In this document: positions 1 to 64,000 of the stretch, one piece after another | Layout: every line of letters begins with the position of its first letter | Position numbering within the stretch: the stretch's first letter is position 1 | Source of the DNA: a virus | Taxonomy: Duplodnaviria; Caudoviricetes | IMG/VR virus record: IMGVR_UViG_3300025084_000012 | Span: 1-64,000 of that record | Strand: one strand, 5' to 3' | DNA length: 64,000 nucleotides | Translations under genes and position numbers: made by a program | Notes under the pieces: model-generated | The model's database searches: none | What the model saw: only the letters and a program-made list of their open reading frames with translations | Told to the model about the DNA's origin: nothing

Positions 1-50
1 GGCTTTTTGGCCTTGTTACGCACGCCAGCCCAGTCGCTCGCTTCGCTCGG

Positions 51-88
51 AGACGGCTAAGCGCCGTCTTGCCCCGCCTTCGGCGGGG
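51..88. other. Two adjacent GC-rich hairpins in the largely non-coding left end
   Basis: AGACGGC(51-57)/GCCGTCT(63-69) and CCCCGCC-TTC-GGCGGGG (72-88). Confidence 0.6.
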
Positions 89-499
89 GATGCGATACCC
101 CTGTCGTTCCATCCTATCCATACGGGTGGTAACTCCCGTGACCTCTCATTCATTTTCAATACGTCTCGACTACGAGAGAGGCGCACTCCCTAATCCTCCT
201 GATATATACCTCGCACCCACCATTCGGTTGCCCTGATTCAGCCATGCTTTTTGACTCGCCCCTATAGTATACGCATAAGACGTGTGATTTGCATAGACAT
301 CTAACGTGTAGACACGGTAGAGAAAGTGTAGTCTGTTGTATTGGTTGTCCGTTGTATTATACATACATTATACAATACAATATGAGAATATATCTTAGTC
401 TAAACAAGACACAAGACAAGTCGGACAAGTCAGACTCCTTGCCTACGCCTTTGGTCAATTGACCAATCACCTTAACACTGCCTCGCAGTAGCATGGTTT

Positions 500-793
500 A
501 TGAGTAACACAACAGACGAATGCGAGATGAATAAAGATGAGGCGTACAAGATTGTAGAAGCGTATGCCAGTGAAGAACAGACAGAGTTAGCGAAGGCGAT
601 TCATTCAGTCTTACTCAATGCATGGATGGACTACACATATCTTGAAGGCTTACTCGTAAACTTCTGTAGGTGTGGGTGTGCGGCTAATGGATTGTGGGAT
701 GAAGGCACAGAACTACACCATCATGTAGAGGCAAACAAACTACACTACAACGATGAGCATACCATCGAGTGTAAGTTCTGTAACCTTGAGTAA
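500..793 (+). CDS. Hypothetical protein with Cys/His motifs
   Basis: 97-aa ORF; CRCGC and CKFC motifs. Confidence 0.65.
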   Translation: MSNTTDECEMNKDEAYKIVEAYASEEQTELAKAIHSVLLNAWMDYTYLEGLLVNFCRCGCAANGLWDEGTELHHHVEANKLHYNDEHTIECKFCNLE

Positions 794-856
794 GTGAAGA
801 CTTACATGTAGTACGCAAGTGCGTTAGTCTTGAAACTAATCAGCCAACTGACTTTG

Positions 857-875
857 GTTGATATATAAAGCAACA
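857..875 (+). promoter_or_regulatory. Conserved 19-bp TATA element, copy 1 (C variant)
   Basis: GTTGATATATAAAGCAACA; ATG at 891. Confidence 0.85.
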
Positions 876-890
876 CTTCCAAACCATCCT

Positions 891-1253
891 ATGGAAACCG
901 AAAATGTAACCATTGAGAATGATGAAGAGATGATGTGTTGTTTAGGGTGTGGCGAGCCTCACCCTTCTCCTACTGGTTGGGTTGATGTGATTGACACTGA
1001 GACAATGACTGCTCAAGTGGTGTGTCACATGTCATGCTTCGATGAAGAAGACGAGATGATTCTCATACCTTCAAGTGCTGTGTATGTTGATGAAGTGATT
1101 GAGATACCTGAGTGGGCGTTCACAAAGCCTGAGCCTCAGCCAGTCTCTGTTGATGACTGTGCTCCAGTGGTTCAGATAAGAGCCGAGTGGGATGCAGTGA
1201 CTGACGTACTCATGTATGAGTTCAACGATGGTGACGAAGGAGTTGATGCTTGA
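891..1253 (+). CDS. Acidic Cys-containing hypothetical protein (start revised from 858)
   Basis: ORF-track TTG lies inside the promoter element; CLGC and CHMSC motifs. Confidence 0.7.
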   Translation: METENVTIENDEEMMCCLGCGEPHPSPTGWVDVIDTETMTAQVVCHMSCFDEEDEMILIPSSAVYVDEVIEIPEWAFTKPEPQPVSVDDCAPVVQIRAEWDAVTDVLMYEFNDGDEGVDA

Positions 1254-1624
1254 TGTCGAGACTGAGTATCTTTTCCGATGGTCACGATGGCTACTGTGTC
1301 ACCAGTGAACTGGATGGCAAGGAGTTCATTCTCTCACAAGCCATGCAAGATGGTACTACTGGTGTCGGTGTTGCGGTGCGTAAGATAGCACATGAGATTC
1401 GTACCATACCTACCATCGGTATCAGGTTCAGTATGCTGTTGCGTGGTATGGAACTTGAGCAACAAGGCATTCGTCTGACGAACAAGCAACCAGCCGCCTC
1501 AGCAATTGTCAAGAGAGAGTACGGTGTTAGTAAAGGCATGAGCAAGGCCAAGACTGGCATGGCTATGATGCTCTTAATCCAACTGGCTTACATGCTCATA
1601 GAACAAGAGGACTCGGAAGAGTGA
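1253..1624 (+). CDS. Hypothetical protein
   Basis: TGATG coupling to upstream gene. Confidence 0.7.
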   Translation: MSRLSIFSDGHDGYCVTSELDGKEFILSQAMQDGTTGVGVAVRKIAHEIRTIPTIGIRFSMLLRGMELEQQGIRLTNKQPAASAIVKREYGVSKGMSKAKTGMAMMLLIQLAYMLIEQEDSEE

Positions 1625-1626
1625 GG

Positions 1627-1645
1627 GTTGATATATAAAGGAACA
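1627..1645 (+). promoter_or_regulatory. 19-bp TATA element, copy 2 (G variant)
   Basis: GTTGATATATAAAGGAACA. Confidence 0.85.
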
Positions 1646-1666
1646 TAATAGATGAAGGTGAATACA

Positions 1667-4273
1667 ATGGTAAACAAAAGCAAGAAGTTAGTAACGAAAT
1701 CAGTGATGAGTGAACTCATCAAACAGTTCAATGCAGTTCACGTAGATGGTGAGTTGGATAACATCGGTCCGAACGCAGGTGATGCTCCGTTCTTCAAGGA
1801 GATGTCGTGGTTCTTACAGAACGACAAGGACATACCTGAGACTATGTATCAAGAAGCATCGGAGCGCTTCTACAAATACAGTCGGACACAAATCCCTCAC
1901 CTCATGGAGATGTGTGGCATCCCTCCTCATGTTGATGTTCAGTCCTTCCTCAAGGACATGAGCGAGACTGGTGTGAAGGCGAAGGCCAAGTCAGCATACC
2001 AATCCAAGTTGGCCTCTCGTCTTCACAAGTTCTTCAAGGACTCAGGCGAGAAGCCATCCAACCTTGCCTATGCTTTGACCTTCGATGAAGAGGTCAGGAA
2101 CATGGTCATGGAATACAATTTGAAGTTCGCTGAGCCTGACATTGATATGAATGAAGAACTCAAACAGTTGTACGAGGAGACACTTGCTTCCTTCATCGTT
2201 GGTGAAGAACAAGTACGTGCTTACAAGACAGTCAAGGCTGAGGTCTACGAAGATGTATGGTATGGCAAGAACGATAGACAGCGACGTTGGCCGAAGAAGT
2301 CTCGTCGTGTCTCACTTAGATTCCCTCGCCACGCCGCCGTCAAGGATGAACTCAAGTCTTCACTTGGCTTCCCTGCTATCAAATGGAACGGAGAGTTTTG
2401 GTCTATCACATACACAGCGGAACTACTCAACAAGGCTGTGGTTATCTTCGTGAAGCATGGCTTCATCGCTGACCAACTCACTGCCCTTGCTACCAAAGCA
2501 CCAACTCCTGACACCAGCAAGACTGAGACAGATAAGAATGTCTCCGCTACCATTCAGTCTGATGTCCTTGTACTCAAGTGGCCGTGGATTCAGGACACTG
2601 ACCTGCGAGTTAAGGTCTTGAGTATTGTCAAAGGAGTCATGGGTCGTAAGTGGGATGCAAGGAACAAGGCATGGCGAGTACCACTATCTCAAGGAGCATT
2701 CCTCAAGGGTAGACTCGATGGTATCTATCAACCACTTGCCGATGCTATCTCTTCAGTCAGTGGTATGGACAAGGTGCTTGAGTCTCAGGCTGAACGTATT
2801 GCTTTGTCCAGTGCCGCATCACTGCATGACGATGATAAGATTGAGGACATGCGTGTTCGTTTAGCCGAGCAATTTCCTGAAGGTCGTGAGTTGTACCCAT
2901 TCCAGTACGTTGGTGTTCGCTTTGTCGAACTGGCTGGTGGTCGTGCTTTGATTGGTGATGACATGGGTGTGGGTAAGACTATCCAAGCCTTGTCTTATGC
3001 CGCACTCCATCCTGAGAATCATCCAGTCCTCGTTGTTGCACCAGCCAATGTCAAGTATAACTGGGTCAAGGAGTTCACTACATGGCTACCCAACCTCACT
3101 GTTGAGGCAGTGAAGAATGGTAAGTCGGACATACCTGACACTGATGTTGTCGTCATCAACTATGACCTCATGAAGAAGCAACAACTTGCGCTTGAAGATG
3201 CTGGGTTCAACATCGTCATCTTCGATGAGTCACACTACCTCAAGAACAGTAAGGCTCAGCGTACTCAAGCCTCACTTGCTTTAGCCAACACAAGCAAGGA
3301 CATCATCTGTTTGTCAGGCACTGCCATCACTAACAGACCCATTGAGTTCTTCACTACACTGAACCTGCTTCGACCTGTTGAGTTCGGTAACTTCTTTGCA
3401 TACGGGAAACAATACTGTGATGCTCACCACACTGGTTACGGTTGGGACTTCAAAGGTTCATCCAACGAGGCTGAGTTGCATGAGCGAACCAAGACCTTCA
3501 CCATTCGTCGGCTCAAGAAGGAGGTCATGGATGAGTTACCTGACAAGATTCGTCAGGTCGTTGATGTCGTACCTACTCCGAAGGAGATGAAGACCTACAA
3601 GAATGCTCAAGCCTCATGGTTGAATGAATATCACATGCATAAAACCGCTGGTCATATCCCTGCTGGCTTTGTCTTGAACATGCTCACTGAACTACGACAC
3701 CACTGTGGTGTACTCAAGATTACTGCTACTGCTAACTGGGTTCGTGAGTATCGTGAGGTCACTGGTAAGCCTACCATTATCTTTGCACATCACAAGGATG
3801 TAGTAGATGGGTTGGTTGATGAACTCAAGGGTGAGTTTAGACTCGGACTCATCACTGGTTCAGTTGCCGCTGAGAAGAGGCAAGAGAGAGTCGATGCTTT
3901 CCAGCGTGGTGACATTGATGTTATGATTTGTTCTACTGTCGCAGCGAAGGAGGGCTTGACCCTGACTCGTGCTGACACTGTGGTATTCATTGAGCGTGAG
4001 TGGTCACCTGCATGGGAGGAGCAAGCCGAAGACCGTGTGAATCGTATCGGTCAAGACGCTGAGACTGTTCACGCTGTCTACCTCTCAGTCAAGGGAACCA
4101 TTGATGAGAAGTTCAATGCAGTTGTCGAAGAGAAGCGTGCTGTCATTCAGTCCATCCTTGATGGCGGAGATGCAGTGGAGCGAAAGGGTATTGCTAAGGC
4201 ACTGCTACAATCAATGGTGGATGCTGGTGACATACCTGCTGACATGCTACGAGACTTGGGGGTGAAGGCTTGA
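1667..4273 (+). CDS. SNF2-family helicase/translocase, SMARCAL1/HARP-like
   Basis: GDDMGVGKT (Walker A), DESH, LSGT, QAEDRVNRIGQ; start moved to the ATG after an AAGGTGA SD. Confidence 0.92.
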   Translation: MVNKSKKLVTKSVMSELIKQFNAVHVDGELDNIGPNAGDAPFFKEMSWFLQNDKDIPETMYQEASERFYKYSRTQIPHLMEMCGIPPHVDVQSFLKDMSETGVKAKAKSAYQSKLASRLHKFFKDSGEKPSNLAYALTFDEEVRNMVMEYNLKFAEPDIDMNEELKQLYEETLASFIVGEEQVRAYKTVKAEVYEDVWYGKNDRQRRWPKKSRRVSLRFPRHAAVKDELKSSLGFPAIKWNGEFWSITYTAELLNKAVVIFVKHGFIADQLTALATKAPTPDTSKTETDKNVSATIQSDVLVLKWPWIQDTDLRVKVLSIVKGVMGRKWDARNKAWRVPLSQGAFLKGRLDGIYQPLADAISSVSGMDKVLESQAERIALSSAASLHDDDKIEDMRVRLAEQFPEGRELYPFQYVGVRFVELAGGRALIGDDMGVGKTIQALSYAALHPENHPVLVVAPANVKYNWVKEFTTWLPNLTVEAVKNGKSDIPDTDVVVINYDLMKKQQLALEDAGFNIVIFDESHYLKNSKAQRTQASLALANTSKDIICLSGTAITNRPIEFFTTLNLLRPVEFGNFFAYGKQYCDAHHTGYGWDFKGSSNEAELHERTKTFTIRRLKKEVMDELPDKIRQVVDVVPTPKEMKTYKNAQASWLNEYHMHKTAGHIPAGFVLNMLTELRHHCGVLKITATANWVREYREVTGKPTIIFAHHKDVVDGLVDELKGEFRLGLITGSVAAEKRQERVDAFQRGDIDVMICSTVAAKEGLTLTRADTVVFIEREWSPAWEEQAEDRVNRIGQDAETVHAVYLSVKGTIDEKFNAVVEEKRAVIQSILDGGDAVERKGIAKALLQSMVDAGDIPADMLRDLGVKA

Positions 4274-4377
4274 TGCATTACTTCGGTGCTTGCCCTGCAT
4301 GTGACATGCCTTGTTCTTATACTCTCAAGAATAATACTTGGGTGTGCAACTGTGACTGCGAGGAGGTGAGGGTTTGA
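4273..4377 (+). CDS. 34-aa Cys-rich microprotein (not in ORF track)
   Basis: MHYFGACPACDMPCSYTLKNNTWVCNCDCEEVRV; TGATG coupling. Confidence 0.55.
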   Translation: MHYFGACPACDMPCSYTLKNNTWVCNCDCEEVRV

Positions 4378-4385
4378 GATTCACA

Positions 4386-4502
4386 ATGAACTCATGTCAC
4401 CAACGAGGATGTGACAAGCCTACACCTGCTGGGTTTAGACGTTGCGCTGAATGCATGAGAGGTAACACGCCTCAAGCACAGAAGAAACAAGAAGAAGAAT
4501 GA
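4386..4502 (+). CDS. 38-aa Zn-finger-like microprotein (not in ORF track)
   Basis: MNSCHQRGCDKPTPAGFRRCAECMRGNTPQAQKKQEEE; GAGGTGA upstream. Confidence 0.55.
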   Translation: MNSCHQRGCDKPTPAGFRRCAECMRGNTPQAQKKQEEE

Positions 4503-4503
4503 A

Positions 4504-4522
4504 GTTGATATATAAAGCAACA
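4504..4522 (+). promoter_or_regulatory. 19-bp TATA element, copy 3 (C variant)
   Basis: GTTGATATATAAAGCAACA followed by GTAAGAA. Confidence 0.85.
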
Positions 4523-4551
4523 GTAAGAAAACACACAAGAGGAATGATACT

Positions 4552-4758
4552 ATGACGACGAATGAAGAAGATAAGAATACATATGTGGTGCGTCACTACT
4601 TTAGCAAGTTCATTGATGTTGAAGTGACTGCTACAAGTCTTGAAGAAGCATTAGAGAAAGCAGAGATACCTACAATCGAATGGTTCAACGAGAACGATAC
4701 TGCATTCGTTGAATCAGACGCTGAGTTAATTGATACGACAGGAGAGGAAGAAGAATGA
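4552..4758 (+). CDS. Small acidic hypothetical protein
   Basis: Follows promoter copy 3; typical viral VEVTATSLEEALEKA motif. Confidence 0.7.
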   Translation: MTTNEEDKNTYVVRHYFSKFIDVEVTATSLEEALEKAEIPTIEWFNENDTAFVESDAELIDTTGEEEE

Positions 4759-5114
4759 GAAAGATGAGAATAAGAAAGATAAGTATTGATGCATCAGATG
4801 CACTGATGAATCGTAGAAACTTCGAGCGAAGCAACACAAGAGTAACAGTAGACCCTTCGGGGGCTGCATATTTACAACTCTTTGGAAACACCATCGCTGA
4901 ACACAGCAACGATGGTACACTATCCATCAGTGATGGTGACCATCAATCAGTTACAACCAAAGACAGACTCAACGCACTACCCCATGTAAGTATTTACCAA
5001 CGTGACTATATATGGTATCTCAATGATGTGCAGTGGAATGGTGAATGGATTGCTGTTCGTGACCCTGCACTTACTACTCCACAAGATGATACTGTAGAGG
5101 AGGAGATACTGTGA
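4755..5114 (+). CDS. Hypothetical phage early protein
   Basis: ATGA overlap; LQLFGNTIAE and TTKDRLNAL resemble a common phage early-gene family. Confidence 0.7.
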   Translation: MRKMRIRKISIDASDALMNRRNFERSNTRVTVDPSGAAYLQLFGNTIAEHSNDGTLSISDGDHQSVTTKDRLNALPHVSIYQRDYIWYLNDVQWNGEWIAVRDPALTTPQDDTVEEEIL

Positions 5115-5338
5115 GCGAGATAAACTTCATTGATGCATTGGAATGTGTTATCAATACACTTGAGCGTGGTCTTGAGATGAACTCACAAGCAGGTGCGCCA
5201 AGTGTTATCATTGATACTTTGGCTGATGCTCGCAACCATGCCTATGCTATCGACAAGTTGCTCAATGACGACACAGATATTATCGTTGGACTGGATGACA
5301 CTCCACTCACTACCAATCATACGGAGGAATTAGAATGA
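5111..5338 (+). CDS. Hypothetical protein
   Basis: GTGA overlap, GGAG SD. Confidence 0.65.
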   Translation: MSEINFIDALECVINTLERGLEMNSQAGAPSVIIDTLADARNHAYAIDKLLNDDTDIIVGLDDTPLTTNHTEELE

Positions 5339-5691
5339 CTGAAGACAATACATGGGGAGCAGACGAAGAGAACATCATCGCTGGAGTCAAGGCACACATG
5401 ACTTGGTTCAACGAGAACACTGATGCTATTGTGAAGGCCGACCAACAAAGAATACAAGACCTACATGATGTTGGCTTTACGAACTCAGCACACGCTCAGT
5501 TAATAGACATCCTCAACGATGTCACAGAGGCTCAACGAACAGTTGAACGCTATCAGGAGTTGGGTGAAGACAAAGAGGGTAATGTAAGTGGACACTTACG
5601 CCATGCAGTATTCTGCCACATCAATAACTTCCGTGTCAGAGTTGGTCATCGACTGGGTATGAAAGAAGTATTCAATGTGAGGAAGTGGTGA
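5335..5691 (+). CDS. Hypothetical protein
   Basis: ATGA overlap. Confidence 0.65.
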   Translation: MTEDNTWGADEENIIAGVKAHMTWFNENTDAIVKADQQRIQDLHDVGFTNSAHAQLIDILNDVTEAQRTVERYQELGEDKEGNVSGHLRHAVFCHINNFRVRVGHRLGMKEVFNVRKW

Positions 5692-5692
5692 C

Positions 5693-5848
5693 ATGACTGA
5701 CGAACCAAAGAACACAGCATACAAATGCCCCAACTGCGAACATCAATGTAGTAAAGGATTCTTGGATGCTGAATACACACACTCTCCATGTGGTTATCCG
5801 TGTAACACTGCGGGTTCACAATACACAAGAGTGGGGTTGGTAAAATGA
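5693..5848 (+). CDS. 51-aa Cys-rich microprotein (not in ORF track)
   Basis: MTDEPKNTAYKCPNCEHQC...; fills the gap between coupled genes. Confidence 0.6.
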   Translation: MTDEPKNTAYKCPNCEHQCSKGFLDAEYTHSPCGYPCNTAGSQYTRVGLVK

Positions 5849-6093
5849 CATACAGAATTACAGTCGGGCAGAACCAATGGCTCATCGCTGAGTATCTCGG
5901 TAAGACAGGTAGGCAATCACTTTGGCAGGTGACTGAATCTCACAGGCTACCTCAAATTAAAGCAGGTGATATGCTACGTCAAGACAACAAAGGAATGTTC
6001 GTTGCTTACTCAAGCGTCGATGCAACAAGACCAAACTATCGTCTACCATCTCACACTCAGTACACCAAAGATAACTATGTCGAGGAGGAGTGA
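5845..6093 (+). CDS. Hypothetical protein
   Basis: ATGA overlap. Confidence 0.65.
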   Translation: MTYRITVGQNQWLIAEYLGKTGRQSLWQVTESHRLPQIKAGDMLRQDNKGMFVAYSSVDATRPNYRLPSHTQYTKDNYVEEE

Positions 6094-6121
6094 CTCCCAT
6101 GCAGTCTATAGTATTTCACGA

Positions 6122-6140
6122 GTTGATATATAAAGCAACA
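6122..6140 (+). promoter_or_regulatory. 19-bp TATA element, copy 4 (C variant)
   Basis: GTTGATATATAAAGCAACA. Confidence 0.85.
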
Positions 6141-6157
6141 TTAAGAATGGTGATAGC

Positions 6158-6559
6158 ATGATTGACAACCCTGATGGAACAAAGAGCCTCGTGCTCTTGA
6201 AGATGATACAAGAGCGTAGACCTACATCAACAGCAACGTGGAGAGAAAACGACACAAAGTTAAGAGTCTTTGACAACTTCTTAGATGCAAGAAAGTTCGT
6301 TTACGAATGGCTCAACAGGATGATGGAGTCCGCACACAGAAGTCCTCGTATCAATATAGAGTGGACACATCACTTGGAGAGAACCTACTCTGAGTCAGCA
6401 CTCCATCCTGAACGAGTGATGCCTACAATCACAGTCGAGTGGAGTCGTACTACAGACCGCAAACCGTACAAACGCTATGTCATTGGTGACATGAGTGTTG
6501 GCACAATTAGTTACTCACCTGCACAGAAAGAAGAGAATGAAAACCAATCAACTGAATGA
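6158..6559 (+). CDS. Hypothetical protein
   Basis: Single gene between promoter copies 4 and 5. Confidence 0.7.
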   Translation: MIDNPDGTKSLVLLKMIQERRPTSTATWRENDTKLRVFDNFLDARKFVYEWLNRMMESAHRSPRINIEWTHHLERTYSESALHPERVMPTITVEWSRTTDRKPYKRYVIGDMSVGTISYSPAQKEENENQSTE

Positions 6560-6560
6560 T

Positions 6561-6579
6561 GTTGATATATAAAGCAACA
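6561..6579 (+). promoter_or_regulatory. 19-bp TATA element, copy 5 (C variant)
   Basis: GTTGATATATAAAGCAACA followed by GTAAGAA. Confidence 0.85.
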
Positions 6580-6616
6580 GTAAGAATACAGAATACAAAC
6601 CAAGAGGAATGATACT

Positions 6617-9007
6617 ATGACGGAGAACCTAACATTAGAACAACTGAACAGTAGCGATAGGCTGAAGGCCATGAAGTCACAGAAGGCAAAGGCTCTGTTC
6701 ACTCATCGCTCAGCACATACTAACTACGCCATCCCTAAAGACTGGCGACCACTTGACATGGTGGCTATCCATCTGACTGACACACCACTTCACTTGGTAT
6801 CAGCAGGTACAATCATTGGCTACCCATGCTTCTTGAGAACTTGCCCTGAGTCTCCTCGTCATGGTGTGATTGAATCCATTCGTTGTGATGACGAACTCTC
6901 CCTCGTCTCTAACTTTGGTCGTCTTGTTAGCATCATGAAGAGTGAAGACCCTGATGGTTGTATGCTTCTCATGCCATTCATTGATGCATCCTCATCCTCT
7001 GTCATGGCTCTGTCTCATCCTGAAGTAGATGATACTGGCAAGACCATCATGACTACCAATGACAAGGGGCTTGAAGTCCCAGTCATGTTTCAAGGCTACA
7101 ACATCATGGGAGTAGGACACGATGGTGTCACTGCTGGTCATGGCTTCAACCTCGCTTTCCCTCTACGAGTTGATGAGTTCGACAAGGACAACATGATTAT
7201 GAACGCACTGTCTTATGCTCCTACTCACCACGAACTTGAGTTCGTCTTCAACCTCGCTGAGTCCAACCGCAATCGTGGTGTCATGGACTTACCCTCTGTG
7301 CATCACTCTCTCACACAGATTCGTGGTGCTCCTTCTCACACTCCAGTCATGCCTCCACCTGAAGGTGTTGATACTATCGGTATGGTTCCGCAAGGTGAGG
7401 TAGTCATCCAAGACTTCATCATCATGAGTGGGCTTGAAGAAGTCGCATGGCTTGAAGAGAACATCACCAAGGAGAAGTGTCCTGAAGGTTACATGGTTGT
7501 AGAACCTGCTGGTAATCGTCTCTCTCACATCTATGCTCACTGTCGTGGTGTCGGTGTCCCCTATGCTATCACTCCCTCTGTCTCTGTAGGTGACCGCTGG
7601 GTTGAGGCGTCTGCTGGTTGGGTTGTCCTCGACAACGATGGTAACTTTGAGCCTAAGCCCTATGCACCTCATGCTTACCTTGCTGACTTCTCTCGTGGAC
7701 TCAAGGATGGTAACCTCTACTGGCGTAAGCAACAAGGTTGGTTCTCAACCTTCTTCCACCAGTGGGTCAGTCTACCTATGAGCAAGCCACAAGATGTAGC
7801 ATACCTTGCTGGTATGTTCTGTGCTTGGTTACCTAAAGCCATGCTCGCTCTTGGTCTTGGTGAGATGCGCCATGCTCGTGGACTCAAGACCAATGCTAAT
7901 GCTGAGTTGTTCGCTACCATGACGGCCTGTATTGGTTCAGATGTGTGGAAGAAATTGAACAACACACCACACCTTGATACTACTCGTGGTCACTACTATG
8001 CGGCCATCGGTCATCTTGAACTCGACTGGGGTGACTCGGCTAAGATGCTTCGCTTCCTGAACAAGCACTACCGCAAAGGATGGTCTTCATCCTACGGTGG
8101 TGTCAAGTGGGGAGACTCTATGTTGATGGGTGCTGAAGTATGTGATGCTCTACAAGCATTCACTGCTGATGCTAATGAAGCAACATTGGGTGAACTCATC
8201 ACAGTCGTGAACAAAGCGGAGAACGCCGTTCACAACAACGGTTCACTGTTCAACAAGTGGCTAAGCAAGTATGCCTTTGATGCTGGTACTGCTGGCTTCA
8301 ACCCACGTCGAGACATGGATGCTATGGCCTCCGTCTTTGAGATGGCTCGTGAGTTCCTTGATGATGACCTCGCTAATGTTCGTGCTGAATTTGAAGTAGC
8401 CTCTCCACCTGAGAATGATTGGAGTGACATACTTGACTACGTTGAGAAGAAGACTCCAGCCTACTGGCGTAAGACTCCTATGGCTTCAAGCAAGAATGTA
8501 CATACTGCTCTACGAGAAATCATGGCTGTGCTACCTGCCAACTGGAGACACGGTGACAAGGGTAGCCACAACTCTCCACAGAACAAGGACTTCATCATGT
8601 GCGGTGTATCAACTTGTGAGAGTTGTGCGGCACACTTACAGTGGGCGGCTAACAATCCTCAAGAGATTCCAGCCACCCATCTATCTTCACTCAAAGCGTT
8701 GTTCGATGAGCACAGTGCTTCCCTTATGATTGCGACACCACCTGTTGATGTGTGGCTCGTCGGCTCTCAAGGTGAGACTCGGTTGAGTGTGAAGGAGCAG
8801 ATTCTTTCCATCAAGGCCAAAGAGTTCTCCCCTACACCTGAACAGTTCTCTGACTTGTATGAAGCCATTGACACTTCTGACCCTGACTCTCCTGATATGA
8901 TGCAGATACTAAGTAAGTATCTTGCCAAGCAAGGTGATGGTGTGGAACAGTTCCTTGCTGACATGGCTAAGTATCAGGACGAGAACAGTAAGGATGTGAA
9001 AGAATGA
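6617..9007 (+). CDS. PEP-synthase/PPDK-like phosphotransferase: ATP-grasp-like N-terminus, phospho-His swivel domain, unknown C-terminal domain
   Basis: GNRLSHIYAHCRGVGVPYAI matches the PEP-utilizer mobile-domain pattern (GG.TSH.A..AR..G.P); LRTCP, LLMPFIDASSSSV and GVGHDGVTAG resemble ATP-grasp motifs. Confidence 0.65.
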   Translation: MTENLTLEQLNSSDRLKAMKSQKAKALFTHRSAHTNYAIPKDWRPLDMVAIHLTDTPLHLVSAGTIIGYPCFLRTCPESPRHGVIESIRCDDELSLVSNFGRLVSIMKSEDPDGCMLLMPFIDASSSSVMALSHPEVDDTGKTIMTTNDKGLEVPVMFQGYNIMGVGHDGVTAGHGFNLAFPLRVDEFDKDNMIMNALSYAPTHHELEFVFNLAESNRNRGVMDLPSVHHSLTQIRGAPSHTPVMPPPEGVDTIGMVPQGEVVIQDFIIMSGLEEVAWLEENITKEKCPEGYMVVEPAGNRLSHIYAHCRGVGVPYAITPSVSVGDRWVEASAGWVVLDNDGNFEPKPYAPHAYLADFSRGLKDGNLYWRKQQGWFSTFFHQWVSLPMSKPQDVAYLAGMFCAWLPKAMLALGLGEMRHARGLKTNANAELFATMTACIGSDVWKKLNNTPHLDTTRGHYYAAIGHLELDWGDSAKMLRFLNKHYRKGWSSSYGGVKWGDSMLMGAEVCDALQAFTADANEATLGELITVVNKAENAVHNNGSLFNKWLSKYAFDAGTAGFNPRRDMDAMASVFEMAREFLDDDLANVRAEFEVASPPENDWSDILDYVEKKTPAYWRKTPMASSKNVHTALREIMAVLPANWRHGDKGSHNSPQNKDFIMCGVSTCESCAAHLQWAANNPQEIPATHLSSLKALFDEHSASLMIATPPVDVWLVGSQGETRLSVKEQILSIKAKEFSPTPEQFSDLYEAIDTSDPDSPDMMQILSKYLAKQGDGVEQFLADMAKYQDENSKDVKE

Positions 9008-10272
9008 ATTGGATGAAAGGATATGGAAACAAAGTTGGATGTCACACTGGTAACCCAGTTGTGTTTGAGATAGATGGTGTAGCAATACATGCTGGTGGTC
9101 ACAGTCGTGACGGTGGGTGGCATCGTATGTCACCACTACCCGACCTCGCCATCGGCCCAGCACAGGTGATGGACAATCCTCGTGCCACTGTTGTGCCTGA
9201 TGGTTGGACTTGTCAAGGCTACGTTGGTGGTGACACTCCAATGATTATCAGCATTGACTGGCCTGACTTCTCTATCCCTCAAGATGTTCACCGTGAGTTT
9301 TGGTTGGCACTCGTTGCCGACATCAAGCGGTTGGGTATCAAGACAGTCTCTACTCAATGTGTTGGTGGTCATGGTCGTACTGGTGTGCAACTATGTATAC
9401 TCGGTTACCTCATGGGTGACCCTACTTGCCTCAAGCAACCTGACACTGCATCACTCGTTGAGTATGTTCGTGACATCTATTGTCACCATGCTGTTGAGGG
9501 TAAGTCACAACAGACTTACATCGCTGAAGTCTTACAGTTACCTGAAGGCAAGCCACTCTTCGCTTCGTTCAAGAAGAAGAACAACTTCACATTCACTGAT
9601 ACATCTGACTACCCCATGAAGAAGAATGGCAAGAAGGAGAATCAACCGAAGGCTGACTACTGGTTTGCTGATGAAGATGATTACGATGACGGAGATGGTT
9701 TCCCATCCACATGGTCATTGTACTCTTGTGGTATATGCAGTACACCTGAGTGGACTCACATTGATGACTCAGTACCTCAACAGTGTAACAACTGTGGAGC
9801 GCCTGAGATGATGCTGTCCACCGATGCACTGTATGATATGTCAGGCATCTGTCCTAAGTGTGACAACACTGTGTCTCACTTTGGTATGCATGATGATGGA
9901 CACTGTGTTGTCTGTGCCGCTGAAGAAGCCAGTGTCAAGACTCGTGATGGTATGGTTCATTGTAAGAAGTCCAAGAAGTTCTACCTACCTGAGTTCATGA
10001 ACGTAGAGACATGGCACTCTCGTGATGCTGAACGCACTGCTCTACTCAAGAAGGCAGAGCAAACCAAGCGAGCCAAAGACAAGAAGGGCAAAGGCAAAGG
10101 CAAAGGCAAAGGCAAAGGCAAGAACTACCCTGCGAAGAATAAGAAACAACTCAACAATAAGGAACTGAAGCGCAAGCAAGAGGAGTCTCGCTTACGAATC
10201 TCACACAAGAGTCTTGATGACTACTTGGATGAGCGTGGGTCTGACTTCGATGGACTGGGAGACTTCATCTGA
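9004..10272 (+). CDS. Cys-based (PTP/dual-specificity-type) phosphatase with Zn fingers and a Lys-rich tail
   Basis: CVGGHGRTG = CX5R loop (9358-9384); several CxxC pairs; (KG)n tail; ATGA overlap with the upstream gene. Confidence 0.8.
   Translation: MNWMKGYGNKVGCHTGNPVVFEIDGVAIHAGGHSRDGGWHRMSPLPDLAIGPAQVMDNPRATVVPDGWTCQGYVGGDTPMIISIDWPDFSIPQDVHREFWLALVADIKRLGIKTVSTQCVGGHGRTGVQLCILGYLMGDPTCLKQPDTASLVEYVRDIYCHHAVEGKSQQTYIAEVLQLPEGKPLFASFKKKNNFTFTDTSDYPMKKNGKKENQPKADYWFADEDDYDDGDGFPSTWSLYSCGICSTPEWTHIDDSVPQQCNNCGAPEMMLSTDALYDMSGICPKCDNTVSHFGMHDDGHCVVCAAEEASVKTRDGMVHCKKSKKFYLPEFMNVETWHSRDAERTALLKKAEQTKRAKDKKGKGKGKGKGKGKNYPAKNKKQLNNKELKRKQEESRLRISHKSLDDYLDERGSDFDGLGDFI
10087..10122 (+). repeat. 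Hexamer tandem repeat (GGCAAA)x5 + GGCAAG encoding (GK)6
   Basis: Read directly. Confidence 0.95.
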
Positions 10273-10278
10273 TTGTTG

Positions 10279-10297
10279 GTTGATATATAAAGGAACA
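10279..10297 (+). promoter_or_regulatory. 19-bp TATA element, copy 6 (G variant)
   Basis: GTTGATATATAAAGGAACA; ATG at 10313. Confidence 0.85.
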
Positions 10298-10312
10298 ATA
10301 AGAGGTAATAGT

Positions 10313-10726
10313 ATGACAGAAGATTATGGCGAAGCAAGACTACAAGTAAGAACGCAGTTCGATAGTAACCGAATACACATTCAGGGTGTGGGTGAACCAA
10401 CAGTGAATCGTAAGTATGGTATTGCACTTGAACTACGAGCACCAGTTGAACTAACAGAGTGGTTATCAGAACAACCACCTACACTACCGAGTCCAGCAAG
10501 TGGCTCTGTTCTCTATGCACCATTGGAGGTTATCTCCTATGTGGAACAACAAGGTACAGTGCAACTACTCATCAAAGGTACAGAGTTGAATCATCCAAGT
10601 GGGGCTATGCTCGATGTCAAGGATGACTCGACAGCAGTGGGTACACTTATCACATTCGTGAAGAACACATCATCAGGTCTTGTGATTGAGAGTGGCGATG
10701 TCTACTCGACTGGCGAGGAGGAATGA
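10313..10726 (+). CDS. Hypothetical protein (start revised from 10214)
   Basis: ATG 16 nt after the promoter element. Confidence 0.7.
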   Translation: MTEDYGEARLQVRTQFDSNRIHIQGVGEPTVNRKYGIALELRAPVELTEWLSEQPPTLPSPASGSVLYAPLEVISYVEQQGTVQLLIKGTELNHPSGAMLDVKDDSTAVGTLITFVKNTSSGLVIESGDVYSTGEEE

Positions 10727-10935
10727 ACATGGTAGACATGGGAACGCTGGATGCGATTGCATACAACCATCACTGGCATGGTGCTGGGGAGATTACTCGT
10801 GAGACTTTACAAGAGCACTACCCTGACATACTCAATGACTTATACGACGGTGCAGTTGTGAAACAAATCCAACAAGTCATTGAGATGTGGAACGACACAC
10901 TCAAAGATTTCAAGAAGATACTCAGGAGTGCCTGA
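10723..10935 (+). CDS. Hypothetical protein
   Basis: ATGA overlap. Confidence 0.6.
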   Translation: MNMVDMGTLDAIAYNHHWHGAGEITRETLQEHYPDILNDLYDGAVVKQIQQVIEMWNDTLKDFKKILRSA

Positions 10936-10937
10936 AC

Positions 10938-11576
10938 ATGACACATCCACAGATTTACACAGACATGTCAGTACAACTCGCTGAAGATATGGAAGCGATG
11001 GCTGAACATGGCTTGGGATATTCACCAAGCATACACGGCTTCTTACTTCCGTTACCTGAGTCAGTGGTAACTTACTTAGCGCTACGCAAGAAAGCACTAT
11101 CCGATTCATCGTGCCGAGCACAGGACACAGCGAGCACTCACCTTACATGGCTGACATACCATCAAAAGTTATCAACAGATTGCGAAGCCGTAGATGGTAT
11201 TGCTTGGGAATTGGTGTATCAGGAACTCGCCAGTACGCACAACCTTTCTGTCGATGCGCTCAACTGTATGGAAATGGGGTTGAGTGCTGACCCAGCGAAG
11301 GCATACATTCATGTCACGGGAGTCAAGCCTATGCTCACTGGTTCAACAAAGACAACACCTGACTTTGTTGCTTATGCTAATTCACACGCTGAAGATTATG
11401 AGTGGGACTTGACTCAACTCTATCCACCAGCATTAGCACTGAGTATGAATGAGGTAAATCAGTTCGATGAGTTCATCAAGAGTACGATGGATGCGTTAGG
11501 TGTAGAGGGCGAAGCCCCATCGTTTCTTGATGTGATGATGGATGTAGGCGTAGGGGATGACGTTTCCCTCGCATGA
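10938..11576 (+). CDS. Hypothetical protein (start revised from 10887)
   Basis: ATG just after the upstream stop, with GGAG SD. Confidence 0.65.
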   Translation: MTHPQIYTDMSVQLAEDMEAMAEHGLGYSPSIHGFLLPLPESVVTYLALRKKALSDSSCRAQDTASTHLTWLTYHQKLSTDCEAVDGIAWELVYQELASTHNLSVDALNCMEMGLSADPAKAYIHVTGVKPMLTGSTKTTPDFVAYANSHAEDYEWDLTQLYPPALALSMNEVNQFDEFIKSTMDALGVEGEAPSFLDVMMDVGVGDDVSLA

Positions 11577-11608
11577 GAATATGATAGTCACTAAGGAGTG
11601 TAACTGAT

Positions 11609-11875
11609 ATGAGCGAAAGCAAGGAACTGAGACTACTCAAAGAGAAACTACAGTATGTCTATGAGATGTACGGATTCAAAGAATGCGAGTGTTGCGAGAT
11701 GCCGTATGATAACGAAAACGATGGTGTTTGTATGGAGTGTCCTCAGTGTGAGGGATGCGGAGAGCACACGGATATGCTACATGACGCTCCGAACGGAGAC
11801 GGATGGTGTATAGAATGCATAAGGTCTATGCATGACACGTATGACCTCGCACGAGATTACAATGAAAACCGATGA
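11609..11875 (+). CDS. Cys-rich acidic Zn-finger protein
   Basis: CECCE, CMECPQCEGC, CIEC. Confidence 0.7.
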   Translation: MSESKELRLLKEKLQYVYEMYGFKECECCEMPYDNENDGVCMECPQCEGCGEHTDMLHDAPNGDGWCIECIRSMHDTYDLARDYNENR

Positions 11876-11885
11876 ACTGAAAATA

Positions 11886-11904
11886 GTTGATATATAAAGC
11901 AACA
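11886..11904 (+). promoter_or_regulatory. 19-bp TATA element, copy 7 (C variant)
   Basis: GTTGATATATAAAGCAACA followed by GTAAGAA. Confidence 0.85.
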
Positions 11905-11928
11905 GTAAGAATAGAAACAACAAGGAGA

Positions 11929-12516
11929 ATGAAAAATATGAGAGAAGATGTAAAGATAACTGGGAGTAGCGATACCCCTGTGACGAATGATGAACTGATA
12001 GAGTGTTTTAGATACGGAACCAGTGGTAAACACAAAGCGTGGAATGCCGCTACACTCTACTACGAAGGTAATGATTTGGGTGATGACGTGAACGCTCGTT
12101 TCTTGGGCTACAAAAACAACAAAACTGGTGTGATTTTCATGCTACAGAATTTCCGCTATGCTTCAGCAACTAATACGACAATCTACCATCTTGATGGTAC
12201 GATGTCTGTCCAACAGATATACAAGAATGACCCAGCACATACTTACTTTGATATGATGGTCGAAGCCATGAAGAAGAGAGATTCGTTGAAGAATTGGGAT
12301 GTAGTTTTATGCTCAGTCAAGGATTCAGTCAAACCTATCTTCAACAACCTTCACCTTTGGACACAGCGAGAGATAATGCCAAGATGTGACTTGAGTGATA
12401 TATTCCAAGCCGACGAGGTTATTCAGAAGGGATGCAAAACTGTCCCCCATGTTAAGATTCCAATGAGCAAGGAAACGATAGAAAAGAAAAACAATATACA
12501 GGAGTTGATTATATGA
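11929..12516 (+). CDS. Hypothetical protein (start revised from 11887)
   Basis: AAGGAG SD before ATG 11929. Confidence 0.7.
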   Translation: MKNMREDVKITGSSDTPVTNDELIECFRYGTSGKHKAWNAATLYYEGNDLGDDVNARFLGYKNNKTGVIFMLQNFRYASATNTTIYHLDGTMSVQQIYKNDPAHTYFDMMVEAMKKRDSLKNWDVVLCSVKDSVKPIFNNLHLWTQREIMPRCDLSDIFQADEVIQKGCKTVPHVKIPMSKETIEKKNNIQELII

Positions 12517-14063
12517 GTGGAGAATGGAATGGATGGCAGACATGGAATACCTTTGCGAAAGCAGGTATTGTTGAGAACAACGTAGACTTCAGCGAAGAAG
12601 CGATTATCGTAGACCACGCTGTTGGTAGAACAAAGAATGCAATTGGTAAGTGCTGGCCTATGGATGCGGCAGTTGCTTACACACTCATGAAGGCTGGCCC
12701 GAATGTAGGTCTAACGTGGAGTGATATGGTAAACACTCACACTCGTGCCGCCGCTGTTATGATGACTGGTAAAGTTGGCTACGGTGAAGTTCCAACTCCA
12801 TCTGTCAGTTCATGTGGCGAAGATGAAATCTTGGGCTACAATCACACGCTCGGCGTTCCCACGATAGGGAGTAACGGTAGCCTATACTTCAAAACTAATT
12901 GGGGCTCGACGGCTCTCAGGGTGTGGCTTGAAATCAACACAGAGAAACTCACTGAGTTGGGTCACGACGTTAATGCACTCAAACAAAAGTATGGGGTGAT
13001 TCGTACACAACAGCAACAGAACTTTACACATGTTGTCTTGATGTCTGACTCCTACTTCGATGAACTTTTAGATGCGTTACAAGATTTCTTTGGCGACATT
13101 GCATTACATAAGGACTACATACACAAAACCATATGCAAAAATGTCTCACATACAAGAGGCGAGTGTGCATGGAAGGCTATAGATGACAAGACCTGTAGAC
13201 ACCACGATAACCCGACCAGTCGGATATGGGCTATGAGACGAAAGTCAGACCCCGATGCAACTACTTCTGACTTCATCACTGCATGGCGACGTGCTCCATG
13301 TAGTGCTGGTGATAATTACCACCAGTGGTCTACTACTGCATCATACATGGATGCCAAGAACGTCGTTGCATGGGATGAGATGCGACGTGGTATGGCTCAG
13401 GCTGTCCCTGAAGCAGATGTCATCAAGTCTATCCGTGAGTCGTTGGCTCGTATGCTTAAGCGTAATGACAACATCGTCTCTAAGTCTGGTCGTGGTAAAA
13501 ACTCTCAGCACGCTTGGTCTGACTGGGGTTGGCTCGCTGAGATGAGTGCCTATGTCAAGAACACAAGCAGTAAGAACCGTAAAGCAGGTGACACTGAGAA
13601 CGGTTGGAAATACTGCAAGGTTCGTTCCCGAACCTCATTCGGTCACGAGATTGCCGACTTCGTATGGAAGCCGATTGAAGAAATCAAGGACTACGTTGTT
13701 GGTCGTAAGGAGCCATCAGACTGGAGTGCGAGTTCTATCATGAGCAACCTTCGCTTCTCTACCAAGCAACAGTGTATCGACTTTATGAGTGCTGTTGCTC
13801 AGGCTCACATCGACAACAGTGGTCATTTCAGACAACGGACACATCAAGGTCTTGAGAAGAATGACGACGGTGAATGGTCTATCCGTTCCTTTACCATCGA
13901 CATAACTATGCTTGGGAGTGTAGACCCTGACGATTATCTATCGCCACAACAGGTTATCGGTATGTGGAGACACGCCTCTGATGCTGTACTCGATGAGCAC
14001 AAGCCTAACTTTGAGCGCAAACCAGCATACATTGTCACAGATATTCCAGTATCAGATGAGTGA
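12513..14063 (+). CDS. Large Trp-rich hypothetical protein
   Basis: 516-aa ORF, ATGA overlap; no family recognised. Confidence 0.8.
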   Translation: MSGEWNGWQTWNTFAKAGIVENNVDFSEEAIIVDHAVGRTKNAIGKCWPMDAAVAYTLMKAGPNVGLTWSDMVNTHTRAAAVMMTGKVGYGEVPTPSVSSCGEDEILGYNHTLGVPTIGSNGSLYFKTNWGSTALRVWLEINTEKLTELGHDVNALKQKYGVIRTQQQQNFTHVVLMSDSYFDELLDALQDFFGDIALHKDYIHKTICKNVSHTRGECAWKAIDDKTCRHHDNPTSRIWAMRRKSDPDATTSDFITAWRRAPCSAGDNYHQWSTTASYMDAKNVVAWDEMRRGMAQAVPEADVIKSIRESLARMLKRNDNIVSKSGRGKNSQHAWSDWGWLAEMSAYVKNTSSKNRKAGDTENGWKYCKVRSRTSFGHEIADFVWKPIEEIKDYVVGRKEPSDWSASSIMSNLRFSTKQQCIDFMSAVAQAHIDNSGHFRQRTHQGLEKNDDGEWSIRSFTIDITMLGSVDPDDYLSPQQVIGMWRHASDAVLDEHKPNFERKPAYIVTDIPVSDE

Positions 14064-14066
14064 GGG

Positions 14067-14393
14067 TTGCTGATGGTGAGCGATGACAAATACAAACATG
14101 CTCAGTTGAAGCCCTCGGCCATCACTCCTGATGGTATGTGGATATTACCCGATGGTCACAAGTGTGACCTCCGACATGTTCAATTACAACTCCCCGATGG
14201 GAGGGGTGAGGAGTGGGTCTTAGGTGTCATACTATCAAGCGAAGGGATATACGAAGTGTGTCCTGAATGCGAAGGTGACCTTAAGCAAGGCATGATTCTT
14301 ATTATGGAGAAGCACCACTACTTGGTCGTGCGATGCTGTGACAAACTCCTCCTCTACGAGAATCAAAAGATAAACTTGGATATATGGATGTGA
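14067..14393 (+). CDS. Hypothetical protein with CPEC...RCC motifs
   Basis: ORF in the gene train. Confidence 0.65.
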   Translation: MLMVSDDKYKHAQLKPSAITPDGMWILPDGHKCDLRHVQLQLPDGRGEEWVLGVILSSEGIYEVCPECEGDLKQGMILIMEKHHYLVVRCCDKLLLYENQKINLDIWM

Positions 14394-14397
14394 AATT

Positions 14398-15174
14398 ATG
14401 ACAAAAGAATACGAACCTGAATTGAAAGTATGGGCGCTTGAACACTTTAATCAAATGGCTGTTAAAGCAGTATGGCGACCTGAAGGAACTGGATGTCGCT
14501 ATCGCAAGATAGATGAAACAACACTGCAACTTGAGCATAGAGTAGACCATGCTGATTCGATAAGACATCATGAGAGTATCAGTGGGCTGTTTGCATCAGT
14601 GAACATTGACATGCTCGATGATAACCCAATGATTACTGATGTTGCTTTATCAGCAGAAGAAGCGTTCAGGCAAGAGATGCAAGAGCGTCAAGCAGTTGCC
14701 GCTTCATGGACAACTGATGACGGTACACCATTAGCAGAACTACCACTTGAAAACGCATACCCAATGTATCTCAGTGATAGAGAAGTCTTACTTGATGATG
14801 GGAACACCCATACAGTTGAAGACTGGGGCATTGTGGTTCCCTACACCGAAGATGAATCAGGTGAAAGAAAATCCATCACGATGAATCCTGATGACTACAA
14901 CCTACTCGCTGGCGATGCTTTGTTCATGCGATACAAAATCGACTGGTTATCCAACTCACCATCGTATAGAAATGGTTCGATTCAAAGCGTTGAAGAGCCA
15001 ACTCCAACTTACATGGTAGCCATGACTCGACAACAGATGTTTGAGGTAGCAGAAGCAGGTGGGAGTTCCATCTTAGTAGGCTCTACTTGCCCTGATACTG
15101 GTGAGAAAGTGCCTCCGTGGATGTGGGGAACTTGTTGCATGAGAGTTCAGACTGAGGAGTATGAGGAAGAATGA
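14398..15174 (+). CDS. Acidic hypothetical protein
   Basis: 258-aa ORF. Confidence 0.75.
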   Translation: MTKEYEPELKVWALEHFNQMAVKAVWRPEGTGCRYRKIDETTLQLEHRVDHADSIRHHESISGLFASVNIDMLDDNPMITDVALSAEEAFRQEMQERQAVAASWTTDDGTPLAELPLENAYPMYLSDREVLLDDGNTHTVEDWGIVVPYTEDESGERKSITMNPDDYNLLAGDALFMRYKIDWLSNSPSYRNGSIQSVEEPTPTYMVAMTRQQMFEVAEAGGSSILVGSTCPDTGEKVPPWMWGTCCMRVQTEEYEEE

Positions 15175-15350
15175 TTGGAAGTGTGTGGATTAACAAGCAC
15201 ATGAATAAACGTGCTCGCATTGTAGCAGAGCCACTCGTTACTGTCTTTGAACTTGAGTATGAAGATGATACTATCGCAAACCAAAGATGGTCAGCAGGTG
15301 ACTTACACAAGCATTGGCTTCGTGCTGACATGGTTCTTGAGGAGGAATGA
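15171..15350 (+). CDS. 59-aa hypothetical protein (not in ORF track)
   Basis: MIGSVWINKHMNKRARIVAEP...; ATGA overlaps at both ends. Confidence 0.65.
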   Translation: MIGSVWINKHMNKRARIVAEPLVTVFELEYEDDTIANQRWSAGDLHKHWLRADMVLEEE

Positions 15351-15613
15351 GTATGACTGAGAAAACTGTATGGCAATCGAGTAGCCTTGAGGCTAAATGG
15401 AAAGATGGCAGAGGTGATGTCAGGCTGGCACAAGTTAGTTTCTATGGCAAGGATTGGATTGACCTACGCATACTTCGTGATGGTAAGCAACACACAAGAC
15501 ACGGAGTACGCTTGTCTATAGAACAGGCTACTGAGATGCTACCACGTCTCATAGAAGCAATCGAAAGTGCGAAGGCTAACGAAGAACAGAAGGAAAGAAC
15601 CGACGACTCTTGA
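15347..15613 (+). CDS. PC4/YdbC-like ssDNA-binding protein
   Basis: FYGKDWIDLRIL...TRHGVRLS resembles the PC4 signature (IDIR...KGISL). Confidence 0.7.
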   Translation: MSMTEKTVWQSSSLEAKWKDGRGDVRLAQVSFYGKDWIDLRILRDGKQHTRHGVRLSIEQATEMLPRLIEAIESAKANEEQKERTDDS

Positions 15614-15614
15614 A

Positions 15615-15633
15615 GTTGATATATAAAGGAACA
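15615..15633 (+). promoter_or_regulatory. 19-bp TATA element, copy 8 (G variant)
   Basis: GTTGATATATAAAGGAACA. Confidence 0.85.
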
Positions 15634-15647
15634 GTAAAACACTCTTC

Positions 15648-15875
15648 ATGGAAAGAGCAACATCAGTTAGCCATGTTGAGTACGAAGTCATTAGTTGGCT
15701 TCGTGACAACATCGACATCAGAGAATTAGAACAAGCGATGGTTAATGACGAAGTGACAAAGAAGCGATGGTCTACTGGTGTAGCCAATGTTTGTTCCCTA
15801 TTGGACAACATGTGCAGTAGACGAGTACACAAGTTACCAAAGACACACACAGAATACAAGGAGAAATCAAAATGA
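15648..15875 (+). CDS. Hypothetical protein
   Basis: ATG 15 nt after the promoter element. Confidence 0.65.
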   Translation: MERATSVSHVEYEVISWLRDNIDIRELEQAMVNDEVTKKRWSTGVANVCSLLDNMCSRRVHKLPKTHTEYKEKSK

Positions 15876-16006
15876 AATGCGATATGTGTAGATATAATGG
15901 AATGGAATCTAAAGGACTTCGATGTGGTAAGTACAATGTATGTAGCCCATGCATTGACAAGTCCATTGAGGCGAGAATGTTTTTGATAGGGAGAGATAAA
16001 CAATGA
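15872..16006 (+). CDS. 44-aa Zn-finger microprotein (not in ORF track)
   Basis: MKCDMC...C.....CSPC; ATGA overlaps at both ends. Confidence 0.6.
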   Translation: MKCDMCRYNGMESKGLRCGKYNVCSPCIDKSIEARMFLIGRDKQ

Positions 16007-16548
16007 ACATATTTGTATTAGATAGAAACCCAATTACTGCGGCACGTATGCATTGCGACAAGCACGTTCCCAAGATGTGCGTAGAAGCGGCACAGATGAT
16101 GGCATCAGCCCTTCACAGGCACGATGTACCTCATGATTCAATGCCCCTTACCAAGAGTGGTACAATGTACAAAGGTGGCTACAAGCATCACCCATGTACA
16201 GTATGGGCAGGTGAAACTCGTACCAACTTCTTGTGGCTTGGAGTACATGCTGTTACATTGTGTAACGAGTACAGCCAACGCTTCGGCAAAGAACATGCCT
16301 GTAACCAACCCATCCTACGGATGATGGAACTACATCATGTCATCCCTGATGACGGGCTAACACAGTTTGCATTGGCTATGCCTGATGAGTACAGACCTGA
16401 ACCTGTCGATGGTGAGATTGTATACCATGCTTATCCTAAGTTTGCTATCGAAGCATACCGTCGCTATTACCATTCCAAGCAGTTCGCCAAGTGGGAGAAG
16501 GGTACACCTGCTCCCGACTGGTGGCGAGGCGTGGAGGTGACGGCGTGA
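16003..16548 (+). CDS. Pyrimidine-dimer DNA glycosylase (T4 endonuclease V/DenV family)
   Basis: MNIFVLD..P...A..HCDKHV.KM.VE.AQM, HHPCT.W, YR.YY. Confidence 0.8.
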   Translation: MNIFVLDRNPITAARMHCDKHVPKMCVEAAQMMASALHRHDVPHDSMPLTKSGTMYKGGYKHHPCTVWAGETRTNFLWLGVHAVTLCNEYSQRFGKEHACNQPILRMMELHHVIPDDGLTQFALAMPDEYRPEPVDGEIVYHAYPKFAIEAYRRYYHSKQFAKWEKGTPAPDWWRGVEVTA

Positions 16549-16549
16549 A
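16529..16549 (+). repeat. 21-bp direct repeat, copy A
   Basis: GCGTGGAGGTGACGGCGTGAA, identical to 17155-17175. Confidence 0.95.
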
Positions 16550-17174
16550 ATCGAAGAAGGTACTGAATCTGTATGCAGGTATCGGAGGTAATCGAAGAGG
16601 ATGGAGTGACGACTATGATGTTACTGCTGTTGAATATGATGCCGAAATTGCTAAGGCTTATGCTGAAAATTTCCCTGATGACGAAGTGGTTGTTGGCGAT
16701 GCTCACGAATACCTACTCGCCCATTATCACGAGTTCGATTTCATTTGGGCTTCACCACCATGTCCGACGCATTCACAATACCGATTCAATATAGGTGTAC
16801 GTGCGAAGGGCTACGCCCCAGTCGTTCCCGACATGACGAGCCTGTACGGACTCATCACATTCCTCAAGCACCACTACGAGGGCGCTTGGGCTGTCGAGAA
16901 TGTCAGACCATACTATGAACCCCTGATTGAACCTACGGCTCGTGTTGGTCGTCATGAAGTGTGGGCTTCGTTCCCACTTAGCAACCTGAAAATAAAAAGT
17001 AATGGTATGAGGGAAAACAATAAGATTACTCAAGCACAACAAGCGAATGGTTTTGATATTTCACATACTAAAATAAAAAATAAACGACAAGCGTTGAGAA
17101 ACTGTACTCACGCCGAAGTAGGTTCTCACATCATTAAAGGATGGGAAGCCGATAGCGTGGAGGTGACGGCGTGA
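16545..17174 (+). CDS. Compact C5-cytosine DNA methyltransferase (start revised to GTG 16545)
   Basis: LNLYAGIGG (motif I), WASPPC (IV), ENV (VI); GGAGGTGA SD. Confidence 0.8.
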   Translation: MKSKKVLNLYAGIGGNRRGWSDDYDVTAVEYDAEIAKAYAENFPDDEVVVGDAHEYLLAHYHEFDFIWASPPCPTHSQYRFNIGVRAKGYAPVVPDMTSLYGLITFLKHHYEGAWAVENVRPYYEPLIEPTARVGRHEVWASFPLSNLKIKSNGMRENNKITQAQQANGFDISHTKIKNKRQALRNCTHAEVGSHIIKGWEADSVEVTA

Positions 17175-17175
17175 A
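17155..17175 (+). repeat. 21-bp direct repeat, copy B
   Basis: Identical to 16529-16549. Confidence 0.95.
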
Positions 17176-18202
17176 GATTAGGAATGCATTAGGATTATTC
17201 GATGGTACATCCTGTGGCCGACTGGCTTTGAAACGAGCAGGTATCGCATTAGATAACTACTACTCGTCTGAGATAGACAAGTATGCTATTCAAATCGCTG
17301 ATAAGAACTACCCTGATAACATACGGTTAGGCGACGTTCTCAATTGGCGTGACTGGGATTTAGAAGACGTTGATTTAATCACTGCTGGCTCTCCGTGTCA
17401 GGGTTTCTCGGCGGCTGGTAAGAAACTTAATTTTGAAGACCCTCGTAGTAAACTGTTCTTCGAGTTCGTGGATATTCTTAATCACTACAAGCCAAAGTAT
17501 TTCTTACTTGAGAATGTAAAAATGAAAGGAGAGTGGCGAAACATCATCACCGAATACTTAGGTGTCGAACCCATTCTAATCAACTCCAACTTAGTGTCAG
17601 CACAAAACAGACCTCGTTACTACTGGACAAACATACCTAACATTCAGCAACCTGACGACAAACTAATTTTTCTTGAGGATGTTCTTGAGGATGATGTTGG
17701 TGAAGAGTATCACCTAACGACAAAATGGAAAGCGTGGTGGAACAAGAACAAAGACTTTCAAATCAAAAAGAAATACTCTGACGTAAATCCTGACAAGGCA
17801 ATTTGTATGACTGCTCGACAGTACGCAAACTGGAATGGGACTTTCGTAACCGTCCCGTTTGCTATGACGGAAAGAAGGACTGAAGAATCTAAGAGAATCA
17901 GAAGAGAGTATCAGAAGAAACACGGAAGAGACTTCTCTCCAAGAAGAGGTAAGAAATTAGTACCAAGAAGCGACGGGAAGATGAATTGCTTAACAGCGAC
18001 TTACTCTCTCAAAGAGCATACAGTCCTCGACAATCAAACTGTATACAGAAAACTAACTCCTATTGAGTGTGAAAGGCTACAGACTTTACCTGATGACTAT
18101 ACGCTTGGTGTTTCTAATTCACAACGATACAAGATGTTAGGTAACGGTTGGACTGTTGATGTGATAGCCCATATCTTCAGACACATGGAGATGGAAGAAT
18201 GA
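17171..18202 (+). CDS. dcm: C5-cytosine DNA methyltransferase
   Basis: LFDG, GSPCQGFS, LENV, QNRPR, LTPIECERLQ, LGNGW. Confidence 0.92.
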   Translation: MKIRNALGLFDGTSCGRLALKRAGIALDNYYSSEIDKYAIQIADKNYPDNIRLGDVLNWRDWDLEDVDLITAGSPCQGFSAAGKKLNFEDPRSKLFFEFVDILNHYKPKYFLLENVKMKGEWRNIITEYLGVEPILINSNLVSAQNRPRYYWTNIPNIQQPDDKLIFLEDVLEDDVGEEYHLTTKWKAWWNKNKDFQIKKKYSDVNPDKAICMTARQYANWNGTFVTVPFAMTERRTEESKRIRREYQKKHGRDFSPRRGKKLVPRSDGKMNCLTATYSLKEHTVLDNQTVYRKLTPIECERLQTLPDDYTLGVSNSQRYKMLGNGWTVDVIAHIFRHMEMEE

Positions 18203-18507
18203 GTTACACACCAACGGTGTTGCACACCAGCATAGATGGAATTGGTTACTTGTGCGGTGCAGAGCGAATAGACTCATGGCATGAAAGATGTATGAGTGAT
18301 AGGTTCGCCAAGTCTCTACCAAAATGCGAGGACTGTGAAGAAGTGAAGAACCAAAGGTTCGGTGTTGATACAAAGGTAGCACTGAAGAAAGAGATGAGTC
18401 GGCGTATGGCTGGTGGTGACCGTATAGGTAAGTCACCTGACATGGAAAGACCAGCCCCTATACCGAACAGTCGCACAGTTGTCAGTGACTACAGGAGGGA
18501 TGCTTGA
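18199..18507 (+). CDS. Hypothetical protein, possible Zn finger
   Basis: H...C...CEDC; ATGA overlap. Confidence 0.6.
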   Translation: MSYTPTVLHTSIDGIGYLCGAERIDSWHERCMSDRFAKSLPKCEDCEEVKNQRFGVDTKVALKKEMSRRMAGGDRIGKSPDMERPAPIPNSRTVVSDYRRDA

Positions 18508-19013
18508 TGTCCTACAGTGTTGAGTGCATTAAGTGTAACCTTCCATTTACAAAGAGGTCGATGAAATCTAAGCAAAAGGTTTGTCACGATTGTCTTTACG
18601 ATAACACATTCACAACCATACAGAACGCTCGTTACAATTCTATAAATCAAGAGATGAGTAAGGAAGAGTTACTCGCTAAAATCAACGTCATGGATGAGAA
18701 GATGGACACAGTAGCACAAACAATTGAGACGCTGGTTAAAGATTCAGTCAAGAAGGAAGTTGATGTCGCATCACTGGAACACGGTGACGCATTCATTGAC
18801 TTAAAAGCCAGCATCGTTTCTATGCAAAAGGAGCACGAGGAGAAGATAATGACGCTACTCGCTACAGTGAACTCTCGTATGGTGTCTCTTGAGAAGAGAG
18901 TAACCGATAGAGTCACCCTAATCAGGCAGAAGATTAGAGAACTCAGACATGAGGCGAGGCAACGCAAATGGTCTATCACAGAAGAAGGATGGACTATGAC
19001 AACTAAATTGTAA
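18504..19013 (+). CDS. Zn-finger plus coiled-coil protein
   Basis: CIKC...CHDC followed by a heptad-rich region. Confidence 0.7.
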   Translation: MMSYSVECIKCNLPFTKRSMKSKQKVCHDCLYDNTFTTIQNARYNSINQEMSKEELLAKINVMDEKMDTVAQTIETLVKDSVKKEVDVASLEHGDAFIDLKASIVSMQKEHEEKIMTLLATVNSRMVSLEKRVTDRVTLIRQKIRELRHEARQRKWSITEEGWTMTTKL

Positions 19014-19032
19014 GTTGATATATAAAGCAACA
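19014..19032 (+). promoter_or_regulatory. 19-bp TATA element, copy 9 (C variant)
   Basis: GTTGATATATAAAGCAACA followed by GTAAGAA. Confidence 0.85.
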
Positions 19033-19054
19033 GTAAGAATACAGAGTAAGAGGA

Positions 19055-19624
19055 ATGAATATGGAATGGACAGATGGAACAGGTAAAGCACTAAGCAAGT
19101 TAGCAAGTGAATTGACGAAGCAAGAGAAGAAGAGGCGTGACCCTAAACAGGAATACTACGCTGACCCTCAACTCTATGTCATGGACTTGAAGAGTGGGGC
19201 GGCTATGTTGATTGAGACAGACAAAGAGAACACCAAAGGTAAGACACATGGTAGAGGTTATCGAAAGTGTGCTGAGGTTCAGCAACGGATGCCAGCCAAG
19301 TTCCCAAAGAAGAATGTCATGGCTCGTCTACTGGCTATGGCTATTCGTAACTTCGTACCCACAGAAACTGACCCAGCACACTACAGCGTTGTGGTTGAGA
19401 ATGCAATCAAGGACATAGCAAAGATGCTTACCAATGATTCCGAATGGAACATTGAAGAAGAGAAGCACTCAGCGGCACTCAATAAGGCCATCGACAAACT
19501 GATGGATGAAACAATCAGCACTCGTGCTGGTGACACACTACTCAATGTTATCTTCACTGAGGTAGACACAGCCATGATGGATGTCTCCGCTATCAAGGAG
19601 AACAAACAAGAGGTGGTATTGTGA
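19055..19624 (+). CDS. Hypothetical helical protein
   Basis: 189-aa ORF after promoter copy 9. Confidence 0.75.
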   Translation: MNMEWTDGTGKALSKLASELTKQEKKRRDPKQEYYADPQLYVMDLKSGAAMLIETDKENTKGKTHGRGYRKCAEVQQRMPAKFPKKNVMARLLAMAIRNFVPTETDPAHYSVVVENAIKDIAKMLTNDSEWNIEEEKHSAALNKAIDKLMDETISTRAGDTLLNVIFTEVDTAMMDVSAIKENKQEVVL

Positions 19625-19821
19625 AATACCCAACATTGGTTATTCAACTAACGAGTGACTCAGGTGTGCCTATTGACATGCCTAATGACTGGCTTGAAAG
19701 TGTCATGCAAATATCGAGTATGCTTCATAGCAAATACAGATGCGGCATTGATGTCTTGTATGGTGAGGCGACTAAAGAAGGATTCAACATCATAGAAAAA
19801 GAGGTGAACAAGAATGATTGA
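19621..19821 (+). CDS. Hypothetical protein
   Basis: GTGA overlap, GAGGTG SD. Confidence 0.6.
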   Translation: MKYPTLVIQLTSDSGVPIDMPNDWLESVMQISSMLHSKYRCGIDVLYGEATKEGFNIIEKEVNKND

Positions 19822-20098
19822 CACAGACAAATACGAAGGACACACAGAAGGAGAATGGTGGTATGTTGATTTCACTAACTGCCCTAACGGGTCTAAGGAC
19901 TCATACATTATGAGCAATACTGGAAAGGTATTTCAGAATCTCACAGGTTCCTTGTTGCCTGACGAATTGCTCATAGCAGACGCACCACTACTGCTCGCAG
20001 AAGTCAAGCGGTTGCGACAAGTGGTTACTGACTTGTTGCTTGAGTTTAACATAGGTTCGTCGTCTTACTGGAGAAGAATAGAGGAGGATTTGAATTGA
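19814..20098 (+). CDS. IDTDKYEGH-family paralog 1
   Basis: MIDTDKYEGHTEGEW...IADAPLLLAEVKRLR. Confidence 0.75.
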   Translation: MIDTDKYEGHTEGEWWYVDFTNCPNGSKDSYIMSNTGKVFQNLTGSLLPDELLIADAPLLLAEVKRLRQVVTDLLLEFNIGSSSYWRRIEEDLN

Positions 20099-20409
20099 TT
20101 GACACAGACAAGTACGAAGGACATACGGAAAGACCGTGGGAGATTCATGGAGAGCGCATCTGTGCTCAAGACGCTTGCGAAGTAGGGAATGTAGGTGGTG
20201 AAATTGCGACTCTAAATCCTAAAATTGACACTCGTTTTTGGTTGCCTAACTCTCAACTCATAGCAGACGCACCACTTCTCCTTGAAGAAATCAAGCGGTT
20301 GCGTGAAGGTATCAAGGAGTTGGCGGAAAGTTGGACTAACCGAAAAGTTGGAAGACCAAGTGACCTACTTGTACTTGCGGCAAATGAGTTGAAGAGGTTG
20401 ATTGAATGA
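20095..20409 (+). CDS. IDTDKYEGH-family paralog 2
   Basis: MIDTDKYEGHTERPW...IADAPLLLEEIKRLR. Confidence 0.75.
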   Translation: MIDTDKYEGHTERPWEIHGERICAQDACEVGNVGGEIATLNPKIDTRFWLPNSQLIADAPLLLEEIKRLREGIKELAESWTNRKVGRPSDLLVLAANELKRLIE

Positions 20410-20684
20410 TTGACACAGACAAATACGAAGGACATAGTGAAGGTGAATGGAAAGTAGGCGCACGAAAAGGTGCTATGACTGTGAGGGATTCTAACGGTGA
20501 AGAAATAGCGGCAACCAATTCTTATTCAAACGCACGAATCATGGCCGACGCACCACTTCTCCTTGCAGAAGTCGAACGATTGCGTGGAGTCCTCTTGCGA
20601 ATTATTGATACTGCTAAAGGAAAACCATTCATAAGCGGACACATTAATTCAATTGTAGCAGAGGTTTTCAAGGAGTTGATTTGA
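20406..20684 (+). CDS. IDTDKYEGH-family paralog 3
   Basis: MIDTDKYEGHSEGEW...MADAPLLLAEVERLR. Confidence 0.75.
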   Translation: MIDTDKYEGHSEGEWKVGARKGAMTVRDSNGEEIAATNSYSNARIMADAPLLLAEVERLRGVLLRIIDTAKGKPFISGHINSIVAEVFKELI

Positions 20685-20933
20685 ATGAACGACCACCAAG
20701 ATAGTGAGAACTTCTCTTACGAGAGAACATGGGAAGAGATTGAGACTATGCTCAACGATGCTGAGCGAAAACAGAACAAGCATCTCTTGGCTCTTCACAA
20801 TCTTGCACTCACGAAAGAAGAAAAGGTTCAGCACATGAGAGATTACAAAGGGCTACAGGGAGTCATCTATGGACTTCGCTGGGTGCTTGGAGACATGAAG
20901 ATGTCAAGAAAGAAGGTGTTAGGAGATGAGTGA
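20685..20933 (+). CDS. Hypothetical protein
   Basis: YKGLQGVIYGLRWVLGD amphipathic helix. Confidence 0.7.
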   Translation: MNDHQDSENFSYERTWEEIETMLNDAERKQNKHLLALHNLALTKEEKVQHMRDYKGLQGVIYGLRWVLGDMKMSRKKVLGDE

Positions 20934-21264
20934 TAAAGCAGAGATAGTTGCTCGTACCGTAGAGACGCACGCTGGTGTAGATAGAGGTATGCAACTGGCA
21001 TTGGCTATGGGTTTGAAAGGAGGCGAGTACGCTTCCGCTAAGGCTCTGTCAATCAAGGTAGCAGGTGATGATAGATGGATGAATCAGAGAAGCCCACACG
21101 GGTTGATGGTTGATTGTCTCTATCTATGCGCTAAGCGTAAAGGTATCAAGACCAGCGCTGTTAAGGTTCGTAACCTGTCGTTTCAGATATTAGGTGTGGG
21201 TACACAACCAAGACCTAATGGTTGGCAAGGCGAGTTCACAGATTTAATCGAGGGGTTGCTATGA
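20926..21264 (+). CDS. Putative single cyclin-repeat TFB/TFIIB-like protein
   Basis: NQRSPHGLMVDCLYLCAKRKG aligns by eye with TFB repeat 2 (G.SP.G.AAAA.Y.A....G). Confidence 0.45.
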   Translation: MSDKAEIVARTVETHAGVDRGMQLALAMGLKGGEYASAKALSIKVAGDDRWMNQRSPHGLMVDCLYLCAKRKGIKTSAVKVRNLSFQILGVGTQPRPNGWQGEFTDLIEGLL

Positions 21265-22517
21265 CAAAGTTCGCATTACTCGCTGACATACATGAGCAAC
21301 TACGCTTAGGTAAAGCACCAGTTACTCAACTGGCTCGACTGACAACACTTGAGGACACACTGGCTCTTTATCGTCTGTTCTACATCGACCAATTACCGAC
21401 TGACCCATTCAAACTCATCGCTTATGAAGCAGCATTGTTTTATGATGTGGTCAAGGATATGTTACCTGAAGAAGAGACGTGGATGGCTCTTGCATCTGAG
21501 AGTGCAAACTCAGGCTCACGAGATTTCGACCTCTCTTATGTTGAAGCGTTGCTTCAATCATCCAAGTCTTTCACAGAAGTGGCACACAAATTTAACGAGA
21601 AAGAAGCACGTCTACTTTGGCGATGGTGCATTAAAGATTCACCAGTCATAACAAAGAGAGCATTCTTTGGAGCACTTGCTCGTATTCATGCAGTTCCGAA
21701 TGAAGCCATGACACGCAACATGACATCGGAGACTCTCACCAAGTTGTTCAGAGACAAAGAGAGCCTTAGTGTGAATCTACGATGGTCTGAGTATGATTGG
21801 TTTCCCTCACCTATGCGATGGAAAGCATACACTTCACTCGCTCCTCCTGAAGAGAATCACTTGGCTGTAGTTGTTCCCAAAGGTGACATTATATATCTTC
21901 ACAACCATGTCGTGCGAGACAGGATGGGAAGGAAGATAGGTAGGCATGGCTACAGTGCCAACTATCTCTACGAAGCAGTGCGATGTCCCGATAGCGGTGT
22001 TGAAACAATCATAGACAGAGTGAAAATACGTTCACCCCTTGAGACTTTTGTAACTCGTGTGGGGGGTGAGCATGGGAGTGGCTACATGTCCACTGACAGC
22101 AACTGGGATGACATTGTTCGTGAATTGCAGTCACCTGATGTAAGATGCATTCGACTCATCAAACCTAATCAAGAGTTCAAACCTGATGCTATTGGTGGCT
22201 ATGTAATGCACGCTGACCGAACTAAGGTCTTCCTAAGAGTAGATTACAAAGTTAATGGTTTCGGAACACTACAGGCTCTCGATGGTATTGATGACTTTGT
22301 AGACATGACAGCAGCGTTTCCTCTTCCTGATGAGTTAAAGAATCCACTCGACATCGAGTGTGCTGTGGCTGAGATAGCAGCAGTGCGAGTCGGAGGAAGA
22401 CATGGTTGGGAGATGGTTATACTAACCGATTATACAGTCATTAAACTGAGGACTGACTTGGGTATCAAAGACGTGACTCAGTACGTTGAACTGGTGGCAA
22501 GGAGTGGTGTAGAATGA
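21261..22517 (+). CDS. Degenerate ATP-dependent DNA ligase-like protein (start revised from 21222)
   Basis: DBD-like EARLLWRW..K...KRAF..ALA; motif V-like IRLIKPNQEFKPD; motif VI-like IKLRTDL..KDVT; no KxDGxR. Confidence 0.5.
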   Translation: MTKFALLADIHEQLRLGKAPVTQLARLTTLEDTLALYRLFYIDQLPTDPFKLIAYEAALFYDVVKDMLPEEETWMALASESANSGSRDFDLSYVEALLQSSKSFTEVAHKFNEKEARLLWRWCIKDSPVITKRAFFGALARIHAVPNEAMTRNMTSETLTKLFRDKESLSVNLRWSEYDWFPSPMRWKAYTSLAPPEENHLAVVVPKGDIIYLHNHVVRDRMGRKIGRHGYSANYLYEAVRCPDSGVETIIDRVKIRSPLETFVTRVGGEHGSGYMSTDSNWDDIVRELQSPDVRCIRLIKPNQEFKPDAIGGYVMHADRTKVFLRVDYKVNGFGTLQALDGIDDFVDMTAAFPLPDELKNPLDIECAVAEIAAVRVGGRHGWEMVILTDYTVIKLRTDLGIKDVTQYVELVARSGVE

Positions 22518-22828
22518 GTAAATTTGTCAGAACACACAAGGGCTTGCGAAGGCGTTGGACACTTGACTTGATACGAGGAGGGCGTAAACTGGCATTAACT
22601 GATGATGGTAGAACTATATTCGGTAAAATGTATACTTACAAGAACAGGGATTTGATGGCTAAGGTGTCATCAAATCGCACCTTCAATGGTCGCTTGTATC
22701 TTATTGATGATGTGCATTCAACGAAAGACGGAGCAGAATACTATGCAAAGGCTCATCGGTATGAAGGCCGAAAGGCTCGTATCATTCCGAGTAAGTATGG
22801 TTACATCTTGTATGTGAGGTTGGAATAA
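22514..22828 (+). CDS. Basic hypothetical protein
   Basis: ATGA overlap. Confidence 0.65.
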   Translation: MSKFVRTHKGLRRRWTLDLIRGGRKLALTDDGRTIFGKMYTYKNRDLMAKVSSNRTFNGRLYLIDDVHSTKDGAEYYAKAHRYEGRKARIIPSKYGYILYVRLE

Positions 22829-23268
22829 TGACGATGCAAACAAATGACAAGACAGGATTCGGTATTGGCTTAGGCTACATGCTCGGCCAACTCAAGTTCA
22901 ATACCTATGTAAGTAAAGACTCACAAGCAAAGGTGGGTTACAGGGTTAGGCGCTCTGTTGTATGGCGTGACCCTCTACCATTACACATCATTCCCTATGT
23001 TGAACAGGTGTTAGACATAGGTGATTTTCTTGCTCATGAGTTTGACATGCAGGGGTTCACATCCAACAGAGCACAGAAGAGACTACACCTTCTCCTACAG
23101 ACTCTCAATAAAGAATACCCTATTCTCAATGCCTTCGCTGATAACATAGGCTACCACATGTGGACATTCGTGTATGACAATCCCCCGCCTAATGACTATG
23201 AGATGTTTCTCTCGTGGGCTAAGGCATACGATGATGAGTACGAACAACTATCTCTTGAAGAGGACTAA
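22828..23268 (+). CDS. Hypothetical protein, weak LAGLIDADG-like N-terminus
   Basis: GLGYMLGQLKFNTYVSKDSQAKVGYRVR; no catalytic acidic residue. Confidence 0.55.
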   Translation: MTMQTNDKTGFGIGLGYMLGQLKFNTYVSKDSQAKVGYRVRRSVVWRDPLPLHIIPYVEQVLDIGDFLAHEFDMQGFTSNRAQKRLHLLLQTLNKEYPILNAFADNIGYHMWTFVYDNPPPNDYEMFLSWAKAYDDEYEQLSLEED

Positions 23269-23275
23269 TTCTGAA

Positions 23276-23294
23276 GTTGATATATAAAGGAACA
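23276..23294 (+). promoter_or_regulatory. 19-bp TATA element, copy 10 (G variant)
   Basis: GTTGATATATAAAGGAACA; heads the replication operon. Confidence 0.85.
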
Positions 23295-23308
23295 GTAGGA
23301 TGATATTT

Positions 23309-24259
23309 ATGGAGAACAGCACAGAACCACAGACCTTGGAGGACATAGCAGGTCAGACTGCCTTTGTCTCCGACGCTATGGGTTGGCGGAATGGTGGTAA
23401 GTGGCCTCGTGCTGTTCTCCTCCACGGTATGCAAGGCACTGGTAAGTCCACTGCGGCGAAGGTCATGCTCCGTGAGAAGATGGGTGACTACTTTGACCCC
23501 ATGAACTACATCATTGTCAATGCCTCAGATGACAGAGGGCTTGACTACATTCGTAACCAACTCAAACAGATGAGTGCGGTCAAGGCTGTAGGCACTGACA
23601 GGAGAGGCATCATCGTAGACGAGGCTGACGGCCTCACCCCTGCTGCTCAAGATGCTCTAAGGGGCATCATGGAAGAGTATGCTGACAATGTTTTCTACAT
23701 CTTTACATGCAACGAGATTAGCAAAATCAAACCTGCTATCCGAAGCAGGTGTCTTGTGTATGAGTTCAAGCCTATCAGTCCTGAAGATGGGGCTAAGAGG
23801 CTTGTTGATTTATTCAAAGGACACTTATCCAACATGGGTGATGATACACTCAGCGCTTGGAGTAACACATTCATGCGACTCATGAAGTTCACTGGTGGTG
23901 ATATGCGTATGGCTATCGCTATCATGGCGAGTCAAGGTGACGCTCCCCTTACTTCTCTACAGAAGAGACTATCCGATGGGGGCAACCCATCACAGGCCGC
24001 ACTTGCTGCTATCAGTGGTGACTACGGCGACATGCGTAAGCAACTCTATACCATGTTTGACAGAGGGCTTTCACTTACCTTCGTCATGCGAACATTCCAT
24101 GAGAACCTAACCGAGTTCTTTGAGATGGATGAAGACAACACATGGACAGTCATGGGTGTGCTGGGAGAGATGATTCCCCACATGTATGAATGGCCTATCG
24201 GTTCATATTCCTTTGTTGATTGCCTTGTGGCACGACTACGAAAGGAGGTATTATCATGA
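23309..24259 (+). CDS. rfcS: Replication factor C small subunit (clamp loader)
   Basis: GTGKSTAA, NASDDRG, DEADGLT..AQDALR, AIRSRC. Confidence 0.93.
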   Translation: MENSTEPQTLEDIAGQTAFVSDAMGWRNGGKWPRAVLLHGMQGTGKSTAAKVMLREKMGDYFDPMNYIIVNASDDRGLDYIRNQLKQMSAVKAVGTDRRGIIVDEADGLTPAAQDALRGIMEEYADNVFYIFTCNEISKIKPAIRSRCLVYEFKPISPEDGAKRLVDLFKGHLSNMGDDTLSAWSNTFMRLMKFTGGDMRMAIAIMASQGDAPLTSLQKRLSDGGNPSQAALAAISGDYGDMRKQLYTMFDRGLSLTFVMRTFHENLTEFFEMDEDNTWTVMGVLGEMIPHMYEWPIGSYSFVDCLVARLRKEVLS

Positions 24260-25596
24260 CAGACGAATATGAAGATAACGGACAAAATGAAGACGACCAC
24301 ACTGTAGCGGTAAGCAGTAGCCTACCCGAAGGTGTGCTGGAGCGACTGGAGCAATATGCTACTCGTACCAAACAAGACATCCAAAAGGTAGTCACTGACT
24401 TCCTTGCACAAATTAACAAGGAGCATGGGTGTACTGACCCAAGCCAAGAAGATGAGGACTTACTCATTGACTGGGCTGAACAGATGTTCATTGAGACACG
24501 GAACATTGGTAGTGGCGGAGCACCTATGGCTGGCTCTGTTCCATTCGTTGGATGCTTTGTCGGTGTCGATGACAAGCGACGTGACCGTCGAAGCAACCTC
24601 GTTGCTCGTGCCAAACGTGACTTCACACTTGACCCCAACTCCGCTATCGGTAGTGGAATGGTAGGACATTACCACAAGACAGACGGCCTATGGTCACTAT
24701 CTACAAACAAAGGCTCTTCTCTTACAGAGATGCCTGTAGATGAAATCCCTGATAACTCTTTCATCGCTGACGGTGAGCGCATTTGTTTGCTCGCTAAGAG
24801 TGGCCGACCAAAAGCCATGTCGATGAATGGTCGTAACTACCACTTCTTAGGCGCTTCTGAAGATGAGTTCACCAACGATGGTGCTATTCAACTATGGCGT
24901 TTGGACATGCAAGGCGAGGACGCTGACGCTGAGATTCTCATTGGTGAACCATGTCGTATCATGGCACGACCACCGAGCGAGAAAGCCGCTGAAGGATTCA
25001 AGGATGTCTTGTCTACCAGCATGGGAATATCCAAGAGTATCGAATACACTGATGCTTTTGTTAATGATGGTATGAAGGGCTTACTCAAGCCGTTCAAGTT
25101 TTGGACTGATAACGACCTCCACCCTCACTACGTCCCACTCGATGAGTTGGTTGATGCCTTTGAGTCAGGTAGCCGTACCTTCACAATCAATGGTGAACAA
25201 GGTCGCAGTGGCCCAATAGTCTTCACTAAGGGAACAGTGAACCGTATGTCCACTGAGCCTCGTGACAATCAGTACGATGAAGACGGACGAGGTTATTCAC
25301 TCACACTTACTTCTACTGCTCTTCAAAGCCAACATGGTAGCACAGATGCTGCTGATGTTATGTGCTGGGTCGGTAGTGCTTGTAACGACTTGGTTAATCC
25401 ATTCGTTGCACGAACAGATGACGAGACTATTCCCTACGCAGAACGCTCTACAGTGTTGGTGTGTGGTCGTATTGCGGTCAAGCGTAAAGACGGTAAGGAC
25501 ATCCCAAGCCTCAAGGTGATGGGTGTCTTTGCTGATGCTCGACGTATTCGACAACGACAGACTGGTGGAGATACAGGCAAGGGTCAATTTAACTGA
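24256..25596 (+). CDS. Probable OB-fold ssDNA-binding (RPA-like) protein (start revised from 24220)
   Basis: AGGAGG SD; beta-rich C-terminus (VFTKGTVNRM, VLVCGRIAVK); position in the replication operon. Confidence 0.5.
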   Translation: MTDEYEDNGQNEDDHTVAVSSSLPEGVLERLEQYATRTKQDIQKVVTDFLAQINKEHGCTDPSQEDEDLLIDWAEQMFIETRNIGSGGAPMAGSVPFVGCFVGVDDKRRDRRSNLVARAKRDFTLDPNSAIGSGMVGHYHKTDGLWSLSTNKGSSLTEMPVDEIPDNSFIADGERICLLAKSGRPKAMSMNGRNYHFLGASEDEFTNDGAIQLWRLDMQGEDADAEILIGEPCRIMARPPSEKAAEGFKDVLSTSMGISKSIEYTDAFVNDGMKGLLKPFKFWTDNDLHPHYVPLDELVDAFESGSRTFTINGEQGRSGPIVFTKGTVNRMSTEPRDNQYDEDGRGYSLTLTSTALQSQHGSTDAADVMCWVGSACNDLVNPFVARTDDETIPYAERSTVLVCGRIAVKRKDGKDIPSLKVMGVFADARRIRQRQTGGDTGKGQFN

Positions 25597-25607
25597 GGTG
25601 ATTTACA

Positions 25608-26609
25608 ATGGCGGGATTTGGAAAAACAAAAGAAGCACAAACTGAAGCAAAGGCAGAGAAGGTGCTGGAGGAAACTCCAGCGGTTAAGCGTAAAGACGAT
25701 GACCCCTTTGCTGCTCTACGCAACGAACTACAGATGATGGACAATGCTCCACAGACACACTTGTTCATGGGTATTGCGGGACATGACAACACTGGTAAGA
25801 CGGCTATCGTTACTGATGCGTTTACTAAGTGGCTGGCTATGCCTGAACGAACAGAGCAAGAGAAGGAAATGCAACTATGGATTATGGACTTTGAAGGTGG
25901 CGGGGCTGCTAACAAGTCAGCGTTCCATAGAGACAATGACAACATTAAGATTTTTGAACCGTGGGTGATGATGAAAGGTGATAGCACTGCTTACAACTAT
26001 CCTGACACTCATCTACGTGTAATGAGCATAACTCAATTCGCTAATGACATCGCTCAGAAGCAACGTCATCCTGATTATGATGGCCCTCGTCTATGGGGAT
26101 TCCATGTCACTGGTGTTGATTTGTGGGACAGCGTATGTGTAAACTGTATGCGTATCGTAGACTTGAACATCGCTAAGGATGGTATCGAGGCCGCTGACTG
26201 GAACAAGAAGGTCGGTCACCAATGGGACTGGGCTATCCGTAAGACTCGTTTCCACCAACTCACTGGGTTGTGTCGTGGACTTGTCAAGGCTGGTGTCCGA
26301 GTCTTTTGGGAGACTCACTTACGATTAACTAACTACTCGTGGGGTAACAATGAAGACAGCGCTTCTACATGGCGACCTGATTGGGAAAAGGCAAGCAACA
26401 ACTTCGTCTATCAGATTCTCATATGTGAGCGCAAAGACATTCTCGATGATGAGACTGGTGATGTGGTCAAGTCCGAATACACTGTTCGGTTCGACAAGAG
26501 CAAAACCAATGCACGACTACAAGGACAGAAGAGGACTACTCTCGTTACAGAGGCAGGTAAAGAGCCACAATGGTATGGCCTACCTGAACTCTATGACGGA
26601 ACACTTTGA
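25608..26609 (+). CDS. RecA-superfamily P-loop ATPase (Sak4/AAA_24-like)
   Basis: GHDNTGKT Walker A, IMDFEGG; GAGGTGA SD. Confidence 0.7.
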   Translation: MAGFGKTKEAQTEAKAEKVLEETPAVKRKDDDPFAALRNELQMMDNAPQTHLFMGIAGHDNTGKTAIVTDAFTKWLAMPERTEQEKEMQLWIMDFEGGGAANKSAFHRDNDNIKIFEPWVMMKGDSTAYNYPDTHLRVMSITQFANDIAQKQRHPDYDGPRLWGFHVTGVDLWDSVCVNCMRIVDLNIAKDGIEAADWNKKVGHQWDWAIRKTRFHQLTGLCRGLVKAGVRVFWETHLRLTNYSWGNNEDSASTWRPDWEKASNNFVYQILICERKDILDDETGDVVKSEYTVRFDKSKTNARLQGQKRTTLVTEAGKEPQWYGLPELYDGTL

Positions 26610-26616
26610 TTCAACA

Positions 26617-26733
26617 TGGGGGTTTGGGGAATAAAAAACGGGACACTTAACTCCTCTCAGGAGCCGAAACCTGAGTGGCCTAAGCGGGGTACTTCTTTCT
26701 TCACCTCGCCCCGTTTCCCCCACCTTGAGGTGA
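26617..26733 (+). promoter_or_regulatory. Structured intergenic leader with anti-SD elements upstream of the clamp gene
   Basis: Complementary pairs TGGGGG/CCCCCA, AAACGGG/CCCGTTT, CTCAGG/CCTGAG; TCACCTC(26701-07) complements SD GAGGTGA(26727-33). Confidence 0.55.
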
Positions 26734-26737
26734 TACT

Positions 26738-27493
26738 ATGACAAAAGTAAACATGAACAGAAAACAGTTGTTGGACTTCCTATCGGAGTTCGGTAAAAAC
26801 ACAGAAGACTTACGTATCAAGTTCGATGATAAACACATGACAGCATCTGTTGCTTTCATCTCGTACTACTTATCGAAGACGAGAGAAGTAGTAGGAGTTG
26901 TGGGAGAAAGTGGTAACCTCGACATCACTGAACTGGTCAAGGTTCGACAGTTTCTCAAAGCAGCGAAGGATGATGTGGTGAACATCTCACAGACAGGTTC
27001 AGCAAAGACACTGAACATTACATGTGGGTCATCTAAGATTACTATGCCTACGTCTTCCACAATCATTAGTGCGGCTAAGGCTACACTCTTTGAGAAGTTG
27101 ATTGAAGAAGCCGAGACAAGTAAGTGGACAAAGTTCCACTCGTGTGACCTGAACGTATCAGGAACCATCACACTGGATGAGTTGTCTACTGTATCGAAGA
27201 TGAGAGGTATTCTCAACAGCAGTCCTATCTTCAAGGTTACAGCCAATGCGAGTGAAAATGAGTTTCTCATATCTTCGGGCAAGAGGCATGAAACCAAGTT
27301 GTTCACTACACTTGAGTTGCGTGATTCCACTGGTCCAGTTACTGGGAGCGTGAGTTCTACATTCGGTTCATGGCTGATGGATAACATAGCCCTTCTCGGT
27401 AAGGGTGAGGCTACCATACACATGGGTGAAACGACTATCATCGCTCTTGAAAAAGACGAAGACCTACTTGTTATCGTAGACCAAAGAGCGTGA
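26738..27493 (+). CDS. pcn: Probable DNA sliding clamp (PCNA-like, divergent)
   Basis: 251 aa with two internally similar halves and an alpha-alpha-beta pattern; between ATPase and polB in an operon with RFC. Confidence 0.6.
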   Translation: MTKVNMNRKQLLDFLSEFGKNTEDLRIKFDDKHMTASVAFISYYLSKTREVVGVVGESGNLDITELVKVRQFLKAAKDDVVNISQTGSAKTLNITCGSSKITMPTSSTIISAAKATLFEKLIEEAETSKWTKFHSCDLNVSGTITLDELSTVSKMRGILNSSPIFKVTANASENEFLISSGKRHETKLFTTLELRDSTGPVTGSVSSTFGSWLMDNIALLGKGEATIHMGETTIIALEKDEDLLVIVDQRA

Positions 27494-27497
27494 TTGA

Positions 27498-29906
27498 ATG
27501 ATTATCGACTGGTACTACCCTGCTGACTCCGACAACTTCGGACAGCCTAATCTCTACTTACGGACTCGTGACAAGGATGGTGTACTGCATGAAGAGCACA
27601 TATGGCCTGAAGACAAGAAGTACGTAAAACCACATTGTTGGATTCCACTAAACACACCTGAGTGGAAACTTAATCGTATGCTCGCTCGATACCCCAGTGC
27701 TCGGATTCATCGGAACATTCGTGCTGCTGGTATTGACAAGAAGACATTGATGAAAGTTGAGGTAGACAGACCTACTGACTTGTGGGACATCAAAGACGAG
27801 ATGCCTACTTATGAAGCAGACTTGAATTACCTTGACCAAGTGCTACTGAAACTCTATCCTGAGAAGTTACCTGAGTTCAAGCCACGAGTGTGGTATTTTG
27901 ATTTGGAGTGGGATGTCAAGGATGACTTCACATCCGTCATGGCTATCGTGGACAGTGACCTTGAGAAGCCTGTTGTATTTGCATGGGCTGATGAAGAAAA
28001 AACCAATTGTCCTTATCCAATACACATCGAAAGCGCAAGATACAGAACAGTGCGTGATGAAGATTACATACTACAAATCCACCCCTCCGAAGCGGAGATG
28101 CATGAAGCCTTCATTGATTTCTTACACAAGCGTGACCCTGACATTCTCGTAGCCCATGCTCTGATGTGGGCTGACTTACCGCACCTGATGCGTAGACTGA
28201 AAGACCCTGACCAACTTTCACCACTCGGTCAAGTGATTCGACCATTCAAGGGTAGAGATGGTTACAAGGACACTCAACAACCCATCAAGGGTAGACTGTG
28301 CTGGGACTCAGCGGCTCACTGGAAGAGTGGGAGTGGCTTTGAATCGCTATGGCAAAAGTCAGGACGTGGACAACTACCTAACCGTAAGTTGAATACTATA
28401 GCGGAGTTGCTTGAACTCGGTAGTAAACTGACAGAAGAGATTGAGGGTATGACTGTTCACAATGGTTGGTATGAATACTGGAGTGAGTTCGTAGATTATT
28501 GTCTTCTCGATACCACGTTACTGCGTGACATTGACAAGAAACTCAACGCCATTGATTTCTTCGTTGCTACTCAGCAATTGTGTGGTGTCTCGTGGGCGAG
28601 CACACACAAAGTCACTCGATACTTTAGAGGGCTTGTTGGTAGAAGGACGGATAAGAAAGCCAAGAGTGCTATCAACAATCGACGTGAACAACTCACTGCC
28701 GCCCACATTCCTGACCCTATAGCGGGTCGCCATGAGGGTGTAGCCATTGTGGACTACGCTTCTCTCTATCCTAACATCATTCTCTCCGACAATCTATCCT
28801 ACGAGACAAAGCGTGAGCAACCTACAGAGACTACCAAGACGCTGGGCGATGGCTCACACTGGTGTCAGAAGAAGAAAGGTCTACTCCCTGCTATCGTAGA
28901 AGAGATGCTTGAATTGCGTGCTGAATACAAGAGACTCATGCATGAGGCTACAGACCCTGATGAGAAACTCGGTTACGACATGATGCAAACAGCGGCGAAG
29001 GTTCTCGTTAATGCACTCTACGGTATGACTGGGATGAAGTTCCTTCAAGGTATGTGGGTAGACAACGACATAGCAGCCGCTATTACCCACAGAGGGCGTG
29101 AGTGTATTCACCATCTACTGGCTGAGAGTGAGGAGCAAGGTTACAAATCACTCTATGGTCACACGGATTCGGCTTTTATCCAAGTACCCTTTGACGAAGC
29201 AATATCACTCGCTGAGCACTTGACTGAGACTGCTAAGAACAAACTTGAGTTACCAACAATGGAAGTTGAACTTGAGGCTTACTTCGATTACTGGACTACT
29301 GCTCCAGTGAAGAACCGCTACTTTGGTATCAAGACGTGGCCTGAGAAAAGCAAGGGTGAGATGAAGATTGCTGGTTATGAAATCAAAGCCTCCAGTTCTT
29401 CACGTATAACTAAGCGCATTCAAAAGGTGGCTATGGAAATGATAGGCACTGGTGCTGATGAAACAGCCGTCACAGATGTACTGAGAGAGATAAGTCTCCA
29501 AGTCAAGAACGGTGAGATACCGATTGAGGACGTGGCTTGCTCGTCTCGATTGACGATGGACTTTAGGGATTACAAGAGCCTACCCGCACCTGCAAAGGCC
29601 GCTATGTACTACAACGAACACGTTGCCACTAACGCCGAAGAGCGATGGAGTAAAGGCGACAGTGTATCATGGATTTATGTCAAGGGTTTCAATGATGATG
29701 TCCCTGACTACTACACACTCAAAGGAGAGCGAGCGAAGGTAAACTTTGTTGCTTTCCGTGATAAAGCAGAGTTGAAGAACTATTCTATAGACTGGGACAA
29801 AGTGCTCAGTGTTATGGTTAAATCTAAACTCATGCGAATCTATGAGAGCCTTGACTGGGCGCTTGATGCTGCTTCGGGAGTGACAATGCCAAAGTCATAT
29901 TTTTGA
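27498..29906 (+). CDS. polB: Family B DNA polymerase with 3'-5' exonuclease
   Basis: FDLEW, YCLLD, DYASLYP, KVLVNALYG, YGHTDS, KNRYF. Confidence 0.97.
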   Translation: MIIDWYYPADSDNFGQPNLYLRTRDKDGVLHEEHIWPEDKKYVKPHCWIPLNTPEWKLNRMLARYPSARIHRNIRAAGIDKKTLMKVEVDRPTDLWDIKDEMPTYEADLNYLDQVLLKLYPEKLPEFKPRVWYFDLEWDVKDDFTSVMAIVDSDLEKPVVFAWADEEKTNCPYPIHIESARYRTVRDEDYILQIHPSEAEMHEAFIDFLHKRDPDILVAHALMWADLPHLMRRLKDPDQLSPLGQVIRPFKGRDGYKDTQQPIKGRLCWDSAAHWKSGSGFESLWQKSGRGQLPNRKLNTIAELLELGSKLTEEIEGMTVHNGWYEYWSEFVDYCLLDTTLLRDIDKKLNAIDFFVATQQLCGVSWASTHKVTRYFRGLVGRRTDKKAKSAINNRREQLTAAHIPDPIAGRHEGVAIVDYASLYPNIILSDNLSYETKREQPTETTKTLGDGSHWCQKKKGLLPAIVEEMLELRAEYKRLMHEATDPDEKLGYDMMQTAAKVLVNALYGMTGMKFLQGMWVDNDIAAAITHRGRECIHHLLAESEEQGYKSLYGHTDSAFIQVPFDEAISLAEHLTETAKNKLELPTMEVELEAYFDYWTTAPVKNRYFGIKTWPEKSKGEMKIAGYEIKASSSSRITKRIQKVAMEMIGTGADETAVTDVLREISLQVKNGEIPIEDVACSSRLTMDFRDYKSLPAPAKAAMYYNEHVATNAEERWSKGDSVSWIYVKGFNDDVPDYYTLKGERAKVNFVAFRDKAELKNYSIDWDKVLSVMVKSKLMRIYESLDWALDAASGVTMPKSYF

Positions 29907-29915
29907 GGTGACAAA

Positions 29916-30059
29916 ATGAAAAAGACAAGACAAACAACACTGGACGAATACGGACTGACAACTGATGGGCGAAGACAAACCAAACTCACTGAGTTTGGAA
30001 TGACGTTTGAAGTTGATATAAAAAGGAACAGTAAAGATGAGGTTGGTGAAGAAGAGTGA
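29916..30059 (+). CDS. 47-aa microprotein with two PIP-box-like motifs (not in ORF track)
   Basis: GAGGTGA SD; MKKTRQTTLDEYGLTTDGRRQTKLTEFGMTFEVDIKRNSKDEVGEEE; stop overlaps the next GTG. Confidence 0.7.
   Translation: MKKTRQTTLDEYGLTTDGRRQTKLTEFGMTFEVDIKRNSKDEVGEEE
30012..30030 (+). promoter_or_regulatory. 19-bp TATA element, copy 11 (one mismatch)
   Basis: GTTGATATAAAAAGGAACA. Confidence 0.7.
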
Positions 30060-30421
30060 CAGAAGAAGAGACTTTCAAAATTAAGTGTGCTAAGATTGCA
30101 GGTAAGATTGTGAACCTACTTGCTGAGAAGAATGCTCAGTATGGTGACAGTGCCTTTGACCCTATCCGCTTCTTCAGCGACCTTCCTCCTGATGCTGGCT
30201 TAAGAGTTAGGATTGATGACAAACTCAGTAGACTCATGCGTGGAAACGATACAATCGAGTCTGACGTTGATGTGATTGAAGACCTGATTGGTTACTTCAT
30301 CCTCTTACGCCTGACGATGGATGATGAGGAAACAGTTGAGGCATACAAGGACTCAGAACTTAACAAGTTGAAGCCACGTTATCGTTTTCCTCTGCCTAAC
30401 AAATTTGGTAAGGAGTGGTGA
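30056..30421 (+). CDS. Nucleotide-modification-associated domain 1 (Nmad1/DUF1599-like) protein
   Basis: KNAQYGDS...RIDDKLSRL...DLIGY. Confidence 0.75.
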   Translation: MTEEETFKIKCAKIAGKIVNLLAEKNAQYGDSAFDPIRFFSDLPPDAGLRVRIDDKLSRLMRGNDTIESDVDVIEDLIGYFILLRLTMDDEETVEAYKDSELNKLKPRYRFPLPNKFGKEW

Positions 30422-31383
30422 GAATGCGCTGGAATCCTAACGAGGAAGAAGATGTTCCTTACAAATATCCTGAGATGCTTGAGTCATACGATAAGAGTCT
30501 ATACAACTGGCAACCAGAGATGAGTGACAAGATACTTCGTATATCGAAGTCGTCACTCGGTACATTCGATTTTTGTCCTAAGCAGTATTACTTTGAGAAG
30601 ATACTGGGGATGAGAGGTGAAGAGGTAGACCACCATATTCGTGGTTCTAACGTCCACGACGCAGTAGAATGGTTTTGGAAAGCATCGACTGAGAGCCTAC
30701 CAGCGGTGAACGAACTCATCGCTGAAGGTAATATCAACGTAGCAAAGAAGGAGTTGCGTAAGTCATTACCCAAGCCTCCTACGCCCTACGTTTTTGGTGA
30801 AGAGCCACAACTCAACCTGTATGTAGACTGGCAATTTGAGCGCTTACTGCATATGCAACATAATCCAAAAGACTGGTTCCCTATCGCTAATGAAGCAGAA
30901 GTTCACTCAAAGCGAATCGTAGTAGCCAGTGACGGAACAGAAGTACCGATTCACATGAAGGGTTACATTGACCGTATCTTCATTGATGAAGACCATACTG
31001 GAAGTGTTCTGATGGAGTTGAAGACTGGTAAGTGGGTTCCTCGTAAGCGTTCTCAGATGCGTGCAGAGATGCAGTTCTATCGTATGATGTTGGAACACAG
31101 TCCTCATATCGAATACCTACCAGTTGTTGGCTGGGGTTGGCAGTTTCCCGGTGGGGGCATCAACGGAGGCGACGGCCCTCTATGGGATTACGAGAGCGTA
31201 AAAGGCCCGGGTGGTCGATACGCTCCTAAGACAGTAGAGAAGAGACTTGTACGATTAGTTGATGCACACTTGAACGACGATTTCCCTGCTGAGGCTCACG
31301 AGGCTAAATGTGCTTGGTGTGACTTCATGGAAATGTGTCCAGCGTGGATGGGTGATTTAGCGATTGACCCTGAAGATATGTGA
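30415..31383 (+). CDS. Cas4-like PD-(D/E)XK exonuclease
   Basis: SKSSL..F..CPKQY, GYIDRI, ELKTGK, Q..FY, CAWCDFMEMC (Fe-S ligands). Confidence 0.85.
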   Translation: MVRMRWNPNEEEDVPYKYPEMLESYDKSLYNWQPEMSDKILRISKSSLGTFDFCPKQYYFEKILGMRGEEVDHHIRGSNVHDAVEWFWKASTESLPAVNELIAEGNINVAKKELRKSLPKPPTPYVFGEEPQLNLYVDWQFERLLHMQHNPKDWFPIANEAEVHSKRIVVASDGTEVPIHMKGYIDRIFIDEDHTGSVLMELKTGKWVPRKRSQMRAEMQFYRMMLEHSPHIEYLPVVGWGWQFPGGGINGGDGPLWDYESVKGPGGRYAPKTVEKRLVRLVDAHLNDDFPAEAHEAKCAWCDFMEMCPAWMGDLAIDPEDM

Positions 31384-31392
31384 GATGATAAT

Positions 31393-31692
31393 ATGGATAG
31401 AGAAGGACTGTTCGTTGCTTGTAGACTCTTAGAGGCTGCACTGGGTAAGATATGGCCTTCCTACAATTTTAGAGTTGAGTCATCCCTTCTCTCAAAACGA
31501 ATTAAAGTTCACACCACATCAAGGATATTAATTGAGAATTATCATGAGGATATAGGTGACGTGGCAAGTTTACTCTTTGAAGTCATCATACATCCATCAA
31601 GGCTGAAGTTAGAGCACATCAACGACACCTTAGACGATGTTATCACTAAAGTGTTAGAACGAGTCACACTCATAGAAAACGTAGAGGACTGA
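31393..31692 (+). CDS. Hypothetical protein
   Basis: ORF in the gene train. Confidence 0.6.
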   Translation: MDREGLFVACRLLEAALGKIWPSYNFRVESSLLSKRIKVHTTSRILIENYHEDIGDVASLLFEVIIHPSRLKLEHINDTLDDVITKVLERVTLIENVED

Positions 31693-31696
31693 TACA

Positions 31697-32809
31697 ATGG
31701 GATTCATTTCGCTGGACTTCCCTCGTGAAGTGCTTGAGATAGCATCGAACGGGAAGCAGGGTGGTCGTTATTGTGTTAAGGACTGGGAAGAGTTAGAGCG
31801 ATACTGGAAAGGCAAGAATGGTAGCGGTAACGTCTACTTCACAGCATACGGCTATCGTGCGACCAAGCCACCAAGAAACCACAGAGTAGACTACGACACA
31901 CCTATCATCCGTCACTTCGTCATGGACTTCGATTGTAAGGACTTCAAGCAGAGAGGAGCAGATGTAGATTTTCCATTCATGCACGAACAGGTTAAAAGGC
32001 TACATCGTTTTTTGCTAAGCGAAGACATTCGACACTTTGTATGGTTTAGTGGTGGTGGGTTCCACGTTTGGATTCCTCTACAAAACATACACACTCCTTC
32101 AGATGGTTACAGTGTAGCACGAGTCAAAGAGGGTGGTAGAAAACTGATTAGTCAGTGGCACAAGAAACTCTCTCTTTCTTGTAACGACCCTACTGTTGCT
32201 TTCGATACGTCAGGTATGATTCGCATTCCGAACTCATACAACAGCAGAAGAGGATGTTGGAGTATACCAATGGACAGCGACTCGATACTCAACTTGACTT
32301 ACGATGAGATTATGGAGAGAGCACAAACACCAGTTAGTGGTTACATCGAGATTGGTAAAAAAGATATTAACATTACAGTGACAGACCGTAAAAGTCCATT
32401 CAAGAAAACGGTGGAGAAAGTAGAAGGTTTACCTGACATCACATTAGGTTCTACGATTGTCTTACCTTGTCTTGCTCAAGCCGCATTAGGTGAGGGTAAC
32501 CCTACTCACAAAGCAAGATTCCATCTTGTCACATACCTCGCAGCGAGGTTTCGCTGGTTCTACCCAGTGGCCGCTGTGAATGATGAAGACAAGGCTGAGC
32601 ATGTAGAATTGATATGCCGTATCATAGAGGAACAAGGATGGGTTGATTACAACCCTCGTATTACTCGTGAGCAGGTAGAGAACATCGTTTTCGGCGGTGC
32701 TGGTAACAGCGGTTACTCAGCCGCATCGTGCGCTACACTTGAATACGATGGACTATGCAGCGGAAGATGTCGCTACTTCGACGGTAGCATAGGTGAACAA
32801 CATGGGTAA
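31697..32809 (+). CDS. priS: Archaeo-eukaryotic primase: PriS catalytic domain fused to a PriL-like Fe-S domain
   Basis: MDFD, FSGGGFHVW, RIPNSYN; LPCL...H.ARF.L..YL...SCATL...LC. Confidence 0.85.
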   Translation: MGFISLDFPREVLEIASNGKQGGRYCVKDWEELERYWKGKNGSGNVYFTAYGYRATKPPRNHRVDYDTPIIRHFVMDFDCKDFKQRGADVDFPFMHEQVKRLHRFLLSEDIRHFVWFSGGGFHVWIPLQNIHTPSDGYSVARVKEGGRKLISQWHKKLSLSCNDPTVAFDTSGMIRIPNSYNSRRGCWSIPMDSDSILNLTYDEIMERAQTPVSGYIEIGKKDINITVTDRKSPFKKTVEKVEGLPDITLGSTIVLPCLAQAALGEGNPTHKARFHLVTYLAARFRWFYPVAAVNDEDKAEHVELICRIIEEQGWVDYNPRITREQVENIVFGGAGNSGYSAASCATLEYDGLCSGRCRYFDGSIGEQHG

Positions 32810-33038
32810 GAAAAGATTGATTAAATTAATTAAAACAGCATTGAGAGAAGAAGGCAACCTTTCCGTAGAAAGTATCATCACTGTGTTCCAAGACAGATGG
32901 CCTCGACAGACCCCATCGACCTCTGAAATGGCAAGCATCCTTACAAAGAACCCTGATTTTATTGTGATAGATACGTTCAAGAAACAATCAGCGATTAGCG
33001 GAACACACTCAGCATACATATGGGGATTGAATAAATGA
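32793..33038 (+). CDS. Small winged-helix-like protein
   Basis: 81 aa, helix-helix-beta pattern. Confidence 0.55.
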   Translation: MNNMGKKRLIKLIKTALREEGNLSVESIITVFQDRWPRQTPSTSEMASILTKNPDFIVIDTFKKQSAISGTHSAYIWGLNK

Positions 33039-33742
33039 AGCCTGACCTAATTATTGACTCAAACGAGAGAGGCTCTCTCTGTGAATCAATTGAGCGTAGA
33101 GCGAAGAAAGAGGGTTTGAATGTTGTTAGACAATCCCTCGTTGTAGGCGACTACCTCTTGGGCGCTGCTTGCGTAGAAGCAAAGAGTGTAACAGACCTGT
33201 TTCAATCAAGTTACAGTGGTCACCTATGGCGACAACTCGACAACATGGATGCGAACTACGAGCGCTTCTTTCTTGTCATTCATGGTACGATAGCCAAGTA
33301 TGTAGCCTTCGCAAAGAAGCAAGGTCGATTCCTAACTCATAGTAGGGTGCAAAATGAACTCACTGGTACGATTGCTCGTATCATGGCTGACTTCGACTGC
33401 CAAGTTTTCTTCACTTCTAACGTAAGTGAAGCCGCTATGTTCGTCACGAAGTTACACAACAAGTTGCACAAACCAGCCAGTAAGCATGGCGCTCACGCTA
33501 TCCGTAGAGTATCTACAAATGATGTGAGAGTAGACATGCTACTCACTGTTCCCGGCGTAGGTGCTGAGTTGGCTGAGCGCTTACTTGACAAGTGTGGTAA
33601 CTTGGAGGAGATGTGCTTCCCTGATTCGTTAAAGCAAGTAAAGGGACTTGGAGATAAGAAAAGACAACTCATTGTCGAGGTTTTGACCAGCGAGACACCT
33701 GTTCACATTCAACGAACTGTTAGGCGCAAGAGGGGTTCTTAA
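33035..33742 (+). CDS. xpf: XPF/ERCC4 structure-specific nuclease with HhH2
   Basis: IIDSNE, VGDY, VEAKS, VPGVG...VKGLG. Confidence 0.88.
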   Translation: MKPDLIIDSNERGSLCESIERRAKKEGLNVVRQSLVVGDYLLGAACVEAKSVTDLFQSSYSGHLWRQLDNMDANYERFFLVIHGTIAKYVAFAKKQGRFLTHSRVQNELTGTIARIMADFDCQVFFTSNVSEAAMFVTKLHNKLHKPASKHGAHAIRRVSTNDVRVDMLLTVPGVGAELAERLLDKCGNLEEMCFPDSLKQVKGLGDKKRQLIVEVLTSETPVHIQRTVRRKRGS

Positions 33743-33769
33743 AGCAACATCGTGCTACATGTTTGTGAG

Positions 33770-33777
33770 TTTTTTTT
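33770..33777 (+). terminator. Oligo(dT) archaeal-type terminator candidate
   Basis: T8 run after xpf, just before promoter copy 12. Confidence 0.55.
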
Positions 33778-33781
33778 GAAA

Positions 33782-33800
33782 GTTGATATATAAAGGAACA
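33782..33800 (+). promoter_or_regulatory. 19-bp TATA element, copy 12 (G variant)
   Basis: GTTGATATATAAAGGAACA; ATG at 33816. Confidence 0.85.
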
Positions 33801-33815
33801 GTAGGAAGTGAGATT

Positions 33816-35222
33816 ATGAGAGAAGCACAAGATTACATGGCGGTCAAGAACTACCCGTTCTTTGACGGTTATGTTGAAAGATTTAGTAGAACGAGTATCG
33901 ACAATGACATCCCAGCGATGTTATCATTCTTCTACATTCAGGGACAAATAGCAGCGCCTTTCGTTCGTATACCGTGGGACGCAAGCCACCTTGACCCTCG
34001 TGTGCATGTCTTTTGGATTCAACCATCAAGAACTGGTAAGTCAGTTGCTTGGGAGTTCGTAGGTGATGTGCTGAAAGACTGTGGACTTCAACAAGACATG
34101 TATACTTCAGGTTCAGATGCTGGACTAATTGGCGGTGTTACTAATGAGACAGTGGTAGATGAGAACGGTAAGAAAGAGCAAGTCGCTGTGCAAACAGAAG
34201 GTATGCTCGCTGGACAGAAGGCGCTCAACTTTGACGAAGGAAGTATCATCCTCAATCCCGGTAAGCACTCGCAAGAGACTGTTCTGTATCTACAGTCAGC
34301 CTGTAACCCGATTGGTAGTAACTCAAACATCCTTGTCAAGCACTTGAGTGGTCGTCGTATTGAGACTGAATCACTTGTCTCGTTGTGGATTACAACCTAC
34401 CCACCTGCTGGTGTTAAGGAGTATGTTTTAACGAAGGGTATCTTCCAGCGAGTTCTATTGTATTGGTCTGACTGGGATATGGACAGGCGTATGGGAGTCA
34501 GTGTGAAACGTATGGAACGTGCGTTTACAAAGACACCAAAGCAAAAGTTATCCTACGATGAAATCATTGACTACTTCACTGGGCTTGAAAAGCGACTGCG
34601 TGACCGAGTTCTAAACCTGACTGAGATTTCATTCACTGAATGGGATGGTATGACTCGTGAAGAACAGGAAGATATTGTTCAGTCTGTTATGAACGAGATG
34701 TTCACAGCAGACGAGTCATTCTATGTGGCTACATACGACTTGGTTGAGGACTTGTATTCGCTACTGGATGGTTTGAACTTCGCTATCGGTAACGTCGTTG
34801 CGTCGTTTATTCCCGCTATGGAGAACTACTCAGTTATCCTCGCTACTCACATCGCCATGATGGATGAGAAGTGGGTTATCACTGGTGAGCATCTCGACAT
34901 GGCTAAGGAGATTATCTACGACTTGTTCAAGAATCTGATTCTATGGCTTGAAGGTGAGGTCGAAGTCGGTGCTAAACAGAATGAGAAGGCTAACCATGCG
35001 AAGAACTGGACTACTGCTTACAACGTCGTCTCCTCAGTTGAACTGGATAAGAAAGGCGAGGGGTGGAGAAAGAAGGCCGCTGTCATCAAGCAATACTGTA
35101 TCGCTGAACAAGTTACTCGTGGCACTGCATTCAATCGCTTCTCCAAGTGGGGCGCTCACTTGTTCGATGCCGCTAAGGATGGCTCTACCGTTTACATTCG
35201 TTTGAAGGAGGTATCGCCATGA
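33816..35222 (+). CDS. MCM-like AAA+ helicase, short N-terminus (start revised from 33783)
   Basis: DPRVHVFWIQPSRTGKS, YTSGSDAGLIGGV, GML....LNFDEG, FQRV; C-terminal wHTH-like. Confidence 0.7.
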   Translation: MREAQDYMAVKNYPFFDGYVERFSRTSIDNDIPAMLSFFYIQGQIAAPFVRIPWDASHLDPRVHVFWIQPSRTGKSVAWEFVGDVLKDCGLQQDMYTSGSDAGLIGGVTNETVVDENGKKEQVAVQTEGMLAGQKALNFDEGSIILNPGKHSQETVLYLQSACNPIGSNSNILVKHLSGRRIETESLVSLWITTYPPAGVKEYVLTKGIFQRVLLYWSDWDMDRRMGVSVKRMERAFTKTPKQKLSYDEIIDYFTGLEKRLRDRVLNLTEISFTEWDGMTREEQEDIVQSVMNEMFTADESFYVATYDLVEDLYSLLDGLNFAIGNVVASFIPAMENYSVILATHIAMMDEKWVITGEHLDMAKEIIYDLFKNLILWLEGEVEVGAKQNEKANHAKNWTTAYNVVSSVELDKKGEGWRKKAAVIKQYCIAEQVTRGTAFNRFSKWGAHLFDAAKDGSTVYIRLKEVSP

Positions 35223-35383
35223 AGTGTGTTATGTGTAATAGCGACACTAAGTTCTCAGATAACACCCCTACAGGGGTCAAATCCTTTTGTAGTGAGAAGT
35301 GTTGGGCTGAATATATCGGAATCGAAGTGAAGCCTGAAGGCTATTATGGAATGATTCAAAAGAAAGTAGGATGGTGGGCGTAA
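35219..35383 (+). CDS. 54-aa TRASH/Zn-finger microprotein (not in ORF track)
   Basis: MKCVMC...FCSEKC; GGAGG SD; ATGA overlap. Confidence 0.65.
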   Translation: MKCVMCNSDTKFSDNTPTGVKSFCSEKCWAEYIGIEVKPEGYYGMIQKKVGWWA

Positions 35384-35456
35384 TGGATGAGTCCGAATTG
35401 AAGATTTATATTGAAACAGAGGAGTACATCTACTGGGAATACTGGGAGGCATAAAC

Positions 35457-36068
35457 ATGAGTGACATAATGGCATTAGATATTGAGACTGGTAACTACTC
35501 TTGGGAGATAGGTGGCTGGGATAAGCATAGCCTGTTTGAACCCACTGTAGTTTGCACATGGGATGGAACTGAAGGTCACGCCTTCACCAAAGAAGACATA
35601 GACATGGCAAGCGCTACTGTTCATGACCTACATCCTCGCACGTTAGGTGACCACTTACAGAAACACATTGACGGTGGAGGTAAAATTCTCGGTCACAACA
35701 TACGTGGATTTGATTTGCCAGTGCTAAGTGCTGCACTTGACTGCTGGACTGCTGGTGATTTGATGAGTAAAAGTGAAAGCATTATCGACACCAAGATGCT
35801 GGTTAATAAAGCAGCATTGGGTATGGGTAAGGTTCACACTACACTCGATACTCTTGTTCGCTCTACTCTTGACTCATCAAAAAGTATGCAGAGTAGTGAT
35901 GCGCCAGTAGCATGGCGTGAAGGAAAATTCCTTGAGGTAGCCGACTACTGCCTCAAAGACTGCCAGTTGACTTACGACCTCTACGTGTATGGTCGTGACA
36001 ACGGTATAGTAAAGAGTCGGAGTATGGACGACGGCTCTATAGTTGAAATTGAGGTAGATTGGAAATGA
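35457..36068 (+). CDS. DnaQ-like (DEDD) 3'-5' exonuclease
   Basis: LDIET, GHNIRGFDL, YCLKD. Confidence 0.85.
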   Translation: MSDIMALDIETGNYSWEIGGWDKHSLFEPTVVCTWDGTEGHAFTKEDIDMASATVHDLHPRTLGDHLQKHIDGGGKILGHNIRGFDLPVLSAALDCWTAGDLMSKSESIIDTKMLVNKAALGMGKVHTTLDTLVRSTLDSSKSMQSSDAPVAWREGKFLEVADYCLKDCQLTYDLYVYGRDNGIVKSRSMDDGSIVEIEVDWK

Positions 36069-37591
36069 CAGATAATAACACAACACAGAGGCTAAACATA
36101 GAAGCAGTCAAGCGTATCGCTGAGACTGTAAGGACGACGCTTGGGCCATTAGGTATGGACAAGATGATGGTAGACGGTGGTGGTAATGTCATCGTGACAA
36201 ACGATGGTGCTACTATCTTACGAGAAGTAGACACTGCTCACCCTGCTGCCAAGATGGTAGTAGAGGTATCGAAGATGCAAGAAGCAAACGCATACGACGG
36301 CACTACGAGTACAGTCGTTCTCGCAAGCCAATTGCTTGCTAACTCAGAGGGTCTATTCAGTAAAGGCTTGCATCCTAACGTAATTATCAAGGGCTACTCA
36401 ACAGCACGAAACATGGCTGTTGACTGCTTAGAAGGAATGCCTGACGCTGTAGGTAACCACGAAGATTATGATATGAACGTATATCTTAGAGCAATAGCAA
36501 GAACCGCTATCACTGGTAAGTCGCTTGAAGCATCCGAAGAGAAGGTCGCTAATCTGTGCGTCGAGACTATCAAGACAATAGGAAACGCTCGTGACGTGAA
36601 GACACTCGCTGTTCCCGGCGGCTCTCTCGCTGACTCGTGGCTTTACAACGGTGTAGTCCTTAACAAAGACTTCATCGGTGGTGGAGATGAGTTCCGTAAC
36701 TGGGACAACGAAGATGGCGTAGAGATACTGCTTCTCAATGGTGGCCTAACCGAAGGCAAAGAGAGTGCAAACGTATCTGTTCAGGTGTCCGATGCAAATT
36801 CCTACAGCCAAGTCCAAGCGATGGGTCGAGACAAACTGCTTGAGGCGGCTAAGGCCGTAGTGAGTAGTGGTGCTAATGTTGTGCTATGTCGTGACGCAGT
36901 ACATGATACTGCGATTGCATATCTACGCAAGCAAGGTATCTCTGTCGTGCAACGTGTGCCTGAGAGCACGATGCGTAGACTGTCAAACGAATTGATGAAC
37001 ACTCCAATCCACATGACACCTGAGCCATCATCAACAACAGGCATAGGTCACATTGACCGTGTTATTCACAACGACGTGCCGTATCTGTATGTTAATTCAT
37101 TAGCGAAGGAGTGCATGACTACACACAGAGAATCCACACTGATACTGAAAGGTGCTACACAATCTACTCTCGATGAGATTCAACGAGGGTTTGACGACGC
37201 ATTGGGTGTTGTGTCATTGGTCAAGAACGGTGACTCCATACGCTTTGGTGGTGGTTCTACTTACGTCGCTATCGCTGCTCACTTGCGTGCTAACGCTTCT
37301 GAGGTTGGTGGACGTGCTCAGATGGCGATTGAAGCGTTTGCTGATGCACTCGAAGCCATACCTGCTACTATCGCTGAGAACGCAGGTTATGACCCACTCG
37401 ATACAGTCTTGGCTATGCGACACAAACTCCCTGAGTTATACGGCCCTGATGTAGAAAACGGAGGGGTTAAGTCCATGACGGGAGTATTTGAACCAACATC
37501 GCTTATTCGCAGTGGTATCAACGGAGCAACAGAAGTCTCATGTGCCATCCTACGCATTGATGATGTCATCGGGCGTAGAGGTGCTGAGTGA
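36065..37591 (+). CDS. ths: Group II chaperonin (thermosome subunit)
   Basis: TLGPLGMDKM, TNDGATIL, DGTTS, GGG, LRIDDVI. Confidence 0.95.
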   Translation: MTDNNTTQRLNIEAVKRIAETVRTTLGPLGMDKMMVDGGGNVIVTNDGATILREVDTAHPAAKMVVEVSKMQEANAYDGTTSTVVLASQLLANSEGLFSKGLHPNVIIKGYSTARNMAVDCLEGMPDAVGNHEDYDMNVYLRAIARTAITGKSLEASEEKVANLCVETIKTIGNARDVKTLAVPGGSLADSWLYNGVVLNKDFIGGGDEFRNWDNEDGVEILLLNGGLTEGKESANVSVQVSDANSYSQVQAMGRDKLLEAAKAVVSSGANVVLCRDAVHDTAIAYLRKQGISVVQRVPESTMRRLSNELMNTPIHMTPEPSSTTGIGHIDRVIHNDVPYLYVNSLAKECMTTHRESTLILKGATQSTLDEIQRGFDDALGVVSLVKNGDSIRFGGGSTYVAIAAHLRANASEVGGRAQMAIEAFADALEAIPATIAENAGYDPLDTVLAMRHKLPELYGPDVENGGVKSMTGVFEPTSLIRSGINGATEVSCAILRIDDVIGRRGAE

Positions 37592-37761
37592 TGGGAAGAC
37601 TCCTTGACAAACTCACAGTGAAGTGTAGGGCTTGTACACACAAGCACATACCAAGAAGACTACAAGCACGTTATCTCGATGGTGACCGTAAGCGCATAAG
37701 CCTGTGGCAGTGCAAAGAATGCGACCACATATGGCAAGACAGTGTGTTTAATCACCAGTAG
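37591..37761 (+). CDS. 56-aa Zn-ribbon protein, TFS/TFIIS C-terminal-like (not in ORF track)
   Basis: CRAC-x25-CKECDHIW; TGATG coupling. Confidence 0.65.
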   Translation: MGRLLDKLTVKCRACTHKHIPRRLQARYLDGDRKRISLWQCKECDHIWQDSVFNHQ

Positions 37762-37823
37762 TAGCGAGCCACGTTGCTACAAACCCTGCTATAAATGCTA
37801 ACAGGACAGGTAACCACATCATA

Positions 37824-37988
37824 TCACCAACTGTTTATGACGGCTTGTGTAGGCGGTGTACCCCAACTGCTCGGCCATTCGTTGAGGTTAATAGCACCGT
37901 CAATAAAATACAGACCATGTTCAGCATACTCGAATTGAGTAAAACCTGCGTTGTGCATTCCCGTTGTCATCTCTTGTGGTGTCATCAT
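37824..37988 (-). CDS. 54-aa tail-fibre-associated small protein (not in ORF track)
   Basis: MMTPQEMTTG...EWPSSWGTPPTQAVINSW; ATGA overlap with the fibre stop. Confidence 0.6.
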   Translation of the reverse strand: MMTPQEMTTGMHNAGFTQFEYAEHGLYFIDGAINLNEWPSSWGTPPTQAVINSW

Positions 37989-40612
37989 AGCATCTCCGTA
38001 ATTTGAAAGTAAGTGAGAGTGTTGAGGGATGCTCCTATGGTTCCGCTACTTGCCGCATGAGCGTAGTGTGCAACCTTATCACCAGTATTTAATTTGATTA
38101 CTGCTGATATATGTGTATCTGCACCGTTAGCACTATTTCTACGAAGCCGAATAGCGTACCCTGAACCTGTATCAACCTGTATTAGAGACATAGTCCATGA
38201 TGGAGCAGATGTGAAATAAAAACTACACGCTACGAGATAGTACCCATCTCTCGGTGCAGTATATTCATTGTTGGATGTACTAAAGTTAGAGCCTTCATTC
38301 CACAAAACTGTATCATGTGTTATCTTTGTTGACCCTGAACTGTAACTTTGATTCCCCGAAAGATAGGCAAAAAACTTCGATGATTTGACGGCTATGTTGT
38401 TAATTTCATTAGTGTTGGTGTTTGCTAATATTGTGTTCGCTAAAATGGAAGGGGCGTTAGCGGCCTGTGCCATAGCGTCTGTGTACTCTGTTGCACCGTC
38501 AGCGACGTTCAGCATGGTTCGCACATCTGCGGGAGATATTTCTTCAATAATACCTGCACCTGCGCTGTCTCTTCCAAGTAGTTTATCCGTCGCTGATACA
38601 TCTTGCATCTTAGCATAAGTAACTGCATCAGCCGCAATAGTAGCCGCTACTGAACCTGAACCGCTTGCTGTAACATCACCTGTTAGTGCTGTTATACCAG
38701 CCGCCGCAAGGTCGCTTGTTAAGGCAACAGTGCCTGTAGAATCAGGTAGAGTGATTGTTCTATCAGCAGTGGGGTTCGTTACAGTTAACGTAGTCTCAAA
38801 GTCACCTACAGCCGTAGAGCCTTCAAAGGTCAAATCAACATCAACGCCGAGATTGACATTCGTATCAATCAAGACTCTCTCAGTTCCCGCCGTATGCATG
38901 GAGATAGTATCGGCATCTGATGAAGTTTCCACATCTATCTTAGTATCAGTATCAGCGTCTGTTATACTTGAGCCATCACCAGCCAATGCTGCTATAGAAG
39001 AAGCAGTAACAGTCTTGACTGCGTTACCACCATCTGTGTCTTGAATCAGCACTTTGTCAGTAGCGCTGACTGTTGCTGCTGTGTAAGCGTGACCAGTAAT
39101 AGCGGCATTGACATTTGTCGCATCAGTAACATCGGCTGCCGCTTCTATGGCTGTGAGTTTACTTCTCTCAGCAGTGCTAATGATTGAACCCGAACCTACT
39201 GCTGATACATCGCTCAAGTCAGTAACGCTTGATGCTGAGTTAAGAACAGTGTTTGCTCCATGCTTCAAAGCGTTAGATGCACCATTGTCCAGCCAAAGCG
39301 TGTTTGCGGTAGTCCCACCGGGATTGGCTGCTACGGGTGTGAGTTCAAGCCCTGTAGGGTCAATCAATCCTGTAACGGTCAGTTTACCATTGACAGTGAG
39401 TGTAGACGAGGCAGCAGTCCAAAACAACTTAGCATCGCTTGTATGACTACCCGCACCATCTGACAACTGAACTAAACCAGTTGCTCCGCTTGCTATGTGG
39501 GTGACTGTAGAACTGTGAATCACCTTGACCCAAGCAGTGCCGTTGTATACGAACATAACCGCCTCGGTGTTAGCCAGCCCTATATTCAACCCACTGGGGT
39601 CAAAGGTAACAACACCAGCACCTGCGTTACTCACAATAACTGTGTGACCGGGAGGGAATGTTCCTGTCGGAGTCAAAGACTTAGCGCTACCACCAGTAAA
39701 AGTGAATACTTGTGCATCATCGAACTCAAAAGCAAGACTCGCAGTCAGTGCTTTAATGCGATTAGGCCCAAGCAAATGTGTGTGACGGTTCGACCCATCC
39801 TTAGCACTGAAGTAGAGGTTTGGTAAGTTGTCATCTTCGTTATACGACAACCACATAACACCGTTGCTACCAAAGTCTCCTTCTTCACCAGTGCCGTGAA
39901 TGTCCTCCAAAGCAGTATGTGTGTTCAAGTGGTTTGTCGAACCCACCGCACCCGTAGTTACGGGAGACAAATAGAACGGCGAAGGTCGGACAAATACTCG
40001 CTTGTCGTTGATTTCAGAAAGTGTGAGTTTGAGGTCATTCGCAGCAGCAGCGCCACTGTTAAACGTAGCCCTGACAGTAGCCAAGACCACAGTTTGCTTA
40101 TTTGAAGCAGCACTGACACCACTCATTTTCAAGTAAGCATCTGCTATTGAACCTGATATGTCTGAGTATGCACCAGCGGCAGTTGTAACGGGTGTAGTTT
40201 GAACAAACTTCGCACCCAAAGAAGTTGCTACAATGACGAACAAACACTCCTTTCCTGATGTCAAGGCGTTAGTGGTTGTACCTGCAAGGAATGCTGAGCC
40301 TCCTGTTGTGCTATCTGTTAAGTTGATAGTGACATCACCACCTGACCCATTATCAATAGTGTAAGGTACACCATCAAGAATAACGCTACAAGCCTTAATT
40401 GTGACTTGATGATTACTACCACTTACCGCACCGGGTAGGCTTGTAGGAGTGTTTCTATCACTGCTACCAAAGGCTGTATCGTGTGCGTTGAGTACACCGT
40501 TACCGTGTAGTCCTTCGTAGATGTTCGTTAGTGACGGAGATAGGATGTGGTCACCGTCTCGTAGCCCATCGTTTGCCCCTGCTGTGTGTCCTGATATTGG
40601 ATTGTCGGCCAT
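37985..40612 (-). CDS. Tail fibre/adhesin with C-terminal C1q-like domain
   Basis: G/A/T-rich shaft; FFAYLS..Q...I..D....N.G..F......YTAP.DGYY; GAGGTGA SD. Confidence 0.8.
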   Translation of the reverse strand: MADNPISGHTAGANDGLRDGDHILSPSLTNIYEGLHGNGVLNAHDTAFGSSDRNTPTSLPGAVSGSNHQVTIKACSVILDGVPYTIDNGSGGDVTINLTDSTTGGSAFLAGTTTNALTSGKECLFVIVATSLGAKFVQTTPVTTAAGAYSDISGSIADAYLKMSGVSAASNKQTVVLATVRATFNSGAAAANDLKLTLSEINDKRVFVRPSPFYLSPVTTGAVGSTNHLNTHTALEDIHGTGEEGDFGSNGVMWLSYNEDDNLPNLYFSAKDGSNRHTHLLGPNRIKALTASLAFEFDDAQVFTFTGGSAKSLTPTGTFPPGHTVIVSNAGAGVVTFDPSGLNIGLANTEAVMFVYNGTAWVKVIHSSTVTHIASGATGLVQLSDGAGSHTSDAKLFWTAASSTLTVNGKLTVTGLIDPTGLELTPVAANPGGTTANTLWLDNGASNALKHGANTVLNSASSVTDLSDVSAVGSGSIISTAERSKLTAIEAAADVTDATNVNAAITGHAYTAATVSATDKVLIQDTDGGNAVKTVTASSIAALAGDGSSITDADTDTKIDVETSSDADTISMHTAGTERVLIDTNVNLGVDVDLTFEGSTAVGDFETTLTVTNPTADRTITLPDSTGTVALTSDLAAAGITALTGDVTASGSGSVAATIAADAVTYAKMQDVSATDKLLGRDSAGAGIIEEISPADVRTMLNVADGATEYTDAMAQAANAPSILANTILANTNTNEINNIAVKSSKFFAYLSGNQSYSSGSTKITHDTVLWNEGSNFSTSNNEYTAPRDGYYLVACSFYFTSAPSWTMSLIQVDTGSGYAIRLRRNSANGADTHISAVIKLNTGDKVAHYAHAASSGTIGASLNTLTYFQITEML

Positions 40613-40956
40613 TATTTCACCTCAATGAGTATTTGTATTCGTATCTCGTTTGATTTTGTTTTTGTAAACGATGCTATGGTGTGTCTCGCTATTGGAATAG
40701 TGCTGAGTGTGCCTCTGAATTGAATGAAGACTTCTTTGAGCGATTCGTTGAAGGAATGAGATGCGTCTAAGAATCCTTCAACCAGTAGTGAAGAATCGCT
40801 TACGATACGCACTGTAGGATTGACAACCTTGGCGGGTCTACCAGCAGCACCATCACTTTTCGTAGCAGGGTTACCGTCGAAGCCAATGACCATTTCATTG
40901 ATGTTATCAGCAATCGTTTCAATCAACAACCGTCTTACATGATTTGATACTGGCAT
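40612..40956 (-). CDS. Putative tail/baseplate protein
   Basis: In the structural operon. Confidence 0.6.
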   Translation of the reverse strand: MPVSNHVRRLLIETIADNINEMVIGFDGNPATKSDGAAGRPAKVVNPTVRIVSDSSLLVEGFLDASHSFNESLKEVFIQFRGTLSTIPIARHTIASFTKTKSNEIRIQILIEVK

Positions 40957-42381
40957 TCACTCACCCCTCTCTGTAAATTTAGCAGTCTTGCTACCACCGA
41001 CTTTTTCACCAGTAGCAACGCCGACCACACCTCTACCCATACCTCTCCCTATGATGAAACCATCGCCTGATACACCGTGTCCAACAATCTCTGTTACGAC
41101 GACTGAAACAATTTCAACATCGCCAAACAGAGCCATGTTCTTCTCAAGAATCTGCTCGATGCTATCAACTTGGTCACCAGAATTTTTAGTACCTTGAAGT
41201 ATACCCTGTAGAACGCCTTCAACGCCACTGTCTACACTCAGGAATACAAGGTCAGCGACGTTTTGAGAGAATTTATGTCTTACTTCGACTAAGATTTTTC
41301 TTTGTCCATTATACTCGATAATCATACCGGGTCGCAAGTCCCAACTATTCGGATGACCTGCGCTCGTGAGGTTACCAAGCATGACTGCATTTGCTTTCAG
41401 TATGTTACGACCAGTCTCTCTTGCTTGTTCGTTACTACGAACAGTGAAGTCACCAACAATCTGTGGTTCCTCTAACACCTCACCAGCCCGACCTGACTGT
41501 TTTTCTGAGTTGTTTACTTCAGCAAACGCAGTATCGTTTACAGCCGTTGGTAGACCCTCTACAATTACTCTGTTCGATATGTTTTCAATTGGGTTATTGA
41601 TTGCTGGGCCAGTACGAGCATAGTGGTCGATAAATCGACTCTTCTCCTCAAACTGGAATGGGACGTAAAGCAAGTTACCAAACCTGTCAAAGTGGATGAC
41701 TCGGCCATCATGACGGCTAATGAACCGTAGAGCATCAACAAGCGTAATACCATGAAAGTCTACACCAACGAAACTGTTGCTGTGTAGTCTTCTATCAACT
41801 TGAGAATTGCTTGGACTCAATGGCAGTGCGATGTTTACAGACGTAAGAGAATCAGCGATGTCTCTGCTGATGCGTATAGCCAAGTCTGTTGTTCTTAAGC
41901 CAGCATCAATTGGTTGTCCGAAGTGAGCCTGTGTTTGAGAAAAACCCAGTTTACTAAGTGTCTTACCCTTCATGTTTCTTACAGCAAAAGTGGTTCCAGT
42001 GCCACTATTAACAACTGAAGATGTTCGCAGTCTTTCACTATCGACACCCTTACCATAAAGCAGCACTGGTTTGTTTTTATCGCTGTCACTGGTAATGCTT
42101 GAACCTAAGTAAACCACAGAGCCTTCGTAGTTTCGCCCATGCGTGCCTGTGTGTTTTAGGATAACAGAATCCTGTAGTTCTGTCATGGTGTAAGTGTGTG
42201 GTGTAGAGACAGCATAGGTGGTGGTTTTGCGTTGCCTCACCGTGACCTTCTTCTCCAAGTTCTTCTGTGGTGTATACTCACCAAGATGAAGGGCGTTGTC
42301 CACAAACTTTGGTTTACGCACCGCCTTCATCACAACATCCGTGTCGGCTGTTGCTCGCTTGTCCTTGAGTAAACCCATCAT
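40957..42381 (-). CDS. Putative tail hub/baseplate protein
   Basis: ALRFIS..DG..IHFDRFGNL.Y; WDLRPG..I. Confidence 0.55.
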   Translation of the reverse strand: MMGLLKDKRATADTDVVMKAVRKPKFVDNALHLGEYTPQKNLEKKVTVRQRKTTTYAVSTPHTYTMTELQDSVILKHTGTHGRNYEGSVVYLGSSITSDSDKNKPVLLYGKGVDSERLRTSSVVNSGTGTTFAVRNMKGKTLSKLGFSQTQAHFGQPIDAGLRTTDLAIRISRDIADSLTSVNIALPLSPSNSQVDRRLHSNSFVGVDFHGITLVDALRFISRHDGRVIHFDRFGNLLYVPFQFEEKSRFIDHYARTGPAINNPIENISNRVIVEGLPTAVNDTAFAEVNNSEKQSGRAGEVLEEPQIVGDFTVRSNEQARETGRNILKANAVMLGNLTSAGHPNSWDLRPGMIIEYNGQRKILVEVRHKFSQNVADLVFLSVDSGVEGVLQGILQGTKNSGDQVDSIEQILEKNMALFGDVEIVSVVVTEIVGHGVSGDGFIIGRGMGRGVVGVATGEKVGGSKTAKFTERGE

Positions 42382-45300
42382 GCATCACCACTGTGGTCTG
42401 ATGTATTGAACGATACATCTTCCTTATGTCCCTTGCTGTGCAACGATTGACTGAATCTTGGTTTGACGGTGTAGTCTTTACTCTCACCAGTTCTTCTTGG
42501 AGCATCACTCTTGAAGTGCTGTAATGTGTTTTCACTGATGACAAGTCGAGTAACAGTGCTCTTCAGTGTCGTCTTATCAAAGCCAGTAACCTCTGTTCCC
42601 GGTAACTTCGGCCCTTTCGATACTGGCACAGTGTCGCTACTGCTCTCAACAAGATACACTGGTTGGTATGGCGCTGATGTGTTAGGATTGGTAGCACGCA
42701 TGTATGACCCGCTGCTTGCTCTACCGTTTGGAGTTGAGTAGGTAAACATTCCATACTTACCACCAGCAGTAGCAGTGAACGCAGTGCTACCGTTTTGCTT
42801 GCTATCAGTGTGCAAAGCCAATGCTGGTCTGAATACCGCTATGTGTTGGTTGTCGAGGAGTCGTATAGGTCGCAGCATAAACTGCACTGAATCATCAGCC
42901 ATGTTTGTCTGACTGGCTACTGAACTTGTTGTTTGGTATGGGTTGCTTGTCTTTGTACCACTCATACCACTTCGTCCCCAACCTGTATCATCGAATGGAC
43001 TGGCGAAACTACGAGCCTCCAAGATGTAAGTTCCACCCATAGGCTTGAAGTTACTTGTGTGGCTGAATCGCATCACACCACCATGAGGCTGAGCAGCGAA
43101 GGACAAGGCTGTCAGGTCGTAGTCGCCAAGCGTTTGAGAGCCTGACTGCATACCACCATGTAGCACAACTCTCTGACCCACACCTCTGTTAGTGTGTAGA
43201 CTGTGTGCTTCTGAGTTGATGGCTACCATGTTGGCGTTGCTGCCAGTCAAGGATTCTACGGTGTCTCCGTCGATACCAATTCGTGGTGACGAGCGAGAAA
43301 CAGCATCCTTGTGAACCGATGTCCCGCTGATGGATTCTACCTTGTCGCTGACTGTTGCTTCAGGTTTGAGTAGTCCGTCCTCATCGACTTCCAACCGAGC
43401 ACTAATACCTCTGACAATTTCACTTGGTTGTAGTGCATCGTTTCTTGGTCGAATCAAGCCTTGACCGAATGTAGGTTCAGCAGTGTTGCTTGATAAGACA
43501 ACACCTGAGTTTTGGTACACTGCACTGAGTTCAACCAGTCTGTCCTCATTGAATTGTGTTGGGAATCGTACACCACGTCCGTTACCCATGTCTCCTACTC
43601 GTAGTGCGTTGGTAGGAGCAAACACATCGACCAACGTGGTGTCTGCATTGTTGTTACCAGTGTTCTTTCTACCACCAAAGCGAGGTATTGTAACCGTTGG
43701 AGATGCTAATACTGCACCCGATGATGTATCTGAGTCAGCGGCTATTCCCTTGAGATTGAAGATAGGCTTGTTATTGTTCCATATACGGGCGTAAGGTGTT
43801 CTACCATTAGTTCTATCATACTCGTATGCATCTCCAGCATCCCATGATGGATTGATACCAAAACTACGAACAGGCATACGCCTAATATCCTCACCACGAG
43901 TGTTACCCCACCAGTCGATGAGATAATACGATACAGCATCTTTGTAGAAGTTCTTACCCATACCAGCGGAATCGCCCCACCAATCTCGTATCACAGTGCT
44001 GGCATTCTTCAAAGTGCGTAGAGCGCATCCAAATCCTCTCGTCATTCGTCGTCCATCGCTGTAACGCACCTGCCATTCGTATTTGTCGGCATTCAGCATA
44101 CCAGCAGCAGTTGTTCCACGCTCAAGAATACCAACATAGGTAGTCGGTAGGTTGGTACTGCTTTGTGTGCTGTCTCCGCCAGCGTAAAGCCACCCGTTAC
44201 TTGTTATAGTTTCATACTCAACCAGTGGCCCTGCTTTGTAACCAACAGCAAGATTGCTTGCACCTGAGTGTGTGGCTTGCTCTTGGAATGCTCGCATACC
44301 ATAATGACCCCATTGAGGTCTGTTCCAAGCCTGTCGTAGTCCGAAACGATAACCAAACGGATATGTTCGTATACTGCTAAGTGAAGTAGTGCTCACACCA
44401 TTAGCAACCGCATAACTACCGTCATCATCGTCATCTTTCCAATGTATACCAGCATTATGTGCGTAACTTTGTGGAACGTGCCACGCTGCTGATGACATAG
44501 CGTAACCGTCTAATCGACTAATCAGTGGCCCACCACGACTGCCGCAAGGCCAGTAATTGGTAAGCATGTAAGCCCCACCTTGAGCCGACAAACCACTGAT
44601 GGAGTTGATGTCTGTACCGCTTAGAATTTCACCATCACCATCAAGGTATACCTTGTCACCTGCCGCAAGATTACTCTCAAATATCTCAGAGTAAAGAGTG
44701 ATGTCTGCACCACTAACGCCGTTTACTCTACCAAGAACTCGCCCATTAGCAAACAAGACATCTTGGTTGCTCACCCCAGTAACTGTGTCACTCATTGTGA
44801 TAACGGTAACAGTTGTAGTTGTAACCGAACTAACAGTCCCAGCAAGTGCTTTAGGTGGAACAGGTGTCTTCATTTGTAATGTAAGTGGGCCGTGACTTGC
44901 TGTATAATTGACATCTTGGTAGTGAATTGTCTCAAAGTGCTGTGGCATACTGTTGTATGCGGCGTTATTAACGGCTCTGTCTAATGTATGATTGTCACCG
45001 TTTGTAATCCAAGTTCGGCTGGCATCTGAGTAGAATGTATGAGGCCGACCCAAGTTAGGACTCCAAGCACATAGATATGAGTCAGTTGAGAAAAGACTGT
45101 TTGTGTCTCTCGTTCCTGTAAGCAACTGACTGAGATTTTTGGTCAAAACACTTTCGTTATCTTTAGTGAAGATGTCGTTTACTGATTTTGTAGAATATGA
45201 TTTACTCAGTGTTAGTTTTGTGCCATCGGCTATGGTAACTCCCGTTGGTAGATGAAACACATCAGGCTCATTCATGGTCGCTGAACTGTGACTCAAGCCT

Positions 45301-48300
45301 TGCCGAGTTGTATAACTAAACGATACAGTTTTTCCCGTAGAAGAGTCAATGTATTGCAGTTTTTGTTCGTAATACGGTTTTTCAGGGAACAGAGAAGCGT
45401 CATCAACTTGGATAGCAGTCGCTGAAGAATGCGCTCCGACGACCTTACATGTAGGAGCGAGGCTTACGTTCTCCATAATCTTGGAGTAGATGTCAGGATA
45501 GATACTTGGGTAACCAGCCAACGTCAATTGAGCAGCGACTGCACCATAACTTGCTCGACAGAACTGATAATAGTTGTCGATACGATACAAAGAAAGGTGT
45601 CTGAAACCAACAGCCGATGCGTCAGACGGAGTGCCTTGATGCATAATACTCCACCACGGTATGCTTGTAGTAAAGCCGGGTGTAGCGTCTTTGAACGCTA
45701 CGTCAGGAGTTGTCGGGTGATATGGATGACCTCGCCTTGTAAACGAAGGACTTTCCGACCCTTGAACTCCAAGTGGATTATAAAGCAGCATTGGTGGAAT
45801 GTTAGCCAACTGACTACCGTGGTCAGGGTCGTGGTCAAGGATGACCTCATTCAAGAATATCTCACAGCCTCTTACGTCAGCCAGCGTAGCCTCAGCAAGA
45901 ATAAGCGTGACACCACCAATGTTAGCACCGTCTGTCAAGGTTGAGTGTCGTTCTTCGTCGTACTTGATACCGATGACGAGACTCACTTGCTGACTGGTAA
46001 GAACAGCAGTGTTGTTTGAAGGAGTGGAAACATCGGGTAGAGTAGTTGCTGAAGAGTTGTTCAAGTGGAATCCAGTTACCTGTTGCGAGCGTAAGTTTGG
46101 CTGAATGACGATTTGATACGCACCAACTTCGGCAGGGTCAGGGAAGTGGTTAGCCTGAGTATAGTTACCACCAGCCTCAAGGACAATCGAGTGACCACCA
46201 GCCTTGTTCATATCTCCAGCAGTACCTTTTGACGCAAGTATACCGTAGCCGTCATACTTGATTTTTGTCTCAAACATTAGCGTAAATGCACCACCGTGAA
46301 TGTCGCTTGGGCCTGACGGATTGGCTGTGAGTGAACCTACTCTCAGTGCTGGGTTGAGTGGGAATAACCTGTCTTTAACTGCCGTAGGAACAGAGGTCTG
46401 ATTGTTTGTTGTACCGTCTACCTCGACCAAGTTGTCAGCCAGTGTCGTATAATCTTCGTCACGCACTAACGCTAAATGGTCGCTGTTCGCTTTTTCGTAT
46501 AATCCTTGATAGGCTGGATGCGCCCAATGACCCGGCATCATTGGCATGGTAGCATTGACAAAGTGATGACCCATACGAGGTATAGGCATTGGAGTGAGTT
46601 GTGGTCTACTGTATCTTGAGTGAATAGTTGTTAGTGCGTTACCAGTAAAGTATTCTGTATGAGCCATGTCAGGACTGTTACCGCTTACCTCGGCATGGTC
46701 ACGCAGTCGGCGTGCAGCAAATATACGAGCACTACCAGCAGGGACGTAGTATGACGGTGTGATGGTCAATGCACCAACAGCAAAATTATCAGCCATAAAT
46801 TGAGTAAAATCAATGTCACCAACAAGGTCGTCAAACACATCTGAACTTATTGACTCATACGAAGCAATAACGCTTTCACCTGTTGCATTGCTGATTCGTA
46901 TGAATCGTCGGTTATCGGCTACTTCTTGTGTTCCAAAGCCAGTAGAGAATATGTTTTCGTTGATAGTAGCGCTCGCTGTAATTGAGGTCGAAGTGTAGGA
47001 ATCTACTGTAAGGGCTTGATTAACCACACCAGCGGAGTGAGTGTAAGTTGTCGGGAACTTTTCAGTGTGGCTGTGACCCATCTTTGTTATATGGAAATAC
47101 AGTGCTCTGTCTTGCTGCTCATAGGAACTGCGTAGTGTGTTGTTACCAGTCGCCGTCACCCAGCCGTCACGAGTAGACTCAGGGAAGTTCTCGTCTTGTG
47201 AGATGTGCTCCCATCCTACTTCGTTCATAGTTGGCCCTTTTCTTGGAGATTTGACCACGTTGTCAAACAGATGACCAAGATGTGTTGCTCCCAAATCAGG
47301 GTGAATCATACCACCGTCACCAAATGTTTCTGTTTGATATGCTTGAATTGGGTCGAATCCACTGCGAATAAGAATGTTGCCGGGAATAGATTCGGGGTCA
47401 GGCAATTGAATTTCAAAGTTCGGAGGTATGCCGCTGTTTGCAGGGACAGGCTGTAGACCACTTGCTAATCTTGTCGATGCAGGTTTATATGCTCTGATGA
47501 CGATACCCAACGGCGAACCACCTTCAAGCGTATGCACTTGTCCTGTGTCATCTACAACACTAATATCTTCAAACTGTATTTCTTCGTTTGGTATCTCAAG
47601 TACGTTACCGATAGCAATAGGGTGCTCTTTCGCTAACGTAGGGTGCGCTATCTCTTGTGCCTGTAGAACTGGCATCATAGCCGAGTTTGTTGTCTCAAAA
47701 GAAAATCGTATGTTACCATACAACTTCTCACCCATCTGATGAGCAGTTCCAGCAGCGCCTCCTACTACTGCATCTTTAACACGAGTAATCCACGGCACTG
47801 CTCCTAAACCACGAGCATTGGATGTCGGCATAGTGACTGTCCCACCATCCATTCGTTTCCATACAACATGCTCTGTACTGAAGTTTTTGTGAGGACTGCG
47901 CTTTAATACATCGTAAGCATTGACATCACCAGCCCAAAAGATACCTGATTGAGTAGCATGAGTGGTTGAGGTCATCTGCGTCGATGGGTTGGAATTTGTA
48001 ATAAAATCAGTAGCAAGGTTTCTGTTTGCTATACCCGCTGCTTCCTTATGATTTAGAATACCTACGTTCTTGTCAATGTCGAAGAACAAATCACCAGTTT
48101 CAGCAAGACACGGCTCAGCGTTTGACAAAGATGTGTCTGCTGAAATTGAGCCGTGTAAATGTATCTGAGCGTTGAATGGGCTACTATCTAACACTCCGCT
48201 TGCAGTGTAGTCACTAATGGTAGGAGGCGCTGTGTTATCGGCAATCAAAGCCTCTACGTTAGGCCCAGCGTTAGCAGGTGCTACAAAGCGGTCACTGTGG

Positions 48301-51300
48301 TGGAATCGTTCGTCCCATTGGGTAGTGCCTCCAGCCAACAAGTAATCACCTGTAGAGGTGTAGTTGTCTCTGTCCTTTCTTGCCACCAAACTAAGTTCGC
48401 CCTCGTGGGCTACAACCAACAAAGCACGAGAGTAAGTGCCTTGAGCATGAATCAACTCTTTCTGTATCTCAGGCATGTCTCGCATAACTGGTGGGTTGTT
48501 AAACTGAGCACCGTCAGCCCAGCCTACAACATATGTACCAAACGCTATTGGGTCATCAACGCCGTAAGATACAGAGTCAGCCTCACTATCACCATCACTT
48601 GGGAAGTTAGTAAGACTACGACCCGGTATATCTGTTGGTGGCATACTCTCAGGAGAGTTAGGTAGAGGTGTTGTGTGAGGTAGATGACCAAGTACGTTAG
48701 CACAAGATGAAGAGCCGCCATACGGTGAAAATCCAAGCATAGAGTGCCAAGCCCCAAGACCAGCGGAGAAACCACTGTCTACTGATAATGTGTTTAGATA
48801 CGAATATCGCTCTCCATGCCATCCTACTGCTCCGACTGGCTTTGTTCTGTCTATTGCATCAGCGATACCGCTAAAGTGCGTTGCCCCAATACCATAAGTT
48901 GTAAAGCGACTACTTGCTGAGTTATCCACCCCAATAGTTCCACTCTTTGACCATATCCATACTGTTGTTCCAACAGTGGGATTACCAGTTGTGTTTACAG
49001 CAGGGTGTGGGAGCGTTACACCACCTACATTTGAACCACTGGTGCTATTGAAAGCCGTTGAAGTATTTGCATAAATGCGCCAAGCCTCTCCGTCTTCAAA
49101 GGCTTTTAGACCTGTAAGTTTGTTATTTGATAAGTAGAATCGACAAAACAAATCTGTACCATCTCTATAGAACGCACGACTGTGATAAGAAGCCCACGCT
49201 GATGATTTGACTGAACTACTTACAGCACCACCGTAGTCGTGATTAGCCTCTGTTCGCAACCAACCTGACGCTGGAACACGATTAGCATTTGCCTGTTCAT
49301 CTACACCAGCACCAGCCAAAACTACGAGGTCAATGAAGCAATCACCACTCTTCAAATTTGATGCACTTGATGCCGTGTTACCAAGTGTATTATGAATATA
49401 GGTAATAGTCACACCCGAGTTTGAAACATTAGGGGCGGGGTTCACTGTAACAGTGCCTCCCACTGAATCAACAGAAGCAACTACGCTGTTGGCTTGTATA
49501 CCAGTTCCACTTATGGATTGACCTGCTTGTATTGTAGCGGGGAATGTTCCAGTAACGGCTATGGCTGCAACACCGCTGGTAACATTTGCAGTGAATGTAA
49601 CGGGTGCTGTAACGGTTCTTACCATAGGAGTGGTGCTTACCACGTTGTTTGAGTAACCATGACCAGCAACATCAGTGGCTCCAGTAACCGTACCAACTGG
49701 TGTTGCTCCGCCGTAAACGTCGTTTCGGATATTTGTTGTTCTCGCTTCTAACCAACCGTATCGGTCTTGACGAGTAGAGTTGCCCATTGATGGCATGAAC
49801 GTACCACCAATAGCCTTGAGAGCACCTTTACCGGGAAACGTATTGATAGCAGCGCCCAGTAAGCAAGCCAACTCTTCTCCGTTCTGACAACGTGTAGCGT
49901 CTACAACAATGTATTCGTGGTCTACATCGCCATGAACTAATGTTTCTGCTGCAAAATCAGGTGATGAACTGTTATCGTTAGAGTAAAGCATTCTTGTAGC
50001 CAAAGTTCCAGCGACTCTAAACGCAGTCTTGTTAATTTGAGTGGCTCCAGTAGCAAGCGCAACTCTTAGGCTATCGCTTTCTCTTGGTGGGTTCATAGTA
50101 ATTTGATTATCCATCCAAGAACCACCGGGATGGTTGCCATTATCCATGTGCCAACACAAATCAGAGTTCTTGACCATACCTCCGCCATAGAACATAGCGT
50201 GTCTACTGGGTTGAACGACAGCGTATGCTTTTGCTACGTCATCTGTGAAATTGGAAGCAGTGCTGTAGTGTTCAAAGGCGTTGGTAGTGAGCGAGTTACC
50301 GTAGTTTCTACCATTCTCAGGTCGCTCTCGCAAAAATACGGTATCGGGTATACCAACTGGTGACTCCCAGTTTAACACCTGTCTGTAATGGAATCGGTGC
50401 TTAGCCAACTGTGTAGCCGCACGCTCAGGCATATATTCACCTGTACTATTTTGAATGTGATTTGGTAGGAATGGTCTACTGTTTGTCATATTAGGAACTC
50501 TTGACCAAGTGTTACCAGTGCTTACAGCGTGACCCGGATGAGGCTCAAAGGTATTTATTGGGCTGGTTACTTCTTGTGTTAGTGGGAATGCTTGTCCCGG
50601 CCCGAAAATGATGTAGGTTGTTTTGTTTTCTACACCGTCACGATGGTCGTTATAGCGAGCCGTTGGATGTGCGAAGCGCAACACCATAGGAGATGGCACT
50701 TGCATATGGACACCAGCAGCATATGGAGCAAGGTTAGGATGTGTTGAACCTACACCAGCCCATGCTCCTCGCTTTAGGTCTTGAGAAAGAATGTTGTCTT
50801 TGTTGTAAACTGGTGGGTTGATGCTACCATGATGTTGCTTTAACAGTGCAGTTGCTGGGAAGAAAGCCATGATAGCGTTGCAGTCAAGCGTAGAAAAAGA
50901 GGAGAGAACTTCATTAGCATTCTGAATACCAGCAGAACCTGTTGGCCCGTTAGCATACGGATGTGTATTATGCTCCGAGTAATCGTTCTTAGTCCCGTCA
51001 TTGATGTCTATTGTAGCACCACTAAAGCCACCACCAAAGTAGAGTGGTACATAGTTATCAGGCCCGTCACGAGCACCAGTAAAGTGAATGATTGGTAAGG
51101 AATGCACGCTACCAAGAGAGCGTTTACCAGCAAACAAATATGCTCTTTTGTCAGCGTATTTTTGAATAACAAGTGTTTCGGCTGGACTCGGAATTGCTGA
51201 AGGCCATTTTGAACTTCGTAAGTTTTCGTCAGATAATTGGCTGAATGCCTTTTCAGAAACAAATCCACCACTGTTTACATTTTGACCCTCTGTAACCGCT

Positions 51301-54300
51301 GTTTCGATACCGTAACTAATAGATGTTTTATTTCCAAAAGAATCTACTCTTGTGTAATCATGAGTTTGCCCGTTTTCATAGTGATTAACAGATGCTTCTT
51401 GACCTGCTGGTTTAGCAAAATGCCACATTTCATTATCGCTGTGTAAAGCCATTATAGAAGCAGAGTGAACATTAGTCATTTTTAGCGTTGGATTATCAAG
51501 ATTTGGTAGAATCAAATCACCACTTGATTCGATAAAGTTTTCACCAATCAAATTCTTGCGCCATGTGTTGGTGTTAATAGGATTGTTTTGTGAGTCTACA
51601 ATGTTTGGCGTAGCGGTGTTCGCATTATGACCTCTACCCTTTGTTGTAATTTGTATGATTGTCGAAGGAATGTAACCACAGTTTATGCTACGACCTTTAG
51701 CGATTAGACCATCACCTATAGGTCTTGTACCATCTCCTCCTACTGTAACTCCGTCACCGTTTAGTTTTAGACTCTCGACTTCACCATATTCAATATGACT
51801 GGCTCTGATACCAACGTCTTGTGAAAGATTTGCTGTGAAGAAGTTCGATATAGACTCGATGTTACCTTTTGTATTGTAGGCTTTGATGCTGATTGATTCT
51901 TCTGTAATTCCCCATTCACCAAAGGTGCGACCATCAGCGGCGTACATGTCGGTGCAATCAAATGTAGTTCCCTCGTTAGGGTCTGATAAATTGATAGCAG
52001 CGGCAGTTACGGCTGCCATTAATTCATCTGTAACAAGTGTAGTCCAATTAGCGACTGGAGTTATCAAAGCGGAAATAGCATCTGTTTCTTCACCAACAAC
52101 ATAGTTACCGATAGTGAGTTTTGGTGCAGTGCTACTGTGAGTGTGAATTTTATGCTGAGAACTGTATGTGTCACCAGTTACACCGTGGAATACATGTGTC
52201 CCAGTTCTACCAGCATTGTTGTCTCTTGTACGGTGAGTATAGGAAAACATGTTACCCCAGTTACCGCTAAGTGAGTTAGAGAACGTAAACGTCGCATTTG
52301 TACCACCTTGACCGACAACAGTAATTGTTTCGCCGTTCGTATAACTACCTTCACCAAGAGAAGTAATCACAACAGCAGTAACTTCTCCACTACCGTTTGT
52401 GTCGATACTTAGTGTCATCCCGCTACCATCCCCAGTCCCTGTAGCCACTGCTCCTGATAGACCAGCACCATATCCTGAACCAGCGCTTAGTGAACTTACT
52501 TCGCCTATATCGTTGTAAGGGTCAGATAAGTGAATAACACCGTTTTCAACAGGGAATCCCATGTAACCCAGCAAGTCGTGGTGAGGGCAATCATCGTATG
52601 GGGCATAGAGTGTAACTGTAATTGTCTTATCTGTTGTATTGTAAACAACATCTGTGTTGTAAGAAGCGTTGGGAGCAGGTGCTCCTCGCCACAAGTTACC
52701 TCTCCAATTTGCAAGCGCTGCGTTATCAGGTATGGCTGGGAATCGACCTGTTGGGTCACTTATCCCATGCATGTGCTTACCGATGGTAAATCCACCTTGC
52801 GAGCAGTCTTTGTGATTAAAGTAGACGACAATTTCATTTTCTAACGTCTTTGGTAGAAGCGTATTATCTAAAGCGAATTTTTCTCCTATGTTCTTGTAGA
52901 TGTAGCGTATACCATGCTCTACTCCTCTGTGGTCTTGCAGTCGCATAGCATACATAGATGAATCACCTATACTGTCAGGAAATACCTGAGCAGTAGGAAT
53001 GTGACCAGTATAAGAAGTAGCAGGGTCTGTGTTCGATACTTTTGTGAGTTGGCCGTAATCATTAGCAAGTTTATCATTACCCTTTCTACCAAAGCCCCAC
53101 TGACCAGCATCGGGTGCAAAGCCGGGAATACCAGCAGAAACAAGGCCACCGAAGTTTATTCGTGCTACAGCGTTTGTTCCTACACGTAGACCCTCTGTGA
53201 AAGAAGTGTTGAAGCCTTCAACTTCAAGCGACTCTGTGTTTAGTGTGTTGTGATTCTGACCGCTACCGCTGTGTGCTGATACGGCACGCAGTCTTGGTGT
53301 AGTAGTCTCATCGTGATTATTGGAAAATTCACCTTTTGACGCAACTACTTGCATTGATTCATCAGGCTGTGTGTACTGTCTTAAAGAAGTAATTGGAGCA
53401 AAGGGTCTACCGTGTTTATTAAGCGGCATCGGTGCTGGGTGCATGTTTTCTCCACTCAGTTCATCAGGCAAACACCAAAATGTTCTGAACCGACCACCGT
53501 GACCAATCATAAATTCAGGCTTGTAAGGAACTTGCCCTTTGCTGTTGTCGAGCCACACCGCAAAGTTACGACCAGTAGCACCGGGAACTGTACTGTGAAT
53601 AATGACTGAAAATCCTTCTTCGTTACCATCTATGTCTCTAACAACTCGACCAAGATGAGCACGAACGTAACCCATGTGTGTTCCTTTATCGTGCGATTCA
53701 AACGCTTTATCTTCATCCCACCATACAACAGGGTCGTGAGTAGAACCAGTTGTAGCAAAATCAGCCTCACCAGCAATCTTTACGGGGTATTGTTTGTTTG
53801 TGTTGTTACTGTGTGTACGCCCTTTCTTTGCAGCAGCCTGATTTATCATACGCACAACTTCAGTAGCCGCTGCTTCAACGCTCGTGATACCGTCTCTAAC
53901 TGCAACTTCACCCAAGTCGATGGTCATTCTTCTCGTAAAGTCCATCTGAGTCCACTGAGGTAAATGCTGTAGTCTTGTTTCACTCATGTTAGACAGGTCA
54001 AGAGCCTCTGAACGAACGCCCTTGAGGGCAAGGAATGCTGGAATAACACGAGTCCCATCGGGTGTATCAAACAGTGTAGACGTTTCTTCGTTTCTTCTGT
54101 TCATGAAGAGTGTGAAACTACCTTTTCCATCACCGCTTACATTGGCAGTGGCTAATGGTAGAATGTGGAGGCTTCGGTCAGAGATAAAGATGGTATCGCC
54201 TTCTTCATAGGAAGTGTCTCCTTGTCTGTTTATGACAGCAGTAACGACTGCTGCTCCTGAGATAGTAACATCGACGGTCATACCATGACCTTGACCGTTT

Positions 54301-57300
54301 GTAGTTGTCTTTACGTTGTAGAATGTGCCGTTGTTATAACCGCTACCGCCATCTTTTAGTGACAAAGACTTACCTTTTGAAACTCGATGTTGCATTAAAG
54401 CCTTAATCAAAATGTCATTGGATGAAAATAACTTTCTTGTTTTGTCATGCTCCTTATTTGCGTGATAGGGAATAGCAACTGCATTATTGGTACGAGATGT
54501 AATACTGTCACCGAGCGTGCGTTTCTTAGCCAACGGGCCACCAGTGTGATAACCAGTATGAATAAAATGACCATGTGCTTTACCGTAAAGAGCAGCCTGA
54601 GTCATAGCAGTTGTAGCATTGACGACACTCGTATTGGTTGTGAACACTTTGAAAACTGCATTATTACCACCACCTGAAATTCTGACTTTGGCTTCACGTC
54701 CTCCTCTTGAATTGTTATAACCACTACCAGCCGTATGTACTTGTATGTCAGTGATTTGTCCTGAAGCGGCTGTGATATTGACTCTTAGACCTGTTCCACC
54801 AGCGTTTATGCTTGTTGTCGCTACGTTAGTGGCCGTTGCATAACCAGTTCCATTTTGTCGATGCTGAAAAGTTGCACCAATGGGCTCAAGCCTTGTTACA
54901 ATTCCTGTAACTGGTTGTAGCGTCTCATTCGACATGTTGTTAGCGATATTGTGAGCGTAAGCACTTTCCATAAAGTTAGAGTGCTGATACTCTCTGATGT
55001 ATTTGTTTTGAGAAGGATAACCGTTAGCAACATCTATTTGAGTGATGAATGGATTCTGAGCACCACCATTGTATTTGATAGAATAGTTGCTTAAGTCAAT
55101 TTCATCTGTTCCGTCTGCTACATTGAGTGATGATGATAGTCGTTCAAAGCCTAACTCAGCAGCCTTTGGTGAGGTTTGAACTTGCATGTGTATGTCTTGG
55201 AAAGCGACGAACTCACGGTCATGCGCTACGTCATATAGTAAGACACGAGCATGACCTTCTGTAGCAAGATACGGGTCAAGATAGGCTATGGTCGGTGGGT
55301 TACTAATACCGAGATTAGTGTAGTTCAACTCAATGGTTTTATTGACGTGCTGAACAAAGTTACGAGCCGTTTCAATACAACTATCGCCAATCAAGAAGTT
55401 TTCAAGAGGAATCGAATCACGAGGCTCTGTAGCCATGAGTCCTTGACCGCCGTTGAAGCCTTTCCAAACAAGTGCTTCATTGAGCACACCACGACTCTTA
55501 GCGAACATACCCTGAACAGCGTGAGGGTTGTTGTAGGTCATGTTCATCCATACAGTGTCACCACGACGCAATCCACCTTGAGCATAGGGGAACAACCACG
55601 TTCTGTTTAAGCAAGCCTCTTCATCATTCTTCATCATCGAATGACATCCAGTTCTGATGTATACCTTGTCCGAGGTGGGTGAACTACTCGCTTGAGCAAT
55701 CATATTATTGAGACTGGCTAAATTATCACCAGTAACCGCCGCCTTAAGGTGAATCCGACTATCAACTGCTGGTACTGTCACTGGGTTTCCTTTAATCGCT
55801 CCTTCAACGATGTAATCAACCTGACCTAATAGCGTCACAGTAACAGCACTTCCACCGATTTCATGCTCAGCATAAATCCAATCGTTAGGTTTGACATTCA
55901 AATAAAGTGTATTGGCTTGTACAAGTTGAGATTTTGTAGCAGAGGAAAGAGCCAGCGTATCAGTCGCAGTAAGACCCGTTATCTCCCACGGCGATGAGTA
56001 AAACACGGCTCTACCAGTGTGTGATTTGTTTACGGTGTTGTCTAACTTTGTGTTGTATTTATCACTTGAAAAGAAAACATCGTAACCGTATTTTGTTAAT
56101 GTTGCTACTTCGCCTTTTAGTGTATCATTCTTGAGATAAGAAGGAGTTGCGTTGTTTTCCTTTGTCATTACTATAATACTCGACAGTGTATCAAGAGAAT
56201 CAGTAGGCGTCAGTCCACCACTAACCAATGTGCTTTTGTTTTTATTGCCCTCTCCAAAATATACGAATGTGTTTGTGCCAATTTCCAAACTGTAGTGAGC
56301 CTGTCCCATCTTCCATTCATAATCGGAGTTGATGTCGTTTGGTTGTCTTTCAATAGATGGAAACTTGTTTACATCTTCTTGACTCATGATAAGATGAGCA
56401 AAACCAGTATACACCGAGCCATTCATAATTGGCTCTACACTCAGAATAGTCCCCGTTGCTCGACCACTTTGTACTCTTGCTGCGTGAGGATTTGATAGTG
56501 GCCCTGCCTTAAACTCAACTGCACTCACATACTGGCGCAAACCATAATCGACGTTACCGCCTTGTGTTTTTACACTGGCTGAGTCATAGTAGTATTCACT
56601 TCTATTCTCGAAATCAGCAGCGACGTTGAGAGCATCTCCTTTTAGTGGGACTAAGACCTCAGAGTCGTATGAGTTACCCATAATTAGAGGTGTACCTGTT
56701 ACTAATCCAGATATAAAACCCTTAGACACATAGGACTTTTCTTTTACAATTTCTATGTAACCATCAGTCGTTGGGTTATTAGAGTACATAGCCCACTCTC
56801 CTGAAGGAAGAAACACCCTACGGAACAACAATACATTATCGACATTGAAGTGTTTGGTGTTAGATGTTGTTACATCACCTGCTGGAAACATGGTTGGGTT
56901 ACTGACGTAAACACGATAAGCACTTGAAAGCGTTTCAAAGTTTACAATGTTTGATTGATTCTTTCTTTCATTAGTAAGAATACTCTTGGCATACGCCCCG
57001 TATGCGCTTCTATCAGATGGAGGAAGGTCTTGGTATCTACGACCAACTGGAGATGGGTTCCATGTATGAGCAGTCATAGTAGGGTCGATGTGTAGTTTTA
57101 ACGAATTATCAGGGCTTGGATAACTGTTGTTCTTTTTATCAATAAAGAACTGCCCTCTAAACAAAGGAATTTCGACCAAAGCACGAGTTGAAGCAAATTG
57201 AGTTCCAAGTTGGTAATCGTGAGATACGTTGTCCATTGATTGAAACATTCGGTCATTGACTGTTGTACCGTCTGACTGTAGATTTTCAATAAAGAAGTGT

Positions 57301-60300
57301 CCGTCTCCCATGATGATTTCACCAAGAGGGAAATCTTGAGACTGTGTACCTGATAAAGCACTGGCGTCTTTACGCAAACCACTACCAATCACCCATTCTT
57401 GGAACGTAGCAACAGCGTTACCATTAGGTAAAAGGAAGCGACGAGTAGAAACATGGGAATCAGAGAATAAGAAACAAGCACCAGTCTTACTTTGATACTC
57501 TGCGTTTGCTCCATTCTTCAAATAAATTCTACCTATTTTTGGAAAAGGATAAGTTCCCCAACTCGCTAAATCAGGAGAGTCATTATTGAGAGGAGACACT
57601 TCGATAAACTGAGTTCCGTTACTGGTACTCAAATCTACCCTTACTTTGGTAGCAAGGCAAGAGAATCCTCTTCGGCTACTGTATGGTAGATGAGCCAGTG
57701 TGCTTATGTCAAAAGATGGTTTTGTATCATATGCTCCCTGACCTACACCTCCTAACGTGACACTAACAACGGGTGCGTTGGGGTCTATTTCTTTGACCAC
57801 ATGAGAGTCAGGGCTACCTGAGCCTAACTCATTGATACTTCGGGTAGAAGCAACGTCAGAAAGACCAACGCAGTGAACAAGTGTGGAGCGTCCATTTTCG
57901 TCTTCTACTTGTTCAATACCACGCAACTTAGAGCGTCCCATCAAAAACATAACAGTGGCTATGTTGCTGGAGTTAGGTCTGTCTCTCTTAGAATAAACAT
58001 ACTGCAACTGATTTGTACGTGCTCTATCAGAAGGTTGAACGAAGAAACGATGTGTAATTGTAGGACTATTCTTAATTTCAACATTGTCGATAATATCAAA
58101 TATCTCGTGAATAGGAGACGCTGACGAAGTTACACCTATGTCGAATTGACCAGCACTTGGGCTACCGTGAACCGTATGAGGTGTCATGCGGTTGAACTCG
58201 GAAGATAGAGTAAGAGAGCCGCTATCCGCTACTCTTTCAATCAGTATACGATGAAATACAGAATCGTGCTGGGCTTTTGTGGTATGAGATGCTGTTAGAT
58301 TCTGAGGAGTTGTGTTCCCTACAGTTCCTGATGCTGTGAAATTAGCAGGTGTGAGTCGTTCATCTAATTCAACATCGGCTTCAAAGCCCTCGCTAATGTC
58401 GCCTACTAACGAGTGACTGAAATTGACTGAACCTAAATTACCTTCCTTTGACTTTCCGACATCAATGTAACCACCAGCGGCATAGAGTGTAGCGTTACCA
58501 GCAGCGACATCGGTTGCTATATCGTCGTAAACATACACACCACTGGAGACTACATAATTCGACGCTGGTACTGTTTTTTCAATCATGAGCATTGGTGCTG
58601 TTTTACTCATTGAAGCCCCTGTGAAATCAATAGCGTTGTAATGAACTTCGACATACGGAGCAAGCCCACGACTGGCGAGTGTAGGAACGTGCAATAAGGC
58701 TACACGACTATCTCTTGATGGGTGCAAGTGAAACTTACGAACATTTGCATCAATGTTGTTCATGTCTTGAGGCACTGGCCCTTTCAAAACAAACGGAAGT
58801 GGGTCAAAGTCGTTGCTTGTAGCACTTGCACCGCCAAGTGCTATCAGCGTTCTGTCTGCTCCGCTTAGCCCATTAGAGACAATCTCGTGGACAATACTGT
58901 CATTGACCACTCTTAAAGTTTCAAAAGATGCTGTGTCTTTGTAGTAATCAACTTGAGAGTTGATAGGGAACATTGAGTCAATACCTTTTGAAGCAGCATC
59001 ATATGTTAGGGTAAGAATATCAGAATTACCAGCCTGTTGGTCAAGCGTTTCTTCATTGGCACGAGGCATCAGTCTAAGGTAATGATGCCCTTGAACATGG
59101 TTGAGCGTATGACGACCTGAGTGTCCTATCTGAAAACTTTCATCTAAATCGGTAGGCCAAGCCACCGCAAACGGGTTATTTGTATCGACAGCAGTTGTAG
59201 ACATGCGGCTGGAATACACCATAGCGTGTTGCTCGTATTGACCCTCATCAATCAACATCTGACCTGCTCTGTCAATCAACTGTGTAGCAAGATGAGGTGG
59301 CTGATATGGACGACCAGTGCCGTTTTCAATCAGACAATCGGCTGAGATTACAACGAATGAGTTTGCTCCGTTAGCCGGTGTGTGTGTAGAATGTAAAATA
59401 GGTCGCAGTCCATTTGTATTGGTTGTTGTTTTGAAATCCAAGTGAATACTCGATACCAATAATTTACCATTGTTGATGTCTATGCTATGGAGCCTTACAC
59501 GCTCAGGTGGTTTACCGTTTGGCTTCTTTGAGTCTTGATTGATTGAGCCGGGATTGATGAGGAGATTGTAAGGAACGTGAGGTACGAGATGATTGATAGT
59601 TGTACCGGGTGTACTGTATCTGTCGATAACAGAGTAGTCACCAGTTGAGTATGGAGAGACTGTAAAATCAACAGAAGAGTCAGTAATTGTTTTACCAGTC
59701 AAAGCGTCAGCCAAAGCCTGTGCATCAGTAGAATCAATAGCAAGGAGAGTGAGGTTGCTATCTGCTGAGGTGCCGGTAATAGTGTAGACATCTTTCAACG
59801 GAGTCACTGGCTCTTCAAATCTATACAACGATACCGTCTTATCACCAACCATTGATGGGTTACGAGTTGTCATCTCGTTGCTAAACGATGAAGAGACATG
59901 AATACCCTCGATTACGCCTCTAAATTCACCACCTTTACCACCAATGTAGACGTGTGAGTTGTTCGATACCAAAGTTGCATCAATAGGAATAATTTGTTGA
60001 GCCACCAAGTCGCCGTTGATATAAATTTCAGCCTTACCATTGTTGATACAAGCAACAAGATGATAGAGTGGTCTTTGGTTTTGGCTTAGCGATGTTGCTT
60101 TATCTTTACCGCTATCAAAACGATTGTAAGAGTCGTCCAGTCCATCAAATGTAGTCACTGGGTAAACTTGTCCATCGTACCCATTTGTCTCAGGCTGTGC
60201 ACTACGAAGAAAAACTTTCATTGAACCAATAGAAGAAGAAAGATTAGCCTCAAACTCAACTGGGCCGGGAGTATCAACACTTCCTATGCTAAGACGAAAC

Positions 60301-60557
60301 TGACCATCTTTCATAAGAACCACACCACCGCAGTCGGGAACAACCCACGCTTCGATAGCCAAGCCATTTCCTAATACGTCAGCAATCATCCCTCGCCCTG
60401 TTGCATGAGAAACTATAGACGCTGAACTTTTACGGGTGATGGCTGTCTCTTTGTCGTAGTCTTCTCCTAACTTACTGAAGTTTCCCTGTGGTATAATGAC
60501 GCTATCACTCACACCATCAAAGAATAAAGCGTGGTTAGATTGAAGCATGATTGGCAT
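42378..60557 (-). CDS. Giant 6059-aa virion protein with N-terminal LamG/ConA-like domain and GSGY beta modules
   Basis: Uninterrupted ORF; ALFFDG..D.V.IP, IEAWV, YHLVA...IYING (LamG); GAGGTGA SD. Confidence 0.85.
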   Translation of the reverse strand: MPIMLQSNHALFFDGVSDSVIIPQGNFSKLGEDYDKETAITRKSSASIVSHATGRGMIADVLGNGLAIEAWVVPDCGGVVLMKDGQFRLSIGSVDTPGPVEFEANLSSSIGSMKVFLRSAQPETNGYDGQVYPVTTFDGLDDSYNRFDSGKDKATSLSQNQRPLYHLVACINNGKAEIYINGDLVAQQIIPIDATLVSNNSHVYIGGKGGEFRGVIEGIHVSSSFSNEMTTRNPSMVGDKTVSLYRFEEPVTPLKDVYTITGTSADSNLTLLAIDSTDAQALADALTGKTITDSSVDFTVSPYSTGDYSVIDRYSTPGTTINHLVPHVPYNLLINPGSINQDSKKPNGKPPERVRLHSIDINNGKLLVSSIHLDFKTTTNTNGLRPILHSTHTPANGANSFVVISADCLIENGTGRPYQPPHLATQLIDRAGQMLIDEGQYEQHAMVYSSRMSTTAVDTNNPFAVAWPTDLDESFQIGHSGRHTLNHVQGHHYLRLMPRANEETLDQQAGNSDILTLTYDAASKGIDSMFPINSQVDYYKDTASFETLRVVNDSIVHEIVSNGLSGADRTLIALGGASATSNDFDPLPFVLKGPVPQDMNNIDANVRKFHLHPSRDSRVALLHVPTLASRGLAPYVEVHYNAIDFTGASMSKTAPMLMIEKTVPASNYVVSSGVYVYDDIATDVAAGNATLYAAGGYIDVGKSKEGNLGSVNFSHSLVGDISEGFEADVELDERLTPANFTASGTVGNTTPQNLTASHTTKAQHDSVFHRILIERVADSGSLTLSSEFNRMTPHTVHGSPSAGQFDIGVTSSASPIHEIFDIIDNVEIKNSPTITHRFFVQPSDRARTNQLQYVYSKRDRPNSSNIATVMFLMGRSKLRGIEQVEDENGRSTLVHCVGLSDVASTRSINELGSGSPDSHVVKEIDPNAPVVSVTLGGVGQGAYDTKPSFDISTLAHLPYSSRRGFSCLATKVRVDLSTSNGTQFIEVSPLNNDSPDLASWGTYPFPKIGRIYLKNGANAEYQSKTGACFLFSDSHVSTRRFLLPNGNAVATFQEWVIGSGLRKDASALSGTQSQDFPLGEIIMGDGHFFIENLQSDGTTVNDRMFQSMDNVSHDYQLGTQFASTRALVEIPLFRGQFFIDKKNNSYPSPDNSLKLHIDPTMTAHTWNPSPVGRRYQDLPPSDRSAYGAYAKSILTNERKNQSNIVNFETLSSAYRVYVSNPTMFPAGDVTTSNTKHFNVDNVLLFRRVFLPSGEWAMYSNNPTTDGYIEIVKEKSYVSKGFISGLVTGTPLIMGNSYDSEVLVPLKGDALNVAADFENRSEYYYDSASVKTQGGNVDYGLRQYVSAVEFKAGPLSNPHAARVQSGRATGTILSVEPIMNGSVYTGFAHLIMSQEDVNKFPSIERQPNDINSDYEWKMGQAHYSLEIGTNTFVYFGEGNKNKSTLVSGGLTPTDSLDTLSSIIVMTKENNATPSYLKNDTLKGEVATLTKYGYDVFFSSDKYNTKLDNTVNKSHTGRAVFYSSPWEITGLTATDTLALSSATKSQLVQANTLYLNVKPNDWIYAEHEIGGSAVTVTLLGQVDYIVEGAIKGNPVTVPAVDSRIHLKAAVTGDNLASLNNMIAQASSSPTSDKVYIRTGCHSMMKNDEEACLNRTWLFPYAQGGLRRGDTVWMNMTYNNPHAVQGMFAKSRGVLNEALVWKGFNGGQGLMATEPRDSIPLENFLIGDSCIETARNFVQHVNKTIELNYTNLGISNPPTIAYLDPYLATEGHARVLLYDVAHDREFVAFQDIHMQVQTSPKAAELGFERLSSSLNVADGTDEIDLSNYSIKYNGGAQNPFITQIDVANGYPSQNKYIREYQHSNFMESAYAHNIANNMSNETLQPVTGIVTRLEPIGATFQHRQNGTGYATATNVATTSINAGGTGLRVNITAASGQITDIQVHTAGSGYNNSRGGREAKVRISGGGNNAVFKVFTTNTSVVNATTAMTQAALYGKAHGHFIHTGYHTGGPLAKKRTLGDSITSRTNNAVAIPYHANKEHDKTRKLFSSNDILIKALMQHRVSKGKSLSLKDGGSGYNNGTFYNVKTTTNGQGHGMTVDVTISGAAVVTAVINRQGDTSYEEGDTIFISDRSLHILPLATANVSGDGKGSFTLFMNRRNEETSTLFDTPDGTRVIPAFLALKGVRSEALDLSNMSETRLQHLPQWTQMDFTRRMTIDLGEVAVRDGITSVEAAATEVVRMINQAAAKKGRTHSNNTNKQYPVKIAGEADFATTGSTHDPVVWWDEDKAFESHDKGTHMGYVRAHLGRVVRDIDGNEEGFSVIIHSTVPGATGRNFAVWLDNSKGQVPYKPEFMIGHGGRFRTFWCLPDELSGENMHPAPMPLNKHGRPFAPITSLRQYTQPDESMQVVASKGEFSNNHDETTTPRLRAVSAHSGSGQNHNTLNTESLEVEGFNTSFTEGLRVGTNAVARINFGGLVSAGIPGFAPDAGQWGFGRKGNDKLANDYGQLTKVSNTDPATSYTGHIPTAQVFPDSIGDSSMYAMRLQDHRGVEHGIRYIYKNIGEKFALDNTLLPKTLENEIVVYFNHKDCSQGGFTIGKHMHGISDPTGRFPAIPDNAALANWRGNLWRGAPAPNASYNTDVVYNTTDKTITVTLYAPYDDCPHHDLLGYMGFPVENGVIHLSDPYNDIGEVSSLSAGSGYGAGLSGAVATGTGDGSGMTLSIDTNGSGEVTAVVITSLGEGSYTNGETITVVGQGGTNATFTFSNSLSGNWGNMFSYTHRTRDNNAGRTGTHVFHGVTGDTYSSQHKIHTHSSTAPKLTIGNYVVGEETDAISALITPVANWTTLVTDELMAAVTAAAINLSDPNEGTTFDCTDMYAADGRTFGEWGITEESISIKAYNTKGNIESISNFFTANLSQDVGIRASHIEYGEVESLKLNGDGVTVGGDGTRPIGDGLIAKGRSINCGYIPSTIIQITTKGRGHNANTATPNIVDSQNNPINTNTWRKNLIGENFIESSGDLILPNLDNPTLKMTNVHSASIMALHSDNEMWHFAKPAGQEASVNHYENGQTHDYTRVDSFGNKTSISYGIETAVTEGQNVNSGGFVSEKAFSQLSDENLRSSKWPSAIPSPAETLVIQKYADKRAYLFAGKRSLGSVHSLPIIHFTGARDGPDNYVPLYFGGGFSGATIDINDGTKNDYSEHNTHPYANGPTGSAGIQNANEVLSSFSTLDCNAIMAFFPATALLKQHHGSINPPVYNKDNILSQDLKRGAWAGVGSTHPNLAPYAAGVHMQVPSPMVLRFAHPTARYNDHRDGVENKTTYIIFGPGQAFPLTQEVTSPINTFEPHPGHAVSTGNTWSRVPNMTNSRPFLPNHIQNSTGEYMPERAATQLAKHRFHYRQVLNWESPVGIPDTVFLRERPENGRNYGNSLTTNAFEHYSTASNFTDDVAKAYAVVQPSRHAMFYGGGMVKNSDLCWHMDNGNHPGGSWMDNQITMNPPRESDSLRVALATGATQINKTAFRVAGTLATRMLYSNDNSSSPDFAAETLVHGDVDHEYIVVDATRCQNGEELACLLGAAINTFPGKGALKAIGGTFMPSMGNSTRQDRYGWLEARTTNIRNDVYGGATPVGTVTGATDVAGHGYSNNVVSTTPMVRTVTAPVTFTANVTSGVAAIAVTGTFPATIQAGQSISGTGIQANSVVASVDSVGGTVTVNPAPNVSNSGVTITYIHNTLGNTASSASNLKSGDCFIDLVVLAGAGVDEQANANRVPASGWLRTEANHDYGGAVSSSVKSSAWASYHSRAFYRDGTDLFCRFYLSNNKLTGLKAFEDGEAWRIYANTSTAFNSTSGSNVGGVTLPHPAVNTTGNPTVGTTVWIWSKSGTIGVDNSASSRFTTYGIGATHFSGIADAIDRTKPVGAVGWHGERYSYLNTLSVDSGFSAGLGAWHSMLGFSPYGGSSSCANVLGHLPHTTPLPNSPESMPPTDIPGRSLTNFPSDGDSEADSVSYGVDDPIAFGTYVVGWADGAQFNNPPVMRDMPEIQKELIHAQGTYSRALLVVAHEGELSLVARKDRDNYTSTGDYLLAGGTTQWDERFHHSDRFVAPANAGPNVEALIADNTAPPTISDYTASGVLDSSPFNAQIHLHGSISADTSLSNAEPCLAETGDLFFDIDKNVGILNHKEAAGIANRNLATDFITNSNPSTQMTSTTHATQSGIFWAGDVNAYDVLKRSPHKNFSTEHVVWKRMDGGTVTMPTSNARGLGAVPWITRVKDAVVGGAAGTAHQMGEKLYGNIRFSFETTNSAMMPVLQAQEIAHPTLAKEHPIAIGNVLEIPNEEIQFEDISVVDDTGQVHTLEGGSPLGIVIRAYKPASTRLASGLQPVPANSGIPPNFEIQLPDPESIPGNILIRSGFDPIQAYQTETFGDGGMIHPDLGATHLGHLFDNVVKSPRKGPTMNEVGWEHISQDENFPESTRDGWVTATGNNTLRSSYEQQDRALYFHITKMGHSHTEKFPTTYTHSAGVVNQALTVDSYTSTSITASATINENIFSTGFGTQEVADNRRFIRISNATGESVIASYESISSDVFDDLVGDIDFTQFMADNFAVGALTITPSYYVPAGSARIFAARRLRDHAEVSGNSPDMAHTEYFTGNALTTIHSRYSRPQLTPMPIPRMGHHFVNATMPMMPGHWAHPAYQGLYEKANSDHLALVRDEDYTTLADNLVEVDGTTNNQTSVPTAVKDRLFPLNPALRVGSLTANPSGPSDIHGGAFTLMFETKIKYDGYGILASKGTAGDMNKAGGHSIVLEAGGNYTQANHFPDPAEVGAYQIVIQPNLRSQQVTGFHLNNSSATTLPDVSTPSNNTAVLTSQQVSLVIGIKYDEERHSTLTDGANIGGVTLILAEATLADVRGCEIFLNEVILDHDPDHGSQLANIPPMLLYNPLGVQGSESPSFTRRGHPYHPTTPDVAFKDATPGFTTSIPWWSIMHQGTPSDASAVGFRHLSLYRIDNYYQFCRASYGAVAAQLTLAGYPSIYPDIYSKIMENVSLAPTCKVVGAHSSATAIQVDDASLFPEKPYYEQKLQYIDSSTGKTVSFSYTTRQGLSHSSATMNEPDVFHLPTGVTIADGTKLTLSKSYSTKSVNDIFTKDNESVLTKNLSQLLTGTRDTNSLFSTDSYLCAWSPNLGRPHTFYSDASRTWITNGDNHTLDRAVNNAAYNSMPQHFETIHYQDVNYTASHGPLTLQMKTPVPPKALAGTVSSVTTTTVTVITMSDTVTGVSNQDVLFANGRVLGRVNGVSGADITLYSEIFESNLAAGDKVYLDGDGEILSGTDINSISGLSAQGGAYMLTNYWPCGSRGGPLISRLDGYAMSSAAWHVPQSYAHNAGIHWKDDDDDGSYAVANGVSTTSLSSIRTYPFGYRFGLRQAWNRPQWGHYGMRAFQEQATHSGASNLAVGYKAGPLVEYETITSNGWLYAGGDSTQSSTNLPTTYVGILERGTTAAGMLNADKYEWQVRYSDGRRMTRGFGCALRTLKNASTVIRDWWGDSAGMGKNFYKDAVSYYLIDWWGNTRGEDIRRMPVRSFGINPSWDAGDAYEYDRTNGRTPYARIWNNNKPIFNLKGIAADSDTSSGAVLASPTVTIPRFGGRKNTGNNNADTTLVDVFAPTNALRVGDMGNGRGVRFPTQFNEDRLVELSAVYQNSGVVLSSNTAEPTFGQGLIRPRNDALQPSEIVRGISARLEVDEDGLLKPEATVSDKVESISGTSVHKDAVSRSSPRIGIDGDTVESLTGSNANMVAINSEAHSLHTNRGVGQRVVLHGGMQSGSQTLGDYDLTALSFAAQPHGGVMRFSHTSNFKPMGGTYILEARSFASPFDDTGWGRSGMSGTKTSNPYQTTSSVASQTNMADDSVQFMLRPIRLLDNQHIAVFRPALALHTDSKQNGSTAFTATAGGKYGMFTYSTPNGRASSGSYMRATNPNTSAPYQPVYLVESSSDTVPVSKGPKLPGTEVTGFDKTTLKSTVTRLVISENTLQHFKSDAPRRTGESKDYTVKPRFSQSLHSKGHKEDVSFNTSDHSGDA

Positions 60558-60566
60558 ATCGTCACC

Positions 60567-61796
60567 TCAAATAATCATGTCAATTGGTGCAAAGACCATT
60601 TGATATGTGTAATGCTGCTCCCCAGCGCTGTAGCCTACATCTAACTTCTGTATCGTGCCTTGAATACCAGTAGCATCGTCAGTAGTGCTAAACTCTTGAT
60701 TAGCACTACCTCTATTGTTATCAGATACTTTATCCCCTGTTGATTTGAAAATACCAGTGCGAATCAAAAAGTTACGCACGCTGTATTTTTTACCATTTTC
60801 AGCGGTAATCATTGAGTTGTAAGGTATCTGTAAACCAATAGGATAGTCTCCGTTGAAAAAAGCCTGAGTGCCTGTAGCCGCTATAGCACCAGCGGCGATA
60901 AGAGCAGTACCACCTGTGGCTACACCTACTGCTATACCAGCAAGTAAAGCGGCAGTACCTCTATCTGTGTTATGTAAAATACCATACAAGTCTTGCACTT
61001 TATCACCAGCAGATTTGTTATTCAAATCTGTAGCACTCGTGCCTCCACTGAATACTCTGTGATATGGAGCGTAGTCGCCACCAGCCCTAAATTCTATAGA
61101 AGCGGAAGTAGGCATACTCCCTGTTGTGCCTTGCGTAAGCGTAAGTTTTGAACTACCAGCAGCAGGTGCGAATTCAGATGTCGATACAGAACCATTGATT
61201 GTTGAATTAAGATGGCTACCGCCCAATGCTGTGATGATTGACTGGGCTATGACTGCTGGAGGGGTGAGTGTAGTGTGTGTGTAAATTTTTGTCCCTGAAG
61301 GGCCGGGGTCAGAATCGCTTGATGAGACATTTGATACACCGGGATTAGAAAAATCACCACTACCTGCTATAAAGAAAATCTCCAACACTGTTCCGTCTTG
61401 TTCCGTCAAAGTTAATTCACGAAGATTATCGTAAAAAACTCGGTCTGCTACTTGATTAAATTGTCCTACTGTGTTATTTTCAGCCTGATTTACAGCAAAG
61501 TCAATGACAGCAGTAGCGGCTGTAGCAGCCGATGAGCGTCGGTTTACATCGTCGTCAGTAAAGATACCTTCAATAACAATAGTAGAATTGACCATATTCA
61601 AGTCAATACCTATGCGCTTTCCTCCGAAAAGAGGAATAGGCATACCACCTACTTTTCGCTCTACACTGAGAGCAATAGAAAGAGCCTGAAGTTCCATAGG
61701 AGGAAAGGCTCCATTACCTCCACCAATGAAAGGAACGCCATCCAGTAGACCAGCATCGAAGTGAAGGCGAATTGGTGTGCCGTAGCCGTCGCTCAT
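60567..61796 (-). CDS. Putative distal tail/baseplate protein
   Basis: Directly downstream of the tape measure gene. Confidence 0.55.
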   Translation of the reverse strand: MSDGYGTPIRLHFDAGLLDGVPFIGGGNGAFPPMELQALSIALSVERKVGGMPIPLFGGKRIGIDLNMVNSTIVIEGIFTDDDVNRRSSAATAATAVIDFAVNQAENNTVGQFNQVADRVFYDNLRELTLTEQDGTVLEIFFIAGSGDFSNPGVSNVSSSDSDPGPSGTKIYTHTTLTPPAVIAQSIITALGGSHLNSTINGSVSTSEFAPAAGSSKLTLTQGTTGSMPTSASIEFRAGGDYAPYHRVFSGGTSATDLNNKSAGDKVQDLYGILHNTDRGTAALLAGIAVGVATGGTALIAAGAIAATGTQAFFNGDYPIGLQIPYNSMITAENGKKYSVRNFLIRTGIFKSTGDKVSDNNRGSANQEFSTTDDATGIQGTIQKLDVGYSAGEQHYTYQMVFAPIDMII

Positions 61797-63109
61797 CTTC
61801 CTGACCTCATTGTTGAACCACCGCTTGCACGAGAAATTTCTTGTTGAATAGTATTGCTTAACTGTCTTGCGAACTCACGCTTATTTGTTCTGTCTGTCAT
61901 TCCTGAAGCATTGATGCTGATGTTGAAGGTGTTACCGCCACCGCCACCGCCACCGCCTGTCATTTCAACAGGAATAGAACGACCATTAGGTAAAGGCACT
62001 ACAGCCTCAGTGCCGTGAAGAGTTACAGGATAACCACTGGAAGGCCCGGATGCTATACCACCTTCAGCGAATCCAAGCATTCCTCCTACTGCATCAATTC
62101 CTCCTCCAATGAAATCTCCTATAGAATCTATAGCATCTAAAACTGGCTCAAGTAAATCAGCCACCCATTCAACAGCGGCTGAAAGTGCATCAAAAACAGG
62201 AGATATGACATTTTCCCAAGCCCAAGAAATACCATCGGAAATAGCATCCCAAGCCATTTTAAGAGGTGTGAGAATGACATTCATAACCGACGACCATGCA
62301 CTAAAAAGTGGTTTTAGATAATTGTTGTAGGCTGAAACCATTGTAGACATTATCAAATCCCAATTATCTGCTAAGAAAGTAAAGGTATCGAAAAGTGGCT
62401 CAAAAATAGGCGTTAGGATAGGTGACAGGATATTATCCCATACCCACGCCATACCATCTATGATAATACCGAATGTTGTTCCTATGAGTTCTAAAATAGG
62501 TAACGCTATTTTTTTGAACATTTTGAAAAGTGGCATAACTACTAAGTCCCACGCTGTTTTAAAGTAAATTGTCAACCCTTTCCACAGCGTCTTTATGAGA
62601 GCAATACCAGTCTGTATAGGATTACCAACTGCATCCCAAAGAGGGACAATTAAATTATCCCACAACAACTTCATTCCAGTAGCAAAGTTATCCCAAAGCA
62701 CACCTAAGACAGTCATACCAGCCTCCATAACTGGGCCGACACTGTTCCATAATGGTGTGATTACTTCATCCCATAATACTTGCATACCGAGTAAAAAGAC
62801 ATCCCATGCTACTTTCAAAGTTTCAAATGCAACTCCAAGAGTGTCTATAACAAAATCAGCAATTGCCTGTATGACTGGCCCTGCTACCTCCCACAGCATA
62901 TCAAAAATTGGCATGATATTTTCATCAAACCAGTCCTTTATCACCTGAAACTTTTCCTTAATAAACGCTATAGCAGCACCAAAAGCACCAGTAACTGCTG
63001 ATATAGCAGTGCCGAAAATACCAGCAAGAGTACCAAAGATATTCGCAATCGCACCTGCTCCGCTTGACAACCCACTGAGAGCAACGGTTAAGCCAGCCAG
63101 TGCTACCAT
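61793..63109 (-). CDS. Tape measure protein
   Basis: Periodic Trp/Phe amphipathic repeats; FAEGG...GTEAVVPL; poly-Gly; follows the chaperone pair. Confidence 0.85.
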   Translation of the reverse strand: MVALAGLTVALSGLSSGAGAIANIFGTLAGIFGTAISAVTGAFGAAIAFIKEKFQVIKDWFDENIMPIFDMLWEVAGPVIQAIADFVIDTLGVAFETLKVAWDVFLLGMQVLWDEVITPLWNSVGPVMEAGMTVLGVLWDNFATGMKLLWDNLIVPLWDAVGNPIQTGIALIKTLWKGLTIYFKTAWDLVVMPLFKMFKKIALPILELIGTTFGIIIDGMAWVWDNILSPILTPIFEPLFDTFTFLADNWDLIMSTMVSAYNNYLKPLFSAWSSVMNVILTPLKMAWDAISDGISWAWENVISPVFDALSAAVEWVADLLEPVLDAIDSIGDFIGGGIDAVGGMLGFAEGGIASGPSSGYPVTLHGTEAVVPLPNGRSIPVEMTGGGGGGGGNTFNISINASGMTDRTNKREFARQLSNTIQQEISRASGGSTMRSGR

Positions 63110-63387
63110 CAGAAGTCCTCCCTGTTGAGGAAGTCATAGTCAAGAGATACTGTTTCTCGACCACCACTCTTTGCAGATTGTTTGTCCCGCTTGTGGGCTT
63201 TTTCTTCTTGTCTACGACCAACCATAGCCCATGTAAAAGACTGATAGAATTGTTGTGGACTCATTTCTTGTACCTCTTTAATCGAAACTGAATAATGTTT
63301 TGCTACAATATAGGCTTGCATTTCAAGTGAGAGTTCTAAATCGGCAGGGCTTTCTATTTTTTTGCGATGAAGAAAATCTTCAATCAC
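63109..63387 (-). CDS. Tail assembly chaperone, gpT-like part (probably a -1 frameshift extension)
   Basis: AYIVAKHY.VSIKEV.EMS..QF...W; -1 frame relative to the upstream ORF. Confidence 0.7.
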   Translation of the reverse strand: MIEDFLHRKKIESPADLELSLEMQAYIVAKHYSVSIKEVQEMSPQQFYQSFTWAMVGRRQEEKAHKRDKQSAKSGGRETVSLDYDFLNREDF

Positions 63388-63761
63388 TTGTTCCCGCCTT
63401 TGGTAAACCCCCCTGACATCATCTCTCCAAGTTCGTTAGGACTCGGCAATAATGCAGAGATTTGTTCACCAATGTGGCCTTTGAGTTTCATCAAGTCATC
63501 ATTTGACATAACTGGATTAGTTCGCACGACCCAGTGTGAAAAAGCATATTTGTAATACCCCTCAAGGTTAAGAGACATTTGACCATTTTTGTCAATGTTA
63601 AACATTTCTTGTGCGGCTTTTTGAATATCAAAGAAAGAAACATCACGCAACCAAACTTCCATGATGACATTAGGGTCATCAGGGTCTACGCTGATTTCGT
63701 GTTTTTGTTCGTCGTGCCTTCTCATTAAAAAATTCTTATTCGCTACTATCGTTTTGGTCAT
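63384..63761 (-). CDS. Tail assembly chaperone, gpG-like
   Basis: AGGTGA SD before ATG 63761; position upstream of the tape measure gene. Confidence 0.7.
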   Translation of the reverse strand: MTKTIVANKNFLMRRHDEQKHEISVDPDDPNVIMEVWLRDVSFFDIQKAAQEMFNIDKNGQMSLNLEGYYKYAFSHWVVRTNPVMSNDDLMKLKGHIGEQISALLPSPNELGEMMSGGFTKGGNK

Positions 63762-64000
63762 TAGTCTCACCTGTGGTCACAGCCGTCTCTTCAACGGGGG
63801 TGTCCGACTCTACTTCAGCAGCCGATTCTTCGGGGGCTTCAGTCTCAGTCGTGGACTCGGATATACCCTCGTCATCACGTTTCAAGCGTAATGCGAGTTC
63901 TGCCTTTGTACCGTAGGCTGGTAGCCCACGCTCTTTACAAAGTGCCTTTAATTCTTTGACGGTCATAGCGTCATAGGTAAGTTCTGTTGGAAAATCTTCA
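63736..64000 (-). CDS. SAP/HeH-domain protein with acidic tail (5' truncated by the window edge)
   Basis: YDAMTVKELKALCKERGLPAYGTKAELALRL; frame open to 64000. Confidence 0.8.
   Translation of the reverse strand, partial: EDFPTELTYDAMTVKELKALCKERGLPAYGTKAELALRLKRDDEGISESTTETEAPEESAAEVESDTPVEETAVTTGETNDQNDSSE

What the first reader, a model, noticed from the sequence alone, without database searches (positions are those of the whole stretch)
6561..10272. Viral dikinase-like phosphotransferase paired with a CX5R phosphatase: a candidate writer/eraser system
A two-gene unit sits between promoter copies 5 and 6. The 796-aa protein has ATP-grasp-like motifs and a phospho-His swivel domain (SH, His about residue 304). 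The PEP-binding barrel of PEP synthase/PPDK is replaced by about 400 unrecognised residues (GWSSSYGGVKW, CxxC..C.H). Established knowledge: rifampicin phosphotransferase and glucan-water dikinase reuse this module to phosphorylate other acceptors. The overlapping gene encodes a Cys-dependent phosphatase with Zn fingers and a basic tail. Inference: the pair is an early, reversible phosphorylation switch acting on a host protein, nucleotide or nucleic-acid end (takeover or anti-defence). I do not recognise it as a described viral system.
Basis: partly seen in the sequence, partly recalled or inferred. Interest (0 to 1): 0.82.

Follow-up and report, generated by a model that had tools for sequence, protein, structure and literature searches.

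The report
Viral dikinase-like enzyme paired with phosphatase
A virus of marine archaea carries a two-gene unit, found as an obligate pair in many unrelated tailed viruses, made of an ATP-driven phosphate-shuttling enzyme with an unknown target-binding domain and a cysteine phosphatase; its target is unknown, and its relatives in cultured phages have been misread as a sugar-metabolism gene.

Summary
Gene A (6617-9007, 796 aa) and gene B (9004-10272, 422 aa) overlap by ATGA and lie between copies 5 and 6 of a 24-nt TATA-type promoter.

- **Gene A.** No sequence library recognises it. Its confident model (pLDDT 87.8) superposes ATP-grasp plus phospho-His swivel together on rifampin phosphotransferase (Z 12.4, 269 residues) and PPDK. 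His304 is invariant. The PEP/pyruvate barrel is replaced by a conserved helical domain without a fold match.
- **Gene B.** It is a compact PTP with invariant WPD Asp88, Cys119-x5-Arg125 and a QQ Q-loop, followed by four CxxC pairs and a basic tail.
- **Linkage.** B flanks A in 46/46 complete magrovirus-type loci and in 24/24 complete loci of distant viruses (A about 28% identical).
- **Split form.** In 40 cultured phage records (33 Vibrio, 4 Stenotrophomonas, 2 Rhizobium, 1 Rhodobacter) the helical domain is a separate protein. In the three clusters inspected it sits beside PTPs and a barrel-less "PPDK", which the literature reads as a glycolysis gene.

The chemistry (ATP to His to acceptor, plus a Cys phosphatase) is well supported. 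The substrate, and whether the pair acts as writer and eraser, is not shown. I favour a nucleic-acid or nucleotide target (about 45%). This is a new variant of a known kind.

The parts
6551..6585 (+). Promoter-motif copy 5 (GTTGATATATAAAGCAACAGTAAGA, TATA-type) upstream of gene A; an AGAGGA Shine-Dalgarno-like stretch lies before the ATG
   Evidence: Repeat family D1, 11 copies, plus one more at 1619; sequence read
6617..9007 (+). Gene A, 796 aa: dikinase-type phosphotransferase (ATP-grasp, swivel His, helical acceptor domain, Zn-knuckle tail)
6617..7351 (+). A residues 1-245: ATP-grasp nucleotide-binding domain. Invariant R74, R81, E206/E208 and Q234/R236, the last four in ELEFV...LTQIRGAP, which I read from memory as the PPDK-type E-x-E...Q-x-R signature
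   Evidence: VIA Z 9.3 to the RPH ATP-grasp 5hv1, Z 8.4 to HpeI, Z 9.9 to PEPS 2ols; invariant columns
7352..7651 (+). A residues 246-345: phospho-histidine swivel domain; catalytic His304 at 7526-7528 in GNRLSHIYAHCR
   Evidence: Superposes together with the ATP-grasp on RPH 5hv2 (chain up to residue 867) and PPDK 1kbl (up to 516). His invariant. hhalign places it on the GG-TSH-AAVVAR His of phage PEP-utilizers domains, at low probability
7652..8326 (+). A residues 346-570: conserved all-helical domain, the presumed acceptor site. Invariant E416, R418, G494, G495, W498, H539, N540, G542 and K547 in fused and split forms alike; R457 and W489 invariant among the fused forms only
   Evidence: no fold match
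8327..9004 (+). A residues 571-796: lineage-specific helical tail with an H645/C662/C667/C670 metal-binding cluster; absent from minimal family members of 500-600 aa
9004..10272 (+). Gene B, 422 aa: PTP-superfamily Cys phosphatase with Zn ribbons and a basic tail; its start overlaps the stop of A (ATGA)
9004..9588 (+). B residues 1-195: catalytic PTP domain. WPD-type Asp88, Cys119 (9358-9360)-x5-Arg125-Thr126, Q-loop Q169/Q170
   Evidence: Profile against PDB: CRYP-2 2pi7 E 6.5e-5, with WPD, P-loop and Q-loop aligned; these residues invariant in 44 homologues
9727..9918 (+). B residues 242-305: four CxxC pairs, probably two zinc ribbons
   Evidence: weak profile match to the Shiftless zinc-ribbon region (E 0.004); the number of CxxC pairs varies from 0 to 10 among homologues
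10045..10200 (+). B residues about 348-399: lysine/glycine-rich basic tail (KKAEQTKRAKDKKGKGKGKGKGKGK...), present only in the closest clade
10269..10303 (+). Promoter-motif copy 6; it begins at the stop codon of B and opens the next transcription unit

Best explanation
Genes A and B form one co-transcribed, probably translationally coupled unit of a magrovirus-type archaeal virus. They make up an obligate two-enzyme phosphoryl-transfer module.

Supported by structure and conservation:
- A is a three-part dikinase-type enzyme. Its ATP-grasp domain binds ATP and phosphorylates His304 on a PPDK/RPH-type swivel domain.
- The position of the PEP/pyruvate barrel is taken by a conserved helical domain with an invariant polar pocket (E416, R418, GG494-495, W498, H539, N540, K547, plus R457 and W489 in the fused forms). 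This domain can also exist as a separate protein.
- B is a catalytically complete Cys phosphatase, with general acid Asp88, nucleophile Cys119, Arg125 and Q-loop Q169/Q170.

Inferred:
- Phospho-His304 swings to the helical domain and passes the phosphate to an acceptor bound there (ATP + X + H2O to AMP + X-P + Pi).
- B hydrolyses a phosphate on the same substrate class.

My favoured reading (about 45% of the probability for this mechanism) is that the substrate is a nucleic acid or nucleotide: a polynucleotide end treated as T4 PNKP treats it, with a kinase on one end and a phosphatase on the other, or a nucleotide or DNA modification intermediate. The pair would then serve genome replication or counter-defence. 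It is not a glycolytic enzyme.
For: Fold:
- RPH 5hv2/5hv3 Z 12.4/12.1 over 269-270 residues spanning ATP-grasp and swivel; PPDK 1kbl Z 9.3 over 274 residues; PEPS 2ols Z 9.9.
- Foldseek's top hits are PPDK, RPH and PEPS.
- The model is confident: pLDDT 87.8 for the whole protein and 89.3 for the C-terminal part.

Conservation:
- H304 and the ATP-grasp residues are invariant in 57 sequences and in the distant family.
- The helical-domain motifs GE-R-H, YGG--W and HN-G--FNK are invariant across fused and split forms.

Separable helical domain:
- RcZahn gp10, DLP3 gp140 and V-YDF132 UOX39991 match the distant-family profile at E 1e-12 to 1e-15.
- In those three phages they lie between PTP genes, downstream of a PPDK_N + PEP-utilizers protein that lacks the barrel.
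- The stand-alone protein occurs in 40 cultured-phage records.

B:
- WPD loop, P-loop and Q-loop align with classical PTPs (E 6.5e-5), and the catalytic residues are invariant.

Linkage:
- 46/46 and 24/24 complete loci, plus a GenBank podovirus.
- No third conserved partner.

Lean towards nucleic acid (weak):
- Distant B homologues pass the Pfam cut-off for PTP-SAK (39.5 bits against 27), a domain of the 'Swiss Army Knife' proteins that the companion Pfam family HAD_SAK_2 describes as RNA repair proteins.
- B carries Zn ribbons and a basic tail.
- Neighbours include an RNA ligase, HAD_SAK_2, SpoU and RapZ_C, each in a single locus.
- The split cluster abuts the DNA polymerase gene.
- DLP3 DNA resists 15 restriction enzymes (PMC7326821).
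Against: - No sequence model places A in the PPDK/PEPS/RPH family. Pfam, NCBIfam, PHROGs and PDB searches find nothing, and hhalign to phage PPDK-like proteins gives only the His motif at probability 3.5%. Homology therefore rests on a predicted structure plus motifs.
- No biochemical datum exists. Autophosphorylation, the acceptor and the fate of the gamma-phosphate are all inferred.
- B's WPD and Q-loop features are those of protein-tyrosine phosphatases, which favours a protein substrate.
- The window's own B does not reach the PTP-SAK or Y_phosphatase cut-offs.
- RNA-themed neighbours are single cases among heterogeneous contexts.
- DLP3's restriction resistance may come from other genes, such as its glycosyltransferase.
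Confidence: 0.55

Rival explanations
1. Writer/eraser switch on a host or viral protein. A phosphorylates a protein residue through phospho-His304, and B, a classical-type PTP, reverses it, giving timed control of a host machine such as RNA polymerase, translation or a defence protein.
For: - B aligns best with classical protein-tyrosine phosphatases, including the WPD loop and Q-loop.
- PPDK-derived proteins can act as regulatory histidine kinases that bind other proteins (VadK, PMC13400623). RcZahn gp6 resembles that truncated type, NF004531.
- In at least one podovirus-type locus the pair lies just upstream of a T7-like RNA polymerase gene. From memory, T7 keeps its protein kinase gp0.7 in that position.
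Against: - An antagonistic pair made from one promoter with overlapping genes would run a futile cycle unless it is regulated.
- The acceptor domain has an enzyme-like invariant polar pocket, not a recognisable protein-docking module.
- No target is identifiable.
- The module is conserved in viruses of both archaea and bacteria, which share few host protein targets.
Confidence: 0.2
2. Step(s) in a DNA or nucleotide hypermodification pathway. A phosphorylates (activates) a hydroxyl on a nucleotide or on a base in DNA. The PTPs trim phosphates from intermediates. The result is restriction-resistant DNA.
For: - The split cluster lies directly beside the DNA polymerase I gene in all three inspected phages, and beside the dCTP deaminase gene in V-YDF132.
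- DLP3 DNA resists all 15 restriction enzymes tried, and the modification is unidentified (PMC7326821).
- In two jumbo-phage loci the neighbours include a glutathionylspermidine-synthase-like amidoligase and PLP aminotransferases.
- From memory, activation of 5-hmdU in DNA by phosphorylation is a known route to hypermodification, carried out there by a P-loop kinase.
Against: - The window has no hydroxymethylase or thymidylate-synthase homologue near the pair. I found only C5-methyltransferases.
- Most contexts carry no modification genes.
- Illumina assemblies of these viruses are unproblematic.
- DLP3 has other candidate modification genes.
Confidence: 0.15
3. Phosphorelay in which B is the acceptor. 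Phosphate passes from ATP to His304 to Cys119 of B, as in the sugar phosphotransferase system (EI His to EIIB Cys). B then delivers it to a final substrate.
For: - Strict pairing and ATGA coupling suggest a complex.
- From memory, the swivel domain is the same one used by PTS enzyme I, and His-to-Cys relays exist there.
Against: - B keeps the general acid Asp88 and the Q-loop glutamines, which in PTPs promote rapid hydrolysis of the Cys-phosphate. That is the opposite of what a relay needs.
- In split systems two different PTPs accompany one helical protein.
Confidence: 0.07
4. Auxiliary metabolic gene. A is a pyruvate phosphate dikinase or PEP synthase that boosts host central carbon metabolism. 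This is the published reading for the cultured-phage relatives.
For: The cultured-phage proteins hit PPDK_N and PEP-utilizers strongly (E 1e-42 to 1e-50 and 1e-21 to 1e-27) and are annotated as PPDK (PMC12038007, PMC9229204).
Against: - None of them has the PEP/pyruvate-binding barrel. Pfam finds no PEP-utilizers_C. TIGR01828 is matched only over positions 12-523 of 865, at 570 bits against a cut-off of 843.
- A's C-terminal half is all-helical.
- Constant linkage to PTPs and to the helical protein has no place in glycolysis.
Confidence: 0.02
5. Polysaccharide phosphorylation cycle like plant glucan-water dikinase plus the SEX4/LSF2 phosphatases. The pair loosens and then clears a host glycan (storage glucan, envelope or S-layer glycan) for degradation.
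For: From memory, GWD/PWD with SEX4/LSF2 is the only well-known pairing of a PPDK-family dikinase with a CX5R phosphatase, and both enzymes are needed for one process. The fold and motif assignments of A and B match the two enzyme classes.
Against: - Pfam finds no carbohydrate-binding module in either protein.
- No glycoside hydrolase is among the neighbours.
- The genomic position is among replication or early genes.
Confidence: 0.04

Closest known systems
Rifampin phosphotransferase (RPH; PDB 5hv1/5hv2/5hv3)
   Same: Best structural match: ATP-grasp and swivel His domain superpose together (Z 12.4, 269 residues). Like RPH, A replaces the PEP barrel with a different acceptor-binding domain. 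A weak language-model lead links A's helical domain to Pfam Rph_4th (score 0.84-0.85).
   Different: Domain order differs: RPH is ATP-grasp, RIF-binding domain, swivel, while A is ATP-grasp, swivel, helical domain. There is no detectable sequence similarity. The C-terminal model does not match the RPH RIF-binding domain among the top VIA rows. RPH has no phosphatase partner and is bacterial.
Pyruvate phosphate dikinase / PEP synthase (PDB 1kbl, 1dik, 2ols)
   Same: Same domain order for the first two domains. The swivel His sits in an S-H motif. I read the E-x-E...Q-x-R ATP-grasp signature as shared, from memory of the PPDK sequence. Matches: Z 9.3 over 274 residues and Z 9.9.
   Different: No PEP/pyruvate TIM barrel. 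The Pfam PPDK_N, PEP-utilizers and PEP-utilizers_C models are not matched.
Barrel-less 'PPDK' clusters of cultured phages (Rhodobacter RcZahn gp6-gp12, Stenotrophomonas DLP3 gp135-142, Vibrio V-YDF132, Virtus, J26, SIO-2, VHS1)
   Same: Same parts list: ATP-grasp + swivel protein, a helical-domain protein homologous to A residues about 390-560 (E 1e-12 to 1e-15), and PTPs homologous to B (E 1e-8 to 1e-16).
   Different: The system is split into separate genes. It usually has two PTPs and small intervening genes. The dikinase part is still recognisable by Pfam. Hosts are bacteria. The literature treats the parts as unrelated auxiliary metabolic genes.
Truncated PPDK-type kinase VadK (Rv1127c) and two-component dikinases (HpeHI, phenylphosphate synthase)
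   Same: Precedents for ATP-grasp + swivel units that lack the PEP barrel and work with separate partner proteins (PMC13400623, PMC12167813). HpeI matches at Z 8.4. RcZahn gp6 matches NF004531, a 534-position PPDK model, over positions 19-489. I take NF004531 to be the VadK-type truncated PPDK, from memory.
   Different: Bacterial metabolic or regulatory enzymes. No helical domain of this type and no PTP partner is reported for them.
Glucan-water dikinase with SEX4/LSF2 (plants); T4 polynucleotide kinase-phosphatase
   Same: Functional analogies, recalled from memory. GWD/SEX4 is a PPDK-family dikinase working with a CX5R phosphatase on one polymer. T4 PNKP is a viral kinase and phosphatase inherited together because they act on two ends of one broken RNA.
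   Different: GWD has carbohydrate-binding modules, and none was found here. T4 PNKP uses a P-loop kinase and a HAD phosphatase, which are unrelated folds.
Classical protein-tyrosine phosphatases and Pfam PTP-SAK (PF22784)
   Same: B shares the WPD loop, the C-x5-R-T P-loop and the Q-loop with classical PTPs. Distant B homologues pass the PTP-SAK cut-off.
   Different: B's catalytic domain is about 190 aa and, by my reading, has no pTyr-recognition loop. The window's B scores below the Pfam cut-offs. It carries Zn ribbons and a basic tail.

Membership tests
PEP-utilising dikinases (PPDK / PEPS / RPH / GWD) | N-terminal ATP-grasp nucleotide-binding domain of the PPDK_N type | tested here: met
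   By predicted structure: RPH Z 12.4, PEPS Z 9.9, PPDK Z 9.3-9.6. Invariant R74, R81, E206/E208, Q234/R236.
PEP-utilising dikinases (PPDK / PEPS / RPH / GWD) | Swivel (mobile) domain carrying the catalytic histidine | tested here: met
   Residues 246-345 superpose with the swivel domains of RPH (chain up to 867) and PPDK (up to 516) in one alignment with the ATP-grasp. H304 is invariant in (G)S-x-x-S-H. hhalign puts it on the catalytic His of phage PEP-utilizers domains, at low probability.
PEP-utilising dikinases (PPDK / PEPS / RPH / GWD) | Recognition by the family's sequence models (PF01326, PF00391, TIGR01828 and others) | tested here: not met
   No hit at E up to 1 in Pfam, none in NCBIfam, and none in PDB by sequence or profile.
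PEP-utilising dikinases (PPDK / PEPS / RPH / GWD) | ATP-dependent autophosphorylation on His, with AMP + Pi (or PPi) as products | not testable with these tools
   Needs purified protein.
Pyruvate phosphate dikinase / PEP synthase proper | C-terminal PEP/pyruvate-binding TIM barrel (PF02896) | tested here: not met
   Residues 346-796 are all-helical at pLDDT 89. No Pfam hit. The cultured-phage relatives also lack it.
PTP superfamily (Cys-dependent phosphatases) | P-loop C-x5-R-(S/T) with a nucleophilic Cys | tested here: met
   C119-VGGHG-R125-T126, invariant in 44 homologues.
PTP superfamily (Cys-dependent phosphatases) | General-acid Asp on a loop about 30 residues upstream (WPD loop) and Q-loop glutamine(s) | tested here: met
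   W86-P87-D88 and Q169-Q170 align with the WPD and Q-loops of CRYP-2 and PTPRO and are invariant or nearly so.
PTP superfamily (Cys-dependent phosphatases) | Score above the curated cut-off of a Pfam PTP model | tested here: inconclusive
   Window B: Y_phosphatase 14.1 bits against 20.9. Some homologues carry a precomputed PF00102 hit. Distant homologues pass PTP-SAK at 39.5, 30.5, 30.0, 28.8 and 27.9 bits against 27.
T4 PNKP-type end-healing enzymes | P-loop polynucleotide kinase domain and DxDxT (HAD) 3'-phosphatase domain | tested here: not met
   Neither fold is present. A is ATP-grasp/swivel and B is a PTP. Any likeness is functional analogy only.
Glucan-water dikinase / glucan phosphatase pair | Carbohydrate-binding module on the dikinase and/or the phosphatase | tested here: inconclusive
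   Pfam finds no CBM in A or B. A divergent glycan-binding surface cannot be excluded.
Magrovirus-type archaeal tailed virus (context of the window) | About 100-kb genome, archaeal-type replication genes (PolB, RFC, ERCC4/Hef-type nuclease), chaperonin, TATA-type promoters | tested here: met
   PolB, RFC-like AAA, ERCC4+HhH and PD-(D/E)XK, chaperonin, TATA-type motif in 12 copies. Homologous contigs are 95-115 kb and come from marine samples. Capsid genes were not examined.

The most novel reading that the evidence does not exclude
The module is a previously unrecognised, virus-specific class of phosphoryl-transfer system. An ATP-grasp/swivel-His 'engine' feeds a new helical catalytic domain that phosphorylates nucleic acid: polynucleotide ends or a base or sugar hydroxyl in DNA or RNA. 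A dedicated PTP completes the reaction cycle. It would be a fold-independent reinvention of PNKP-type healing, or a new route to DNA modification, shared by archaeal viruses, T7-like podoviruses, jumbo phages and about 40 cultured siphovirus records.
Probability: 0.3. Interest if true: 0.88.

Novelty: new variant of a known kind. Interest (0 to 1): 0.72.

Why it matters
**1. A large, unnamed, virus-restricted enzyme family.** The family has 523 representative clusters at 50% identity with E up to 1e-3. None of those tested has a Pfam, PHROG or NCBIfam model. Its catalytic logic can be read from structure, but its acceptor domain is new. Finding the substrate would add a reaction type to virus-host biology.

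**2. A wide and strict pairing.** The pair holds across viruses of archaea and bacteria. That points to a target common to both domains, such as nucleic acids, nucleotides or core machinery, and probably to a takeover or counter-defence role.

**3. A correction to the literature.** The 'pyruvate phosphate dikinase' reported as an auxiliary metabolic gene in Vibrio, Stenotrophomonas, Rhizobium and Rhodobacter phages lacks the pyruvate/PEP domain. It belongs to this module, so it should not be counted as a carbon-metabolism gene in viral ecology.

**4. The question is testable now.** Cultured phages carry the split form, so the function can be studied by genetics and biochemistry in laboratory hosts, even though the archaeal virus itself is uncultured.

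Tried and rejected
**Sequence searches for A that found nothing**
- Pfam (only a chance 1-cysPrx_C hit), PHROGs, NCBIfam, and PDB by phmmer and by profiles A1 and A4.
- megablast and tblastn against GenBank phages with the window's A.
- Ten distant family members also carry no Pfam domain.

**C-terminal domain alone**
- Foldseek best E 0.095. VIA best Z 6.5, to generic helical bundles and GPCR-like designs, which is uninformative.
- The ESM Atlas gave a lead to Pfam Rph_4th at 0.84-0.85, below the 0.9 level and with few shared features. I could not confirm it. RPH did not appear among the structural matches of the C-terminal model.

**Other checks**
- hhalign of A1 and A4 against phage PPDK-like proteins aligned only the His motif, at probability 1.4-3.5%.
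- Complex prediction of A with B residues 1-200 gave no verdict (score 0.00). I do not use it for or against binding.
- The search for RNA sequencing runs listed no RNA holder, so nothing can be said about expression or timing.
Contexts of distant members came from IMG/VR and GTDB scans instead.
- No A-B fusion was found among 403 fetched proteins.
- No third conserved neighbour was found: only A and B cluster across loci, and Pfam tallies of 150 neighbours and of the genes next to B were heterogeneous.
- The paper defining the 'Swiss Army Knife' RNA-repair proteins (NAR 2016, PMC5062991) is not held. That link rests on Pfam's own family descriptions.
- The PHROG hit of B to phrog_17568, labelled 'thymidylate synthase', is rejected as a wrong label. 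The DLP3 gene with that annotation is a PTP homologue.

**Reading rejected**
- Metabolic PPDK or PEPS, because there is no barrel.

Full report
**What is there.** The stretch holds two same-strand ORFs, A at 6617..9007 (796 aa) and B at 9004..10272 (422 aa). A's stop and B's start overlap in ATGA. A 24-nt motif, GTTGATATATAAAGSAACAGTAAGA, occurs at least 12 times on the + strand of the first 34 kb. Copies at 6551-6585 and 10269-10303 bracket the pair and are the fifth and sixth in order.

**The virus.** The window encodes a family-B DNA polymerase, an RFC-like clamp loader, an ERCC4/HhH nuclease, a PD-(D/E)XK nuclease, C5-methyltransferases and a chaperonin. A 6059-aa ORF lies on the opposite strand. 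Homologous contigs are 95-115 kb and come from marine samples. Together with earlier notes of this scan, this marks a magrovirus-type tailed virus of marine group II archaea. The magrovirus papers I could read do not mention this gene pair.

**Gene A, N-terminal half.**
- Sequence libraries are blind to A: Pfam, PHROGs, NCBIfam and the PDB by sequence or profile.
- An AlphaFold2 model built on 57 homologues is confident (pLDDT 87.8, pTM 0.81).
- Foldseek ranks PPDK, rifampin phosphotransferase (RPH) and PEP synthase first.
- A search independent of Foldseek puts the RPH ATP-grasp first (Z 9.3), with HpeI and PPDK also listed.
- The decisive result is the re-alignment. The RPH structures 5hv2/5hv3 align at Z 12.4/12.1 over 269-270 residues, model 9-341 against chain 5-867. 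In one superposition that covers both the ATP-grasp (RPH 1-314) and the swivel phospho-His domain (RPH 767-865; domain limits from PMC4844700).
- PPDK 1kbl aligns over 274 residues, model 10-348 against chain 6-516 (Z 9.3).
- Invariant residues include R74, R81, E206, E208, Q234 and R236. I recognise ELEFV...LTQIRGAP as the PPDK-type E-x-E...Q-x-R signature, from memory. His304 in GNRLSHIYAHCR is also invariant. In the distant branch the motif reads HPGGS--SHAA-HCR, which I recognise, from memory, as close to the canonical GG-TSHAA--AR.
- Profile-profile alignment to phage proteins with a bona fide PEP-utilizers domain places His304 on their catalytic His, but at low probability.
- Conclusion: the ATP-grasp/swivel assignment is confirmed by predicted structure and motifs, not by sequence statistics.

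**Gene A, C-terminal half.**
- Residues 346-796 are entirely helical (pLDDT 89.3 when folded alone).
- They have no informative structural neighbour: Foldseek E at least 0.095, VIA Z at most 6.5 to generic bundles.
- There is no TIM barrel, so A is not a PPDK or a PEP synthase.
- Residues about 346-570 belong to the conserved core of the whole superfamily. Minimal members of 500-600 aa end there.
- The core keeps an invariant polar set: E416 and R418 (GEMRHA), G494-G495 and W498 (GWSSSYGGVKW), and H539, N540, G542 and K547 (HNNGSLFNKW). R457, Y460 and W489 are conserved among the fused forms.
- The last 225 residues, with an H645/C662/C667/C670 cluster, are specific to the magrovirus clade.
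- A protein-language-model search twice pointed the helical part to Pfam Rph_4th, a domain of RPH-like proteins. The scores (0.84-0.85) count only as a lead, and I could not confirm it.

**Gene B.**
- A profile of 44 homologues matches classical protein-tyrosine phosphatases (CRYP-2, E 6.5e-5). The WPD loop (IDWPDFSIP), the P-loop (C119-VGGHG-R125-T) and the Q-loop (VEGKSQQTYI) are aligned.
- D88, C119, R125, Q169 and Q170 are invariant.
- The catalytic domain is compact, about 190 aa.
- It is followed by four CxxC pairs and, in the closest clade only, a K/G-rich basic tail.
- Distant homologues pass the Pfam cut-off for PTP-SAK. This is the DSP-PTPase domain of the "Swiss Army Knife" proteins, which the companion Pfam family HAD_SAK_2 describes as RNA repair proteins.
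- B keeps everything needed to hydrolyse the Cys-phosphate intermediate. I therefore read it as a true phosphatase, not a relay station.

**The pair is obligate and widespread.**
- Among 49 IMG/VR loci with a close A homologue, 46 have a B homologue starting at or just after the end of A. The other three are cut by the contig end.
- A full-library search finds 523 representative clusters with E up to 1e-3.
- A profile of distant members (about 28% identity to A's relatives) retrieved 23 further viral contigs of 7-448 kb and three bacterial MAG contigs, one next to an integrase.
- In 24 of these 26 loci a PTP gene flanks the A homologue, usually downstream and in one lineage (three near-identical loci) upstream. 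The other two loci are truncated.
- A complete 41-kb podovirus genome in GenBank shows the same pair, annotated "hypothetical protein" and "dual specificity protein phosphatase", among small genes divergent from the terminase gene.
- All-against-all clustering of neighbours finds no third conserved partner.
- Pfam tallies of 150 neighbouring proteins are heterogeneous: T7-like RNA polymerase, integrases, replication ATPases, an amidoligase with aminotransferases in two jumbo-phage loci, and single cases of RNA ligase, HAD_SAK_2, SpoU and RapZ_C.
- No A-B fusion was seen.

**A split form in cultured phages.**
- B's catalytic domain finds only six cultured phages by tblastn: four Vibrio, one Stenotrophomonas (DLP3) and one Rhodobacter (RcZahn).
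- In RcZahn, DLP3 and V-YDF132 the PTP lies in a conserved cluster: "pyruvate phosphate dikinase", one to three small genes, a PTP, a hypothetical protein of 330-357 aa, a second PTP, another hypothetical protein, and then (directly, or after two small genes) the DNA polymerase gene.
- That 330-357-aa protein is homologous to A's helical domain. It matches the distant-family profile at E 1e-12 to 1e-15 over the GE-R-H, YGG--W and HN-G--FNK region, and BLASTP to the window's A gives down to 8e-5.
- It occurs in 40 cultured-phage records: 33 Vibrio, 4 Stenotrophomonas, 2 Rhizobium, 1 Rhodobacter. That is nearly the host distribution published for viral "PPDK" (PMC12038007).
- The "PPDK" itself has PPDK_N and PEP-utilizers but no PEP-utilizers_C. 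It matches TIGR01828 only over positions 12-523 of 865 and falls below the cut-off.
- So the helical domain is a separable unit that travels with a barrel-less dikinase and with PTPs. The window's A is the fused form. The published reading of the phage gene as a glycolytic auxiliary gene (PMC12038007, PMC9229204) is not tenable on domain content.

**How it most likely works.**
- Shown by structure prediction and conservation: an ATP-grasp site, a swivel His, a conserved polar pocket on a helical domain, and a complete Cys-phosphatase active site, inherited together.
- Inferred from the established mechanism of PPDK, PEPS and RPH: ATP phosphorylates His304, the swivel domain carries the phosphate to the helical domain, and an acceptor bound there is phosphorylated. 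B removes a phosphate from the same substrate class.
- The substrate is unknown.
- I lean towards nucleic acid or nucleotide (about 45%). The reasons are the PTP-SAK affinity, the Zn ribbons and basic tail of B, the cationic and aromatic invariant pocket of A, the position beside DNA polymerase in cultured phages, the unexplained restriction resistance of DLP3 DNA (PMC7326821), and the fact that a co-inherited kinase and phosphatase is the logic of T4 PNKP.
- A protein target is the main rival (about 20-25%). B looks like a classical PTP, truncated PPDKs can be regulatory kinases (PMC13400623), and in one T7-like context the pair sits just upstream of the RNA polymerase gene.
- A His-to-Cys relay, a glycan cycle of the GWD/SEX4 type and a metabolic PPDK are less likely, or excluded, for the reasons given under rivals.

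**Novelty and verdict.**
- The enzyme classes are known, and dikinases with swapped acceptor domains are known (RPH, GWD, HpeHI).
- New here: the helical acceptor domain, its existence in fused and split forms, its invariable partnership with PTPs, its restriction to viruses of both prokaryotic domains, and the re-reading of the phage "PPDK".
- I rate it a new variant of a known kind, with high interest because the function is open and testable in cultured phages.
Its "reversible switch" model remains one hypothesis among several.

Noticed in passing
window 847-33806 (copies at 847, 1619, 4494, 6112, 6551, 10269, 11876, 15605, 19004, 23266, 30002, 33772): At least 12 + strand copies of a 24-nt motif, GTTGATATATAAAGSAACAGTAAGA, each in front of a gene block. 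It contains a TATA-like core, consistent with an archaeal-type viral promoter. In several copies the conservation extends tens of bases on both sides (families D2-D4).
   Followed up: partly
window 42378-60557 (-): A single 6059-aa ORF on the minus strand within the block of leftward genes. It was not analysed here.
   Followed up: no
L077 2013-8104 (RcZahn gp6-gp12); L078 1781-8152 (DLP3 gp135-142); L079 614-6256 (V-YDF132): The 'pyruvate phosphate dikinase' auxiliary metabolic gene of cultured Vibrio, Stenotrophomonas, Rhizobium and Rhodobacter phages lacks the PEP/pyruvate barrel. It sits in a conserved cluster with two PTPs and a helical protein homologous to A's C-terminal domain. The AMG annotation looks wrong.
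   Followed up: yes
L078 6415-7191 (DLP3 gp141); PHROG phrog_17568: DLP3 gp141 is annotated 'thymidylate synthase', and phrog_17568 carries the same label. Both match the PTP profile of gene B (E 3e-14 and 1.3e-10). The label is probably a propagated annotation error.
   Followed up: partly
window 19812-20589: Three tandem units of about 281-311 nt share two conserved blocks (47 nt and 80 nt) separated by unrelated sequence (repeat families D5, D7). Another first-stage note describes this as a tandem gene array.
   Followed up: no
window 16529-16549 and 17155-17175: A perfect 21-bp direct repeat (GCGTGGAGGTGACGGCGTGAA). Its second copy lies at the junction of two C5-cytosine methyltransferase-like ORFs (16491-17174, which matches only the first 79 positions of the DNA_methylase model, and 17171-18202, which matches the full length). 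The first copy lies near the start of the shorter ORF.
   Followed up: no
L051 9772-10686 and 1443-2354 (Chloroflexi MAG contig, 426 kb): A distant A-B pair in a bacterial MAG lies about 2.6 kb from a tyrosine-integrase gene (upstream of A) and about 1 kb from an RNA ligase (PF09414) gene (downstream of B). It is probably an integrated element. This was the only ligase neighbour seen.
   Followed up: partly
window 9004-9240 (B residues 1-79) and 9481-9489 (B residues 160-162): Besides the catalytic Cys, B's PTP domain has nearly invariant C13, H14, C70, C160 and H162. They might form an extra metal site inside the catalytic domain.
   Followed up: no

What the first reader, a model, noticed from the sequence alone, without database searches (positions are those of the whole stretch)
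29904..30059. Unannotated 47-aa peptide with two tandem PIP boxes right after polB
A perfect GAGGTGA SD precedes MKKTRQTTLDEYGLTTDGRRQTKLTEFG... The motifs RQTTLDEY and RQTKLTEF match the archaeal PCNA-interacting pattern QxxLxx(F/Y) and lie 15 residues apart. PolB itself ends ...MPKSYF without a canonical PIP box. The peptide could be a detached clamp tether, a bridge between clamp subunits, or a p21-like competitor that strips host enzymes from host PCNA and diverts replication to the virus.
Basis: partly seen in the sequence, partly recalled or inferred. Interest (0 to 1): 0.8.

Follow-up and report, generated by a model that had tools for sequence, protein, structure and literature searches.

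The report
Viral microprotein of two clamp-docking motifs
A virus of marine archaea encodes, right after its DNA polymerase gene, a real and conserved 47-residue protein that is little more than two copies of the short motif replication enzymes use to dock onto the sliding clamp PCNA, so it most likely works by occupying a clamp's docking pocket, though binding is untested.

Summary
Window 29916..30059 (+) is a 47-aa ORF with a GAGGTGA ribosome-binding site overlapping the PolB stop codon. It carries two R-Q-T-x-L-x-E-[YF] motifs 15 residues apart.

It is a real gene. Homologues of 22-99 aa occur in about 90 IMG/VR stretches and 87 protein clusters, nearly all in magrovirus replication modules. 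Only the motif is conserved, and its codons vary synonymously.

The motif fits the PIP box at positions 1, 4 and 7 and resembles the host's FEN1 C-terminus (QTSLFSF). The same motif sits in other small viral proteins.

The upstream 251-aa ORF is a very divergent viral PCNA. PolB keeps only an aromatic tail where the halovirus HF1 PolB has a canonical PIP.

The peptide's C-terminal half is a translated promoter copy plus the next gene's start signals. A near-complete sister-clade genome lacks the motif, so the gene is accessory.

Best reading: a PIP-only clamp-pocket occupant, somewhat more likely aimed at host PCNA than at the viral clamp. Tether and ring-bridge readings are weak. Binding is untested (co-fold gave no verdict).

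The scan noted this family before on another genome (e1-5843953).

The parts
29905..29911 (+). Shine-Dalgarno GAGGTGA, overlapping the PolB stop codon (TGA 29904-29906), 4 nt before the ATG
   Evidence: Sequence. A GGTGA-type SD is kept in front of the homologous ORF in relatives.
29916..30059 (+). 47-aa microprotein ORF (stop TGA 30057-30059)
   Evidence: Homologues appear. No Pfam or PHROG family matches.
29928..29951 (+). PIP-like motif 1, RQTTLDEY (residues 5-12)
   Evidence: This copy is present in about half of the family (43 of 87 clusters have two motifs).
29973..29996 (+). PIP-like motif 2, RQTKLTEF (residues 20-27); the invariant copy of the family
   Evidence: Alignment A2 shows Q, T and E invariant, and R and L in at least 90% of sequences. 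All motif codons vary synonymously.
30012..30036 (+). Copy 11 of the 12-copy promoter-like element GTTGATATAWAAAGSAACAGTAA; read in the peptide's frame it gives VDIKRNSK
Evidence: One search aligns all 12 copies.
30056..30421 (+). Next gene (121 aa, phrog_1485, function unknown). Its GTG start overlaps the peptide's stop (GTGA), and its SD (GGTGAAGAAGA) encodes the peptide's VGEEE end
27498..29906 (+). Family B DNA polymerase ending SGVTMPKSYF. It has no Q/L of a PIP box but keeps a conserved aromatic C-terminal pair
   Evidence: Pfam DNA_pol_B 1.4e-44. C-termini of 80 relatives are. The homologous tail of halovirus HF1 PolB is a canonical PIP, SQTGLAAFC.
26738..27493 (+). Virus-encoded PCNA-fold sliding clamp (251 aa), very divergent
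   Evidence: AF2 model pLDDT 91.4. Foldseek top hits are archaeal PCNAs at E 1e-12. There is no Pfam hit. hhalign against host PCNA profiles gives only 33% probability.
23276..23300 (+). Promoter-like element copy 10, heading the run RFC-S, 458-aa, 333-aa, PCNA, PolB, microprotein
   Evidence: RFC-S is supported by Pfam AAA/DNA_pol3_delta2/Rep_fac_C hits. That this run is one operon is inferred from the spacing of promoter copies.
31393..31692 (+). 99-aa protein upstream of the primase. Its relatives carry the same RQTTLD[DE]F[FG] motif in a loop; the window's copy has lost the Q (TSRILIENYH)
   Evidence: Alignments A3 and A5. In the AF2 model the motif starts a loop with block-mean pLDDT 57-73.

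Best explanation
The ORF encodes a stand-alone PIP-box microprotein. It is translated from its own SD as the last cistron of the clamp-loader / clamp / PolB transcription unit.

Its functional part is the N-terminal 28 residues, which hold two R-Q-T-x-L-x-E-[YF]-G motifs. These are proposed to insert into the PIP pocket under the interdomain connecting loop of a PCNA ring, as cellular PIP peptides do.

The protein has no other conserved surface. It therefore cannot deliver an enzyme, and would act by occupancy, competing with PIP-bearing clients. The second motif would raise avidity or rebinding.

The target is somewhat more likely the host (Poseidoniales) PCNA than the viral clamp. In that case the peptide would be a p21/TIP-like jammer of host replication and repair, while the virus replicates with its own divergent clamp and a PolB whose tail is no longer a canonical PIP.

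Shown here: the gene is real, the motif is under selection, its genomic contexts, and its likeness to the host PIP.

Inferred: binding, the target, and the inhibitory outcome.
For: 1. The gene is real. It has an SD and ATG. Twenty-nine of 80 PolB-anchored IMG/VR loci carry it directly after polB, in all three frames relative to polB. It falls in 87 protein clusters, all unnamed.
2. Only the motif is conserved (A2). The family consensus is [TS]RQT[TK]L[ED]E[FWY]G[FML]. Every motif codon varies synonymously.
3. The motif matches the PIP definition QxxhxxAA at positions 1, 4 and 7, and resembles the archaeal consensus peptide KTTQSTLDSFFK (PMC4929162). Host FEN1 C-termini in 23 Poseidoniales genomes are QTSLFSF, QSTLFDF, QPTLFDF and similar, again with one aromatic.
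4. It behaves as a portable linear motif. It sits in a low-confidence loop of the roughly 100-aa protein upstream of the primase. It also occurs in an 81-aa CxxC protein after PolB, at the C-terminus of a phrog_11184 protein, and at the N-terminus of a membrane/lipoprotein-like protein.
5. It is virus-specific. There are 92 IMG/VR stretches, most with recognisable neighbours lying in magrovirus replication modules. A stricter pattern gave 4 hits in 185,579 prokaryote genomes, of which 2 are QTTF variants.
6. Points favouring a host target:
- The viral clamp is PCNA-fold but very divergent. Its consensus C-terminus is LLxxxDQRG, whereas host PCNAs end YFLAPRV.
- PolB ends P-K-x-Y-[FW] where the PCNA-less halovirus HF1 PolB has SQTGLAAFC.
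- A 98%-complete sister-clade genome has PCNA and PolB but no such motif, so the peptide is accessory rather than part of the core holoenzyme.
7. The rest of the window peptide is accounted for by overlapping DNA signals.
Against: - No binding data of any kind exist.
- Position 8 of the PIP box is Gly, not aromatic.
- The same motif in folded viral replication-module proteins argues that the virus's own replisome uses it. That would point to the viral clamp as the hub.
- The gene is co-transcribed and translationally coupled with PolB, rather than placed in an obvious early host-takeover block.
- Whether the viral clamp still accepts canonical PIPs could not be judged. The profile alignment was too weak to map pocket residues.
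- The motif also precedes a lipoprotein-type signal in one protein family, which is odd for a PCNA ligand.
Confidence: 0.42

Rival explanations
1. The peptide is a ligand of the viral clamp. It binds the virus's own PCNA as a regulator of the viral replisome. Possible roles are gating access of PolB and other motif-bearing viral proteins, stabilising the ring, or helping loading or unloading.
For: - The gene is the last cistron of the RFC / PCNA / PolB unit and is translationally coupled to PolB.
- In another magrovirus group the 23-aa version lies within 1 kb downstream of RFC-S.
- Other small proteins of the viral replication module carry the same motif.
Against: - A pocket competitor on the virus's own clamp would reduce processivity unless tightly controlled.
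- PolB and RFC subunits of this virus carry no such motif.
- The viral clamp lacks the LAPR-type C-terminus of canonical PCNAs.
- A sister clade with the same clamp and PolB does without the motif.
Confidence: 0.25
2. The peptide is a detached polymerase tether. It is the split-off PIP tail of PolB and still works as a non-covalent PolB subunit linking the polymerase to a clamp. Alternatively it is joined to PolB by read-through or frameshifting.
For: - HF1 PolB carries a canonical PIP exactly at its C-terminus.
- The ORF directly follows polB, and in the window and its closest relatives it is in frame with it (note e1-5900887).
Against: - Frames relative to polB are 0, +1 and +2 in different relatives. 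L008 has TAA instead of TGA. In L005 the peptide's frame is closed just upstream of its ATG.
- Every copy has its own SD and start codon.
- PolB keeps its own conserved 10-residue tail at the position of the HF1 PIP.
- Nothing outside the motif is conserved that could hold PolB.
- Other groups place the microprotein away from PolB.
Confidence: 0.08
3. The motif is a linear motif for a different hub, not PCNA. Candidates are the viral RadA-like ATPase, the primase, MCM or SSB. The likeness to PIP boxes would then be convergent.
For: - Position 8 is Gly.
- The extended consensus (Arg at -1, Thr-Thr, Glu at 6, then G-Phi-x-F) is tighter than any generic PIP definition.
- No binding evidence exists.
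Against: - The motif matches Q, aliphatic and aromatic at the PIP spacing.
- It is close to the host FEN1 PIP and the HF1 PolB PIP.
- It lies in a clamp / polymerase neighbourhood.
Confidence: 0.12
4. The motif is part of a secretion or membrane-targeting signal (the n-region of a lipoprotein or Tat-like signal peptide), and the short ORFs are remnants of such signals.
For: P0096-P0100, P0035, P0105 and P0109 have one or two motifs directly in front of a hydrophobic stretch and an LAGC-type lipobox. P0099 lies in a 91.5-kb magrovirus contig.
Against: - Most family members, including the window's, have no hydrophobic segment.
- The motif also occurs internally and at C-termini of soluble small proteins.
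- In cellular genomes it was found only on two MAG contigs: a 2.2-kb Poseidoniales contig of unknown origin and a 24-kb contig with an RFC-S gene nearby.
Confidence: 0.03

Closest known systems
C-terminal PIP peptide of p21 (CDKN1A), and disordered PIP proteins such as PAF15/p15
   Same: A short disordered sequence whose PIP box (p21: QTSMTDFY) occupies the PCNA pocket and competes with polymerases. The viral motif begins the same way (RQT..) and is followed by a hydrophobic stretch that could pair with the interdomain loop (inference).
   Different: There is no homology. The viral protein is nothing but the motif or motifs: it has no CDK-binding domain, no second aromatic residue, and a tandem arrangement. 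It is archaeal-virus encoded. Inhibition is untested.
TIP, the Thermococcales inhibitor of PCNA (64 aa; PMC4929162)
   Same: A small archaeal protein that binds PCNA and blocks PCNA stimulation of PolB and Fen1 in vitro. A putative N-terminal PIP has been proposed for it.
   Different: TIP is cellular and restricted to Thermococcales, and has a folded PH-like half. No sequence relation was detected (no family, PDB or Atlas hit).
C-terminal PIP tails of archaeal and haloviral family B polymerases (HF1 PolB ...SQTGLAAFC)
   Same: The motif type is the same, and the position is immediately after the polymerase thumb/C-terminal region.
   Different: Here the motif is a separate gene with its own SD. 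It is duplicated, and PolB retains a different conserved tail (PKxY[FW]).
Clamp-binding tails of phage T4 gp43, gp33 and gp55, and phage-encoded beta-clamp-binding inhibitors of Staphylococcus phages (from my own knowledge, not checked here)
   Same: Viral proteins that dock on a sliding clamp through a short terminal peptide. In the Staphylococcus phages a small phage protein blocks the host clamp.
   Different: These involve different clamps and motifs, and those proteins have additional domains.

Membership tests
PIP box (QxxhxxAA PCNA-interacting motif) | Gln at position 1 | tested here: met
   Q is invariant in the C-proximal motif of A2. It is present in every motif scored (there by construction of the search pattern).
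PIP box (QxxhxxAA PCNA-interacting motif) | Aliphatic residue (L/I/M) at position 4 | tested here: met
   L in 119 and I in 8 of 127 motifs. Both window motifs have L.
PIP box (QxxhxxAA PCNA-interacting motif) | Aromatic residue at position 7 | tested here: met
   F 66, W 42, Y 19 of 127 motifs. The window has Y12 and F27.
PIP box (QxxhxxAA PCNA-interacting motif) | Second aromatic residue at position 8 | tested here: not met
   G in 105 of 127 motifs, including both window motifs. FF or YF does occur in the roughly 100-aa protein variants. Host FEN1 also lacks position 8, because it ends at position 7.
PIP box (QxxhxxAA PCNA-interacting motif) | Lies in a disordered or terminal, accessible segment | tested here: met
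   The peptide is 22-70 aa with no other conserved part. In the roughly 100-aa protein the motif starts a loop whose 10-residue blocks average pLDDT 57-73.
PIP box (QxxhxxAA PCNA-interacting motif) | Physical, motif-dependent binding to PCNA | not testable with these tools
   This needs ITC, pull-down or a confident co-fold. See Tried and rejected.
PCNA inhibitors of the p21 / TIP kind | Sequence or fold homology to p21 or TIP | tested here: not met
   No Pfam, PHROG, PDB-sequence or Atlas match. Any likeness is in proposed mechanism only.
PCNA inhibitors of the p21 / TIP kind | Inhibits PCNA-dependent synthesis or processing | not testable with these tools
   A biochemical assay is required.
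PolB C-terminal PIP tail (fused) | Motif is part of the polymerase polypeptide | tested here: not met
   It is a separate ORF with its own SD. Frames relative to polB are 0, +1 and +2 in relatives, and the stop is TGA or TAA.
Lipoprotein / Tat-type signal peptide | Hydrophobic h-region and lipobox after the charged n-region | tested here: not met
   Absent from the window peptide and most homologues. Present only in the P0096-P0100 type of protein.

The most novel reading that the evidence does not exclude
Magroviruses run a two-clamp strategy. Their own highly divergent PCNA, served by a PolB with a private aromatic tail, is insensitive to canonical PIP peptides. A family of PIP-only microproteins jams or sequesters the host's canonical PCNA and so shuts down host DNA replication and repair. 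Relatives with the motif on a membrane anchor or on small replication proteins would take part in this. This would be the first natural virus-encoded PIP-peptide inhibitor of an archaeal clamp.
Probability: 0.3. Interest if true: 0.8.

Novelty: new variant of a known kind. Interest (0 to 1): 0.62.

Why it matters
PCNA is the hub of archaeal and eukaryotic DNA replication, and PIP peptides are the classic way to block it (p21, and engineered anticancer peptides). A natural, widespread viral gene consisting only of PIP boxes would show that viruses of the most abundant planktonic archaea manipulate a sliding clamp with a minimal peptide.

The two candidate clamps give a clean test of how a virus can insulate its own replisome from an inhibitor of the host's. 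One is the host clamp, with a canonical LAPR C-terminus. The other is viral and highly divergent.

The finding also adds an overlooked, conserved microprotein family to magrovirus genomes. Gene callers and family databases leave it unnamed. It is also an example of a coding sequence whose tail is simply a translated promoter.

Tried and rejected
- **Co-fold.** Complex prediction of the viral PCNA (A1) with the peptide (A2) gave no verdict (score 0.01, controls not run). It is not used as evidence either way.
- **RNA evidence.** No RNA holder is listed for window 27400-31400.
- **Database searches on the peptide.** All were empty: Pfam and PHROGs, a PDB sequence search with profile A2 (only a chance TTLKEFG hit), ESM Atlas, and tblastn against GenBank phage records (one chance hit).
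- **Fold of the roughly 100-aa motif-bearing protein.** The model is decent (pLDDT 83), but Foldseek found no PDB match at E <= 0.001.
- **Mapping PIP-pocket residues of the viral clamp.** hhalign of viral against host PCNA profiles reached only 33% probability and did not cover the C-terminus. Only the differing C-terminal consensus could be noted.
- **Read-through or frameshift fusion to PolB.** Rejected. Frames differ among relatives, L008 has TAA, and the frame is closed upstream in L005.
- **DNA-level repeat (iteron) reading of the two motifs.** Rejected. Third codon positions vary while the residues stay.
- **Host signal-peptide reading.** Rejected as a general explanation. A stricter motif pattern gave 4 hits in 185,579 prokaryote genomes. 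Two of these are QTTF variants. The other two lie on MAG contigs: a 2.2-kb Poseidoniales contig of unknown origin, and a 24-kb contig with an RFC-S gene nearby that looks like a misbinned virus.
- **A private C-terminal motif shared by other viral replication proteins.** None was seen.
- **Literature.** Searches found no description of such a peptide in magroviruses.
Full report
**1. What is there**

The window is the replication arm of a magrovirus-like tailed archaeal virus. Its gene order and content match the Magrovirales description (PMC10768690; PMC5434244).
- PolB occupies 27498..29906 (Pfam DNA_pol_B 1.4e-44) and ends ...SGVTMPKSYF.
- Its TGA stop (29904-29906) overlaps GAGGTGA (29905-29911).
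- Four bases later an ATG opens a 47-codon ORF, 29916..30059.
- Residues 5-12 are RQTTLDEY and residues 20-27 are RQTKLTEF, so the two Q residues are 15 apart.
- The ORF's stop overlaps the GTG start of the next gene (GTGA at 30056-30059).

The pattern is not a chance feature. A strict form of the motif occurs only twice among the window's ORFs of at least 40 aa, both times in this ORF. No other protein of the 79-kb contig has a PIP-like motif at a terminus.

**2. It is a real, conserved gene, and only the motif is conserved**

PolB retrieved 80 IMG/VR loci at 39-93% identity. Twenty-nine of them have, directly after polB, a small ORF with one or two copies of RQT[TK]LxE[FWY]. These include viruses whose PolB is only 42-44% identical.

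The ORF lies in frame 0, +1 or +2 relative to polB in different lineages. L008 has a TAA stop instead of TGA. Each copy has a GGTGA-type SD, often made of PolB's last codons. It is therefore an independently translated gene, not a read-through or frameshift extension.

In the 21-sequence alignment A2, lengths run from 25 to 69 aa. The only invariant or near-invariant columns are R-Q-T-x-L-x-E of the C-proximal motif. Every motif codon varies synonymously: CAA/CAG, four Thr codons, six Leu/Ile codons, GAG/GAA and TTT/TTC. Selection therefore acts on the peptide and not on a DNA repeat.

A profile search of 5.8 billion proteins found 87 clusters of 28-99 aa. All are marine, and all are unnamed or 'hypothetical' with one chance Pfam entry.
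- 44 clusters have one motif and 43 have two.
- The spacing is 13-15 residues in 36 of the 43 two-motif clusters.
- The extended consensus is [TS]-R-Q-T-[TK]-L-[ED]-E-[FWY]-G-[FML]-x-(F).

**3. Where the motif lives**

A degenerate DNA pattern for QTTL[DE]EFG hit 92 IMG/VR stretches. I placed each hit against the window's proteins.

| Context | Hits | Notes |
|---|---|---|
| Directly after PolB | 29 | |
| Slot of a roughly 100-aa protein between the PD-(D/E)XK nuclease and the primase | 17 | |
| Within 1 kb after RFC-S | 7 | 23-aa ORFs, in a group with split PolB |
| About 4-5 kb upstream of RFC-S | 11 | 22-30 aa |
| Contigs too short to place, or chance hits | 28 | |

A stricter pattern (with the Arg codon) hit only 4 stretches in 185,579 prokaryote genomes.
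- Two are QTTF variants. One of these is the C-terminus of a Nitrososphaerota topoisomerase VI-B.
- The other two lie on MAG contigs: a 2.2-kb Poseidoniales contig of unknown origin, and a 24-kb contig with an RFC-S gene nearby that looks like a misbinned virus.

The motif is thus a virus-specific, portable linear motif. Besides the stand-alone peptides it occurs in four other settings:
- Inside the roughly 100-aa protein (RQTTLDDFF, RQTTLDEFG). There it starts a loop with block-mean pLDDT 57-73 between two strands of an otherwise confident small alpha/beta domain. The fold has no PDB match.
- In an 81-aa CxxC protein after PolB or upstream of PCNA.
- At the C-terminus of a phrog_11184 protein.
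- At the N-terminus of a membrane/lipoprotein-like protein encoded in a 91.5-kb magrovirus contig.

The window's own roughly 100-aa protein (31393..31692) has lost the Q.

**4. Why the motif is read as a PIP box**

The PIP motif is QxxhxxAA, and the archaeal consensus peptide crystallised on PCNA is KTTQSTLDSFFK (PMC4929162). The viral motif has the Q, the aliphatic residue and the first aromatic at the right spacing. It also has Thr at position 3 as in the consensus. It lacks the second aromatic, which is usually Gly.

I fetched FEN1 from 31 Poseidoniales genomes, the presumed hosts. The 23 readable C-termini end in GQTSLFSF, QSTLFDF, QPTLFDF, QSTLLDF and similar. The host's own PIP therefore also has a single aromatic and is very close to the viral motif.

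The nearest cultured-virus PolB (halovirus HF1, 23% identity) ends ...DAAIEGQSQTGLAAFC. That is a canonical PIP exactly where the window's PolB, after the shared LDAA anchor, has SGVTMPKSYF.

**5. The clamps**

The 251-aa ORF upstream of PolB has no Pfam hit, but it folds with pLDDT 91.4 into a PCNA protomer. Its top Foldseek hits are archaeal PCNAs at E about 1e-12.

It is very far from host PCNA. The profile-profile probability is 33% with 18% identity. Host PCNAs end with the canonical Y-F-L-A-P-R-V, whereas the consensus of the viral clamps ends L-L-x-x-x-D-Q-R-G.

HF1 has no detectable PCNA gene, so its PolB PIP presumably serves the host clamp. Magrovirus PolBs all end in a conserved P-[KRA]-x-Y-[FW] or AYGWW tail without Q or L.

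My reading, which is inference: with a private clamp, the polymerase tail drifted away from the canonical PIP, while the canonical motif lives on in separate small proteins.

**6. Anatomy of the rest of the peptide**

Residues 33-40 (VDIKRNSK) are the in-frame translation of copy 11 of a 12-copy promoter-like element, GTTGATATAWAAAGSAACAGTAA, at 30012-30036.

The terminal VGEEE is the SD plus GTG of the next gene.

The C-terminal 15-20 residues, which are conserved only among the closest relatives, are therefore explained by overlapping DNA signals.

The previous promoter copy is at 23276, in front of RFC-S. That makes the microprotein the last cistron of an RFC-S / 458-aa / 333-aa / PCNA / PolB unit. 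The operon is inferred and there are no RNA data.

**7. Mechanism**

A protein that is only a PIP motif cannot tether anything. The minimal family members are 22-37 aa. The most economical mechanism is therefore occupancy of a clamp's PIP pocket in competition with clients, as for p21 or TIP.

*For a host target:*
- The motif is a host-type PIP.
- The viral clamp and the PolB tail are both non-canonical.
- The gene is dispensable in a sister clade. A 98%-complete genome with PCNA and PolB has no such motif anywhere.

*For the viral clamp:*
- The gene's operon position.
- The motif's presence in other small proteins of the viral replication module.

I put about 0.7 on PIP-type clamp binding. 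Of that, slightly more than half goes to the host clamp.

Bridging two pockets of one ring is unlikely, for two reasons. Half the family has one motif. And 13-15 residues, part of which would form the 3-10 turn, should not span the roughly 45-55 Å between pockets. That distance is from general knowledge and was not computed here.

**8. Comparison and novelty**

The peptide works like the p21 PIP peptide or TIP, but it is homologous to neither. It meets the PIP definition at three of the four motif positions. Literature searches found no description of such peptides in magroviruses or other archaeal viruses.

The scan has noted the same family once before on another genome (e1-5843953), and analogous PIP-only microproteins in giant viruses (e1-5568293, e1-5520255). 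Those notes are not independent evidence.

**Verdict.** This is a new variant of a known kind (a PIP-box clamp ligand in the form of a stand-alone viral microprotein family). Interest is about 0.6. Binding and target remain to be shown.

Noticed in passing
window 857, 1627, 4504, 6122, 6561, 10279, 11886, 15615, 19014, 23276, 30012, 33782 (+): Twelve near-identical copies of GTTGATATAWAAAGSAACAGTAA, a TATA-containing promoter-like element. All are on the + strand and each heads a gene run. The copy at 30012 lies inside the microprotein ORF.
   Followed up: partly
window 29877-29903 and the PolB C-termini of L001-L080: All magrovirus-like PolBs end in a conserved aromatic tail (PKSYF, PKTYW, PKAYGWW, PRPATYW). 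It sits at the position where halovirus HF1 PolB has a canonical PIP (SQTGLAAFC). It may be a private clamp-binding tail.
   Followed up: partly
window 31393-31692; L009:7678-7986, L090:4762-5061 and others: A roughly 100-aa protein family upstream of the primase has a small alpha/beta fold with no PDB match. It carries RQTTLD[DE]F[FG] in an exposed loop. The window's copy has lost the Gln.
   Followed up: partly
L081:6001-6435 (TARA scaffold, 91.5 kb magrovirus contig); P0096-P0100, P0035, P0105: A 144-aa protein has two N-terminal RQT[TK]LxEF motifs directly followed by a hydrophobic stretch, an LAGC lipobox and IPDPPS. It could be a membrane-anchored carrier of the clamp motif. It is encoded upstream of PC4-like and DNA ligase genes.
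   Followed up: partly
L088:1843-3306 (-), Nitrososphaerota MAG: A topoisomerase VI subunit B (Pfam Topo-VIb_trans 4e-56) ends in ...ERQTTFEEFG. This is a PIP-like C-terminus almost identical to the viral motif.
   Followed up: no
L035-L068, directly after polB (e.g. L060:6346-6573): In the clade with about 40% PolB identity, the slot after polB holds a 70-96-aa coiled-coil ORF ending ...N-x-[IL]-x-x-P-T-[KRM]-V-G. It is followed by a 39-aa Cys-rich ORF. No PIP-like motif is present.
   Followed up: no
L016:6352-6603 (complete 106.9-kb genome with terminal repeats): The 83-aa ORF after polB carries two degenerate motif copies (VATKLTHF and SQTQVEDW). It looks like a decaying or divergent version of the tandem peptide.
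   Followed up: no
window 42378-60557 (-): A single 6059-aa ORF lies in the structural arm.
   Followed up: no
L012:3002-3220; L116:5236-5478; P0071: A 73-85-aa CxxC protein has tandem motifs (RQTTLEEFGFEF and GQTKLTDFY) and a basic C-terminal tail. It is placed either upstream of the viral PCNA or directly after PolB.
   Followed up: no
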